A stretch of DNA of 63,737 bases, filler included, from Hyphochytrium catenoides (taxonomy: Eukaryota; Protista; Hyphochytriomycota): NCBI GenBank assembly GCA_900088475.1. It is 13 parts of 13 records of this genome, joined end to end, with 100 filler letters (N's around TTAATTAATTAA, not from the genome) between each part and the next. Parts side by side here need not be neighbours in the genome. Positions count along the whole stretch, not along the records: positions 1 to 21,967 come from FLMG01001732.1; 12 more parts are not named here. One strand, 5' to 3'. A program made the translations under genes and the position numbers. The notes beneath the pieces are model-generated. The model saw only the letters and a program-made list of their open reading frames with translations, was not told the origin of the DNA and ran no database searches. This document shows positions 1-63,737 of this stretch, one piece after another (position 1 is the first letter of the stretch; each line of letters begins with the position of its first letter).

Positions 1-41
1 TCTCTCTCTCTCTCTCTCTCCCACACACTCACTCACTCACA

Positions 42-81
<40 letters not shown>

Positions 82-358
82 CTCTCCTTTGCCTCTCTTC
101 CTGATGCCTCTCTCCCTGATCACTTTTACCCTGTCAAACACCTTAGAAGCGCCAAGCGACACAGCATGGACGCCGTTGGCGCACTCTTGCCTGCCCTTTA
201 ACTTTCAATCCCCGGCCAGTGACAGCGAGGAGGTAAACAGCCAAGCCGGGAGGCTCCACAACCAACAGCAGAGGATAGCTAAGGAGGGCAGCGGCCGTGG
301 TGGCAGAAGATAGGGACGAGGAATAGTGGGAGGAGACCGTCACTAGTGGTGGAGCACC

Positions 359-3300
359 ATGGAGCTTCTGAAGCCCCTTGAGGCCTTTGCCGGAGCCTTG
401 GAAGGCTCAGGGCTGCAGCCTCAGCAGCATGTTCGGCTGCTGAGGGCTCACCTGGAGAGCATGTTGGCCCTGTCTGCGTCATTCTCTACCTTGGACTGCA
501 GCCGTAAGGCACTAACCTCATCTACTTCTTCCAGGCTCTTTTTCTTTATCTTATCTGTTCACCTCCTTCCCTAGGCACAGGCCTGGCTGTCTCTTGCGCT
601 AAGTGCCTCTCTTGCAATAGGCACCCCTCGCCTCTGCCTTCTGATAGCTCCTCCCCGTTTGGTCTTGAAGGTGACCCCTGCCCCGTACCAGTGTCGTCGC
701 TCTCTGACCAGCTAGCTTCTCTTCTCTGTGCAGTGGAGCCTGATGTCTTCAAGCGACTAATAGAGCAATTCCAAGCGGCACTGCATCAGCGGCAAAGCAA
801 AGCTGGGCGCCATAAAGCAGAGACAGAGCTTGGAGCTCAAGATAGTCCGGCCTCCGGCTCTGCTTCCGCTTATTTGGCGCCAGCCGCTCTGCTAAGTTAT
901 CTTCTGGCACATAAGTCCAAACAACCGAAGTGGAGCCCTGAGGTAGTGAGAGTGACGCCCTCATCTCTACACTAATTGTCCCCGCTCCTCTTGCGCTCTC
1001 TCTCTCTTCCCCTCCTCTCGGTCCCTCTGCCTTGCTCTGCCTCTGTCTCGTTCTCTCTCTCTCTCGCACACGCAGAACGGACTTTCTCATGGAGGCTTTC
1101 TCCTCCTCTCTTTTTGGGAGACCTCTTACGCAGTGCGTCTTATGCAGCCTATTATCTAACGGTTCTCTCCGTCCCTTCCTTTTCCCCCGTTGTCTCTCTC
1201 TTTTTCTCTCTCTCCTTGGTTCTCTCTCTCTCTCTCTTGCAACCAATGGATTCATCAATCTCTTCGTTGTCATCTCGATGCACAGGAGAGGAGAAATTTT
1301 CTTCTAGACTATGTGGAGGGAGTCATTCTACCGCTTCTGTCACTTTTCTCTTCTGATAGCCATGGCACTTCAAGCACCACTGCCTATGACCTCCTGGCGT
1401 GGGCAACGGAGGGCCTGGAAGGAGAAGAGACGACGGCGTTCTCTCTCTCTCTCGTGAAGACTGCCATTGACCTTGTCGGACAAGCTGCAAAGTCAAACGA
1501 GAGAGAAGAAGAAAGAGTAGACGATCCTATCAAGGGCCAGAGTTCTCCTTCTCCCCTCGTCCTTCTTGACCTTGTCGTCTCCCTTAAGAGAAGAGACAAG
1601 GACGAAACGCTTTTGTCTGATAGACTAACAGAAGTTCGACACAGTGTTCTGAATGGCGTGAGGTCCGTCGTACGGTCTAGACGCAAGGTAGGCCACGCCT
1701 GCTGTCACTCTTGTTCCCGCAGGGTGCTCTGCTCCCGCATTTTCAACTCTTCCTCTCTCTCTCTCTCTTTGCATCTGTCTCTCTTTCTCTCTTTTTCTCT
1801 TCTCTGTCTCTCTACATTCCCCTTCTGTCTATTTTCTTCGCTGCGTCCCTATCCTCCACCATCTACCACCTCAAGCTCCTGACTTGATTCCTATTCAGCA
1901 ACTACTCCAAGAGCTGCTGCAGCAGGACCTGTTGGAAGTCCTCCTACGAGACCAATCAGCTGTGATAGAGCTCTGGACCGACCTCAAGTGCACCTACAGC
2001 TTCCCAGACCTCTCACTTCCCTCGTCCCCTGCGCTCACCCTTTCTTGGTCGGAGCTGAAAGCAAAGCTCACATCTGGAGGCACCTTAGTCCAGGATATCA
2101 AGAATGCCGGCCCGGAAGTCTTCTCTCTTCTGCGCCTACTCTTCTTATCTCACAGGACATCTCTGCGCGTAGACCCTGACTTCTGGCAAGCTATTAAGGC
2201 TGGCTTAAGTTCATCTGATCCTCTAGTCCGGAAGATTGCCTTTGATATGCTTAGCACAGCTACGGCCGCTAAGGGAGACTTAGCCTCAGAGGGAACTGGT
2301 GGTGGAAAGAACGAAGAAAAGAGAATAGAAGCAAGAGACAGGAGAAGAAGGTGGTGGGAGTCCTTCGTCCTTGTCCTTGATATCTTCGAGCGGGAGCTCC
2401 AGCCGCATCTGGTTAATCAGGTAGGCTCATAGTGCCGTGCATCTCCATCTAGCTCTGTGTGAGGCCCAAACTTTGGTAGGTGGCTTATCCTGGGCGTAGA
2501 GGTCTTGTGCTTGTCGACTTCATGAACGAAGTTACTTATGTTTTCTCATCAAACTGGCAAAATTGGAAATCAGGTCTGGCCCTCGTTTGATAGGCTGTGG
2601 GCAGAGCTTTCCGAGTTCATAGTTGAAGAAGAGAAGGCTAAGAGCCCAGCGACAATGGTGGCTTGTGGGCTTCCTATCCCTAATGCTACCTGGCTCTCAG
2701 TTCTCCTGGAGGTACAAATAAGCTGCTTGATCTACAACATTCGCTTGCACGTCGTCCCCATCTTCCGGGCGGAGCTTGACTTCCTGCCTTGCTGTCGACG
2801 CTCCCTAGGGCTGACCTTGACCTCCAAAAGTACCTGTCTTCAGTTCAGAAACTTAACGAGCTCATTTTTTCTTTTTTTTTCTATGTCGCCGCTCGCGCTC
2901 TCAATCCTTAAACTGGAACTGTAGCGCGGCTTCTACCACGAGGCAAACGTAGTTCGACGCTTTATCGTCCACTCTATCTTTACTTACGGCTCGAAGCGCA
3001 TGGAAGACCTTCTCAACCGCATTTCCTCTTCACCGCCAACGCCAGCCCTGCCGCTGCTTCCGTCCTTATTTGTCTTGGGCCCTCTACTGCACTCTGTGAA
3101 TACCAACACTGCTATCTGGTACTATGGCGACATGGATATGAGAACGCCATTTATAAGGTGAGAAGTAGAGTGTGCGGCAATTAACGTGCAGAGACTAAAG
3201 GGGCGCGCTCTTGCTTATGCTACCTCTCCAACTGAGGACATTCCACAATTTATTTGGGTCCCCACAGCCCCGGCTGTCCAACGCCTCTGACTGACATCCA

Positions 3301-6300
3301 TTTTTCTTCTTCAGCTTCTTCCGTGCGTACTTCCTCTGTCTTACGCCTGATAAGAGAGAAGAGTTCTTGCAGCTATTGCCGCTTGCTCTCTGTCAGTCAC
3401 ACTATGGAAGTAATGGAGGAGGATGCCCAGAGGCTTTGGCTGCCCAGGTGGTTTCGTGTCATTGGACATTATTGCCAACTATCAGTCCTTCATGCTCTCT
3501 ATTCATTTTCTCTCTTATAACTGTTACTGTTGGTCACTTGTCAATCTGTCTGTCTGATGCCGCCGTCTCATCATGGGCGAGACTCTTAGGGGAGACTGCG
3601 TAGAAGTTCTAAAAATCTTGGCCACCTCTATGGAGCTTTTGCCTGAATGGAGGTGTTCGGTCTCATCTCATACCTTTTCCCCTCTAGCTAGAATTCCTTG
3701 CGGAATGCGAGCCCACTCCTGCCTTTAATGGCGAGACGGTGGAGGTCTTCCGATGGATGCTCGGCGCGCATGTGTTACCCAGCTATACCAAGAGATATAA
3801 GGTTATGCCCGCTTCATTCTCCGTAGTCGATCCTTCTTATAAGCTTTGGTTTCCTTTCTAAGAAAAGGCCGCCAGTAGGTTCTAATTCCTTTTTGCAATG
3901 CGCCTATCTCTAGTTACCATCGCGCTTCCCACCCGCTCTGTTTTATCGCGCTTGCTCTGACATATCTCTCTGTGATCGCTGTTGACTCGCGATTCATGAC
4001 AGGAAGCAATCATCAAGAATATTTTGGTTGCTTTGCAAAAGCATACCAATGCTATAGAATTAGTCGAGGTGAGAAGAAGCGCCTGCACGTGCTCACAGCA
4101 CTGCCTCGTTGGTCATTGCAACCTCTCCCTCTCAAGTCCCCGTGTGTACTTTTCTCTTCAGTAAAAGTTTTAAGAGAGTCTGCATAAGTGAAAAAAAAGT
4201 CAGCAGCCCCGAACTAATACTCTGCCCACCGCGTTCGCGGCACCCCTGCTCACGCTTTTGGTGGTATAGTTTGTGCGGCTTCTTGAAATCCTCCCAGTTT
4301 GGGCCCTGACATGGGGGACCCCGACCTACGAAGCCATCAACGCTTGGCTCATGCAGTACTTCCGTCAAGAAGAAGGTGGAAGAGCGAAGAAAAATCGCAA
4401 GGGAAAGAAGCCTGCTCTGTCTCTGGCGGATACCTTGAAGCGGGAAGTGCAACACATCTGCAAAGGGTGAGTAGCTTTTCGCGTCGCCAGTAGGAAGATT
4501 TTCTTGGTTGCTTCCCGTATTCTTTAGTAGCGCTAATATCGTCATCTATTGACTCTCTTTTGGCGCTCTCTGCCCTAGATCCTCTCTGCAGCTCTCAGTT
4601 TCTGCAATTGCTTTGCTCTTTCTATTCTTGGAGCCCGCAGAGCTATTTGAGGTGTTTGATCCTGCACTGACAGAGTTGGATAAGGTGAGACTTACAAAGA
4701 AGGACGTCGGCCCATTAAATAACGATAGAGTTGCCTTCAGCGGCATACTTGCTCCTAATGCTGTTGCTCTCCACTACACGGCTTCTGTTTCCAGGGCAAT
4801 TCTCACACCTATGTCAAAGAAAGCGTCTACAAGTCTCTTGCCTCGCTTTGCAACTCCGTCTTAGGGCTACTCGAGACATCAAGCGCTAAACCCGAGGTGA
4901 GCGAGAGAGAACATTCAACCCCGTTGGCGTCTCAGTCGGTGTTGAACTTTCACTGTTGGGCACGCCTCCTGACTTTTAGTCTGCCACCGGCTGCTAAAGC
5001 CGTTGNNNNNNNNNNNNNNNNNNNNNNNNNNNNNNNNNNNNNNNNNNNNNNNNNNNNNCTTCAACCACGGCTTTCCAGACTCAGGGTTCTGCAAAACATG
5101 GAGCAGCATGACTTGGAAGAAATCGATTTGTTAATGCAGGTACTTGCCTGCTTTGGTTACCAACAAAGTCTACCAACCAGTGCTAACCTTCTCGGCCCTG
5201 CGGTGCGTCACTGTTCCCACGCAGCTGACAGCTCGTTTCTTTTGGGCTTGCGCGGGCATGCAGCTTGTGGAGACATTCTTCCAGGCAATTATGATGGACT
5301 TGTCCATGACCTTCTCTGGGCCACAAGGTAAGCTGCCTCTTTGTAAAATATCTCTCTTTCTACCCATTGCGCTCTTTGTTCATACCAGGACTCCAAGTTC
5401 CACGGATGGGCTTTTCTCTGCCTTTCATCAAAATGCCACTTCTCTATTTGTTCCGCCGTCTCTGGGCAGTGCTCCTCCAGCCATTCCACTCTGCAAGCAT
5501 CGCATCTTTCCTTACGCCGCACGTTGACGCTTGCGGGCTATTAACTCTTCATTATAAGATTCTTCGCTAGAGGACCAGGTGCGCCGAGCTCTATGTTGTG
5601 AAGCTGTCGCAAAAATTGTCTCATCAAATAGCGCTCGGCTCGACATGTGGACCAGAAATGACTGGGTACCTGCTGCTTCCCTGCTTCTTCGTTCCATCTA
5701 CCTGATGGTCAATCGAGTGCCCTCTTAGGCGGACTCTCATTGACTCGCATGTATTGGTGAATCCTGTTCTCGGTCCAACAGCGCTAACACAATCTGAACC
5801 TCCGCCATATGACTTACAGTCTTTTTTTTCTTCTGAAGTACCTTATAGGGTCAATCTTGTGTCTTGTTAGCGCCATCTGTTGACGCTTCCTTTTTCCATT
5901 ATGCACCGTGAACCTTTCTGCATAGAATGTTACCTAAGCTCTCACACAGAATGCCTTGAGTAATAACCCTCCTTCACTTCATTCAGGTAAAGGTGCTAAC
6001 GAAGCCCCTCTTGCCTCGAAGTCGTGGAGGAGCTGGGAAGTGGTCAAAAGTCCTTAGCAGAATGGAGGAGAATCGTTGGAAGATTGTGGAGTTTCTTCTC
6101 GCTCCTAAGCCCCGAAAGAGAAAGAATAGGCCTGTGGAGCTCTGGATGGCGGCTGATCCTTCCCTAGTAGCCGAGATAAACAGACAGGCTCCCGAGCCTC
6201 CCGCGGCGGATCTCCCACAAAAGCAGTTTGACCTTGTCTACAGTGCTGTGTTAGAGGGATTAGAGGTAGCCACGTAAGTCCAGTGCCGTGAAAAATAAGA

Positions 6301-9300
6301 GTTGATGTCGCTACCTCCTCTTCCACCTGTCTCTGATGGATCTCTGTAGGGGATCTCCAGAGGCGATCGTTCCATTGTTTAACGTCTGTGGCACTTTGCT
6401 GCCCAAATTAATTGAACCGGCGGACCACATCGACGGCGATGAGGAAGCTGCGGGACCAACGGCGAAGGTCTTGGCTTGTTCTTGAGAGCTGCGTACCCAT
6501 GATTCCCTGACACCGGTTGTTATTATGCTGCTGCTTGGTGTGTAACGCAGGAGGAAGAAGAGCGCGAAAGGATAGAGGGCATTTTTCAGCGCTTGTGGAC
6601 GGCCTATCAGGACTCCGCGAAGAAGCCTCGAAAGGTATTCCTTTGTCTTCGGAGTTCTTGTGGGTGCGGGGTTCTTCTTATCCGCCTTCAATTCATCTCC
6701 TGCCTTCCTTAAGGCTAAGGCCCTTTATTGCTTTGCGTCTGACTTGCTTTCTTCTCCCCGCACCTTTTCTAATGGGCCGAGTAAATTGTATCTAAAAGCA
6801 TGCTGACCTTGTTCCTCTAACCTCGCGTGTTAGTTAACTGAGGCCTTGGTGCGCTGCGTGTTCCAACCGGCACTGATGAGGAAGAAGTCTCTTAATGAGG
6901 CTGAAGCTGCCCCAGTGAAGGTGGGAAAGAACATGACAGAAATTCCGAGGGAGCAAGCGGTGGATGGTTAGCTCGAGCTGATGTTTCTGGAGACAGTAGC
7001 CAAAGCATGGGAATGACGGTCGATTCGTTATCGAATCTAATTCGCTTGTGTCTCTAATCTATATGCAGGCCTTCTTCCTTCGACTGCTTGCTTGGGGCCG
7101 ACCACTTCATCCTTTGGTTATTAGAAGTTTGGCTCTAAGAGTTTGTGAGGTGTGGAGGGCGGAGCCACTGGCCGCCACCTACTACGTCAAGGAAATCTTA
7201 GAGCTTTGTACATACAGAGGTAGGACTGCAGTTGGACCGATATAGTCTTGACTCCTTCATGTCTTCCCTAAACCTTGATCCTCCGTCGAGTGTGCCACCA
7301 ACCTCACTGAGCGCTTCCTGTGTTCTTATCTCACAGAGGAGCCGCAGCGGGGCGATTTACTGTCAATTGACGAGGTGGACTTAGAGGAAAGTGCAGGAGT
7401 CGAACCGGTCTGTAACCTGCCGCTGACTCTCCTCCGGCACTTATTTCCTCTCTATCGGCCCCTATTAGACCTTCTGAGGCACTCATTGTCTCCGATGTCT
7501 GTTTCGTAGGCTCGCACATGGGTCCGCGTTATCGTGACTACCTTTTTGGACACACTTCCTCTCCGACACTCTGGTTATGATGGGAAGGTGCTTTATTATC
7601 AACCAAACTCTCCATCTGAGATGGCTCTTCAGGCCCGACTGCAGGACTTCATCGACACCTTGGTATGTTCGATCTTTTTTGAATGCTTCCGCTATACCTG
7701 AGGCCGTTTCTTAGCAGAAGCAGGATATCTCAGAGCGTCACGCTATCGCTTTCTTCCCGCTAGTGTCGAGCTTAACCGTTTTCCTGGGCAGGTTCTGTTG
7801 ATCCTGAAGCAAAACTCCTCTGCAGCGATGTCTAAGGTTCCCATGGTCAACTCAGCGCTCTTTGGGCTTAAACTTCGTTCTCTGCAAACCCTTTGCGTTA
7901 TATCCAAGTACATCAAAGAGGTAGGCTGCGGCTTTTCATAGCTTGCATCAGTCTGTCTCTTCCCTGGTTCTGCCACCCGATGATGGGGACGGTTAGCTGA
8001 TACATCCTGGCTCTTCATTTTGGCTACAGGCAACAGTAGACGAGGTGAACGCTACGCTTTGGGCACTTCTTGCGCAAACGCACCTCCCTGTAACGCGGTA
8101 CTACGTGGAGCTCGTCTGTATCCAGGTCTGACTTAGCGTATGGTGCTAGCCCCTTGCTCCTCCGTCGCTGGCACTCTCACATACTCGACTTCAAGGCTGT
8201 GTCCAAATGCATTTGAAGTGATAGGGCCCTAGGCAACGAACAAAAGCTCGTTTGTGGGGTCTATGGGATGAGCGCTGATCTACTTAGGAATAGTCATTGT
8301 GCTTTCCCATAGGTCATACTCGCTTACTCAGGCCGACGCGCGCTGATGTCGTTGCCCTGCGCTCTACCTGCTTGCAATGTGTTTCGTAGATGTGTCTCCG
8401 CTTTCCTGCCCGGACAATCCGTCCGCATTTGCTGCCTGTCATGCAGAACCTTCGGACGAGAGGCCAAGTAGCAGCCTCCGTTCTTATTGTTGGCGCTTAT
8501 GTTCTGAGAACAATGGACAAGGAGGAGAAGGACTACAAAGAATATAGGAATGAGGTACGGAGTACCAGATAACGTGCGCAGCGGTGACAAGCTCCTGTCT
8601 ATGAACTTCCTCTTGTTGAGCTTCTATTACCTTTTCTTCATCTTTGGCGCTTAAGCTTAAACAAGCCTCTATACTTTATGCTCTGCTGTATCTAATTCCT
8701 GGGGACACCCATATCAACTGGTGGTCTTCATCTCTTTCTCTCACCGCTACTTGTCCTTTTGCCTTCCTTCTTTGTATCTGGGGAATTTTGCAGCTTGTCA
8801 AGAGCGTCCTCCCCTGGTTGGGGTCATCGACAGGGGTTGCACGGGTTATTGCCCAGTTGGTACTGACTGAGAAACTTCCAGAATGTGTGGCAGAAGATGG
8901 TACCGATTCTCTTTTGTCACTTTCTCTGGCTCCACTTCTAAGTAGCCCTCTGGCTGCTGCCAAGCTTCGTCTTCTCTGGTCCTATTTCGGAACCTATATT
9001 ATTTACAATTCTTCCTTAATGCTTCAACCTGGTGGGTCGCGACCCCTCATCTGACGTCCATGGCTTCTATCCTAGTGGGGAAGGGCACTTTGGACGCTGA
9101 GTACTTGCGCAGTACCTGCGACTTTTTGCGCAACAACCGTGATATCTACAAGCTCATTGAGAAGCAAAGAAAGATGTTTGACGAATTGGAGCCAGCCAAA
9201 GGTTGCTCTCTTGAGGTGAGCTTCGCTTCAATCCCTCCACTATCGCGTGTGCAGAGTTCTCGAGAATGACCGAGCAGTAATGTCAACACTAAGTCCCATA

Positions 9301-10832
9301 CCTATCCTTGTCCTGCCTTGAACGTGCTATCCTTACTCACCCCTCATGACTTTCCTTTATCCTCTTTCTCGATGCCCGTCTTCTGGACAGGCCCTGTTAT
9401 CCTCGCCTGTAAATGGTGTCAATGAGTTCACTCCTCAACCGCTGGTGGAAATGATGAAGGAAGCCATGATCGATAGATTCAATGCAGCCAACGAAGTATG
9501 TGAGACCGAAAAATGATGCACGGCATTTGTGGTGTCTTATGTCTCCGGGATTAAAGACCAATTTTTAAGGCGAGGGCAGACAAAAACGAGGAGGGACCTT
9601 TCCAGAAAGGCTAGCTCACTGTCAAGCTAACGCATGATCTGCGTACATGTAGGCAGGAGAGATCGAGTGTGGGTTGGCAGAAGTCTACTTCAAGAAGTTG
9701 CGGCTAGGAGAGGAGGACGATCTTAAGAGAGCTGCGGAGGGCAGTAACGAGCGTCAAGACATTCAACGGAAAATCGATCCGACCGCTGTCTTGGACCGGC
9801 TCATGGACAGCTCCGTGGGCCTGTTGGAGAGAGAGCAGCTGGAGGCCAAACCGAAGCAGGACCTGATCGTCGTTGCCAGGTTGATCAAAACTCGTCGCCT
9901 TCTGGAATGTTTCCTAGTTGGTCATTGTATGCCTTCCCCTCCATGATGCGGCTCGGCTTCTTCTAATGGTCATCCTCTTGCACCGTGTCTGCATTGGATA
10001 GAAGCCGTATGCCTCTTGTCTCTTCCTATCCGCTTGAGGGGGTCAGAAGAGTCTCAGTCTATCCTCTGGGGTCACCTGGCATTCGAGATGGTGCATTGGT
10101 TAACCCTTAAGACTCTGATATCTCTATACTTAACATTCCCCCTGCCATGTCGTAGCCTCGTAGACAAGATCCCCAACCTTGCAGGTCTTGCCCGAACCTG
10201 TGAGATCTTTGGTGCACAGAAGCTGATTGTGGGAAACCTGAAACTAAGGGATGAGCCCCTATTCTCACAGATCTCCGTCACGGCAGAGAAATGGGTCCAG
10301 ATGGAAGAGGTAAACGGGTCTTTGCCGACCTTGCCCCTCGAGCTTCTGCAATTCACATTTCCTCTTCTCGTCTTCGGACCGTTAGGTGAAGGAGGATGAG
10401 CTTGCTCGATACTTGCGAAAGTGCCGAAGCGACGGCTACAAAGTGATCGGAGTAGAGCAGACGGCCAATAGTCAAAGTCTAGAGAACTTCAACTTCCCCT
10501 CGAAGGTAAGTGGGCTACTCGTCTTCATCTCGTTTTCTTCTCACCGTGAGCCCACGGACTGACCACGATAATGGTCCAGGCGGTCCTTGTGCTCGGGAAG
10601 GAGAAGGAGGGAATACCTGTCCACTTGCTAGGACTCTTGGATTGCTGTGTGGAGATCCCTCAGCTGGGCATCATCAGGTATAAAAAATGGGTAAATTCAT
10701 TACGCTGTTCCTTCCCTACTTAGTCATTGATGTCATTGACCAACTGGCAGGTCACTTAATGTCCATGTGAGCGGCGCCATACTCATCTGGGAGTATACGA
10801 GGCAGAGACTGAGGGCCGGTTCTTCGCGATGA
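359..10832 (+). CDS. TRM3: tRNA (guanosine-18-2'-O)-methyltransferase, Trm3/TARBP1 family; multi-exon, long helical N-terminus and C-terminal SpoU domain
   Basis: Spliced 3' exons read DLIVVA|[26 protein letters not shown]...ISVTAEKW...[10 protein letters not shown]...[31 protein letters not shown]|[27 protein letters not shown], with TGA ending at 10832. These are SPOUT motifs 1-3 as in Trm3/TARBP1; IQRKIDP at ~9760 precedes the domain. Upstream coding exons with GT-AG junctions run back to ATG 359. The start and some internal junctions are uncertain, and there is a gap at 5006-5058. Confidence 0.9.
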
Positions 10833-11053
10833 GGCTAGTTAGCTCTGGCTCAACTATTTATGACTTAGTAGTACAGGCTGTAATTATGGAGGATCAAACC
10901 CAGAGCAGGCTTGTGCTCTTTCTTACCGCTTTCCAAATACTGTCCAACAACCAGTGGTCCTACCCCTGGTCAATAGCTCCTACTCTATCCAACAAGCAAA
11001 AGTGCCACTTAGGATCGCATTCTTAGGATTGTGTCCCGGCTCAGGGAGATAGA

Positions 11054-14000
11054 CTAAGGAAGTAAGCGCTCATCATGAGACATTAGAGGGACAAGACGTA
11101 TTAATGGGCGACGTAAACTGATAGCGTCGCAGTATGCAAAGGAATTATACGTTTCCTGGACAGCAGACAGCTCAGAGTCAGAGAGAGAGAGAGATGTCCG
11201 TGGACTCTTTCCCGTTTGTCCATCTAGCAGCTCTCCTCCCACGATAAACTGTAGCTCCACTATCCCAGCTCTCCTCTTTGTAAAATATGCACTGTGACTC
11301 TCTGTCTGGCTTGCCCCACTCTTGTTACGGAAGGAAGTCGGCAGCATCCAGCTTTCTAAGGTAGGACGCACACTGCGCATTCTGCTGTTCGTCTCTGGGA
11401 TCCGCACCCTCTTGGTTCCAGGGTGCCTCATTCATGACCCGAACGGCATGCTTCCTGATTGCTTGCTCTACGATGTTTCTCACGGCTCTGCCGTTCCCGT
11501 CTCTGATGGCTGCAACGGAATCAAAAAGTGCCTGGGCAAGGGAGGGAAGGCCATTCTTACGTGAGTGAAGGATGTGCGGTAAGAGACCAAGGAGCAGAAA
11601 GTGTAACGAGGAGCAAGTTGGATGAATAAATGCAAGAGTCTATCAGGAGGCAGAAGGCAGGAGCTGCTCGGGCCCTACACCAGCAGAGTCAAAGGAGAAG
11701 AGAGGTCGAGCCCCAGGGAATCATGACGAGCCATAAGCCTGAGCCCAGCTCGAGAAAGTGCTGGCCTCAGAGGAAAGACGACCGCTCTACGTTCTCACTT
11801 TCTCTCCCCTCCTGGTGAGCTGGTAGCCCTTCTCTATGATCTGGTTCGCCGCCATATAGTAGAGCTGAGGGCTACTGAAGTCCGCAAAGTGGAAGACATG
11901 AGGGAATCGTGACCTACAGCGCAATGACCATCGATCAATAAGTCCTTGCAGAGGGAGAGAGAGAAAGCGGGGACGCAAAGAGAGAAACGAGAGACCGGGA
12001 AGAAAAGAGAGAGGAAGGAAAAAACGGAGAGAGAGATCATATTGAGAGAGAACATGACCAACCGAAGCCTGCCAATGAAAGAGACAACGAGGAGCCTTAA
12101 GCCCTTAGACGGCAGGAGGCTGACTACTATCAGGAGAGAGGAGGCACTCTACCTCAGCCCAGGGTTCCTGCTAAGAAGCTTCTGCATTTCCTCAGGGTAT
12201 CTGATCGTAAGAGATCGGCGTACGCAGAGAAGGAGAGAAGCCCGACCAGAATAAGGGACGTAGATAATAGCTGATCAGAGCTGCGCACGCATTACGCCGA
12301 AGAATGTATTTTCTAAGCCTTACCCAGCCAAGATGACTAGCAACCTCTCCCTGTGGTCCTCCATGAACTTAACCAACGTGTCCAGAGCTTCCCTGGTCGT
12401 TGGTGAGAGCGTTAGAGTCAAACAGTAGAGAGTGGAAACAGACAATATTAGCACAAAGAGAAAGAATCAAGTGAGTAGGAGATATTGAGCTTATAGCCTT
12501 TAAGAATAGAGAAGACAAATAGAGAGTATGTAAGAATAGCTAAACGTACAAGGATAGAGAGGCGAGTGAGCGAAAGGCGGGAGAGGAGAGAGAGCGGGAG
12601 AGCATAAGAGCGACGGAAAGAGAGAGAGACAAAGGAGGAAAGAGAAAGAGAGGAGGGAGAGAAGGCAGAGAGAGAGAGAAAACAATGCACTAAGGAGAGA
12701 GAAAGAAAGTACAAGAGAGAGGAAGATAACATAAGCGAGGGAGACTAGTTAACTACCGTCCATAGCAGTCCTTAGCATCCGAGGCAAGCGAATACGCCTC
12801 ATCGATGAAGAGAACGCCATCAAGTGCACGCAAAGCTACCTCATGAGTCTTGAGAGCCGTTTGTCCTGCAGTAAGACAAGTTAGTGACGGCATTAGTGTC
12901 TGGCCGCCTCGCTCTGTCCCCATTGTTTACCTCTCGACCGCTTTATCTTTCACGTCACAGCAAAGTGCCACTCATGTCTCGCTATCTCTTGATCGCCCAC
13001 ATTTAAAGAGGTCTTTCCTAAGATTTTGCCCTGAAAGCATCAGGCCCTCCACCTGTTCTTATACAAGCGCCCTCTCAACAGACCAGTCTCTCTCGCTTCT
13101 CTGTCTCTCTCCTTCTCCCTGTGTCATTTGAAGCTTCTATGTCCCTAAGATTACCTTGGTAGCCTGCCACCAAGTCATTTCTGGATGATACCAAGCCAGG
13201 AAATAAGTCAGAAGAGAGAGGCATCAGACAAGATAGAGCAAGGCTGGCGTAAGTAGCACTCGTCGTCAAGAAAGAGTCGCATGTTCTTAAGATTTGACTG
13301 CAGGCGAGAAAGAGAAGACAAACTTTCTTGCTCCCTTCTTCCTTCTGTCCACTACCTGGAGACCTCTACGAGGTGACCTTTCCTCAGCACTCCGAGGAGC
13401 ATCAGCAATCGGCCGAGGAGACGTGCAGCGGTGGTCTTGCCAGTGCCTGGACTCCCTGTGAAGACCATGTGGGAGGGATACACGCGCTCTTCGGGCCTGG
13501 CGTACTGGGTCAAACAGTTCAATCCAGAGTTAGCCGAATAGTGAGGAAGGGGCCCAGAGAGGCAGTGGAAGAGAAGTTATGATGGCAAAAGTCCACGGAA
13601 GAGAGGAAATCTGCAGGACGGGATGGAGGAGGCGCTTACCCCGTGTTCCTTTCGTAGGGAAGTCATTTTCTGGCAGGCCCTGAGTGCTTGGACGTGCTTC
13701 TTAAGGTCTTCCAGACCAACCATCGCCTCCAGGGCTGCGATTTGCTCGCTCAAGGACATACTGTCACCTCGTGCTGCGCCCTCGTCAAGCCAAGGCGTTG
13801 CAAAGTCCTCCTCTTGTGAGCACACAATGGTGTTCGAGGAACAATGAGGAGAGACCCGGAGAAGAGCGAGAAGGAGGAAGGCGGAAGAGTGAGAGAGAAG
13901 GGAGATAGAGTTAGAAGACGAAAGAAAGTCATACAGACAGAAGAGACGGAAAGGACACCAAAGGAATGGGTAGAACTAGCATGAGCACCTATGAAGATGA

Positions 14001-14253
14001 ACAGCCCAGACATCGTCGGATACTGATATTGCTCTCTCTCTACCTCCTTCTACCTGTTAAGGTGACCAGAGTCTTTCGTGAGATAGTTCCTAGCTTCGCA
14101 ATGCGGCTTGACTGGCTCTGTATTGCTCGCTCTACCATAGACGCTGCCAGGTCTCGATTCTTCCTAACAGAGGAGGAGCAACGAAGATATGGGAGAGAGA
14201 GAGGGACAGACAGAAGACGAGGACGAGAGTGAGAAACGGAGAGGGATTAAGCC

Positions 14254-14326
<73 letters not shown>

Positions 14327-16821
14327 AAGAGAGAGAAAAGGAGAAAAAGAGTGAGGTCGTCAAAACCTCAAAGGAAGGGATAAAACGGCGAAAGAGGAAC
14401 TTGCAAAAAGGAAACCAGGGGAAAGGTAGAGGTAAAGAGAAGGGTGCCAGTCTGAGCGACGGCACGGATTTGGGAGCCACACAAGGATGCTATTGTCTCG
14501 TGAATAAATGGAGAGAGGACCTACTCTGGGCTGTCTGGCTGCCTGAGCTTTGCCGCGCAGAGCTTCACAAGCTTCTCAGGTGGGGCACAAGCATTAGGTT
14601 CGGCGCCTTCTGGGCTCAATAGCGAGAGAGAAAGCTCCATTCTTCTGCTCTTCACCTCCTGATGCACAGCCCTCGCCAGCTCCTCAGCACTAAAGTCAGG
14701 GAACACAATCTCCGTAAACAGAGCACGGAAATCCTTGAACGAGGTTAGAAGCCTTCCCAGCCCTTCCTGCGGGCCAATGAGAACGAGCACGAGAGTTGTC
14801 TCCTCGCTTTGGGTGTCTAACAGGTGAGAATAGGCGGATCAAGCTCAGCACTTGGAGGCACCAGGACTCGGGAAAGGCACAAAGTGTGTGAGAAGACGCA
14901 AGACAGAGGTGAAGAGTAGTCCCAGAGAGCATCCCGGCTGGAGGAGCAGGTCATATGCTCTCTGCGTATGGGAGCAAACTAAGGAGCGATAGACGGCGAC
15001 CAGAATGGGAATAGATAGGAAGAAAGAGTTAGAGAAAGGAGGAAGACAGAGAGCGAGAGAGACAGAGAGCTAGTAGAAGCTAGAAGATGAGGGCTCTGCA
15101 AAGACTTACGCTCTCGTCTTTCTTCCCCCTTCTGCCTGCCAATGAGAGCCCTTGGGAGCCTATTGGCAGCCACCACATCGTCACGGGCCAGCGGCTCGCC
15201 TTCTGGCTCTCCTCCTTCCTCCTTGTTGCTCTTCTTTCTCTCTCTCTCTTCTCTTCGAGCACCCTCACTCTCAGCAGGCTGATCGAGTCGGAGAGTACGA
15301 ACATCGACCATCCTCATCTCTGGTGGTGCTCGGTCCGCACCGAGCCTCATCGCCGTCCTTCTCTGTCTCTTCTTGAAGCGTAGAATTGTCTCGACCATTG
15401 CAGCTACACATCGCAGGGAGAGAGGCGAAGAACTCTCTCCAGCTAGACCGCCGCCGCCGGAACTTGGCCATGTACAGTCAGTGATAACCAGCATTCCCCC
15501 TCTCGCTTTCTCCAGAGCCTTTTTGGTGGCGTCAACGACCTCCTCGGGGTATTGAGAGCCCGTTAGCTCTGCCTGTGAAGTCCTGAATATCTTTGTGGGG
15601 TCGATGAAGGATGAAGATGAGAGAAGCTTTCCAATCACCGTAGCTACGAACTCTGCAGCAGTCCCTGGACAAAAGGAACCATTAGTCAGNNNNNNNNNNN
15701 NNNNNNNNNNNNNNNNNNNGAGAGAGAGGGAGAGAGAGAGAGAGCAGGGAGAAAGAGAGAGAGAGAGAGAAAGATAGAGGGCAGATTGCATCCTCCTGGA
15801 GGAAGCACATAGGTGGATGACCGATCCTTGCAGCAGAATGGGAAAGAATAGCGTGTAGGTTCAACCAGGGGTAAAGACATTTAGAGGAAGCAGTAATTGA
15901 GAGCTATGGCCTGTTCTTCTTCTGACTCCTAGCTAGGAGAGGGAAGGAAGAAATCTCTAAGTGTCCGGACTCTCACCAGGATTGGTATGCATCGCATAGT
16001 TTGGCAAGGTGCAGGGCCCCGTGAAGACCTCACGCTTGGCCTGAGTGACAAGGTAATCCTGCAGAGCGTGCATTTGGGAAAGGACAGACGGAGGAACGAT
16101 GCAGTCCTCAAAGAGTTGCTCCAATGAGGCGTCCCTGCCCTTCTCTCCCTGCGCTGCCACTTCCTTCTCTTCGCTCCTTTCTCGGTTCTGAGGGTATTGG
16201 TTTCCTTTCTTCGTCTTCTTTGAGTCCAGGTCAGGACAGCCTGCAGAAGGCACATCATGTTAAGCAAAAGCTTTGTCAGAGGACTAAGGCTGATGGTCAG
16301 CTGGAGAGCAAAGAGTGAACTCTACTGATGGGGAAGCAATGAAGGCTTGAACCCTGCTGCTTACCATGCTGATCAAGCTCATCAACGACGTCNNNNNNNN
16401 NNNNNNNNNNNNNNNNNNNNNNNNNNNNNNNNNNNGGGAGAGAGAGAAAGAAAGAGAGAGAGAAAGACGAAACAATAGCAAAAGAGTTGACCAGGACACA
16501 GGCGCAAAGAAGCATAATGCCACTACTTAATGCTTCTCACATCTTCCAGGTAAACAAAGAGCCCATGGCCCTCCGGACAATGAAAGTATCGCTGACCATC
16601 CATGTCCCCATCGCAGTCCGAATGCTGCCTCCGCTCCTCCAGCTCCAAACCCAGAAGTGGCCTTGTCGACCCTCTAGTACGGGACTGGATGTAGCCCACA
16701 AAGCGGATACGGGCTGTAGCCTTAGTACCCTTCAGACGGATCCGGCGATCCATTAGGTGACTTCGCAGCTTGTGGAGGTCAAGAGCAGGCCCCCGGCCAG
16801 AACCTGAAGAAGACCAACACG

Positions 16822-16862
<41 letters not shown>

Positions 16863-16935
16863 AATTTGAACCGACAGACCGACAGACCGAGAGACACAGA
16901 CAGACAAAGAAGCAGTAAAGGATCGCAAGACATAC

Positions 16936-16988
<53 letters not shown>

Positions 16989-17655
16989 TGGGAAGTACAC
17001 ATAGTATTGTGCAGGGAGGTAGTAGCAACAGAGAAGGCAAAAGAAGCAATGGTCGACCTCGGATATCCCCTAACAAAGGACTGAAGTACAAGGGCAGGAC
17101 ACTGACAACACTTATGCTGAGACGTGACGCCGCGGCATTCCTGTCTCACTGACCTGCTGGCTTTGTTGGGTCTTTATCAGCTTCACGTGGTGAGACAGGG
17201 TTCTCCTGGGGCCAAGAAGGTTGTGATCGGCCTCTAGGAGCTGCTTTCGGAGCTGAGAGACGGTCATCTGGGCCTGAGGCCTGTCGATTAGGGATGTTTC
17301 TAGCACTTGGAGGTAGAGGGTCATCCGAGGCTGAAGGCACCGCTTTCCTTTGAGCCTCAGCGCCTCCTTCTTCCCTGGCAGCATTGCTACGTGGGCATAC
17401 CTTCGCCCAGTGTTCAGCCTTTTGGGCCTTGAAGATCACTTCGCGGCAGTGTCCGCACTTCGTGAGGACGCATCTGGAGGCGCGATCACTGAAGTGTGAT
17501 TCCTTCAGCTCTACCGAGACTCTCTTCTGGCAGTTCAGGCACTCGAACTGCCTCGGGCTCCCATATTTCTCCAGAAGAAGGAAGCCCACTGCCAGCTTCC
17601 CCGCCTTGATCAGCTTCTTTCCTGGCTCTGACCTGCGACCTTTCTGCTCCGCCAT
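11054..17655 (-). CDS. Multi-exon protein: TRAF-type Zn fingers + CAP-Gly + degenerate CbbX/SpoVK-like AAA+ + intact CbbX/SpoVK-like AAA+
   Basis: ATG 17655 MAEQK...; CLNC...H...[28 protein letters not shown] (TRAF-like Zn fingers). ARIRFVG...LLGLELEE...[23 protein letters not shown] (CAP-Gly, ~16530-16750). AAA-2: MVGLEDLK...[20 protein letters not shown]...GHLVEVSR|NDLVAGYQ|GQTALKT...[14 protein letters not shown]...|[23 protein letters not shown]|[16 protein letters not shown]|[13 protein letters not shown]...[14 protein letters not shown]. The 3' end (below ~11370) is approximate. Confidence 0.85.
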
Positions 17656-17959
17656 TTCTATTGGATTGGGATTCAAGACGCCTTTCTACTTGGCGCGCTA
17701 TCCGGTGCTAATGTCAGCCAACGGAAGATGTGTGTCTGGCGCTGGCGCTGGCGCTGGCGCGATGAGAGAGTTGAACACTGAAGAGTAGGAGAGGATGGAA
17801 AATGAAGAGAGAGAATGAGGGGCGAGCCTTCAAAAGGCTCACACGTAAATGTGACAGTCAATGGCATGACAACTAGGGAACCGACTAGAGAGAGAGAACT
17901 AAGGATGAAGGAATGGCAACTTAGTAAGAGAGAGAGAGNNNNNNNNNNNNNNNNNNNNN

Positions 17960-18001
<42 letters not shown>

Positions 18002-18207
18002 AGAGAGAGACAGAGAGGGCGAAAGCAGAATACTGGTCAACCGCGCAGCCACCGACGGGTAAGCATGTATCGCCTGGTTCCTGATGTTCCCCTTTGCCCT
18101 CTTGCTTTGTTCTCTCTCTCTCTTTCTCTCTCTTTGTCTTCTCTCTCTCTCTCTCTCTCATCTCTCTCCTTCCTCTCGTGATCATCGCTCTTTCTTCGCG
18201 GTTCTAC

Positions 18208-18511
18208 CTGCGCCATAACCTCGTCCTCGTGCATCTTCCAAACCTCCAGGAATCTGCGGCTGTCCAAGAGCTCAAAGTGATGAAACTTCTCTTGCATATC
18301 CTTATACCTAAGGAAGAAGTGAGGAAGAGGAAGAAGTGAGGAAGAGAGAGAGAGCGTGACATATAGAAATGAACGACGGGGCGAGAAAGAGAGAAACGGA
18401 GAGAGAGAGAGACGGAGAAAGTGGGAGAGAGACAGGGCGACACGGCACTGATACACGGTGATCAGCCAGTACAGCTGCCAGAATAACCTAACTAACAAGC
18501 AAGGCGAGTCA

Positions 18512-18550
<39 letters not shown>

Positions 18551-19522
18551 GANNNNNNNNNNNNNNNNNNNNNNNNNNNNNNNNNNNNNNNNNNNNAGAG
18601 AGAGAGAGGGAGAGAGGGAGAGAGAGAGAAGGAGAGAAAGAAAAAGAAAGAGAGATATAAAAGGAGAAATTAGAGAAATGGCCAGACAAACAGGCGGAGA
18701 GAGAGAGAATAGGGAGAAAGGAGGGAAGAAGACAAAGAGAGAGAGAGAGAGAGAGAAAGAGAGAGCCTGTCGTTAAGAGTGAGGTTACGGTTCGTACTGC
18801 TTAGTAATCTTTCTATATTCTTCCGTCAATTCCTGATTTCTCTGCTTCTCACTGCTGTCAGTCGCCGCGTACTTGGCCTTCAGTTGAGAGAGTGTGTCCT
18901 TGAGTCTGTGGACCAAAAGGAATGAGTAATCAGAGAGGACGAGGGAGAGGAAGAGAGAGGGAGAGAGGGAGAGAGAGAGAGAGACAGAGAGAAAAGAGAG
19001 AGAGAGCGAGAGGGAGCCAGCGAGAACAGAAAGAGGGAAGAGAGAGAAAGCGAGAGAGAGAGTGAGAGCGAGAGAGGGCAACTGCGAGTGCGAGAGAAAG
19101 AGAGAGAGAACAAGCGAGAGGACAAAGAGAGAGANNNNNNNNNNNNNNNNNNNNNNNNNNNNNNNNNNNNNNNNNNNNNNNNNNNNNNNNNNNNNNNNNN
19201 NNNNNNNNNNNNNNNNNNNNNNNNNNNNNNNNNNNNNNNNNNNNNNNCTGGTACGTCACGCGCATCTGAAACAAGCAGAGCGGAGAGAGAGAAAGAGGGA
19301 ATTAATCAATATCAGAAAGCAAGAGAGAGAGAGAGACGCGCATACAACGAGAAAGAGGAAGACGGAGAGACAGAGAGAGAGAGAGAGAGAAAAAAAAGGG
19401 AGAGACGAGAACGGAGCAATGACAAAGGTAAAAGTGCTCACAAGCAGAAACTGCGAGGGAAAACCAGGAAATTAAAAAAAAGAAAGAAAGAAGCGAGAAG
19501 AACGTGCGCGAGAGAGAGAGAG

Positions 19523-19575
<53 letters not shown>

Positions 19576-20412
19576 AAAAGAGAGAGAGAGAATGAAAAAG
19601 AGAGAGAAACTGAGCGCGCGCGCGAGAGAGAGAGAGGAAGAAGAGAAGAAAAACCAAGGTACCTCTTCAAGCTGTTGCTCCAATAACTGAATGTCGTTCT
19701 CCAGCTTCGTCTTCAGTTGAGAGTATTCCTCCTCATCCCGCGTCTGCAGCTCCTTTATCTCCTTGTGGAACCTTGGACGAAGAGGAAGAGGGGAGAGAGA
19801 GAGATAACACAAGGGAGAGACACAGAGAGAGACAAAGAGAGAGAGAGAGACACCAGGTGAGATCCATCGCTTTCCGGTAGTGTACAACAAGTAAAGAGGG
19901 AGAGAAAGGGATTGAAGAGAGAGAAAGAGAGAAAAGAGGGAGAAAGAAAGCAAAAAGAGAGAGAGAGAGACACAGAGAGAGAGAGAGAGAAGCAGGTAAA
20001 CAGAGGGAGAGAGGGAGAGAGAGACGCTAGGAGTTGAGTGGTCTCCGCTGGAGGATGGAGGATATAAGAAAGAGAGAGAAACAGGGTTTGCGATGAACGG
20101 ATGAAGAGAGAGAGAGAAACAGCTTTAGTCTCCGACGTACCTCTCTTCCTGCTGCAGCTTTCTCTCCACGTAAGAGACTTCCAGTTGTCTTCTCTTCTCT
20201 ATCAACGACTCAAATTCCTCTCTGTGTCCCTTGAGAAGCGCCTCTCTCTCTTTCAGAAAGGCCTCTTCGATTCTCTCCAGCTCTCTCTCCATCTCTTCCC
20301 TCATGGCCGTGACCTGCTCCGTCATTCTTGCTATCACATCTTCCACATCCGTTGATTGCCGCTTCAGGGCCCGGACATATTCTTCATCCTTTAGCTTCAG
20401 CTGCACGGCAGC

Positions 20413-20451
<39 letters not shown>

Positions 20452-20690
20452 GAGAGAAAGAGAAAGAGGCAGCCGAGAGAGAGAGAGAAAGAAAGCAGGA
20501 GGGAGCCCCGAGAGAGAGCAAAAGAAACGAACAGAAAGAAGGGAGAGAAAGGCGAAAGGAGAGGGAAAGAGACCGGAGAGAATGAGCGACAAAGAGAGAG
20601 GAGGAAAGAAAAGAGAATGAAGAGAGACAGAAGAGGAAGAGAGAGAGTGCAAGAAGGTGAGAACGCGGAAGAAGGTGAGAGCGCGTCTGT

Positions 20691-20722
<32 letters not shown>

Positions 20723-20883
20723 AAAAGAGAAAAAGAGAGAGAGAACGAGAGAGAAAGAGAGAGGGAGCGAGAAAGAGAGAGGGAATAGCTTGCCTGTTCG
20801 GTGAAGGTTGATATAAGCTTGTCTTTGGAGGCGAGAATCAGCGCGCAGGCTGCCTTCTGAGTCATCATGTCCTGAGCCACATG

Positions 20884-20914
<31 letters not shown>

Positions 20915-21965
20915 TGCAAGAGAGTGAGGGAAAGCATGAACGCAGAGAGAATGCGGCGAAACAAAAGCGTAAAAAGAGAGAGAGAAAGACAGGAATAAGA
21001 GATAGAGGGAGGAGCGAGGAAGAAAGGAAAGAGAGCAACAACGACGTAAGAAGAGAGAGAGAGAGAGAGAAACAAAGAGAAAGGAATAATCTAAGAGAGC
21101 AAACATAGGAAAGAGACGGCCCGACAATGGAAAGACAGGGAATGGATAATCTATGGCAGTGAGAGCGACGTAGAATGGTACTTGTGCGGGGGTAGAGAGA
21201 GGAAAGAGAGAAAGAAAGGAGATTGGAGAGAAAGACAGAGAGAAAGAGAGAGAGAAAGACAGCGAGAAAGAGAGAGAGAACAAGCGCGACGTGAGAAGGC
21301 TTCCTTACGTCGTAGAGCTCCTTTGGCATCGTCTGGTGAGACAACTCGGCCCATCGCAGCTCGACAGCTGCGTTTCTCTTGGCAGAGAGCGCCTGTTCCT
21401 CCTCCAGTCTCTTCCGCCTCGCCTCTTTCTTTCTCTCTTCTCCTTCACGGCGCTTGCTCTCTTCCGCATCAGAGACCACGCGCACAGAAGTGACAGCAGC
21501 AGTGGTAGAAGCCTACCCAGACAGTGAGAGAGCCAAAGAGAAGAGAGAGAAAGAGAGAGTGAGAAAGAGAGAGATAGGAAGAGAGCAGGGAAAGAGGGAA
21601 AGAGAGTGTGAGAGAACAGAGTGAAAGAGAGAGAGAAAAAGTCAGAGAGAGGGGAAGAGAGACAGAGAAAGACAGAGAAAGAAGATAGAGAGAGGAAAAG
21701 AGAGAAAGAGCGAGTGAGTGCACGTGAGAGAAAGAGTGAAAGAGGGAGAGAGGGGAAAGGGGAGACAGGGAGCGACATGAGGGGGACGGAGAGAGAGAGA
21801 GAGACAGAGAAAGAGAGAGACATAATGAGAGAGACAAAGAGAGAGACGGAGAAGTAAGGTTGTCACTACACTGGAGCCGGAAGAGAGAGGAAGAGAGAGG
21901 AAGAGAGATACCTTCAATCTCTCGACGAGCCCCAAAGACTCTTGCTTCTGTTTGGCTCCTAACAC
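18208..21965 (-). CDS. DRC1: Dynein regulatory complex subunit 1 (DRC1/CCDC164, NYD-SP28 domain), partial
   Basis: Exons read RRKRLEEEQALSAKRNAAVELRWAEL...PKELYD | QKAACALILASKDKLISTFTEQ | LKLKDEEYVRALKRQSTDVEDVIARM...ELERIEEAFLKERE | DEEEYSQLKTKLENDIQLLEQQLEE | MRVTYQ | ...NQELTEEYRKITKQ | YKDMQEKFHHFELLD...VWKMHEDEV. The 5' end is lost at the spacer (21968) and the C-terminal half is not found. Confidence 0.88.
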
Positions 21966-21967
21966 TT

Positions 21968-22067
21968 NNNNNNNNNNNNNNNNNNNNNNNNNNNNNNNNN
22001 NNNNNNNNNNNTTAATTAATTAANNNNNNNNNNNNNNNNNNNNNNNNNNNNNNNNNNNNNNNNNNNN
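21968..22067. other. Artificial assembly spacer N-TTAATTAATTAA-N (stops in all six frames); recurs with the 12-mer at about 27861, 29148, 30417, 34945, 43824, 45016, 48661, 50358, 51537, 57174, 61480
   Basis: The identical 12-mer is centred in ~100-nt N runs 12 times. Genes are cut abruptly at these points. Confidence 0.97.
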
Positions 22068-25000
22068 TATTAGGAATAGTTGGCATAGTCAGAATAGCTC
22101 TACTTTATGGGACCCCAGTTGGGCTTATCAGTAGAGCACTCTCATCTAATGACATTGTCCAATCATCCCATATAATCCAACAGCGGAAACCTAAGCTTAG
22201 GCTGATGAATGTATGGGATTCGGAGACAATTATATTATAAGTTCCTGCTCGGCCTGTAAGCGTAGTCTCTAGATTATGAACCCTATTGGATTTAGGATCC
22301 TGAATACTACTGAGATGTATTCCTGATAGAGAGTACCTGTTTACCTGTTCCCTCCTAGTAATAAGCCATAGTTAACATTCGAGTCCACTCTTCCTTCATA
22401 TCTCTGCTTCTACTTGGAATTTGGGACTGTAACTTGGACAGTTGGTCTGGTACATCTTAGGACTCAGATAGTCCATACTTCAACATAGGCCGTATTCAAG
22501 AGCACTTTCGGGCTCAAGGTTATCCTTTAGCGCTTTAGCATGGGAGGCCGTCGCTATAGCTGCTGATGAAGTCTAGCGCGGGATACAACAGTGCAGCGCA
22601 CGACAGATGCGGGGGTTCCTCATCACGTCTTTGCCTTCCCTTTCCAATTTGTTCTAGCTCTTTCCTCCATCCACCATAGGTCTAAAGCCATGATGTTTGC
22701 ATGGAGCATGATGTCTTTGCTGACCCGTGTCGACTTGCCGGTTCAGCGCCAACCGCGCCTTGGAAATGTTGAACTGTTATCGACGCTGAAATCAGAAAGT
22801 GCACAGCGGACGACGCAGAGGGGAAAACCCCCGGTGTATACACAAAAATGGAGATTTGTTAAAGAGTACGTTTGGTGTATGGTGCATACTGGTTAGGGTG
22901 TCGGCATCAAATAGAGGTCCTGGGTTGGAATCCCGGAGCGTACAAAACTTGTCTCCGGCATAACCAGACACATCCCAATATTAATTCAAAGTGCTCACCA
23001 CCAAAGGATAAAATCTACCAAGAAATTCACTTGATCTACGGAATAGGGATGATAGCATTCGTCTTCCTGCTGCGTGTTTCCCGCATTTAGCAACTACATG
23101 TTTTTGCTAGGCATCATTACCTGTTCGTCGGCCTAACGTCCACCTGGTGGTAAACGATAAAGTACCGCGTTCTCCTTACGGAATCTGTCGAGCAAGTCCG
23201 TAGGGTCGCACTTTGTCCCGCGAGCGTGGGAATGGTTGAAAGGGCTTCGTGTCCTCGACTGTGTGCAGCGGGATGCGAAGCTTCAATGTGATCGCTCTTC
23301 ACGTTATGTCTCTAGCATGGTCATTGGTCTCACCAAAGGATGGCTTTACGCTTCGATACCATAGTCCATTTGGCGATCCATGAACAAACTCTGGAGATTC
23401 TACAATATATACTATTTTTCAATTTGTCTTTTCTTTGCCAGCCTAATTGAGTGCGGAATCACTTAAATCCTTTTTACTTGTGTGATAATTAGGGTGGAGG
23501 AGCGAGAGAGTTGGAACAATAGATTAACGCTTTGTACTCTGGCCTTCTTTCTGCTCCTCTTGTTCTTTTCTGATTAGTAGTTAATAGTTTATATCATCCC
23601 TCATCAGTCAATCAAATATGCTTCATGCCAGCTTTCAGACAGGTTGTTCGTAGGAAAACTCCATAATAAGTTGAAGAAGAAGTATCAGACTCGCTGTAAG
23701 GCTGTATGTACCGTTACAGATTGTCCCGCTCGTTTATGAGTCTTTGGGAGGAGCTATGCCTCGTGTCATTGATTGTGTGCAGCGGCTGGTGAAGCTTCAA
23801 TGTGATCGTTTTTCACTTGTTGCCTCCCGCCATCGTGGTCGTCATTTGTTCTTGGCGTTTCATAAAGAAAATGCGCTTCCGATTTTGAAAAGTAATCCTC
23901 TTGAGCAGTTGGACTCTTCTTCTCTTTCTTGCCTGGTCGAGAGTAGTGCTGATGATGGTCTTGGTGGTGCCTTTCCTCCTCTTTCTTCCTCCTTTCTCCT
24001 ATTATTGTTACTGTTGGGTAAATCAACTATGAGTCTACGCTTTCTGGAAGAAAGAGAGGTGTAAGAAGAGAGCTGAAGTAATGACGACTTTCTAAAAACT
24101 CTTGCCTTTTCTTCTTCTTCTGATGATGATGACGACGATGATGAGTAGAAGTGGGTAACAATTTTCTCTTCTTCAAGTAAACATAGAAGGGAGAAAGCGC
24201 AGAGAAGAGGGGGTAAGAGCAATGATAAGGCCTTATTACGTGGTGTTGTTATGATACCGTTCTAGGCGATAGGCTTCTGTGGGGGTGTTGTAGTAGCTTC
24301 TGTACACCTCTTCCCTGGACTAATGATGGCCGTTAGCGCCCCCCTGGCTGAAACGTCATGGGAGGGCTGTTGTAAGTCCCTCACTGTTTGTGCTGCTGCT
24401 GTTGTTGAGCCTCTCGTGCGTCGTAGAAATATGTTACAGCGGAAGGTCTTCCCTCTTCCCTCACTCGTCCTCCTCCTGCTTCCCTCCTCTCCTCCTCGCT
24501 CTTCCCTCCTCCTCCTCCCATTCCCGGTTGCCACTGGGGTGGTGTCTCTCTCTCAGCGAAGAGTATGCCCTCGTCACTCCTGCGCCTCCTCCGCGCCTCC
24601 TCCTCCTCCTCCTTCACCCTTGCTCCGCCTTCTACTTTCTCCTCCTTTCCTCCTCCTCCTGAACCACCACCTCGCCCACGCGCCGGCGGGGTGATCTCTT
24701 CTTCTCTTCCTCCTCTTCTTCCTAGTTCCTCCGTGGCCGCGACAATGGCCACAGTCGGAGAACTGCTTAACATCAAGTAGTAGAAGGTAAAGAGGCGGTG
24801 TTGGTGAGTCTCTCTGGGCGTGCAGTCGTCGTGGTAAGAGGAAGAAACGAGAAGGTCTAGAGAACTGTTCGAAGTCCGGGGATCGTAGAAGAGGACAAGG
24901 GAAAAGACGATAGGAGAGGCAAGAAAGGAAGAGAGAGGAAGACGCAGCAGCACGAAGAAAGGGCTTGCGGAAAGATCATTCGGCTGTTCTACGACGGGCA

Positions 25001-25699
25001 CATACGAGGGCACCACTAGGGAGGTCGAGAGACGACCTTAGTCCGCCCCCTGGCGAGAGTGAATCCCCTGGCTATTATCATCTGCTGCTCGCTCTCCGGT
25101 CACTTCTGTGCCACTGCTGCCCGCTGGGAGACGATTAGTGGACTTTCAGGCTATGTCGTCGATGATGCGGGGTAGAGAAGATCTCACGTGTGGTTTTCTT
25201 GGTAAGCCACCGGCTCTCGCAGGTACCGTGACTAAGTACTAGAGTAGCTGTCCAGAAGAAGAAAGTTCGGTGGAACTCCTCACATTCCTCCATATTCCCT
25301 TGACAGGACAAGATGAAGCTTTGAAGACATGGCGCGCCGCGATGCTAGAGCGACAGGAGAGAATGACCAGACGAAGGGAACAAGGAAAAGAGACCACCAG
25401 CCCTGCCTCCCAACCCATGAAGGTCGAGGGACATGATCGTCAGAAGAGAAGCGCTACTTTAGAGTTCCAACTCTCAGATCCATTTTCAGAGAAGGGGGAA
25501 GTGGTGACAGTTCTCGAAGAAGTTGAAGACCGGGCGGGAGACAGGCTGAGTGAGTCCGTCCCAGGCAAGCGATCTACATTTCTAAGCCAGCCCTTCGCCT
25601 ATGACTGACCGGGTCCTCCACTCCCTCAGTTATTCCGGGCTATGGAAGGGAGCCGGACGAGGCCTGTCCAAGCCTGAAGGAACCTATCAGCCCAGCAAC

Positions 25700-26250
25700 T
25701 AGTAAGAGTGTCGAGTTCTACTTCCTCATTTATGGGGTCACGCTCGTGCTCACTGCCGCAGTGTATTGCTTGCACATTCGTAACAAGCTCACACATTGTT
25801 GTGCCCTACCAGGCACCCTCTTCGAAGTTTCTACCCAGAGCTCAACTAAAGTGGCTGCAGACGATGGCCAAGTTATCAACGAGAGCTTGAGGTAAAGGAA
25901 AGCAGGACGAGAATCATCACGCAAGGGAAAGCTGAGAGGATCACACCAGAGTGTCCTCGGCTATGAGTGGCGGAAGTACTGAAAGGATATTAGAGACAAC
26001 GAAGAAGGGGATCAGTGCTAACTCTCTCTCTCTCTTAACTTTCATAGAACGTTTTGGCGGGAGGTACTCCAGCGGCCGGACGGCGAGCTGAAGGCAGTAA
26101 ACATTTTCGGTTACCAGAAGCTGCAGGTTCTGATGCTTGCGCGGCGCCGAAACCTTGAAGATGTCTGCTCCGTCGACGGTGAGTCGCATCTCTTTCTCAT
26201 TTCGTCATACCTGCTGCTGTGGAGTACCTGCAGACCCTCTAGTCACTGAC
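25700..26250 (-). mobile_element. Possible decayed non-LTR retrotransposon endonuclease (APE-like) fragment
   Basis: The minus-strand peptide ...LQLLVTENVYCLQLAV...EYLPP...ILSVLPPLIAEDTLV* resembles the YLPP ... (hydrophobic)GDxN spacing of LINE endonucleases, but the GDxN core is destroyed. The context is intronless and stop-ridden. Confidence 0.3.
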
Positions 26251-27968
26251 TAGTCTCGCCTAGGTTGCTGGAACGTTGTTGGGACGGCTCAAAGCTCATC
26301 TTTCTGTTACCAACACCTGCCAAGCTCATCAGCCGCGGATTGTGGAGGAAAACGGCAAATGATCACTCGAACGGCGTTCAGCTCCTCCTCAACAGTCCCA
26401 TCATCTAGGTGCCGAACCTCTGTTCAGCCATATCTTGTTGCTTTTGTGCCTCTTCCCTCTGCTTGATTTGGAGCGCATTCTTTGTTAGTCAATGTCTTTC
26501 GTTCACCCTCCTTTACCCTATTACTCCCTTTAGGAAGGAGGCGCCAGATGCTGCGCTGACTGCACTGAGGGATAGAAAGGCCTCCAGGCTGCTGGCACTA
26601 TGGCCTGCCATTCTAAACTCCATCAGGAAAGTGAACGGGAAGGCTGCACGAGCGAAAAGGTTTGATTCCATTCTAACTGGTTACCGGCGCCACTCATAGC
26701 TCCAAACGCTGACCGACCCCATCGTAGTTTTCACCTGCGGACTCCTTCTTACCCCTCCCTCAGCCATCCATCGAGCTTTGGTCCCGCGCAGGAGAGGGCT
26801 GTTTGTCCTCAAGAATCTTGCGGCTTTAGTCACGAGAATTCTTCGCCCTGGCTAACCCAGGGCCCTACTCTGAGCGGAAAGGAAGATTTGAAGAGCAAGG
26901 AGACAGAGAGACCTCTTACAGAGGCTGAATGGAGGAGAATATTATTGGAAGAGCTGGAAAGTAGGCCATGCGAGGAGAAGAAGGGTAAGCTTGTTACCAG
27001 ACTGGGTTAACAGACGTAAAGGTTCACTAACAGCTTTCCCTCTCCCATTTCCTCCCTGCGGAGTCTCTTTGTGCCTTTGCTGCCAAGGAGATAATATCTC
27101 CTGCTCTTGCTAGCATGCATGTGTCCTGTCTGTGTGACCCACACTAACTCTAAGTTCTGATCGCACGATTGGCTACCAGGGAACCTTATGGCGCCGATAA
27201 CTGGATTGGAATCCGTCACCCGCAACCCTGCATTGCAGGTTCCGCTATCAATGGAGGTAGAGGCAGCTGCTCTGCTTATCCATTTCTTCTCCGCTTCGTC
27301 GTTGAATGGGCTGATCCATATCCTTTGTTCATTAACGGTCCCTTCTTGCCAGGAGCTGACCAAACTATGGGAGTTTGGGGAGGGACAGCAGGTAGAATCT
27401 GGGGCCCAGGAGCTCCACGATGAGGACACCAATCAGGCTGACCAGGATAGCAGCAGTTGGGAGGCCAAGGAGGAGGCAGAGATAGCCACATTGGTGACCT
27501 CAAGGAAAGAGCCCGAAGGGCGACAGAAGAGCCCAGTCTTTGAACGTCCAGAGCTCGCGGAGCCTGTCATCGGCGTGTTCCTCGACGACGAGTTAGCAGG
27601 AAACAATCAGGACGCTGAAGGCTGATGGATTGGACGCGGCCTCACGTTAATAGGCTCTCTCTCCCCTAGCTGGCTATGTTTACTTCTCTGCTTTCTGGTC
27701 AACGTCCAGGGCCTTTTGGACTTCGCTACAGATCCTTTTGAGGGCTTGGAAGTCTGGGCGGCAACTCTAAATGAAGGGCGGGCGGGCAAAGAGTTTGGGC
27801 ACTAAGATGATATGTGNNNNNNNNNNNNNNNNNNNNNNNNNNNNNNNNNNNNNNNNNNNNTTAATTAATTAANNNNNNNNNNNNNNNNNNNNNNNNNNNN
27901 NNNNNNNNNNNNNNNNACCATTGGCACGGTGGATGCTAAGCATCGCACCGCTCATATAAGTAGGCGGA

Positions 27969-28723
27969 ACCATGCTCCAGCTTCAAAATGAAGAGTCGTG
28001 TACTTCAGCAGTAAGTAGTTGTTCAAGTAGAGTTATTCACAAGCATCGTAGCCTTTCTTATCATACAGTTGGTGCCACGGTGCTGCGTATTAGCGCACGG
28101 AACTAGCCTGGGATCGCCATAGATGCAGCCTTAGCTGGCTAGAAATCCGCCTCGATAGCCACCTTTAGGCCGGCCTTCTATGTCTGCCTTAAATGCTCGT
28201 GTAATTGAAGGTAGGGGGGTCGCCGATTGTGGCCAGCGATGACCCAGTGTTAGGTGCCAGCCTGAAACCAGCATAAGTGCCCTCTTTCACGCGAATTCTG
28301 TTTGATCCCACTTGGTGCCAGCGATGGTTACTGCCTTGGTCTGAGCCTAGGTTCCCAGTCTCAGAGGCAGCCCTACAAACCAGCCCGGGTACCAGCCTTT
28401 GGGCGATTTGTCATCATAACATCACAAGAGACAAAAAGGAACATTGTCATCTGCAAAATATTTAGGGCATTCTGGGTGCGTAATAAGAGATGGAGGTCCT
28501 TGCTCTTTCTCGATAAGCTTGGACCAGCACCGCTTCGGTCGGGCGCAATCAAGTCCAGAAGCAGGAGCACTGACGCTCTTTATACAGGCAACACCGTGCT
28601 CCAGTTTTAACACGAAGAGTCGTGTACTTCCAGCAGTAAGTAGTTGTTCAAGTAGAGTTGTTCACAGGCACCTTAGCCTTCCTTATCATACATTGGTGCC
28701 ATGGTGCTGCATATTAGCGCACG
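27969..28723. repeat. Diverged ~130-bp direct repeat pair (27969-28099 and 28593-28723) within probable LINE-derived DNA
   Basis: Both copies share tgctccag...gaagagtcgtgtactt(c)cagcagtaagtagttgttcaagtagagtt(a/g)ttcaca...ttggtgcca(c/t)ggtgctgc(g/a)tattagcgcacg. The minus strand nearby gives KLEHG and LHLLLRTQNAL, reminiscent of the LEYG...QNxAL region after LINE RT. Confidence 0.8.
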
Positions 28724-29499
28724 TGCCTGTGTCAGTCCTCCCAGTTTATGTAGCAATCTTTACAGGAAGTAGCGGCATCGTTTCTTCTTTCAAAGGGCAA
28801 GGAGTGTCGGTCTAAAACAGCATTGTTGGTAGGCTAAAGAAACAAGGGCTAGACACGTTAGTATAGGCTGATCTTACCTTGCGGTCTGCATGGGCAGGAT
28901 CAGACACAGAAGGCGGGCCTCGTACCACTGAGAAGCGTGGTAATGTCTACAATCACGTGCTAACTCAAATCTATTGAGATTCTTTGTAGTAGGTGACATG
29001 GCACCAGCTAGGAGTTTAGCTGAGTGCTCGTTGAGAGGTAGTGTGGGACTTGTGCTCTTCGTAGGAGATTGATGAATGAATTAGTTTGATCGAAGTGACC
29101 AAGNNNNNNNNNNNNNNNNNNNNNNNNNNNNNNNNNNNNNNNNNNNNTTAATTAATTAANNNNNNNNNNNNNNNNNNNNNNNNNNNNNNNNNNNNNNNNN
29201 NNNGCACTCGGAAGCTCTCTCAGGGGTCTCCCGCTTGTTGATAAGGTAATGTGGTGCCCCTATGTCATCAGTGGAAGCTCCTTCTCCATCACTGGAAGTC
29301 CCTTCTCCACACAGATGTTGGACTTGGTTTGGAGAGACACTGGTTAGACCCGTATGGCATTGAAGCAATCTCTACTTTCGTTGTGCTTTTCAAATGCGAT
29401 GACCTAGGGGGAAATATTAAGTAGATCTGTCTTCACTTGCAGATCTCAGCCTAATGAGCTGCAGCTGGCATCCATCACGGCTTTACGTTCGTCCTACAG

Positions 29500-30370
29500 C
29501 CCCTTCTGCAGCAGCGTTCTGAGCGCCTGGCTCCGGTTTAAAGCGGGAGGAGTGAGAGCCCATTACCAAGGACTCATAGATAAAGGCTTGCAAGGGCAAG
29601 TGGATGATGGTGAGCTGGGCTTCAAGATGGACTCTTCCTTTCTGTGGCTGTCATGATTGAAATGATAGCAAAGATGATGCTTTGTCAATTTGTAGGAGGT
29701 CAATCTGGGGTCAAGCCTAGGATGGCTATCAGATTGCCGTCTTAAGCAATAACTCTTCTTTGGTGTGGCTAAGCTCTGATTCTGTGTAGACCTAACTAAC
29801 GCCCTGCACCACTTGGAGCATATGGAGCAGTCTCGCGTGATCCAGAAACGGCGGTTGACTGAAGCTGACTTCTGGCTGGACAATGACGTAAGTAAGAGAA
29901 AAGCAAGAAGGACAGATTTGACTGCTATGCTACTATGCAGCACTCTCGGACCTTATCCGCCCAGTGCGTAGCTTCTCTTGGACTGCGAGCTCCCTTACGA
30001 AATGGCTCTAGTCATGTCCTTTGCTGCGTACGATTTAGCCCACTGCAATCTCCTTTTCACTGTTGCTGTCTGCCTTCCGTTAACCCCTCCCTATCTGGGT
30101 ACCTACGCTTCCCCTCTGCCCGCACCTCGTCTCTACTGCGCAGATGCAGACAGCTATGAAGCGGCTCTTTAGCCACAAAAAGGTGTCAGACCTGCATCTG
30201 CCCATGCTCAAGGCTCTATTAACAAGGAAAATTTAGAGCCCTCCTCTCACGACAGGTGTGAGGAGTCTCTAGGAAAGTTCGATCACCAGCAGAAGAACTT
30301 TGAGACAGACGTAACGACATGAGCTGCGCCATAAAAGGGCAGCCACAGGAACCCATTGTGGGCAATCCAG
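29500..30370 (-). mobile_element. Possible decayed LINE ORF2 (RT C-terminal region)
   Basis: Broken frames give IVRSK, SASVNRRF, DCS and RLDPRL in the order expected after a non-LTR RT domain. There are many stops and no intact YADD. Confidence 0.3.
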
Positions 30371-30474
30371 TCNNNNNNNNNNNNNNNNNNNNNNNNNNNN
30401 NNNNNNNNNNNNNNNNTTAATTAATTAANNNNNNNNNNNNNNNNNNNNNNNNNNNNNNNNNNNNNNNNNNNNCG

Positions 30475-30878
30475 TTACTTGGGCAAGGACTGAGTCCACG
30501 AACTGAGTGGCCACACTTCTCCTCCTGTGGATGAGAGCTTGTCGCCCCCACTGAAACCTGATCCAGTTAAAGGAAGGCAGCAGAGAGAGCAGCCGGGAAG
30601 GGAAAGAAAGGTAGGAGCAAAGAGCAGCAAAAAGATGACTGAGACATGAGGAGCCGTAGAAAGATGTGAGACAGATAAGCGAGAGACGCAAGGTAGAGAG
30701 AGGAAAGGAGAGGAAGAGAGAGAGCTAAACCTGTTGCATGGTCGGCAGCTGGGAAGTATAGAGAGAAAGGTGTCTTTCTGTTCGAGGAGATGCTGTCACT
30801 AGGGACAAAGACCTCACAGGATTAGGAGGAAAGCGTGGGTGGCCACTCAGATGCTGGACTCAATACTTGTCCAAGTAA
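30475..30878. repeat. 40-bp imperfect inverted repeat (30475-30514 / 30839-30878) around a ~324-bp spacer
   Basis: ttacttgggcaaggactgagtccacgaactgagtggccac versus the reverse complement of the right arm, ttacttggacaagtattgagtccagcatctgagtggccac: 34/40 identical by manual alignment. Confidence 0.85.
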
Positions 30879-31403
30879 TAAGCAAGCGCCATGAGAAGGA
30901 GGAGCAAAAAGAGGACGACAAAGACCATTGGGGCTGCAGAGCAACAGAAGGACGTAGATCTCTCTCTCTCTCTCTCTATTTATCTCTCTCTCTCTTTATC
31001 TACCTCTCTGTCTTTCTATCTGTCTCTACCGCTTTCTCTCTATCTATTTCTCTCCCTCTCTCTCTCCCTCGCTCTCTCCCTCTCTCTACCTCGCTCTCTA
31101 CCTCTACCTCACCTGTTGTTGATATACCTCCTCCTTAATTGACACCACTGAGGATAGCAGAGTCTCCCGTCATTGGTTGTCTCGCTCCTCTGGAATCTCC
31201 ACTGTACAAGACAGCGGGAGAGAGAGACAGAGAGAGACAGAGGGAGGGAGAGATGAGGAGTCGTATGGGCGACAGTCAGGGCAACAGGACAGACGGCGAA
31301 ATCGCATTGCAGGCGGCAGGAGGAGGTCAGGAGAGGAATTGGAACTAACAGCAGGTAGAAGAGCACGTCGTTCTTGGCTGTTCAAGATGAGATCTTCGCC
31401 ACG

Positions 31404-31449
31404 TCATGAACCGTGCTTTGTACAGTGTGAGAGAGCAAAAGAGCAGGAG

Positions 31450-31502
<53 letters not shown>

Positions 31503-33290
31503 CAGAGAGACAGAGAGAGAGAGACAGAGAGAGAGAGACAGAGAGAGAGAGAGGTGAACTGTTATGGGGAGCATGAGTCTATCTTTATCTATCACCTGTA
31601 CTTCATCCTGCAGCTGGAGCAGAACAGATGAGGAAGTAGTGCAAACGAGAGAGATTGTCCTTTCCTCAGCCGAAGACAGAGATGTTGGAAGACGGAGAGA
31701 GACTTGAGCTGTCTCTCCCTCCAGTTCCCAGTCTAAGAGCTCCACTACTGCTGCCTCAGACTTTGTATACTCCTTAGCAGCCACAGCAGCCAGCGATGAT
31801 GGAGGAGGAGTGAGCAGGACGTTGAGCTCTCTGGACCTTCATCACTGGTACTTGGGCCACAGCTTCCCTCGCCAGGAGAGAAGTTGAGAGAAGAAAGTTC
31901 CAGCGGGACCAGATCGTCTCTCTTCTTTCTCGTCTCACAACAGCCACCGCAACCTAGTTGCAGAAGAGAGGGAGACGAGACACTCAAGCAAGAGAGAAAG
32001 AGATCTACCCTCTTTACCCTGCCCGTCCACCACGCTGTCGTCAGCTCTTCGACAGAGAAAACGAGATGCAGCCCACCAGCGGTAAGGATTTGCTCTCTCC
32101 TCGCTCAATTCAGACACATGTGCAGCCAGCTCTGCAGAGAGAGTAGGAGAAATTCTTCCCTCTACGAAACGCTGTGCTCTTGTTTGTCTCTCTGCTATCA
32201 GTGAGAAAAGTTCCTGAAACAAAAGAGAGAGATGTTGACGTCTTCTCTTTTCCGTTAGAGCAGCTATAGCTGCAGCTGCGGCAGGAGGCAGCTCCGCCAG
32301 AAGAGAGTGCAAAGTTCGTTGTACTCTGTCTCTCCCTTCTTTAGTAGGAATAATTTCCTGATGTGCTTTGCGGAGTTCTGTCAACAGAAGTCTTTCCCTA
32401 GCTTCTTTCTCTTCCAGTCTGTGGACAAACCTTTCGCCCGCTGCTGGCATCAGATTCTGCTGGCAGCTTTCCCAGCGGCAGCAAGTGTTATCTTCTCTCT
32501 CCTTAGAAGACTGTCTTTAGCTACCTGCTGGAGTCCTCTATGAAGAAGATGAAATTTGACGGTGGAGAGGAATATAATAGCTCTCTCTTCCCACAGTTCT
32601 GCTCACCGCGCGGCGGCCTGGGCCATTTGGTGGAGAGAGAGACAGACAAGGCGGAAGCATTGTGAGAGGGAGAGGAGAGGAACGAGTAGGTGAATTTCCT
32701 ATTCGCCCGTTCAGCGCCGCTAAGAGAAGCTTTTCCTGGAGGATGGAAGAGAGTAATAAAGGATAGCAGCCTCTCTCTCTTGGTTGCGGTGGGCGGTAGG
32801 TCACTACCTCGAGAGTAGTCACACAATTCACGAGGAGAGGGGGACATAGAGGTGATGCGCTGATGAGCCCGGGGAGAACGGACTGCTGGCTGTCGGTCTA
32901 AAGGAAGAGCCTTCCCTCATGGCTCTTACTGCCTCCAGGAGGCCAAAGAAAGAAAGTGAGGAAAGAAACCTTGTTGGAGAGAAGATGGTAAGAAGAGATG
33001 CGCAAGAGAGGAAAAGAGAACGGCGATCCGATCTGTGTTCTTCAACTTTTGGTGAGGGAGGGAGAGAGAGAGAGAGAGAGAAAGACATGTGGGCCCTATA
33101 GTGGCAGAGCTATGACAAGCTGAACGCAATCGTCTCTAGTAATCCACAAGTGAAGGACAGAGACTGGCGATCGTTGAGATGTTCAAGCTTCCCCAGATGA
33201 ACACTCGTTGTGATCTTCGCATACCTCCGCGATTTCTTGGACGTGGATTGAAGGACGGCAGGGCCCTTGCCAAGGGCCGTCCTCATTTGG
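31404..33290 (-). CDS. Hypothetical multi-exon protein with coiled-coil segment
   Basis: Non-repetitive open stretches (ERFVHRLEEKEARERLLLTELRKAHQE...; AAKEYTKSEAAVVELLDWELEG...) are flanked by CT-rich intron-like tracts on the minus strand. Exon structure and ends are unresolved and no family was recognised. Confidence 0.4.
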
Positions 33291-34574
33291 CTGTGTAGAA
33301 AGGGCCTAAGTAGGAGAGAGAGAGAGAGAGAGCGAGCGAGCGCGAGAGAGAGAGAGAGAGAGAGAGAAGGGAGGGAGAGAGAACAGGGACAAAGGGTAGA
33401 CAGAGAGAACGGCATGAAAGCCGAGAGCGAGTCTAACGGATCTTTTGGAAGAATTCATTCCTTTCCAGGTCTATTACTCTCCCCGGGCAGCTTGTTGGCC
33501 GTCTTCTCAGTTGAATAATTCCACTCTTCTCTTCTCTGTCACTCTCTCTGGCGGCCGCCCGCCTGCCTAGTCTGCCGTTGGCTCCTCTAAGCGGATCTTC
33601 CGCTTATTATCTCTCCTCATCAAATTCAAACTTGCTTCTCGCCTCGCATGGGCTCTGTCTCTTGCTTCATCCGTAGGATAACCCCTTCAGCTTCGTCTCT
33701 ATCTCTCCGCTCTTTCTCTTCCAATCTTGGTTCCTTCTTCTCTCTGTCTCGCGGGTCCTGGGAAGTGAAGGGTCACACAGACTGCCTTTCTGTCTCTACT
33801 ACTGTTTTACCAGCAGCAGACCACTGCTCGTTCTCGCTGTCCTCTCACTCTGTCTTGCGCCTCTCTGTCTGCCTGGCGCTTGTGCTTCTGTCTGATTGTT
33901 TCTCTTCTTTATGGCTTCCTCATTGGTATGTTACATTGGAAAACTATTGTACCTCGTGCTTCACTTCCGCCCTATCTCTGCTGTCACTCTGTCTCACTTC
34001 TCTCTCTGTCTCTTCTATAGATAGCGGGTACCATATCCCTAACATATATACAGGGCCTCCCTTCCCCTCCCTCCCTGTCTCTCCCTCCCGTCTAGTAACC
34101 GCCCACATAAGACCTCTCGGAGCCCTTCGGCCTAAATAAATGTAGGGGGATAAACGAAAGGAGTGATAACAATATCCAATGACGAAAACAGGAAAGTTGG
34201 TGGTGTCTGTACCAAACTACACATATTGGTGCCTCTACAACCAAAGAGCTGGCAACTAGAACTTGGCCAGACCCTAGGGAACCATGGGTGCCCCGAGATT
34301 AGCTCCATCACTCTGAAGATAACAGTCCTGCCATCCGAGGCTCACGAAAAAAATCATAAAACTGTAGTTGGAGAGTAATAGTTGATGCTAGAGAAAAAGA
34401 GATGAGGAAGCTCCCTCCCTTCTCTCGCCTCTCCAGTCTCTTCAGAATCAACTATTCGTCTCGTCCTCTTTCTCTCTTTCTTGCTCTCTCTCTCTCTTTT
34501 GCTCTCTCTCTCTCTCTCTCTCTGTGTCTCTCTCTCACTTTTTCTCTCTCTCTGTGTCTCTCTCTCTCTGTGTG

Positions 34575-34616
<42 letters not shown>

Positions 34617-35014
34617 TTTTTATCTCTCTCTTTCCCCCTTTCTCTCACTCTCTCCCCATTTCTCTCTCCCTAGCGCTTTCTCGAAGCTGTATGACATAAT
34701 AACTCACTTTCCGTCTCTTCCGTGGAGTTTGATCGTCCCGAAGATCATCACTCTCTCTTCTCTAGCGCGATGGTTAGGACAAGGCGATCTGCTTGTATTA
34801 TGTCTCTCTTTTACTTCGTCTTTGAGACTAAAGCCTAAGGGCTTTCTTCTCTCTAGCTAGAAAGTGAATACAGCGACCAACGTTCTCTCTCTTTTTCGGA
34901 NNNNNNNNNNNNNNNNNNNNNNNNNNNNNNNNNNNNNNNNNNNNTTAATTAATTAANNNNNNNNNNNNNNNNNNNNNNNNNNNNNNNNNNNNNNNNNNNN
35001 TCTTTCTCTCTCTT

Positions 35015-35046
<32 letters not shown>

Positions 35047-35237
35047 TTTTCTCTCTCTCCCTTGCCGCAACTGTCGCCCACCCACCTTATACTCTAGAAT
35101 TTACAAAATCTATCAACAACTGGTCAAATGTAGCCGGTAACGACGTTAGCTGATGACCCATCCGTCCTTTGTCAGTTTCAGGAGCTGGATCCCCATCATC
35201 TGCCCAAGATTCTCAGTTCCCACATCAGAAGCTGAAA

Positions 35238-35280
<43 letters not shown>

Positions 35281-35478
35281 GTGTGAGAGAGAGAGAGAGA
35301 GGGTGTGTGAGAGAGAGAGGGGCCGCAAGAGTGACATATGAACATGGAGGGCTTTGGAGAGAGAGCTAAAGAAGGGAGGAGATCTGACGACACAATGTGG
35401 CTACTTCTGCATCATACATTGTGTCCGTTCGATCCTTGAGGCTGGTGATGGGCGACACACCCTTTGATCTGTCCTAAT

Positions 35479-35518
<40 letters not shown>

Positions 35519-35788
35519 ATACACANNNNNNNNNNNNNNNNNNGCGCCAGTCAGAGACGGAGGACCTGACATTGACCTGCTATTCACAGAAAAGAGACAA
35601 GAGGAGAGACAAAGGGAATACAAGGCCAGAGGAAATGGCCCTGAGCAGCCTTAAGAAGCCACTCTTATATTTACCTCCAGGCACACAGCAGACCAGCGCC
35701 ACTTCCTACCGCCCCCTCCACACGCGGCAAGAAACTGCTAAGCCACCTTCTCTCGCGGCACGAGCTGTCTTCTCTCCCGCGTGGAAAG

Positions 35789-37063
35789 ATGGTCTCATAT
35801 CGCGTACTCGCGGGCTACACCGCCCTCATCCTCCTCTCTGCCAGCCAAGTGACAGACGCCCATTTTCAAGGGAAGGGACTCACGGGAAATGATGACGACG
35901 ATCACTCTTTTTCTCTCTCTCCTGAGCCGCCAAAGAGAGTCACGGAGCACTCTCCTTCTTACGGAAAGAAGAAAGGTTGCGACAAGAGCAAGACAGAGGA
36001 ACCCGTGACCTCCCTCTCTCCTCCTGCCGAGGACTCTTTCACTCCCCCTGAAAGTGACGGTGAAGGAGGAGAAGAGACACAGCCTCCTTTCCCTTCTCCC
36101 CAAAACCCTACCACTTCTCCCCCCGCCTCTTCTCCTTCTCCTGCGTCTCCGCCATCTCCTCCTTCTCCGTCATCTCCTCCTTCTCCTCCAGCCCCTGCCC
36201 CAGCCCCTGTCAGCGGCTCATTTGGTCCTGCTTCCCCTGTCAATGCGATGACGCCAGCATTTGCTGCGCACCTCGTGGCTCACACTTCCTTGATTAGACA
36301 ATGGCATAACCTGCCCTCTGTCACGTGGAACGATGAGCTGGCGCAGAAGGTCCAAGCATACGCTAACACTTGCCCGGGCTTCAAGCACAGCACGCTAGGT
36401 TGGGAGAACCTGGCCACTTTTGCTGGGAGATGTGAGACAGAGGCGGACTGCCAGAGCAAGTACAGTCCCGTGTGGCTCTGGTATGACAAGGAAGAGACAA
36501 TGTGGAACTATGGAGCCAAGGCGTGCAATACTGGGAACTGGTACGACTGCGGGCACTTCTCTAACCTGATGGCGCCCTCTGTCTCGCAGATTGGCTGCGG
36601 CGCTTCTACTTGTGGCAATGGAAACTACGTCTGGTGCAATTATCTCACTCCAGTCAGCAACCCCGCTGTGCCTCTTGGTAAGGGTCCTAAGGCTACTCTG
36701 TGCCAGGAGCTAGGCCAGTGCAAACCAAACACTGCGTCTTTCGCTGTTGAAGACTCGACGTCTCAAGAGGGAGAGTCAGAAGGAGAGAACACCGACGTCC
36801 AGCAGAATCAAGGGGGCGAGCTCGTCTCTTCCCTTCCGTGGATTGGTCTCGGAGTTGGCCTTGTGGCGACAGTTCTTCTGATCTCTCTAGTGGTCCATCG
36901 AATCAGAACACGGGCTCGGAGGGCTTCTGTCTCACTCACTCCTGGAACGGAAAGACGGCTCTCTACGGTCCTTTCAACGCCTGCAGAGGCGACATACACG
37001 CCCCAGACTCAGACTGCCGCGTTCAGTACCCTAGACATTAAAACTCCAATGGAAGAAGTCTAA
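35789..37063 (+). CDS. CAP superfamily (SCP/PR-1/antigen 5) protein with signal peptide, Pro/Ser-rich region, C-terminal TM helix and cytoplasmic tail; single exon, 424 aa
   Basis: The N-terminus is hydrophobic (VLAGYTALILLSASQVTDA), followed by PASPPSPPSPSSPPSPP. CAP core: RQWHNLPSVTWNDELAQKVQAYANTC...HS...WENLA...WYDKEE...CGHFSNL...IGCG...YVWCNY. TM segment WIGLGVGLVATVLLISLVV is followed by basic HRIRTRARR. Confidence 0.92.
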   Translation: MVSYRVLAGYTALILLSASQVTDAHFQGKGLTGNDDDDHSFSLSPEPPKRVTEHSPSYGKKKGCDKSKTEEPVTSLSPPAEDSFTPPESDGEGGEETQPPFPSPQNPTTSPPASSPSPASPPSPPSPSSPPSPPAPAPAPVSGSFGPASPVNAMTPAFAAHLVAHTSLIRQWHNLPSVTWNDELAQKVQAYANTCPGFKHSTLGWENLATFAGRCETEADCQSKYSPVWLWYDKEETMWNYGAKACNTGNWYDCGHFSNLMAPSVSQIGCGASTCGNGNYVWCNYLTPVSNPAVPLGKGPKATLCQELGQCKPNTASFAVEDSTSQEGESEGENTDVQQNQGGELVSSLPWIGLGVGLVATVLLISLVVHRIRTRARRASVSLTPGTERRLSTVLSTPAEATYTPQTQTAAFSTLDIKTPMEEV

Positions 37064-37754
37064 GTGTTTTCATTGTTTCTTTTCTTAGGGTACGAGAGTT
37101 ACCTTGGTTCTTCCTCTTCTACGAGCTGGTGCGGAGAGAGAGAGAGGGAAAGAGAAATGCCTCTCCCCTTTGTTGCCTTCCTCACTGGACAGCAGAGATG
37201 CGTTGCTGCATAGATTCTAGGAGTCTTCGCTAGTACCATTCATGTCCTATGTATAATAAACATTCGTTCCATGTCCTAGCCGTCTGCCCAGTTTAGAGGT
37301 TTCCGTCACTCGCATGAGTCAAACATACCTCCCGCGCTGGCCTGATATCGGAGAGTACTAGCCTGGGGCTTGAACTAAGTATGAGAGTTCTCCCCTAGCC
37401 TTCGGCTATAAGACTGTCCTCCCATCCCAGGCGTTGGACAGCATCCTCGCAGTTACTTTTGCTTCACCGTAGTAAGTTGTATCCGAACAATAAATAACTC
37501 GTTTTACAGCTCAATATGGCCCGGGACCCATAACTGCTATAAAATCTCTCTCTTCTCGCCATTCCTTACGACGTCTATGGACGGAGGGAAAAAGAGAGCA
37601 ACACTAACAGCCGTGACACACTGTCCGACGGGAAAGGAGGAAGGAAGGTAAGCGAGAGGAGGGAGGAGGCCGAGGCACAAAAGGGGAAAGGAACAGAGGG
37701 AGAAAAGTGATGATGAGGCCCTTGGGTCTCCAATCTCCAGACAACGGAGAGCAT

Positions 37755-40700
37755 TCAAGAGCTGGCGGCGTAGTCCTCTACGTTCCTGACATAGTGCTCG
37801 CATATGGCTCTCAATTGCGAGGCATTGCTCATTTCAGCGGCTTGCAAGAGGTACTCGGCGTTGTCTACTCGAACAGCCTCCTGCAGATAGAACTCACACG
37901 TCTGTTTTAGGTGGTCGAGCATGTACTGGTCTGCCACCTGCGGGAATTGAAGGGAGAGGTCGGGTTGCCGTCAAACGTGAGCTTCCCCTTTTCGATTTCC
38001 TCGGGACCTCTTTTCTTCAACTCTCTCTTCTCTCTACCTTTTCACAAGCCAGGGACAAAAGGATGGTAGCGGCTACCCCTTCGCTCCATTGAGCATGCTC
38101 AAATCAGTCTGGTAACGGAGCCGTCATTCGTTCTATCGTCCTTCTTTCAATCAAACCCTCGTGTCTCTCTCTCTCTCTTGCCCCTTCCTGTCAATCTTTC
38201 CCAAACCTCCTACCTGTAAGAGCTCTAATGCAAGCGGGATGTTGATGTTCTGATGATGTCCTAGGAGCTCAGTCGTGTTGCCCGTGTACAGATACTCCAT
38301 CATCTTCATGAACGCGTAATAGCTTACACCTTCCACACGGATCTCCTTTGCCACTGACTCTCGAAACCCTAAAGAGCACACAACGGTTCCCCCAGATTGT
38401 CATCCAGAAGGATAGTAATCAGCCGATAAAGTTCACAAGCAAGACTAGCTGACTGAAAGCAGGAGAACGAGATACAGAAGGAGACCAAGGTCAGGAAAGT
38501 TTGCAAAAGATATTTGAGTACTTGAAGGACCGAGGAATGTAGAGAAGTAAGGTAAGATATAGGATCCTAGTATTGACGTTCGAGAGTGACTCTCAGACTG
38601 GTAACAGAATGTCTTGTCATTACTCTATTAGGACAGATTGAAGACGCTCTCTTACCGCTCGTGAACATCGCTCTGAATCTCTCGCTAGCCATACTCAAGA
38701 TGATCTTATGTGCATGCACTGTCCTCCCTTCCACGATCTATAGGAGGTAACAAAGAAGGCACAGAGTCATAAGAAGTCCAGTCTTTCAAAGCGCTAGCCA
38801 GCGTTTACTTACAAAAGAAATGTCCGAGAACTCCTCATTATTCCAGTATCTATGGGACAGCGCGGGAAGCACATCCATTGAAGAAGGAAGAGTGACCTTT
38901 GCCTGAGGTTTGGGGTCTGTGTCTAGAATGTATGTGTCGCCTAAGTAGTCGCGACCGTAGCTGCCGCCAAAAATTATCAGTCTCCGTCCGGCTGCGGCTG
39001 CACTGTGTCCTGATCTCCGGGAAGGTCCTCTGCCATAAATGAGAACTTGGGGACTACACCGGCAGAATTTAAACGGAGCAGGCAATATCGAACAGGGACG
39101 CGCTCATTAGGGACAGGTATGGGATAATATGACTAATCAGAAAGGCGAGGCAGAACCCAGAAGGGATAGGGAGAAGGGTTAAGAGTCCCTTGTCATACCG
39201 ACGGAGCAACTAAAGGTGCACGCTTAGCAAAGTTGAGGCTACCAGTGAAAATACTCTAAGGACATTTGTCCTGTATCTCTTACCTCTCCGGGTTGTCATT
39301 AGGGTTGGCATCGCACATACTATCGTACACTCCTGACCTCATGCTAGGCATCGCCTCTGGCAGCACCGATTCACTTTCCTTGCCTTGCTTGTCAGCCTGT
39401 ACTGTTTCTATCCACCTCATTGTTTCTTAGAAGCAGAAGCAGACGTCAAACGATAGAAGGCGCAATATATCAATTCTCTTTAACTCTGTTGGATCAGCAA
39501 TGTTGGATGGACCTTGGGCCACAAACAAGCAAATCTGACTGACTATATGAGACGAAGCTCGCAATAATGCGCAATAGCATCCCGCATGTAATGGCAGAAA
39601 AGATCCCGATAATTGCAAAGGCGACAGGGAACAGCCTGAAGAATCTCGAGAAAATGAGATGCATCGTTACCAGGGTCAAAGATCTGCACATCATTCAGAC
39701 ACTTTGTCGATGGCCCGGAGCCTCCAAAAATGTAAATCTTCCCGTTAACGGTGGTCATCGAAGTTCCTGCTCGAGGAATAGGGATCACTCCGCCAACCTC
39801 AGGAGTTGTCCAAACCAAAGTTTCTAAGGAGCAAATCCCGAAGAGTTAGCCTTAAGAAAGAACAAAGTGAGGGCCTATTGGCTTACCTGTATCTAAGACG
39901 TGAATCTCATTCAGCCGCTTAAAGCCGTCCCAGCCGCCGAAGACGAATAACCGGCGCCCCGCTACTGCAGAACAATGATTGGCACGGGGCCGGGGAGGCT
40001 CTCCCGTAGTCTCAATGTAGGACCAGTGCATCGTGTCTGACGGCAGAAGAAGCCCATAGAAGAAGATTGGTCGAGAGAGCGAGAAGAGATAAGACCAGGA
40101 CCCAAATGGTGAAAAGGGTGCACAGCATCGGAGGAAGCGAGAGTATTTAAGGAGTAAGACAGTATCAAAGGTCCACATGCAGAAGACAGGTTATCATGGA
40201 CTGGTAAAGAAAAGACCTCGGATGCTTTTGGCCAGCATTATCAGCCACCAAGAGAATGTCCAAGAGTATCATGCTTGAAGCTGAGAATGTCACACCTATA
40301 TGAAGTCCATGTAGATCATTAAAGTAATTCTTCCCGTCTCCGCCTCTGAAAACGAAAATCTGTCGAAGATGTTCAATGTAGTCTGCGGTGTGCATGTTAC
40401 AGGGCCCTTTGACGGGTAGATCCATAACAGCGGGTAGGATGACCGGATAGACAGCGGGTATGATGGTCGGATGGACACGGCGGAGCGGGAGAGACAAGAG
40501 ATGGTAAGCCACACAGCCAGAAGTGATTGTAAGTCACACTTAAAAGGGGCGAGATTAGATGACCAGGGATGGAATATACACGCTAAACAAAGTCTGCCTG
40601 CATAGGTCGCTATGCGTAGATGTCGTCACAAGAATCTAACCTGGAGACTTTCCAGTTGTGATTGGCTGCTCCCATGTTGCCGTATCTATCATTCAGAAGA

Positions 40701-41435
40701 GATTATTAGTACTATCGTTGTCTTAGACGAACTAAGGGAAGCCACCAACCGCCAGAGGATAAGGCGGATAACAGGGAGAGTAGCTATGTACTGGACACCA
40801 GAAGGGTAGTCTAGGATCTATGTGTGTCAGAGAACCAAGAGAAGATTTAGCGTAGAAGGGCCGGTCGAAGCCTGAATTACGGAAGAGCTAAAGTCGTAGC
40901 ACCAACCTAAGTGCAGCACGTGCATCTCGTCTGTTGCATAAGGACCTTCCCCTAACCAACCTCCAATCACAAACACCTTGCGATCTGCATAGGTTGCAGT
41001 ATGGCCATTGCGGCCCACTGGTGGCTTGCCCCGGGCACTGCGAAGCCACTTCCAAGACCCTGTGTCTGCAAAGCAAGGATGTGTTAGCGAAGATGGGCTC
41101 CACGGGGTTTCTCTTCTGTGTGGATGCGATTGCAAGGATAAAGGAGAGGTCTCCTACGACAGTAACCAAATAACCAATGCAGAAGGCTGTCTGCCTTACC
41201 CAGGTCCAAGACATTGACGTAGGAGAGGTTCCTTCGCCCGTCATAGCCTCCGAACACAAGAACATGGTTGTTCACGCATACAATGGCACTGTTCATGTCG
41301 GACGAAGGGGCATTAGTAGTATGAAACGACAGAAGGCGATACAAGCGGGATAGGGAGTGATAAGGCTTACTGGTTTTTGACGGCATTAATGGTCCCTGTG
41401 GTATTGATCTCAGCCCAGCGCATGAATGTGCCCAT
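37755..41435 (-). CDS. Kelch-repeat + BTB/POZ (+BACK-like) protein, LZTR1-like Cullin-3 adaptor; multi-exon
   Basis: MGTFMRWAEINTTGTINAVKN|HAIVCVNNHVLVFGGYDG; PPVGRNGHTAT...VFVIGGW; GPCNMHTAD...FRGGDG; PRPRANHCSA...FVFGGWDG; PRAGTS...YIFGGSG; RRSGHSA...IIFGGSYG; NNEEFSDISF|IVEGRTVHAHKIILSM...RFRAMF; FMKMMEYLYTG; ADQYMLDHLKQTCE...QLRAICEHY...ASS*. Confidence 0.9.
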
Positions 41436-42115
41436 GCTTTGGGATCCCTCTGTGACCTGCGAAATAGTTCAGGAACCAAGACCTTCAGAGGCAACTAACA
41501 GTATTAAAGGTAATCATCTTGGAGTCCTGAATCCCAGCCTTTATACTCTCGCCGGCACAAGAGTATTGAACGTACGGACCGCAAATGGCTACCGTCGGAG
41601 CCGAGACGGAGTCGTCATCGAACTTCAAAATGAGCAGGAACTCCAATAAATCTCAATTTGAGAAACTCAACAATGCGAAATTCATCTGTTCAGAGTCCTC
41701 GCTCTTGATGGAAAGCTTCAACTCTGGCAAGTGATGTTTCTTTCAACAAGGAATAACATAGTTTTATATAGTAAATGTTGTGTTTCTGGATACTTTGCAT
41801 AGTGAAATCTTTCATAGTACGTTTTCCGTATCTCTCTGCCTCAATTACGGTATAGAAAATCAGTATATTAGTTATCAGCAAATGATTCTTATTAAAGGCG
41901 ATGACCAGTGGTTCAGGAGATGCAGATGCAGGTTCTGATGAAGCTTCCAGAAGAGCCTTCCAGCTGAGTATCAGCACTATAAAACAGAGCTCAAGCGCGA
42001 TAAGGAGCTCTTATCCTATGGGAGTGTCCTAGACAAGTTCCTCATAACAAGTAAATTAAGGTTATCCTCGACTGCGAGAGGCAGCCATTCATTCTTCTCC
42101 ATAATCAAGAGAAGG

Positions 42116-43345
42116 ATGGTCTTCTTTGTGTGTGAAGGATGCAACGAGTCTCTAAAGAAGAACAAGGTCGACACTCATGCCCGGCAATGTCGCAACTGCT
42201 ACGCAGTGACTTGCGTCGACTGCAATCAGACTTTTCACGGAGATGACTTTAGAGCCCACACTGTCTGCATCTCAGAGGCCGAGAAATACGAAGGTTCCCT
42301 ATATAAAGGAAAGAAGCCAGGCGCCGGAAAGAAGCGGACCGCTCAGGAGCAATGGTTAGACGCAATCGCAGAAGCCCAAAGCTCCGACTCCAAAGTTCAA
42401 CAAGCGCTTGACCAGCTTAAGAACTTTGAGAACATTCCCCGCAAGAAAGCGAAGTTTTTGAACTTTATCAAGAACAGTCTTAGACTTAGAGATGCCAGAC
42501 TAAAAGAAGCATTGTGGGCTGCCCTTGAGGCGGCTTTTCAGCAACAACAACGGATTGATTCCGCGCAGGTGCGAAGTCCTCGCAAAGATAATCCTTCTCC
42601 TCTCTTCTTCCCTCTCCCTAGGCACTTTCTAAGGCCTCTCTTCCTCAAATACCTTCCTTCGTCCACCTTCCCTGCAACTATGCCAGAGCTTCAGTCTCGC
42701 ATCTTCTTAATTTTATTTTATTTTCTTTCTAGACTTCTCTTTCTAGGCTTCTCTCTTCCGCTTCCCATCCTAATTCTCCCACTTCTCTGTATCCAGGGAG
42801 ATGCTAAGAAGCCGGATGTAGAAGAAGTGAAGGCCAAGGATGGCTCAACAAGCAAGAAGGAGGACGCCAACGAATCGCAGAACAAGGAGGACTTAGGTGA
42901 AAGCAGTAGCGAGGTGAAGAAAGAAAGAAAGAAAGCAAAGAGAAAGACCGAGGAAGAAGAAACGTCAGGCAAGCAGGAGCAACCCGATCAGAAAAAGTCC
43001 AAGAAGAGGAGGAGGGAAGACAAAGACACAGATGTGACGGACCAGGAGGAAGCCCCTGAGTCGCCTCAAGAAGAAGGAAGAAAATGCGGTTCAGGCATTG
43101 AAAAAGAGACCCAGGAAGGGCTTGAAGTCGATAGAAATGCAATGAGGAAGCTGGCCAAGAAGCTGTTGAAGGAGAAAGAAGGTGGGATAAAGCTCAAGAA
43201 GCTTCGGAGGGCCATCGTCAAAGAGTTATTGGGGACAAGCGATAGCAGTAGTAAGGCAGAGCTCAAGAAGCTATTTGATGACACAGTGCCATCGTACAAA
43301 AGACTCAACGTCGGAGAAGACGGCCTGGTCACTCTCTCCAAGTAA
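42116..43345 (+). CDS. LYAR: LYAR-type C2HC zinc-finger nucleolar protein; probably two exons, 42116-42568 and 42797-43345
   Basis: MVFFVCEGCNESLKKNKVDTHARQC...VTCVDC...FRAHTVCISEAEKYEG and NIPRKKAKFLNFIKNSL, followed by a Lys/Glu-rich C-terminus. GT at 42569 and pyrimidine tract + CAG at 42796. Confidence 0.93.
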   Translation: MVFFVCEGCNESLKKNKVDTHARQCRNCYAVTCVDCNQTFHGDDFRAHTVCISEAEKYEGSLYKGKKPGAGKKRTAQEQWLDAIAEAQSSDSKVQQALDQLKNFENIPRKKAKFLNFIKNSLRLRDARLKEALWAALEAAFQQQQRIDSAQVRSPRKDNPSPLFFPLPRHFLRPLFLKYLPSSTFPATMPELQSRIFLILFYFLSRLLFLGFSLPLPILILPLLCIQGDAKKPDVEEVKAKDGSTSKKEDANESQNKEDLGESSSEVKKERKKAKRKTEEEETSGKQEQPDQKKSKKRRREDKDTDVTDQEEAPESPQEEGRKCGSGIEKETQEGLEVDRNAMRKLAKKLLKEKEGGIKLKKLRRAIVKELLGTSDSSSKAELKKLFDDTVPSYKRLNVGEDGLVTLSK

Positions 43346-43650
43346 AAATTAACTTATATCTCTCAGGTGTCGACTGGATCGTCTGTCTCCTTTTCTTCTC
43401 ATCTAGTTCTCTTTATCCTATCATTTTCTCATACATAACTTTTAGGAAGAAGAAGAAGCAGGACGTTAAACGCTGAAGAATAATAGAGATGAGGAAGCGT
43501 TACATCTAGGAGACGACACATCAGGGGCTTCACTCACTATTACAGTCAGCAACATCATTACAGTTGGCGCAGCGTTACCGCGGTTAAGATAGAGCTCCAT
43601 AAAGCTGCATACCATGTCTCAGGTCATCAGGAGAAGGAGAACAGAATGAG

Positions 43651-43693
<43 letters not shown>

Positions 43694-43879
43694 CAGATCA
43701 TCTGGTGTGTCTTCTTATTACTTCTTTTACTTCTCTTTACACTTCTCTCCTTCCGCCACTGATTCTGATGCGTTCCCACNNNNNNNNNNNNNNNNNNNNN
43801 NNNNNNNNNNNNNNNNNNNNNNNTTAATTAATTAANNNNNNNNNNNNNNNNNNNNNNNNNNNNNNNNNNNNNNNNNNNN

Positions 43880-44971
43880 CGTGTCGAAACTTCGTGCAGC
43901 TCTGCCTTGAAGGGGTAAGAGGGATCATGTGTCCTGGTGGAGCCCTTTGACGACTGCACATCTGCTCGAGCTGGACTGCCATCTCTTACCTTCTATGTCC
44001 TCCCTTCTTTCTTCTGTGTCCCATCAATCTGCGAGCTGGTGCGCAGTGTAGAGCTAACAATCAACCACCTTCTTCTAGCACGCCAGCTTTCCTTCTTCTT
44101 CGTGCACTTGCCTGCGCTTTTCCTTCCGCCCCCAGCGCCATCGTTCCCTCCCAGAGCCTTTGTAAGGCTCTATCTCTCTTTCGCTCTGAGTTCGGGGCTT
44201 CTCTCACCATTACTTCTGCTCCCAGTACTATGACAACACGATCTTTCATCGGCTTATCAAGGACTTTATGTTGCAAGGCGGAGATCCCACGGGGACAGGC
44301 TCAGGTAGCTGGACCATTCCTCTCTCAGCTTCATCACGCCTTGTTCTTCACTAGATTGCTTCACTCTGTCTGTCTCTGCCCATCTCATAGCTAGACTCTT
44401 TTACTATCCCCTGCAGATGAGTCTAAACCATGCGTGCTGCTCAATCTTGTTGCTTCACTTGTCTCGACCGTTCTCATTCCTCGTCTTCCCCTTCGTTCCT
44501 GTCCAGAACCCGGTTACTATCCCTCTGCCTCCCGTCGTTGTCCGTGTGCCTGCCTGTCTCTCTCTCTCTCGCCGCTCTCATTCTCTGTTGCCATCCTCTC
44601 TTCTCTACTTCTGTGACTGTTTTCTCCTCTCCTTTCCCTCTTATTTCTTTCTCCCACTCTTCTGGCGGGACGGTCTCTCCTGCGTTATCAGCAGTTTTCA
44701 ATTCTCGTTCATTGTCGAAGCACCCATGGGCTTCTACTCCTTTTCTTAAGGCTTCTTTCCTCTTGGAGTTTAAGTCTCGACCTCCAGTATTCACCCTTCG
44801 CTCGCCCTCCGATCATCCGCCCGCTCATCCATCTTCTCCCTCCTTTCTTTAGGCGGCGAGTCTGTCTATGGAGGAGCCTTTCAGGACGAGTTCCACTCTC
44901 GTCTGCGCTTCAATCACCGTGGAATATTAGCGATGGCGAACGAGAACAAGCCACACTCAAACCACAGCCAG
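43880..44971 (+). CDS. CWC27: Spliceosomal cyclophilin-type PPIase, CWC27-like, internal fragment (exons 43880-43914, 44226-44304, 44853-44971)
   Basis: [11 protein letters not shown]|[26 protein letters not shown]|[48 protein letters not shown] and DEFHSRLRF are typical of CWC27. Both ends are cut by spacers. Confidence 0.85.
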
Positions 44972-45072
44972 NNNNNNNNNNNNNNNNNNNNNNNNNNNNN
45001 NNNNNNNNNNNNNNNTTAATTAATTAANNNNNNNNNNNNNNNNNNNNNNNNNNNNNNNNNNNNNNNNNNNNC

Positions 45073-45120
45073 GACGATGAGGATGAAGACAACTTCGATG
45101 ACACTGACTTTGACTTCTAA
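45073..45120 (+). CDS. Acidic C-terminal tip of an unidentified gene cut by the spacer
   Basis: DDEDEDNFDDTDFDF* at the contig start, convergent with the oxidoreductase gene. Confidence 0.35.
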   Translation, partial: DDEDEDNFDDTDFDF

Positions 45121-45826
45121 GACGGTCCATTGCGTCTCTCTTAGTCCTTGCCTTACGCTCCTCTCTCTCCTTTCTGTCGTCTACCCATCTCTCCCTCAGC
45201 AGATGAGCGACTGCAGTGAGGATGGACAAGAGGCAGGGGAAGACAGATGGAAAATGGGGAGAGAGTGTGCAAGTGGGTTAGAATCAGTGCTCTTTGCGGT
45301 GGAGCTTCTGGGAAGAGGAGAAAGAGAGGACGAACGTGGGGAGAGACAGGAGGCTCAACTCTGGCTTATAACCTTGATGAAGATGGTGCGTGTGTATATT
45401 CCGGCCTTGGGGACATGGCTGCACCTCTTTTATCTCTAGCTATTACCCGTGAAGGGGAAGTAAGGAATAAGAGATGTAGGAGGACTAAGAGCAAAAGGAG
45501 AAGGGAGTTAAAGCTCTTCTCCTATGTTGCCTTCGCTAAGAGTTAAAAGAAGAAGAGAACTCAAAAGTCCATTGCTTATACATTTCCACCTGGAACGTGC
45601 CTCTGATGCCGTTACCTAGCTATGCCTCCCCGTCATCTACAGAGAAAGCGATTGCCCGACTGATATATTGGGACTGGAAGAGGAGTGTATAGAGAGACAA
45701 TTCGGTGGTGCGGGAAAGCTCTTGCCCTTGTTAGGCTTTGGCAGCTCTTACACAGCAACGATCCCTATTATTGTCTCTCTCTTAGTCTCTCTCTCTCTCG
45801 TGGCTTCATCGCTCCCAACCCCCTCT

Positions 45827-45872
<46 letters not shown>

Positions 45873-45970
45873 CTCTCTCTCTCTCGCTCTATCTCTGTGG
45901 CTCTGCCAGGATGTCGTTCTCGCAGATTTGACCTATCCAGTACTCTGCTGCTTTTCACTACTTCATATGC

Positions 45971-48616
45971 TCATTGCGTGCAGTCGAGGACCACCTTCCC
46001 TGTTGACTTTCTGCTGAGCACAAAGTCAAACGCGTCGTTGATCTGCTCTAAGGAATAAACCTTAGAAACGTGGGGCTCCAGCTCACCCTTTACCATCGAA
46101 GGGATCACATAGTTCATCGCAGAATCGACGAGCACCTGAGGGAGAGAGTGTGGGGGAAGGGAAGGTAAAGACTTTGACCCAGGCCAGATCGAGACGACGC
46201 AGCTGAATCGAACACGAAGAGAGATAGACGGAGAAGAGAGGGAGGAAAGGTTGAGACGGAGAAGAAACAGACACTAGCGAGGGAGAGGAAGCATGAGCGA
46301 GCGAGAAGAAAAAAAGGATAGAGAGAGAGAGAGAGGAAGCGTGAGCGAGCGAGAAGAAACAGAGCATAAAGAGCGAGGAGAAGCATGAGTGAGCGAGAAA
46401 GATATAGAGAAGCAGTTAGGTAGATAGAGGGAGAGAAGGACGAAAAGGAGCTGGCTTTTGTCATTATGTCTACCTTCGGATCATTTTGGGCGTACGCTCC
46501 CCAGAAGAGTCCTAAGGCACTGACATTCTTCACCAGCAGCAAGTTTGCAGGGATCTTGGGGATGGAGCCAGAGGCGAAGCCCACCACCACCACTCGGCCC
46601 TCCCAGGCCATCGAGCGCAGGAGCAAATCAAACGTCTCTCCTCCCACCTGTGGCCAGCAAGAGGTGAGAGAAGGAGGTTAGGCGCGTTGGCCTCTTTAAT
46701 AGACTAAGTGAGAGAGGAAACTGACATCTGTGAAGACTGCGGTGGCCGCTAAGAGGCAGAAAGGAGGCGAATGATGAGGCCGCAAAATCAAGAAAGCCAA
46801 GAGGATTAAAAAGGAGAAGGTTCACTTGGGGGTAGGGAGAGAGAGAGGGAACGAGAGAGAGAGAGAGAGAGATGTGAGAGATAGAGAGAGACGCACGCAC
46901 CATATCCACGGCTACATTCACCCCCTTTCCTTGCGTTATCTCTTTGATTTTGTCTTTGATGTTCTCCTTATTATAGTCAATGCAGTGGTCCGCACCCTTC
47001 CCACGACACACTTCCAACTTGTCCGCGCCTCCCGCAGCGGCGATGACTTCTCCTCCCATTCTCTTTGCAATTTCTATGGCAGCAAGGCCAACACCGCCCG
47101 CTGCGGCGGTGATGAGAACACGTTCTCCAGGTTGTAGATGCGCTCTGTGGGAGAGGGAGAGGTGGGCAGTACCTGGGGGACAATGGGAAGACAGAGAAAG
47201 AAAGTATGAGAGAGAAGGCGAGAGAGAGAGAAAAGAGAGATTGAGAGAGAGAGATTGAGAGAGAGAGAAAAAAAGAGAGAGAAAGAGCTAGAGAGCAAGA
47301 GCCATTCAAAGAAGACAGCTCTCAGTATGGTGAGACAAGGCAAGGCAGTATGGTCATTGGAGAGGGAAGATATCTCCAACTCTAGGGAGAGACGATAGAC
47401 CAAGAAAGGATGAGTAAGAGCACGAGAGAAGCAGGTCAGAGCCCATGTGCTTAGCTGCAGAGAAGAAGAAAGAGAGAGAGGGTTGGGACGCGATCAAGCC
47501 AGAGAGAGAGCAACCAGTATCCGCATGCCACATGGAAGAGGGAGAGAGAGAGAGAAGAGACCCATAGCCAGCATGAGGATGGATTCACTGACCATAATGT
47601 ACCATCAGGGCGGCAGCAGCGTTGAAGTCTGTCCATGAAGATGGAAGCTTCATCAGCATCCTAAAGTTGTTGACGCACTCAGAGGCGAAGCCTGCTGAGC
47701 CCAAGGAGATGACCTTGTCTCCCTCCTGTCTCCCGTCAAGTTAAAGACAAAGAGAGAAGGAGAGGATGGGGTAGCAAGCCGGTGTGAGAAAGACAGACAA
47801 GGAGGAGCAGAGGGGTTGCGAGGAGAGAGAGAGAGAGAAGACAGAGAGGGAAAGAATTAGCAAAAGGAAGAAAGAGAGGAAAAGAGGAAAGAAAACACAA
47901 GAGAGAGACAGTGAGAACAAAGAAAGAGAGAGAGAGAGAAGGAGAAAGAGAGAAGGGGAGAGAGAGACAGAGAGAGAGTGACAGGGCGAGAGACAGAGAG
48001 AGAGAGAGAGAGAGAGNNNNNNNNNNNNNNNNNNNNNNNNNNNNNNNNNNGAGAGAGAGAGAGAGAGGACACTTGTACCTTAAAGCCCTTCACTCCCTCT
48101 CCGACTTCCAGGACCTCTCCTGCGACTTCATAGCCAGGTGTAAAAGGGGGATCAAGCTTGACTTGGTACTTCCCCTGGCTCTGCAGAATGTCTGCGAAGT
48201 TTATCCCTGCGGCCTTCACTCCAATGCGGACCTGAAGAAGAGAAGGAGAGAGAGGAGAGGGTTGAGAGCGGAGAGAGAGAGAGATCTGATGCTGAGCTAG
48301 TGCCAAAAAATGTGGTGAGAAGTAGAGAGAAAGAGACAGCGTGAAAGAGAGAGAGAGAGAGCGAAAAGAGGAAGAAAACCTAGAGAAAAAAGAGAGAGAT
48401 ATATTTCACATGGACAGGCATGCCGAGAGAGTCAGCGGGAAGTTAAAAAGAAGCAAAGAGGGAACGAGTAGAGAGAGAGAGAAAAGTTCTCCACACACCT
48501 CGCCCTTCTTCAAGCTCTGACGGGGAAGGGTCTTCATCTGAAGCGGCTCTCCCAGTGCGGTCACCACCGCAGCTGCATACTCCTCGCGGGAAGAGGAAGA
48601 GAAGGGCGAAGAAAGA
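45971..48616 (-). CDS. NADPH:quinone oxidoreductase-like (zeta-crystallin/MDR family); multi-exon, 5' end missing
   Basis: AAVVTALGEPLQM...|VRIGVKAAGINFADILQSQGKYQVKLDPPFTPGYEVAGEV|...LQPGERVLITAAAGGVGLAAIEIAK...GADHCIDY...GKGVNVAVDM|VGGETF...WEGRVVVVGFASGSIPKIPANLLLVKN...|LEPHVSKVYSLEQINDAFDFVLSRKSTGKVVLDCTQ*. Confidence 0.92.
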
Positions 48617-49893
48617 NNNNNNNNNNNNNNNNNNNNNNNNNNNNNNNNNNNNNNNNNNNNTTAATTAATTAANNNNNNNNNNNNNNNNNNNNNNNNNNNN
48701 NNNNNNNNNNNNNNNNATCGAGGCTCAGGCAAACACCGGTATAACGAGGCTTGCATCCTTGTCTTTCCCGTAAGGGATCTCATGGGAGAAGATCATGGAC
48801 GAAGACCAACCCCAGACTTATTTCTCTCTTTGTCTGGTCAATCAGGACAAGCGATGACACAGACGGCCAGTTTGCCTGTATGAGCAGGGAAGACTCACAA
48901 GTTGTCTCTTCCTGGCCTCTCTCTCTCTCTACCTGTCACCTGCATCTCTCCCCTGACTCTCTCTTTCTCCTGGCATCACGTCCAAAGCCCGGGGGGCAGG
49001 CGAAAGAATGTGGGACTGACGGGAACAGATCTTGGAGGCCAACCAAAGCTCTTGTTTGTCTCGTTCTTATCTCTTACGAGGAACCTGTGTGGCCCAGCTC
49101 TTTTTGGCGGCGTAGCTCCATGGCCATCCTTAGCTTTCACTTACAGGCTACTCGATAGAAGACTCAAAGCTATGCCGCGGGTTTTGATGACTGATATCTA
49201 GTCTCTAGCAAGCTCTTGAACAGTGGCACTAGCAGAGGATCAACAGCTAACGAAAGAGATTGAGAGAGAGACAGACATTGGGTCAATGACTCTAAACGGT
49301 GCGGACTCTCCAGAGAAAGGTGGATAAGCTCTAGCAAGTAAAAGCTATGTTATATATTACACAGCGCTGTAGGTCGGGCATAGGGATTGTCGGGAGCTCC
49401 GAAAACCTGGTCCACACATGAGATTCGGACGAGGCTCCTAGGCTCTCTTAAGGAGTTTATCTTGCATATCATTTCCATAAGAATGGCAGGAAGACGGCCT
49501 CTCCATGGAACGGAGCAAGGCTTCTGTCCTTGAATATGCGGAGAAGAGAGAAGCGTTGCCAATAGCCAGAGAACGAGGGTCTGGGGCTCGTAAAGACGAC
49601 GCGGACAGTGTTGCTTGCTCAAACATTCCATCTGGGCTTATAAACTGGGACAGACGTATCAGTTAACGGGAGGAAGCTCAGCGGAGGGACTGTAACAGGC
49701 AAGATGAGCCCAAGGAAAGGCAAGACATGAAAAGGAAATGCCGCCCGAAGATCAGCGCCACACAGTGTGACAGTCTAGGCGTTCTATCTATGACCTCATC
49801 ATGGCCCATTCAGGTCTTGTCAGGCCTCAAGAACATGTGGGTGACTCTAGGGCGGACTTTCCTAGTGTCCTTACGGCTCATACCGCTCTGTTG

Positions 49894-50031
49894 ACTCTAA
49901 ACAAGTTCTTGAGGCATATCAAGAGTGGGCCTGATGGCTTGAGAACGAAGACATCCACTCATACTCTAAACAAGTTCTTGAGGCATATCAAGAGTGGGCC
50001 TGATGGCTTGAGAACGAAGACATCCACTCAT
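49894..50031. repeat. Perfect 69-bp tandem duplication
   Basis: actctaaacaagttcttgaggcatatcaagagtgggcctgatggcttgagaacgaagacatccactcat occurs at 49894-49962 and 49963-50031. Confidence 0.95.
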
Positions 50032-51202
50032 TTGAACGTGTCTTTGCTGCGATTGCTGCTGCCAGTCCAGACCTCCAATAATGTCTGTCGCAGACGAGCT
50101 AGCAGCACATACTTATCCGTGTAGTGGAAGAGGAAGAATGCGGGCGAGAGGGAGAGGAGAACGAGAGAGAGAGAGACCAAGAAAAGAGAGACGAGGACAG
50201 AGAGGAGAGACGGCGGGCGGGGATGTTGATCCTGAAGAAAGATTTCAATGGACGTGAGGGTTGACCCATAATTGACAACATATTTGACATTTGCACATTC
50301 TGCCACAAACTGCNNNNNNNNNNNNNNNNNNNNNNNNNNNNNNNNNNNNNNNNNNNNTTAATTAATTAANNNNNNNNNNNNNNNNNNNNNNNNNNNNNNN
50401 NNNNNNNNNNNNNACCTGTGCCCCCCACATGGGGATAAAGCAGCTCATATTCCTACAGCAACGTCTCCTCTCCTAATTGAGCAATCTGCTAGCCAAGATC
50501 CCAACACCATCATAAAAGAAGAAGTATGTACAACCATCTGCAGCCATCCAACCTGCGCTGTCCTTTGCGCCTGTGGGACGAGGGTGGGCATCTCGACGGG
50601 ATCTCTCTCTCTCTCTCTCTCATCTGTCTGCGCATGAAGCTAGACCAAGTTTATGGCTTGAGAGCAAAGGTCTTACGAGAAGAATGACGAAGCCGAAGAG
50701 AAAGACAAGGATATTAGGAGCAGGAAGGCCCATGAGATGGCCAAGCTTGAATCTCATCTCAAGTGCTACGTAGAAGGGCTGGCCGCACAGTAAACTACAT
50801 AAAGACCTCAACATTCACTAAGAGATGTACTATGAGGTGCAATGGCAAGCCTGTGAAATGATAGACGGCCAGAAACGAGAGACAGTGTGTGTATGTGTTC
50901 GAGAGGAATATGAGGGGAGGCCAAAGAGAGAGAGAAAGACGGAACAGGCTTGAGACAATGGTCTTGCACACATGTCGTATTAGTCATAGATCTATCATTA
51001 GGCTCAATGCTCCGTCGTACGTCTGGAAAAGAATGAGAGAAACAGACAAGCCGCCGATATGTACATAGTAACCTAGCCGACGCCGAGATTCCTTTTAGCT
51101 ATACCATTGAGCCGACGAAGGAAGAGAGAAGAGAAGCGTCGATACGTTAGAGGATACAAAGGTCGCTAGCCTGTCTCTTCTGATAAATAAGTTGATGTCC
51201 GG

Positions 51203-51319
51203 TTATGAGACAGAAGCGAGCAACTGCTTGGCGAAAGCTTCAAAAGTGGGCGGCTCCTCGCCTTTCACGGTCCTCAGCTGCACAGCGTGAGCTCCTTCCA
51301 CATCCCCAACTTTGACAAT
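51203..51319 (-). CDS. Terminal exon resembling a KA1 (kinase-associated-1) domain end, as in MARK/SNF1-type kinases
   Basis: Pyrimidine tract + CAG, then IVKVGDVEGAHAVQLRTVKGEEPPTFEAFAKQLLASVS*. The strand-strand-(R..KG)-amphipathic helix-stop pattern fits KA1. The rest of the gene lies beyond the spacer. Confidence 0.45.
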   Translation of the reverse strand: MVKVGDVEGAHAVQLRTVKGEEPPTFEAFAKQLLASVS

Positions 51320-51695
51320 CTGAGAAAAGGAGAAGGACGGACACAAGAGCGAAAGAGAGGAAGAAGCACACGATGAAGGTAACGAGGGAGGTTAGGAGAA
51401 GAAAGAGGTGGCGAGTATCCTCCTATCTGCTGCCTTGGACTGTCTCTCAATCATCTCTCTCTCTCTCAATCATCTCTCTCTCTCTCTCTCTCNNNNNNNN
51501 NNNNNNNNNNNNNNNNNNNNNNNNNNNNNNNNNNNNTTAATTAATTAANNNNNNNNNNNNNNNNNNNNNNNNNNNNNNNNNNNNNNNNNNNNGATGAATG
51601 ACAGAAGATAGACATCCATTATAGGAGAGAAAGAATAGCAAAAGTTGTGAGAGGAAGTGGCATAAGGCCTCACAACGGAAGACAACAGCACTTCA

Positions 51696-53691
51696 CCTGA
51701 GTTAGAAGCTCGATAGAGTCCAGTTGGCAGCGAGAGAGAAGCAGGACCTGCGTCCACTTCATCTCGGGAGAGAGGAGAGATGTCGAACCCAGGGCCGAGA
51801 GCTCGAGAACGACAGGACTAGGAACAGAGAAAGGAGAAATCGAAGAGGGAATAGGGGAAGAGAGAGACAGAGAGAGGGGGAGAGATAGATAGGTAGATAG
51901 ATAGATAGAGAGAGAGAGAGAAAGAGAGGGAGAGAGTTAAAGAATAAGCTAAGGATCAGCAAGGAAGACGAATGAAAAGAGGAAGAGGTGTTAATGAACG
52001 AGGAAGAGACCTTCACCTTTCTTTTTCCGCTATCATTCTCTTCTGCTCGACTGCTTCTCCTTCTTTCTCCTCGTCGTCAGCTTCTTTTCTCTCTTGATTC
52101 TCTTCTACCACGTTTACTGTCTCTCTAGGGCTCTGTCTTTCTTGTTCGGCGTCACTACCACTATCCCCGCTCCCCACAGCATGTCTAGCCAGAATGGAGA
52201 AGAGAGAGAGATGGAGAGAGAGTCAGCAGAGACCAGATATAACCAGGAAAGTTAACGGTGAGAGAGACAGAAAAAGAGAGAGAAAAGACACCGAAGAGAG
52301 ACAAGGACCAATTCGCGCTTAGAAAGAGAGAGGACACGATTCTTCGAAGCTCTTACGTTGTTATTGATATCTCTGTGGCTGGTGCGAGAGGAGCTTCGGG
52401 AGACGGAACAGAAGAGCAAAAGACCGTCTCGGCAACTGGTGTTCCTCCTCTCTCTTCTGCCCTTGGAGCTAAAGTCTAAGGGATTAAACATAGGAAAGAG
52501 AGAGAGAAAGAGAGAAGGGAGAGTCGCGAGTCAGCAAGGACGGAAGAAGCTCCATTCTGTTACCAGAAGAAGAGGGAGAGACAGAGAGACTGGCAAAACT
52601 CTTACCTCAGCTGGAGCAGGTGCAGTTGGGAGAGCAGGAGAAGCAGAAGGAGAGATAGCAGAGCTTGTGTGCGGCAGATTGGAAGACTGAGAGAGAGAGA
52701 CACTTGAATGGAGAGGGAGACCTGGTGGTCGATTTAGAGACAAGGAAGAAGAAAGCCGCTCTTTCCAGCTCAGGCCGCGCTTGTGGCCTGGAGGGAGAGA
52801 CATTGTGTTTGAGGAAGAGTGGTAAGAAGAAGAAGAAGGCGGAGCAGCAGAAAGAGAAGAAGAGAGAAGGAGGTCTCTGCTTTCTGCAGGGGCGGAGGAG
52901 AGAGAGAGAGAGACAATGCCGGTGACTCTACTCCCCGCAAGGTGCTGCTGGGTTGCGATAGTAGTTTCTGGTACAGAAAGAGAGAGAGAGAGAGGAGGCG
53001 TCACCGGAGCAGGGAGAGAAGATTCAGAGGAGGAAGATGCAAGTGGTGGGATAGGAGGAGAGAGAGCGAGATTCTTTTTGACTAGGATCTCTAGCGGCGC
53101 CAGTGGGAGAGAATCACAAGCAGGAGAGGAGAGAAAGGGCAGGACGGGCGCGGGTGTAGCTCCTCCTCCTTCGCCGCTGTGGACACTGAGACTTTCGCTA
53201 AGAGAAGAAGTCTCGTCTCCGTCTTTCTCTCCTCCATCGCCGTGTTTTCCACTGATGCTTTTCTCTCCTTCCCCTCCAACACTGCGTTGTATGCTTTGCG
53301 CGTCAGAAGAGCTGCTGCAGCTTGATTGTGTGTCTCTCTCTCCTTGAGTCTCTTTCTCTTCTCTCTCGGGCGGGTTCCTCTCCCTCTCTCCCAGGTCAAC
53401 ACTGCCAAAGGGCCGAAGTATCATCTCGAGAAGCACTTTCCTGTGACATAAAGAGGGCCAGCAAAAGAGAGAGAAATGGGGAGAGAAAGAGAGGGATCCA
53501 CAGGAAGAGAGAAAATTTAAAGAGAGACACATGGCCAGCAAAAGTGGAGCAGGGAATGATTAGAAAGGCAGGAGACATGTTGGAAGGGAAGGGAACAAAG
53601 AGGGAGACCAGGAAAGAGAGGCTGGAAAGGAGAGGCCGCTGAGGCGCAGAAGAAGAGAAAGAGAGGATATACCCACAAAGGGAGAGGGAGG

Positions 53692-53749
<58 letters not shown>

Positions 53750-54457
53750 GGAGCTGGGAAGAGAGGAATTCAGAACGACTACGAGTGAGATAAAGAGTAG
53801 GCATAAAGAGTAAGAGAGAGCAAGAGACAGGAAAGAGCATAAGAGATATTTACCGTTCAGGATAGAGCATGGGAAACTTCTTTGCCAAAGCGCTCTCTTC
53901 CACTTGCGAGGCAAAGGGTTGGGTGGCATCTCTCTTCTCTCCTTCTCTCTCTCCTTCTACTTGTTGATTGGTAACCCCGCGAAGTTCTCTGAGGGCCTCC
54001 CAAACTTCTTTGGGCGCCTGGAACTGCTTCTCCAGGAGCTCCAGTCTCTCCACCTGAAGCTGAGAAAGATGCAAACGAAAGTTATCAACGGAGACGGAGA
54101 GACGGAGAAAGAGAGAGACAGAGAGAGGAAGAGAGGAAGAGAGGGAAGAGTGGAGAGAGTGAAAGAGAATGGAGACTAGGGGAGCGAACAACACGGGAAC
54201 GAGAGAGAATGGGGAAGCAGCACAAAAAGACGAGAGTGAAACTGGATCAAGAAAGAGAAAGGAATGGAGAGAGGAGAGAGAGAGAGAGGTAGAGAGAGAA
54301 TGAAAAGTGTTGGAGTCACACCTTCTCCAGTTCCACATTCTGCAAAGCCTTTCTTATAAATTTTCGACAGCTGTACAACTGCAGCAGTTCGCACGCCTGA
54401 CACCGGGAGAGAAAGCAGGGTTAGAAAATAGAGACAAGGGGAAGCAAATATTAAGAC

Positions 54458-54507
<50 letters not shown>

Positions 54508-55508
54508 GCCCGAAAGAGATTGTGATAGAGGGAGAGAAGACTCCGAGAACCTTCTCAATCTGCAGGACCAAGGCAGGATGGAGCGACGTCCCACTGAGCT
54601 TCACTTCCAAAAGATACTGGGGCTCGCAGGGCTCCTGAGGAGAGAGAGAGAGAGGGAGAGATGGGGGGAAAGAGAGACAGCGAGATGGCGAGAGGAGATT
54701 GAGTGAGAGAGCGAGAGTGTGTGAGAGAGGAGCTCTTTCTGCCTGCTTCGTATTCTCTTTCCCTCTCTTCTTCTTTCTCATCACCTCTTTGATTCAGTGT
54801 TTTCCTCTCCCTTCTCTGGCTTGTTCTTCCTGTGGAGTCTCTGTCTCTCTTTAACGCAGCTTGTGATTCCCTCTCTTCTCTCTCTTCGCTTTCTTCTCCC
54901 TCTGTCTCTCCTATACTCTCTCTCTCCATTAGGGAAAGACTACCTGCAGGAGAACAGGACTAACTGGCACTTCTTTCTCTTCTCCTCTGCCTTGACATCG
55001 CAGAAGCTCCAAGATGGCTATTCCGACCTTGACAGCCAGAGGAGGAAAGAAAGAAGCAGAGAGGGAGAGAAGAAGAAGAGAAAGAAACCTGAGAGAGAGC
55101 GAAAGAGAAGAAAAACGAAAGATAGAGAGAGAGGGGGAAGTTTGAGGGAGAGAGAAAGAAGTAGTTGAAGAAAGGACAACAAGGGAGGGAGAAAATGAGG
55201 AAGAAGGGACCACACTGGAAGACAAAGAAGGAAAAGAAAGAAAGAAAGGCAGACTTCGTGGAGGAAGAGGAGAAGGGTCTACCCTCTCAGAAAGGAGATT
55301 CTCTCTCAGATCCAGACTGTAGACGATCGGGAGAAGTTCCAGGGTGCTCAGTAACGGCAAGACCTAGAGAGCGGATATGAGAGAGAGAGAAGACACAGAG
55401 AGAGAGAGAGCGAGAGAAGACAGAGAGAGAGAGAGAGCGAGAGAAGACAGAGAGAGAGAGAGAGCGAGAGAAGACAGAGCGAGAGAGAGAGAGCGAGAGC
55501 GAGAGAGA

Positions 55509-55540
<32 letters not shown>

Positions 55541-55955
55541 TTGAAGACAAAAAGAAAGGTAGTGAGGGAGACACCCCAGAGAGAGAGACACACATCAGGG
55601 AGAGAGAGACACACCAGAGAGAGAGAGAGACACACCCGAGAGAGAGAGAGAGACGAAAGGGAGGGAAAGGGTTGCAGAACCTGAGCCTCGGCGAGCTGTT
55701 GGCGGCGGAGGTTTATGGAAAGCTCTTTGGTTTTTCCCTGGTCAACCCGCCGCTGGATTTTCTGAGGAAAGAAATGAGTCAGGTTGGAAGAAGAGAGAGA
55801 GTAGGAAATAAAGAAACAGGATGGTTTAAGAACGGCAGGAAGACCCAAATATATGGCGAGAGAGAGAGAGAGAAAGGAATAGAAGAGAGTGAGATGAAAG
55901 AGAAGAGAGAGAAATGGGGGAGATAAGAGAGAGAGAGAGAGAGATCGAAAGAAAG

Positions 55956-55986
<31 letters not shown>

Positions 55987-56157
55987 TGAGAGAGAAAAAT
56001 CTAGCAAAGGTGCTCCGCAGCAAAAGCAAGGAGTGGGGATAGGGAAGGGAAGACCTTGAGAATCTTCTTGGGAGCCGTCCCGCCAGCCAATCTCAGGTTC
56101 TCCATATATTTGTTAAGGAAGCTGAGGAAGTGTGGGAGAGAGAGAGCCGAAAGCGTT

Positions 56158-56201
<44 letters not shown>

Positions 56202-56510
56202 AGAGTGAGAAGAGTTATAGACTAAATAGCAACCCAGAGCAGAAGCTTTCATGCTAGAGAAGAGATAAGAGAGAGTAGGAAGAAAGAAAGAGCGAGTGGG
56301 CGAGCGAGCGAGCGAGCGAGAGAGAGACATAGAAAGAGAGAAATGGATAGGCAGGGACTTAAAAAGATAGCGAGGAGAGGAAGAAAAAGGGAGGAGACTG
56401 CTATTGGCCGAGAGAGAAGAGAAAGAGACGACGCGTGTCTCATACAGTTCGAGCTCCGAGGGAGGGCAAGCGCGGCAGCCATCGGGAACCTTTGGTCTCC
56501 TTCGTTTAAA

Positions 56511-56513
<3 letters not shown>
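51696..56513 (-). CDS. Leucine-rich-repeat protein with long Ser/Pro-rich middle region; multi-exon, 3' end missing
   Basis: ATG 56513 MFKRRRPKVP...; ELSINLRRQQLAEAQ|VLPLLSTLELLPIVYSLDLRENLLSE; YLLEVKLSGTSL. The last visible exon, PEMKWTQVLLLSRCQLDSIELLTQ, matches LxLxxCxLxxIxxL. Confidence 0.6.
55380..55500. repeat. 27-bp minisatellite (3-4 copies) built from a GA microsatellite, intronic
   Basis: The unit cgagagaagacagagagagagagagag is repeated and reads as SVFSRSLSL repeats on the minus strand. Confidence 0.8.
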
Positions 56514-56570
<57 letters not shown>

Positions 56571-58041
56571 ATCTTTCCTTCTTTTTTTCTCTTCCTCCTG
56601 CCCTGTCACTCTTTCTCTCTTCTTTCTCTCCCTCGTCGTCTTCCGCAGTAGGGATCAGAATCAGGTCAGATGTTCTGCCAGAGGAAATAACAGAAGCAGA
56701 ACCATCGAGGAGAGAGAGCAGGAGCGAGATAGATGACTCTCTTCTGTTTCCCTTTCTTCCGCGTGTCCTCTCTCTCCGCCCTGGCTCCACTTCTGTCTCC
56801 CTGATCAGACATGTGACGCTCAAGTTAGAGCGGCCATCGTCTTCTATCATGTCGTCCCTTGTTTGGCTGTTCTCTTCTTTCTCTCTCTCTTTGTCTCTTG
56901 TCTCTTCCTTTTGCATTGCCCGCCCTTCTGCCTCCCTGGTTCCCTCTGTCTCTTTCCCCTCTCTCTCTCTGTCCGTCTCCCTCTCTCACTCACTCTTTCT
57001 CTCTCCAACTATTCGCATCTGTTCATCCAGTAACGTCTTCTTAGGTTCAGGTTAGGCGTTTCCGGCTTACACAAGAACAAAACAATGAGAACTGGCACAG
57101 AAAGAAAGAGAGAGAGAGAGAGAGAGAGANNNNNNNNNNNNNNNNNNNNNNNNNNNNNNNNNNNNNNNNNNNNTTAATTAATTAANNNNNNNNNNNNNNN
57201 NNNNNNNNNNNNNNNNNNNNNNNNNNNNNTGTAGTACTTCTTTAATTCTTAAAACTGGATAATAAAAGTAGTAGATGACCTTCATTCACATGTGGCCACA
57301 TGTTGTCTGTCACTAACAGCATAACACACGTACAGCAGGACAGTAAGTTGTACAAGCCTTGTTTCCCGTGTTATTTACTTAAAGCCTCTTCTGCCTTTTT
57401 TGGCTCTCTTTTAGTCTACCCCTTAATACAGTATCTCCTTAGCTTACTTCCACTCTGTTTCTTTGTGTTTCTTCTCTTGCTCAGTCATTTTGTATTTTAC
57501 TATCCAATCGTTCGCACAAATATCTACGTAATGTTCTGCTCTCTGTCTAGCAGCCTCTGGACCGCCCAGCCTTGATAATCTAGGTTTCGTGTCAAAATCA
57601 TATCTCACTCCGACTCTGTCTTGTGTGTGTGCCACCCTCCACATTCCACTACAGAACACACAACAACAGACAAAATAATAGTCTCCTGAGCATTAGCCAT
57701 CTCTCATAGAACCAAGCCCAGAACGCAACGGTGGGTAATATAGCTGGAATCCCTAACATTATCTTAGCGTAACGGCGCATACTAGGCGCGTCCATTGTCA
57801 GCATCTGCAGCTGGGGCGGCGACAGAGAAGTTTCCTCGCCAGCTCTTCAATAAACTGTGCCCTCGACAGAAGACAGAGATGGACAGACCCACAAAGACAT
57901 CTTAGCTTGTCAGATCTTGCGATTGGTTCTCCTCGAGTCATCTTCCTTTTCAATAAGAGACGAAGAGAAGGGATCAGGCAGAGATTGACGAGGTTGTTCC
58001 TAGGAGTAGCTGAAGTCTGAGCTGGCAAGCCCTCTGTTATA

Positions 58042-59131
58042 GGAGAAAGCGATACTCGCGCAAGACATCCGTACCGAATCAAGAAGCTTTCCATTACCTC
58101 CTTTGGGCAACCGATTGGCTCCTTGAAGTCAAGGACAACTTCCTTCTTTCGCCTGGACACCAGGACAGTTGGGCCAAGCGACTGTACTTGTCGCAGTCGT
58201 TCTTGGCAGTAAGTCCGCGTCACAAGATCCTCTTCAGGCCCTGCTACAGGTCCTTTACATTCGAGGAGGACAGAATGCTCGACAAGAGCTTGGGTCCTCA
58301 CCCTGAAGACATTAAAGCAAACACCTCTACTCAAACATCGACCAAGATGTCAGCTGGTGAAGGGAGAAGGGAAAGAGATGCTACGAGCTCTGCTGGTGTA
58401 CGCCTCAATCAGTCGATAAACAAACTGCCAGAGAGTATGCAAGAGGCTCAGGTTCATTTTAGATCTGTCGTCAAGAGTGAGCTGCAGCAGTTGATGGCAG
58501 CAGGGAACTTGGTCGACTGAAGAGAAGAGGCCTCGCACCGTTAGCAGCAATAGAAGAGCTGACGCGGAAAATGCAAGGTGCCACGTTTGAGTCCGAAGAA
58601 GATTCAGTCCAGTCTACACCATTGAGCACTACCATTCAAGAAGCAACAACCAGCTTCTCATCCGCAAAAGAGAACAATTCTTCTCCTGAGGATGAAGGCG
58701 TAAGTACAGAATCGGTTGGATATGACTTATCGTCACCTCCCCGTCCAGAGGCAGGGGATTGCGTGCTGTCTTCTGCAAGCAGCAAAAAAAGGATTGTTCC
58801 GCCAGAGGCCGAGACCGAAGAGACAGAGAATAGTGTGAATCACCCACCGCAGTCCCAAAGGTTACCTCTTCCCTTGGACTTCCACAAGGCCTACCCTAGC
58901 TCCATACTACGTCCGTCACAGGTGACAACTACCCTTGGGACGAAGAGGAGACAGTACACTGCCGACTGTCCAAATGAGAAGCAAGAGTCTGGCAATAACC
59001 ATTCTATTCGACCAGCCAAGAAAGCGCGCAGTAAGTCTCCCCTGAAGTCGCCGATGCCAGCAGGAGTAAAGAGAGACAGGACGCTGGATAGCGAGCCTCT
59101 TCACGAATGTGCAAAGAGGATGAGATTGTAG
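58042..59131 (+). CDS. Hypothetical protein, low-complexity Ser/Glu/Pro C-terminus with basic NLS-like ends
   Basis: Open from ~58042 (RKRYSRKTSVPNQEAFHYLLWATDWLLEVKD...ESMQEAQ), with a second frame LKRRGLAPLAAIEELTRKMQG...PAKKARSKSP...AKRMRL*. A small intron or frameshift near 58450-58500 is needed to join them. Confidence 0.4.
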
Positions 59132-60699
59132 ATATGATTGTACATACCTTGAGGCCACAATTGTCAGTATACTATGAGAATGGTTGTTAATAGCGTGTGG
59201 CCTCGGCCCTGTCCATACAGTGTCTTAGTCGACTACCCAGCCAAAGGTAACCATAATACACAGTGCCCTTTTAGCTTCTTGTCAGCCCTTTTTGTCCGCA
59301 GCGGACATAACATTGTTTCGTCGCTCTGGACTCATTTGTCAAGCGAGTTACCAGTCATACCTACGTCCTATTGCCCGTCCATGCATACCAATACTTCTCT
59401 TCTTGTTCTCACTGCCACGTCCTCGCCTGTGTCATAAAGTTCATAAGCCTAGTAGCTGGACGGGCGAGACATTGCTAGTTGCCGTTATGAATGTTTGGCT
59501 CTGGCTTTCGCTATCGTGGTGTTTGACGCTGAAGCTGTTTGCGTCGGTTTGGAACGGCTTACCCTGCCTTAACTTCCCTTACAAGTCCTCAATAAAGGCA
59601 AGCCTATGTTGAAGCACTATTAGCCCGATGAAAGGACCATGGAATTCCCATCGATATAAAAGCGCTGTTGTTACAATCTACTTCTTCAAAGTTTGTTCCT
59701 CAGTTGGTTCACTCCTGACCTGAGGATCCGCATCAGGAGGAACCGATGAAACCTTTCCACATTGTGCTTCCTTGGGTACAGCAGGGATTCACAATAGGGC
59801 CAAAGCAGCAGCTGCCCAGGACATGATCTAAAGTGCATGAGCTAGCAGGTGGAGGTGCTTTTTGCTCCCACCGTTATCGCTAAAGTGTTGGAAATTGTCC
59901 CCATAGAATGACTCCATTCCTGCACCATCCCCGGGCAGGGGACATGTCATTCCACTTCTCTAGCTGCACGACCTGTCGATTCTCAAGATATTGAGCTCGG
60001 CATTTAGCCCTTATAATGTAATATAGGGACCCTACTAAACTTTCTCCGAACCGCTCCTACAACCTAGTGGTCTTTCAACCTCACTATCCATCAGGAGCAA
60101 AGCAGCCCAAACTCTCCTACTAAACACGAAGATCTGTTGCTGCAGGGCAAAGGGGCAGCGCAGAAGATATGCTATTCCTCCCGATGATGAAGATGAGACG
60201 AGGGTTATCGGGGCCAGTTCCAGATCTGTAGCTGTCTCATCCTCCGCGCCGGCGATGCTCCCAAAGCACCAACCACCAAACGCCACAGAAATGTTAGCAG
60301 CTGATTGGCGTCGGTGAAAGGTTATTGCTCTTCCTAGGCGCGGAGGTTTCCAATCAATAGATTTCTATGAATGAAAGATTAGTTGCGTATCCTAGATCTA
60401 TGCAATTTATATGCATACTATCAAGGAGGTAAAAGTATCTGCTGAAGGTTATTCTGAACATAAGACACGTGTGAATTATTCAAAGCCGGTTTGTGTTGAA
60501 AGCTTCGCGATTCCGGCCGTTTCTGAGTTTGGCTGTGAGACTGACACGGCCGCGGTGCCTCTTCCTGGTGCTGTCCCAGGACATCCATGCAAACGCTCGC
60601 CGCGCTGCTGCTCCTGTTCGCTCGCTCCGCCGGCGTCGAGGGCATCCAAGCTCCTCTCTGGTTGACGGCGAGAAGCGAAAGTTCGGCACTTCTCAGTGC

Positions 60700-61250
60700 G
60701 GGAGCCAGTCGGATTTGGCTGGATGTAGGTGAATGCTCACCTTCGTGACATCCCTCCTGCTTGCCGTCGTGATTCAAAGTTCCAGTTTACTTGAGGACAT
60801 TCACCGCGTTTTCAGAGCAAGTGATCGGCAGAGACACGGTTTTACTGAAGCGTTGTCTTTGCAGGTCGTGGATCAGGGCCAACTGTCCTAACTTCTAAGA
60901 AGTTTCACTGTCCATCGTCGCATCCAAGATAGCCGACACTGGTATTTCTCTCAAAACCATGCCTCCTCAATCTCAAACAGGAGTCTCATGGGTATGGATG
61001 GATATGCTCAAGCCAGCCAATCTTCTTCTCTCGTTTTTGGCATTGTCCTTCGCAGGCAGTGCGGTATCTGTCACAGTCCTATTAATCTACGGACTCATCC
61101 AAGCCTCTACGGCTGCAAAGGCGGGGGGATGAGAACGTCATTTTCCCACAGGAGATGCGGAACTTCAGTTGGCATGCCGATTAATATTAGGGCTCGCGCC
61201 GTCAACCGGGCTTTCCTATCTCTTTATAAAGGCTAGCAAATTAGGATAAT
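60700..61250 (+). mobile_element. Possible decayed LINE 3' end with CCHC zinc knuckle
   Basis: RRQCGICHSPINLRTHPSLYGC (Cx2C-x8-H-x5-C) lies in stop-rich, intronless DNA. Confidence 0.3.
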
Positions 61251-61894
61251 CGGGATAGCACATCAATATAAATAACTTGTGATTGTCAGTTGATAGTTAG
61301 TGGAAAGGAGATCTGTATAAAGGAAGAGCAGCCTGATTTCTTCAGTTCCCAGACCACGGCCTTGCTCTCAAAATACTTCAGTTTGTTGATTCTATCTATG
61401 GTCTGGCGCACATGCTCTTCAGCTTCCTTGTACATNNNNNNNNNNNNNNNNNNNNNNNNNNNNNNNNNNNNNNNNNNNNTTAATTAATTAANNNNNNNNN
61501 NNNNNNNNNNNNNNNNNNNNNNNNNNNNNNNNNNNGTGCTAGAGTCAAACTCGATGGATATGTCCTGGTTGCAGATTGCATGATAAGGAAGAACATGAGG
61601 AAGGAAGCGACCCAGAAGCAATGCAAGACAGTCAAATACGGGTCTATGCATCGTGCCAGTGGCCTTATGAAGGGATAACGGAAGAGAACGGTGGACATTG
61701 CCATGGAGGTGGCGCCACCCAAGCAGAGTAATGAGGTATAATGTCCTGGATAGAAGCTCAGAGTAAGACCAACCAATCTAAGAAGGATACATTGCGACGA
61801 TGGACGTGACACGACATCGCTCTCTCTCTCTCTCCCTCGTTCCTTTTCTTCTCTGTTCACTTTATCAATCTGTCACTCTTCCTTTTCTCCTCAC

Positions 61895-62357
61895 CCTGGG
61901 GACGAAGGTTTTGGCTTCCAGCTCCTTCTGCCTTTCTTTGATGTACTGCCAAAAGCGCTGAGGGACGGTCACATCTCCCCATCCTTCAGGGAAAAAGCCA
62001 GAAGGGAAGAGAACACGAGAATGCGTGACAGCCGAAATGACGTGGTCGAGGTCCCGATGTGGGTGAGGAGTCACCTAGTAGGTCAACGAGGGTCAGACGC
62101 GCGTGGGTCGGGTTTTAGATCAGAGACAGAGTAAGTCAAGCGATAGCTAAAGAGAGAAGGACATATGTCAAAGTTAAAGACGAAGAGACACGAATAAGCT
62201 GAGGGCCGAGGAGAAGAGAAGACGGAGAATGGCAGCGTCTCTCAAGCGTCTGGGCAGACTAAAGTGAAGAGCGCAGCTAGTGCCCTATTTAGCGTCAGTC
62301 TGGGAGGAGCAGCACCTGTTTTAAATAGCTGAAAGCATATCCCAGCGAGTTGACCAT
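61895..62357 (-). CDS. ABHD18: ABHD18/DUF2048-like alpha/beta hydrolase, first two exons (62357-62316, 62074-61895); remainder beyond spacer
   Basis: MVNSLGYAFSYLKQ|VTPHPHRDLDHVISAVTHSRVLFPSGFFPEGWGD. The LDH...FFxxGWG pattern is the N-terminal signature I recall for this family. The GT-AG junctions are in phase. Confidence 0.65.
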
Positions 62358-62699
62358 AGACCATGGGTGCAGCCTATGGATGGGGAACTGTGTAGGGTAT
62401 GGCGAAAGGAGAATGATCGAAAGAAGAAGACCTCTGTTATCTGTTTACTCTCCATCGCAAGTGAAGCTGAAGATTTGGACCCGCAGAAAAGAAGAAACAA
62501 TAGAGCTCACAATCAGCTGTCATTCAAAGGACACTGCTATTGGAAGATGGGATGACTTTGAGAAAGTTGTCAAGAGTGAGGGCACGCCACAGAGTAAGAC
62601 TGGAGCAAGAGATGAAGAGCCGGTCTGGCCAAACCTTGATGGGCGGCACCATCCTCGCTCCTTAACGCTTCTTCAAGCCTGTACCAATCCTATGTGATA

Positions 62700-63450
62700 T
62701 CTCCTCCATCCCCAATAGGAGATAGTGACGGGCGGTCGGCGGCAATGCGTTAGGGCGACTATGAGTCTTTCGAGAGACGCTGTTCTCGACCAAAGTGCTT
62801 ACTAGGCATTGTGGCAGAGCACGGAGCACGGGCTACCCGAGTGGATGCACTCTCTGGCGTTCAAGCTGCCAGAAGATTGTCTGGCATCTCATCTCTCTGG
62901 CTACTGCTGCTGGGTGGGCCGCCTCGTCTGGCCGATCCGTCACACGTCACATTCTGAAGTCAACACAAACAGAAAGAGCCATCTTACCTCCTGCCCGAAA
63001 ACAAAAATACTTAATAAATCGACAAAAGCATTTATCTTTCGTTTCTCCATTAGCTCTGTGCATACATATAATGCTTTCTACTTTTTAGGGTGCCCGAACT
63101 TGTAAAGTCGGTATTTGGCTGCTATCTTCGGGTGCATCGGGCTCAAGAAACTGCCTTACTGCCAAGAACAGTTGTTGACAGAGGCGAGATCCTTGCGACC
63201 ACCGCCATGAATGACCAATAATGACCTCAGAAGAGCTTCAGATCTCGGTCTGACGAGCGGCAGACTGATCGTCTGGGATGCCTACTGCGAGGCTCTGAGT
63301 CTAACCTCCTGCTGAAGTGTCATGGCAGAGCGCTATGCTTACGCTGCGTTACTCAGGAGGACAGATAGAGCTCCACTTTTCTCTGCCATCGTGCTACTCA
63401 TGTCTATAAAACGAGAGTGTCGTCCCCTCCTTCTGAGAGCTGCTAGTCTG
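62700..63450 (+). mobile_element. Possible decayed LINE ORF2 C-terminal region
   Basis: Fragments TLFS..., KLPEDCLA and RLIVW lie in broken frames, similar in character to the 29.5-30.4 kb relic. Confidence 0.3.
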
Positions 63451-63737
63451 CTTCATTCTCATGGTCTTCTCCCCTCTTTGGACAGATGCAATAGCAATAG
63501 GTCATGGAGAGCGTGGAAGAGAGTTCGAAAGCTGATTACGACTCCTTACTCCCTTTCATCCACTTTCACTTCGCGGGACCGCTTATAGAATTGAGTCCGA
63601 TGAACTCTATTGCGGGAGCTGCCTCTTATTTAGCGAAGAAACGCTTCTAAGATTGTTCCCCTCTATGCCCATATTGGCCGCTAGACCCAATCCTCTGTTG
63701 TGGGCATGGCTATTCTGGCGCTGAAGCAGAAAGCAGC

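What the first reader, a model, noticed from the sequence alone, without database searches (positions are those of the whole stretch)
11054..17655. TRAF-Zn-finger / CAP-Gly / tandem CbbX-type AAA+ fusion: candidate cytoskeleton-targeted remodelling ATPase
Seen: one phase-consistent spliced frame links TRAF-like Zn fingers (17400-17550), a CAP-Gly domain (16530-16750) and two CbbX/SpoVK-family AAA+ modules. Known: this AAA clade includes the red-type Rubisco activase CbbX (which pulls on a substrate C-terminal tail), SpoVK and ESX EccA, while CAP-Gly domains bind tubulin/EB C-terminal tails. I do not know a characterised protein with this combination. Inference: a tail-recognising adaptor fused to a tail-threading motor could remodel tubulin or +TIP/axonemal complexes, independently of the katanin/spastin clade, with the TRAF fingers linking to ubiquitin signalling.
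Basis: partly seen in the sequence, partly recalled or inferred. Interest (0 to 1): 0.8.

Follow-up and report, generated by a model that had tools for sequence, protein, structure and literature searches.

The report
Zinc-finger/CAP-Gly protein fused to SpoVK-type AAA+ pair
A real intron-rich eukaryotic gene most likely joins two small zinc fingers and an atypical CAP-Gly domain to one dead and one intact SpoVK/CbbX-type AAA+ ATPase module, an unreported domain combination whose proposed link to microtubules is not supported by the sequence.

Summary
The observation largely holds. On the minus strand I built a 15-exon GT..AG model (17655 to 11325, at least 969 aa).

- **Domains.** It encodes two C2HC zinc fingers, a CAP-Gly domain (Pfam E 4.8e-12) and two SpoVK/CbbX/EccA-type AAA+ modules.
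- **Gap 15690-15719.** It is intronic. Homologues align without a gap across the exon 4/5 junction.
- **Gap 16393-16435.** It removes the acceptor of a mini-exon between the CAP-Gly and AAA parts. That link is therefore inferred, at about 85%, and not shown. No RNA run was listed.
- **First AAA module.** It is a pseudo-ATPase. The Walker A Lys-Thr is Ala-Glu, Walker B is Asp-Cys, and the GY and Asn signatures are lost.
- **Second AAA module.** It is intact and carries all three signatures of the clade. It is 39-47% identical to bacterial multi-AAA SpoVK-like proteins.
- **CAP-Gly domain.** The GKNDG tail-binding motif is replaced by QHS(DC)DG. This undercuts the tubulin/EB-tail idea.
- **Zinc fingers.** They resemble TRAF/XAF1/CEP104 fingers only below threshold.
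- **Relatives.** No orthologue, paper or fused relative was found, but the searches could not take the spliced protein.

My reading is a specialised AAA+ chaperone whose N-terminal domains recruit an unknown client. I class it as a new variant of a known kind, of moderate interest.

The parts
17154..17655 (-). Exon 1: ATG at 17655-17653, two C2HC zinc fingers, then an ~80-aa disordered linker
   Evidence: There is an in-frame TAG at 17688-17686 upstream of the ATG. The donor is GTCAGT at 17153.
17395..17541 (-). Zinc-finger pair: C39-x2-C42-x11-H54-x7-C62 and C67-x2-C70-x11-H82-x4-C87
   Evidence: Read from the sequence. Pfam gives only sub-threshold hits: CEP104_ZnF E 0.028 and zf_UBZ E 0.11. 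The Atlas neighbours are XAF1, TRAFD1, CEP104, UBZ and zf-TRAF clusters at 0.85-0.88, which are leads only.
16541..16803 (-). Exon 2: CAP-Gly domain (16744-16541) with QHS(DC)DG in place of GKNDG
   Evidence: PF01302 E 4.8e-12, 46.1 bits. The best solved matches are the p150Glued and CLIPR-59 CAP-Gly domains, and that alignment shows the motif loss. Atlas CAP-Gly clusters score 0.91. The acceptor is TTCAG and the donor is GTGAGA.
16393..16435 (.). Assembly gap at the boundary of intron 2 and exon 3
   Evidence: The 5' flank is a CT repeat like the other introns. The 3' flank is coding-like.
16365..16392 (-). Readable part of mini-exon 3 (acceptor lost in the gap)
   Evidence: The frame is open up to the gap. 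The donor is G|GTAAGC, and phase 1 matches exon 4.
15977..16240 (-). Exon 4: linker and the N-terminal helices of AAA module 1
   Evidence: Aligns with the region upstream of Walker A in the homologues.
15690..15719 (.). Assembly gap inside intron 4
   Evidence: It is flanked by a CT repeat and by the acceptor TTTTGTCCAG of exon 5. The homology alignment runs ungapped over the exon 4/5 junction.
15110..15664 (-). Exon 5: core of AAA module 1, followed by a purine-rich, charged low-complexity insert. Degenerate Walker A (N-P-G-T-A-A-E) spans 15983-15651 across the junction. Degenerate Walker B (V-I-T-D-C) is at 15494-15474.
   Evidence: Other in-phase donors exist at 15341 and 15269.
14525..14816 (-). 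Exon 6: sensor-1 and arginine-finger region of module 1 (GP instead of GY; the Asn is lost) and the start of the lid
   Evidence: Weak colinear match to TIGR02881 positions 140-199. Alignments.
14054..14163 (-). Exon 7: end of the module 1 lid
   Evidence: A BLAST segment runs from exon 6 through module 2 against P0002 (33% over 403 aa).
11325..13812 (-). Exons 8-15: intact AAA module 2 and its AAA_lid_6 lid, with the TAA at 11327-11325. Exon coordinates: 13812-13640, 13504-13356, 13180-13155, 12865-12757, 12392-12324, 12200-12153, 11913-11799, 11531-11325.
   Evidence: The spliced module aligns over 245-290 aa with bacterial SpoVK-like modules (iE 1e-43 to 1e-62, 35-47% identity). The exons map colinearly on TIGR02881. 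AAA_lid_6 scores E 1.7e-5. CbbX and EccA1 are the best solved matches.
13430..13456 (-). Walker A of module 2 (G-S-P-G-T-G-K-T-T)
12798..12815 (-). Walker B of module 2 (V-L-F-I-D-E)

Best explanation
One protein-coding gene of an intron-rich, flagellated eukaryote encodes a protein of about 970 aa or more.

Domain order. [quoted passage not shown]

Shown.
- The domains and their order.
- The continuity of the AAA part.
- The loss of the catalytic motifs in module 1.
- Their full retention in module 2: Walker A and B, the pore-loop Tyr in GYQG, LAGY, NPGLR and GNGRAVRN.

Inferred.
- The protein forms a two-tier ring, as related AAA+ proteins do. The dead first tier serves as scaffold or substrate platform, and the second tier hydrolyses ATP and pulls on a client.
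- The zinc fingers and the CAP-Gly domain act as the client- or adaptor-recruiting region. This matches the clade's habit of pairing a conserved motor with a variable N-terminal domain for one dedicated client.
- The client is unknown. Because the CAP-Gly domain has lost GKNDG, it probably does not read EEY/F tails in the canonical way.
For: - Exon model with consistent phases and GT..AG sites.
- CAP-Gly above the Pfam cut-off.
- The spliced module 2 aligns end to end with SpoVK-like modules.
- The exons map in order on TIGR02881.
- CbbX and EccA1 are the best solved relatives.
- Module 1 is homologous but degenerate.
- The clade signatures and the rule of a variable N-terminus come from PMC11513918.
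- The interval between the CAP-Gly exon and exon 3 is 71% C+T on the sense strand. The introns are 57-80% (one exception) and the flanking intergenic DNA is 49-55%.
- Exons 3 and 4 have no usable start codon, and only about 150 bases separate them from the CAP-Gly exon.
Against: - No transcript evidence: no RNA run was listed.
- The acceptor of exon 3 is in a gap, so the frame across the CAP-Gly/AAA join is unknown.
- An unspliced read-through of exon 2 would stop five codons later (TAG 16525-16523) and give a 260-aa protein.
- No orthologue with the same architecture was found.
- The two-tier ring and the client-recruitment role are inferred from relatives and were not tested.
Confidence: 0.6

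Rival explanations
1. The CAP-Gly domain recognises the acidic-aromatic C-terminal tails of tubulin, EB or CLIP proteins and hands them to the AAA+ pore. The protein would then be a microtubule, +TIP or axoneme remodeller that arose independently of katanin and spastin.
For: CAP-Gly domains usually bind such tails (PMC3806363). The best solved matches are the dynactin p150Glued and CLIP-family CAP-Gly domains. Module 2 keeps a pore-loop Tyr, and CbbX is a tail-pulling relative. The organism has cilia, because the neighbour is an NYD-SP28 gene.
Against: GKNDG is replaced by QHS(DC)DG and the groove Trp by Leu. The Lys and Asn that contact the tail are therefore gone. Gene adjacency is no evidence in a eukaryote. 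No orthologues were available for a phyletic test.
Confidence: 0.12
2. Two genes: a small zinc-finger/CAP-Gly protein of about 260 aa that ends at the TAG at 16525-16523, and a separate tandem-AAA gene whose first exon starts inside the gap.
For: An in-frame stop lies five codons after the exon 2 donor. The join cannot be read because of the gap. Bacterial relatives of the AAA pair have no CAP-Gly domain.
Against: A 3' UTR, a promoter and a 5' UTR would have to fit into about 105 bases of CT-rich, intron-like sequence plus the gap. Exons 3 and 4 have no start codon upstream of the AAA fold. The exon 2 donor GTGAGA is identical to two other donors of the gene. No small homologue of 87-276 aa was found.
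Confidence: 0.12
3. A ubiquitin- or adaptor-directed unfoldase. The UBZ/TRAF/XAF1-like fingers bind ubiquitin or a signalling partner. The atypical CAP-Gly domain binds a proline-rich or other peptide, as some non-canonical CAP-Gly domains do (from my own knowledge of CYLD; not checked here).
For: Sub-threshold zf_UBZ and CEP104_ZnF hits. The Atlas neighbours are XAF1, TRAFD1, UBZ and zf-TRAF clusters. The canonical tail-binding motif of the CAP-Gly domain is lost.
Against: All the finger assignments are below threshold. Structure prediction failed. There is no direct evidence of ubiquitin binding.
Confidence: 0.15
4. Scaffolding artefact: the pieces on either side of gap 16393-16435 come from different loci.
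For: The gap exists and its length is only estimated. The upstream NYD-SP28 gene also seems to lack its 3' half near another gap.
Against: Four of the six gaps in the piece, including the other one inside this gene, are flanked by a CT microsatellite on at least one side, as expected from local sequencing drop-outs. Strand, intron style and composition are the same on both sides of the gap.
Confidence: 0.05

Closest known systems
Bacterial multi-AAA SpoVK-like ATPases (for example WP_058297324.1 of [Bacillus] enclensis, P0003; P0002, P0004, P0005)
   Same: Tandem AAA plus AAA_lid_6 modules with the same inter-module junction. Module 2 is 35-47% identical over 245-290 aa. The C-terminus ends at the same ...DF motif.
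   Different: The bacterial proteins have active P-loops in all their modules (alignment A2). Their N-termini differ (beta-helix, TPR or unknown), and none has a CAP-Gly domain or zinc fingers. They have no introns.
CbbX, the red-type Rubisco activase (PDB 3syk, 3syl, 3zuh)
   Same: Best solved match to the Walker A exon (E 8e-9). Same clade signatures. A pore-loop Tyr is present.
   Different: CbbX is a single module of about 300 aa. Here every exon scores lower on the CbbX model than on the SpoVK model. The architecture is different and there is no Rubisco context.
EccA1 (type VII secretion) and SpoVK (MurG chaperone)
   Same: Same clade. A variable N-terminal domain recruits a dedicated client (PMC11513918).
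   Different: The summed exon scores (about 162 bits) are far below the equivalog cut-offs of 423 and 467 bits. The N-terminal domains here are eukaryotic ones.
CAP-Gly proteins (p150Glued, CLIP-170/115, CLIPR-59, TBCB)
   Same: The CAP-Gly fold signature is above the Pfam cut-off. The ...G-x-R-Y-F-x-C-x-x-G-H-G-h-F-V end of the domain is conserved.
   Different: GKNDG is not conserved and the groove Trp is Leu. None of the CAP-Gly proteins I know carries a SpoVK-type AAA+ module (from memory; not tested by an architecture search).
Katanin, spastin and fidgetin (microtubule-severing AAA+ proteins)
   Same: The general idea of an N-terminal targeting domain followed by a ring ATPase.
   Different: They belong to a different AAA+ clade. 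Here the lid is AAA_lid_6 and the best matches are CbbX, SpoVK and EccA. No MIT domain was found.

Membership tests
SpoVK-EccA-like clade of classical AAA+ (CbbX, SpoVK, EccA; PMC11513918) | Intact Walker A and Walker B (module 2) | tested here: met
   G-S-P-G-T-G-K-T-T at 13456-13430 and V-L-F-I-D-E at 12815-12798.
SpoVK-EccA-like clade of classical AAA+ (CbbX, SpoVK, EccA; PMC11513918) | Tyr in a GY signature at sensor 1 (module 2) | tested here: met
   ...V-I-L-A-G-Y across the exon 12/13 junction. The feature is defined.
SpoVK-EccA-like clade of classical AAA+ (CbbX, SpoVK, EccA; PMC11513918) | Asn four residues before the first arginine finger (module 2) | tested here: met
   N-P-G-L-R-S-R-F across the exon 13/14 junction. 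The feature is defined.
SpoVK-EccA-like clade of classical AAA+ (CbbX, SpoVK, EccA; PMC11513918) | Sensor-2 arginine and an AAA_lid_6 lid (module 2) | tested here: met
   G-N-G-R-A-V-R-N in exon 15. PF17866 scores 25.2 bits against a cut-off of 24.3.
SpoVK-EccA-like clade of classical AAA+ (CbbX, SpoVK, EccA; PMC11513918) | The same signatures in module 1 | tested here: not met
   Walker A is N-P-G-T-A-A-E, Walker B is I-T-D-C, GY is G-P, and the Asn is Phe. Module 1 is homologous but is a pseudo-ATPase.
CbbX proper (TIGR02880 equivalog, red-type Rubisco activase) | Score above the equivalog cut-off, and best among the sister models | tested here: not met
   Exon scores are 41.8 and 24.7 bits, lower than on the SpoVK model, against a cut-off of 459 bits. 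Only single exons could be scored.
SpoVK proper (TIGR02881 equivalog) | Score above the equivalog cut-off | tested here: not met
   Six exons sum to about 162 bits against a cut-off of 423 bits. It is the best of the three models but does not make the protein an equivalog.
CAP-Gly domain (PF01302) | Pfam gathering score | tested here: met
   46.1 bits against 26.5, over profile positions 4-64 of 65.
CAP-Gly domain (PF01302) | GKNDG tail-binding motif | tested here: not met
   QHS(DC)DG aligns with GKN--DG of p150Glued. The role of the motif is described in PMC3806363.
CAP-Gly domain (PF01302) | Binding of EEY/F tails or microtubules | not testable with these tools
   This needs binding assays.
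TRAF/XAF1/TRAFD1/CEP104-type C2HC zinc fingers | C-x2-C-x11-12-H-x3-7-C spacing | tested here: met
   Two fingers at 17541-17395. The expected spacing is from my own knowledge.
TRAF/XAF1/TRAFD1/CEP104-type C2HC zinc fingers | A profile match above threshold | tested here: not met
   CEP104_ZnF scores 15 bits against 27.4, zf_UBZ scores 12.6 against 25.6, and zf-TRAF is not listed. Atlas scores are 0.85-0.88, all below 0.9. The fold model has pLDDT 55.8.
Katanin/spastin (meiotic-clade microtubule-severing AAA+) | AAA domain of that clade together with an MIT-type N-terminus | tested here: not met
   The best family, structure and lid matches are SpoVK, CbbX, EccA and AAA_lid_6, and no MIT hit was found.

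The most novel reading that the evidence does not exclude
A cilium- or microtubule-directed remodelling ATPase built on the SpoVK/CbbX/EccA clade. In this reading a eukaryote fused eukaryotic targeting domains (C2HC fingers and CAP-Gly) to a bacterial-type tandem AAA+ pair. That would be an invention of a cytoskeletal AAA+ remodeller independent of katanin and spastin.
Probability: 0.1. Interest if true: 0.75.

Novelty: new variant of a known kind. Interest (0 to 1): 0.4.

Why it matters
The SpoVK/CbbX/EccA clade is thought to consist of narrow, single-client chaperones whose variable N-terminus picks the client. The eukaryotic members are barely studied. A version with zinc fingers, a CAP-Gly domain and a dead first ring would add a new recruitment module to the clade. 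It would also offer a tractable case for two questions: what a pseudo-ATPase tier does, and what a CAP-Gly domain without GKNDG binds. If the client proved to be cytoskeletal, this would be a second, independent origin of a microtubule-directed AAA+ machine. As it stands it is a single unverified gene model in an unsampled lineage. Its value is as a lead, not as a result.

Tried and rejected
**RNA evidence**
- No RNA run was listed for the locus, so read laying could not be used.

**Spliced protein**
- It has no reference, so I did not send it to any database tool. Only single exons went out by reference. The spliced parts were compared locally with proteins that had already been fetched.

**Protein and DNA searches**
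- The big search with the module 1 exon gave five weak hits. Four of them are multi-AAA proteins carrying AAA_lid_6, of which the one with a name is bacterial. There was no self hit and no orthologue.
- The word search with the CAP-Gly exon found none.
- The metagenome loci search with the CAP-Gly exon found none.
- The word search with an exon of the neighbouring NYD-SP28 gene, meant to place the organism, found none.
- The profile search with bacterial scaffolds plus module 2 exons scored 8000 of 8000 candidates. The best 120 show no CAP-Gly entry in their (cut-off) Pfam lists, and every organism name given among them is bacterial, so it says nothing about the architecture.
- A first scaffold alignment (A1) was too poor to use.

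**Atlas feature search**
- It confirmed the CAP-Gly domain.
- It gave only leads for the fingers.
- It gave nothing for module 1.

**Structure prediction**
- Single-sequence AlphaFold models of the finger region (pLDDT 55.8) and of the CAP-Gly domain (pLDDT 44.3) were too poor for fold searches. None was run.

**Other**
- Rfam found nothing in 10700-18300.
- Four literature searches for the domain combination found nothing.

**Readings considered and rejected**
- A fusion with the upstream NYD-SP28 gene. There is an in-frame TAG at 17688-17686, no good acceptor, and the phases do not match.
- A donor at 17400 inside finger 2. It would destroy the finger.
- Coding sequence down to 11054. The homologues end at the TAA at 11325.
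Full report
**What is there**

The window is eukaryotic and rich in introns. On the minus strand, stop-free stretches with recognisable protein motifs alternate with CT-rich low-complexity stretches. From the sequence I built a 15-exon model and checked it by script.

| Exon | Coordinates | Note |
|---|---|---|
| E1 | 17655-17154 | |
| E2 | 16803-16541 | |
| E3 | ?-16392 to 16365 | 5' end lost in a gap |
| E4 | 16240-15977 | |
| E5 | 15664-15110 | |
| E6 | 14816-14525 | |
| E7 | 14163-14054 | |
| E8 | 13812-13640 | |
| E9 | 13504-13356 | |
| E10 | 13180-13155 | |
| E11 | 12865-12757 | |
| E12 | 12392-12324 | |
| E13 | 12200-12153 | |
| E14 | 11913-11799 | |
| E15 | 11531-11325 | ends in TAA |

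Every readable junction is GT..AG and all phases agree. The model gives 255 aa (E1-E2) plus 714 aa (E3-E15). The phases were used to pick the sites, so they are not independent evidence. The homology below is independent.

**Domains**

- **Zinc fingers.** E1 carries two C-x2-C-x11-H-x(4-7)-C fingers at 17541-17395. Pfam gives only sub-threshold hits (CEP104_ZnF E 0.028, zf_UBZ E 0.11). The Atlas feature search returns XAF1, TRAFD1, CEP104, UBZ and zf-TRAF clusters, all at 0.85-0.88, which the tool rates as leads only.
- **CAP-Gly.** E2 is a CAP-Gly domain: PF01302, 46.1 bits against a cut-off of 26.5. Atlas CAP-Gly clusters score 0.91. The best solved matches are p150Glued, CLIPR-59 and CLIP-115.
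- **AAA module 2 (E8-E15).**
  - After splicing it aligns over 245-290 residues with modules of bacterial multi-AAA SpoVK-like proteins (iE 1e-43 to 1e-62, 35-47% identity).
  - Its exons map in order on TIGR02881 positions 4-35, 43-80, 92-122, 128-149, 167-203 and 217-248.
  - The last exon hits AAA_lid_6.
  - CbbX and EccA1 are the best solved matches to the Walker A exon.
- **AAA module 1 (E4-E7).** It is homologous to the same modules, but weakly.

**The two gaps**

Gap 15690-15719 lies between the E4 donor (15976) and the E5 acceptor (15665). Its flanks are a CT repeat and a normal acceptor. The E4/E5 junction produces ...[19 protein letters not shown]. This aligns without a gap to ...F-S-G-N-P-G-T-G-K-T-T-V-A-R-I-V-G-K-L-L of a homologue. 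The two sides are therefore continuous and in frame in the mature message.

Gap 16393-16435 is different. Its 5' flank is intron-like CT repeat, and its 3' flank is already coding-like sequence (D-V-V-D-E-L-D-Q-H) followed by a good donor. The acceptor of E3 is therefore lost. E2 ends in phase 0. The E3 frame that fits E4 begins at the first base after the gap, so the join is in frame only if the missing exon bases are a multiple of three. I could not test this.

Indirect evidence favours one gene:
- The interval is 71% C+T on the sense strand. The other introns are 57-80%, with one exception at 36%, and the flanking intergenic DNA is 49-55%.
- The E2 donor GTGAGA is identical to two other donors of the gene.
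- E3 and E4 contain no start codon upstream of the AAA fold.
- Only about 105 readable bases plus the gap separate the two parts.

I put one gene at about 85%. No RNA run was listed, so there is no transcript evidence.

**Details that change the interpretation**

1. **Module 1 is a pseudo-ATPase.**
   - Walker A is N-P-G-T-A-A-E, so the Lys-Thr is lost.
   - Walker B is V-I-T-D-C, so the catalytic Glu is lost.
   - The GY signature is G-P, and the Asn before the arginine finger is Phe.
   - A purine-rich, charged insert of up to about 100 residues sits between the Walker B region and the sensor-1 strand.
   - Two alternative in-phase donors (15341, 15269) could shorten that insert.
2. **Module 2 is complete.** It has Walker A and B and a pore-loop Tyr (G-Y-Q-G). 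It also has the three signatures that define the SpoVK-EccA-like clade in PMC11513918: L-A-G-Y, N-P-G-L-R and G-N-G-R-A-V-R-N.
3. **'CbbX-type' is too narrow.** Every exon scores higher on the SpoVK model than on the CbbX or EccA models. The summed score of about 162 bits is far below any equivalog cut-off. The protein is a member of the clade, not of any of the three named families.
4. **The CAP-Gly domain lacks GKNDG.** In the alignment to p150Glued, G-K-N--D-G faces Q-H-S-D-C-D-G, and the Trp of G-K-W-V-G is Leu. PMC3806363 describes GKNDG as the tubulin-binding motif whose Asn bonds the EE[Y/F] tail. Canonical tail reading is therefore unlikely.
5. **The coding sequence ends at 11325.** The protein ends ...L-D-A-A-D-F-L-P, which aligns with the ...E-A-E-D-F-E end of the bacterial homologues. 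It does not reach 11054.

**Most likely mechanism**

PMC11513918 describes the clade as specialised chaperones with narrow clients, in which variable N-terminal domains recruit the substrate to a conserved motor. The present protein fits that pattern with eukaryotic recruiting domains.

I infer, but have not shown, a ring with two tiers. The dead first tier would act as scaffold or platform, and the second tier would act as the ATP-driven puller. The fingers and the CAP-Gly domain would select a client or an adaptor.

The client is unknown. A cytoskeletal client remains possible at about 10-12%. A ubiquitin- or adaptor-directed role suggested by the UBZ/XAF1-like fingers is about as likely, at about 15%.

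**Relatives and novelty**

No orthologue was found.
- The exhaustive search with the module 1 exon gave only five weak hits and no self hit. This genome and its close relatives therefore appear to be absent from the library.
- Word searches and a metagenome scan with the CAP-Gly exon found nothing.
- A profile search returned 8000 multi-AAA proteins. The 120 listed show no CAP-Gly entry in their cut-off Pfam lists, and every organism name given is bacterial.
- Four literature searches for the domain combination found no paper.

These searches are limited. The spliced protein has no reference and could not be sent to any database tool, and no tool offers a query by domain architecture. I therefore call it a new variant of a known kind, with the reservation that an InterPro architecture query could still show the combination elsewhere.

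The 39-47% identity of module 2 to bacterial multi-AAA proteins, together with the shared inter-module junction, suggests a bacterial origin of the AAA pair. I had no eukaryotic clade members to test this by a tree.

**Verdict**

The gene and its domains are real. The single-gene link is probable but unproven. The functional story is only partly supported, and its microtubule part is weakened by the sequence itself.

- Interest: 0.4.

Noticed in passing
window 18210-21500, minus strand: The upstream neighbour is a coiled-coil gene with an NYD-SP28 domain (Pfam E 7.5e-9), the type found in nexin-dynein regulatory complex subunits DRC1 and DRC2. Its exons are near 21450, 20400-20130, 19790-19690, 18900-18790 and 18330-18225. 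Its expected C-terminal half was not found before the next gene. Three assembly gaps (19135-19247, 18553-18596, 17939-17959) lie in this stretch, so exons may be missing or the scaffold may be incomplete.
   Followed up: partly
window 1-10720, plus strand: The downstream neighbour is a long multi-exon gene that ends in a SpoU-type RNA methyltransferase domain (PF00588, sub-threshold hits at E 1e-4 and 1e-3 on two exons). It resembles TARBP1-type tRNA methyltransferases. It converges on the AAA gene with about 600 bases between the two stops.
   Followed up: partly
window 11000-21967 compared with 1-10000: CT microsatellites and CT-rich sequence follow the transcribed strand. Introns are 57-80% C+T on the sense strand, and the GC and AT skews flip sign where the gene orientation flips near 10.7-11 kb. 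Four of the six assembly gaps are flanked by a CT repeat on at least one side.
   Followed up: partly
window 12866-13154 (intron 10): This is the only purine-rich intron of the gene: 36% C+T on the sense strand against 57-80% in the others. No Rfam family matches it, and the cause is unknown.
   Followed up: partly
window 15110-15340 (3' part of exon 5): A purine-rich, Glu/Arg/Lys-rich low-complexity insert lies inside AAA module 1, between the helix after Walker B and the sensor-1 strand. Three possible donors (15341, 15269, 15110) are all in phase 1, so alternative splicing could vary the insert length without breaking the frame.
   Followed up: no
proteins P0002-P0125: Proteins with two to four SpoVK-type AAA modules in tandem are very numerous (8000 of 8000 scored candidates at E <= 1e-10). 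Those that carry an organism name are bacterial. Their N-termini vary (beta-helix, TPR). Module 2 of the window protein is 35-47% identical to their modules, which hints at a bacterial origin of the AAA pair.
   Followed up: no
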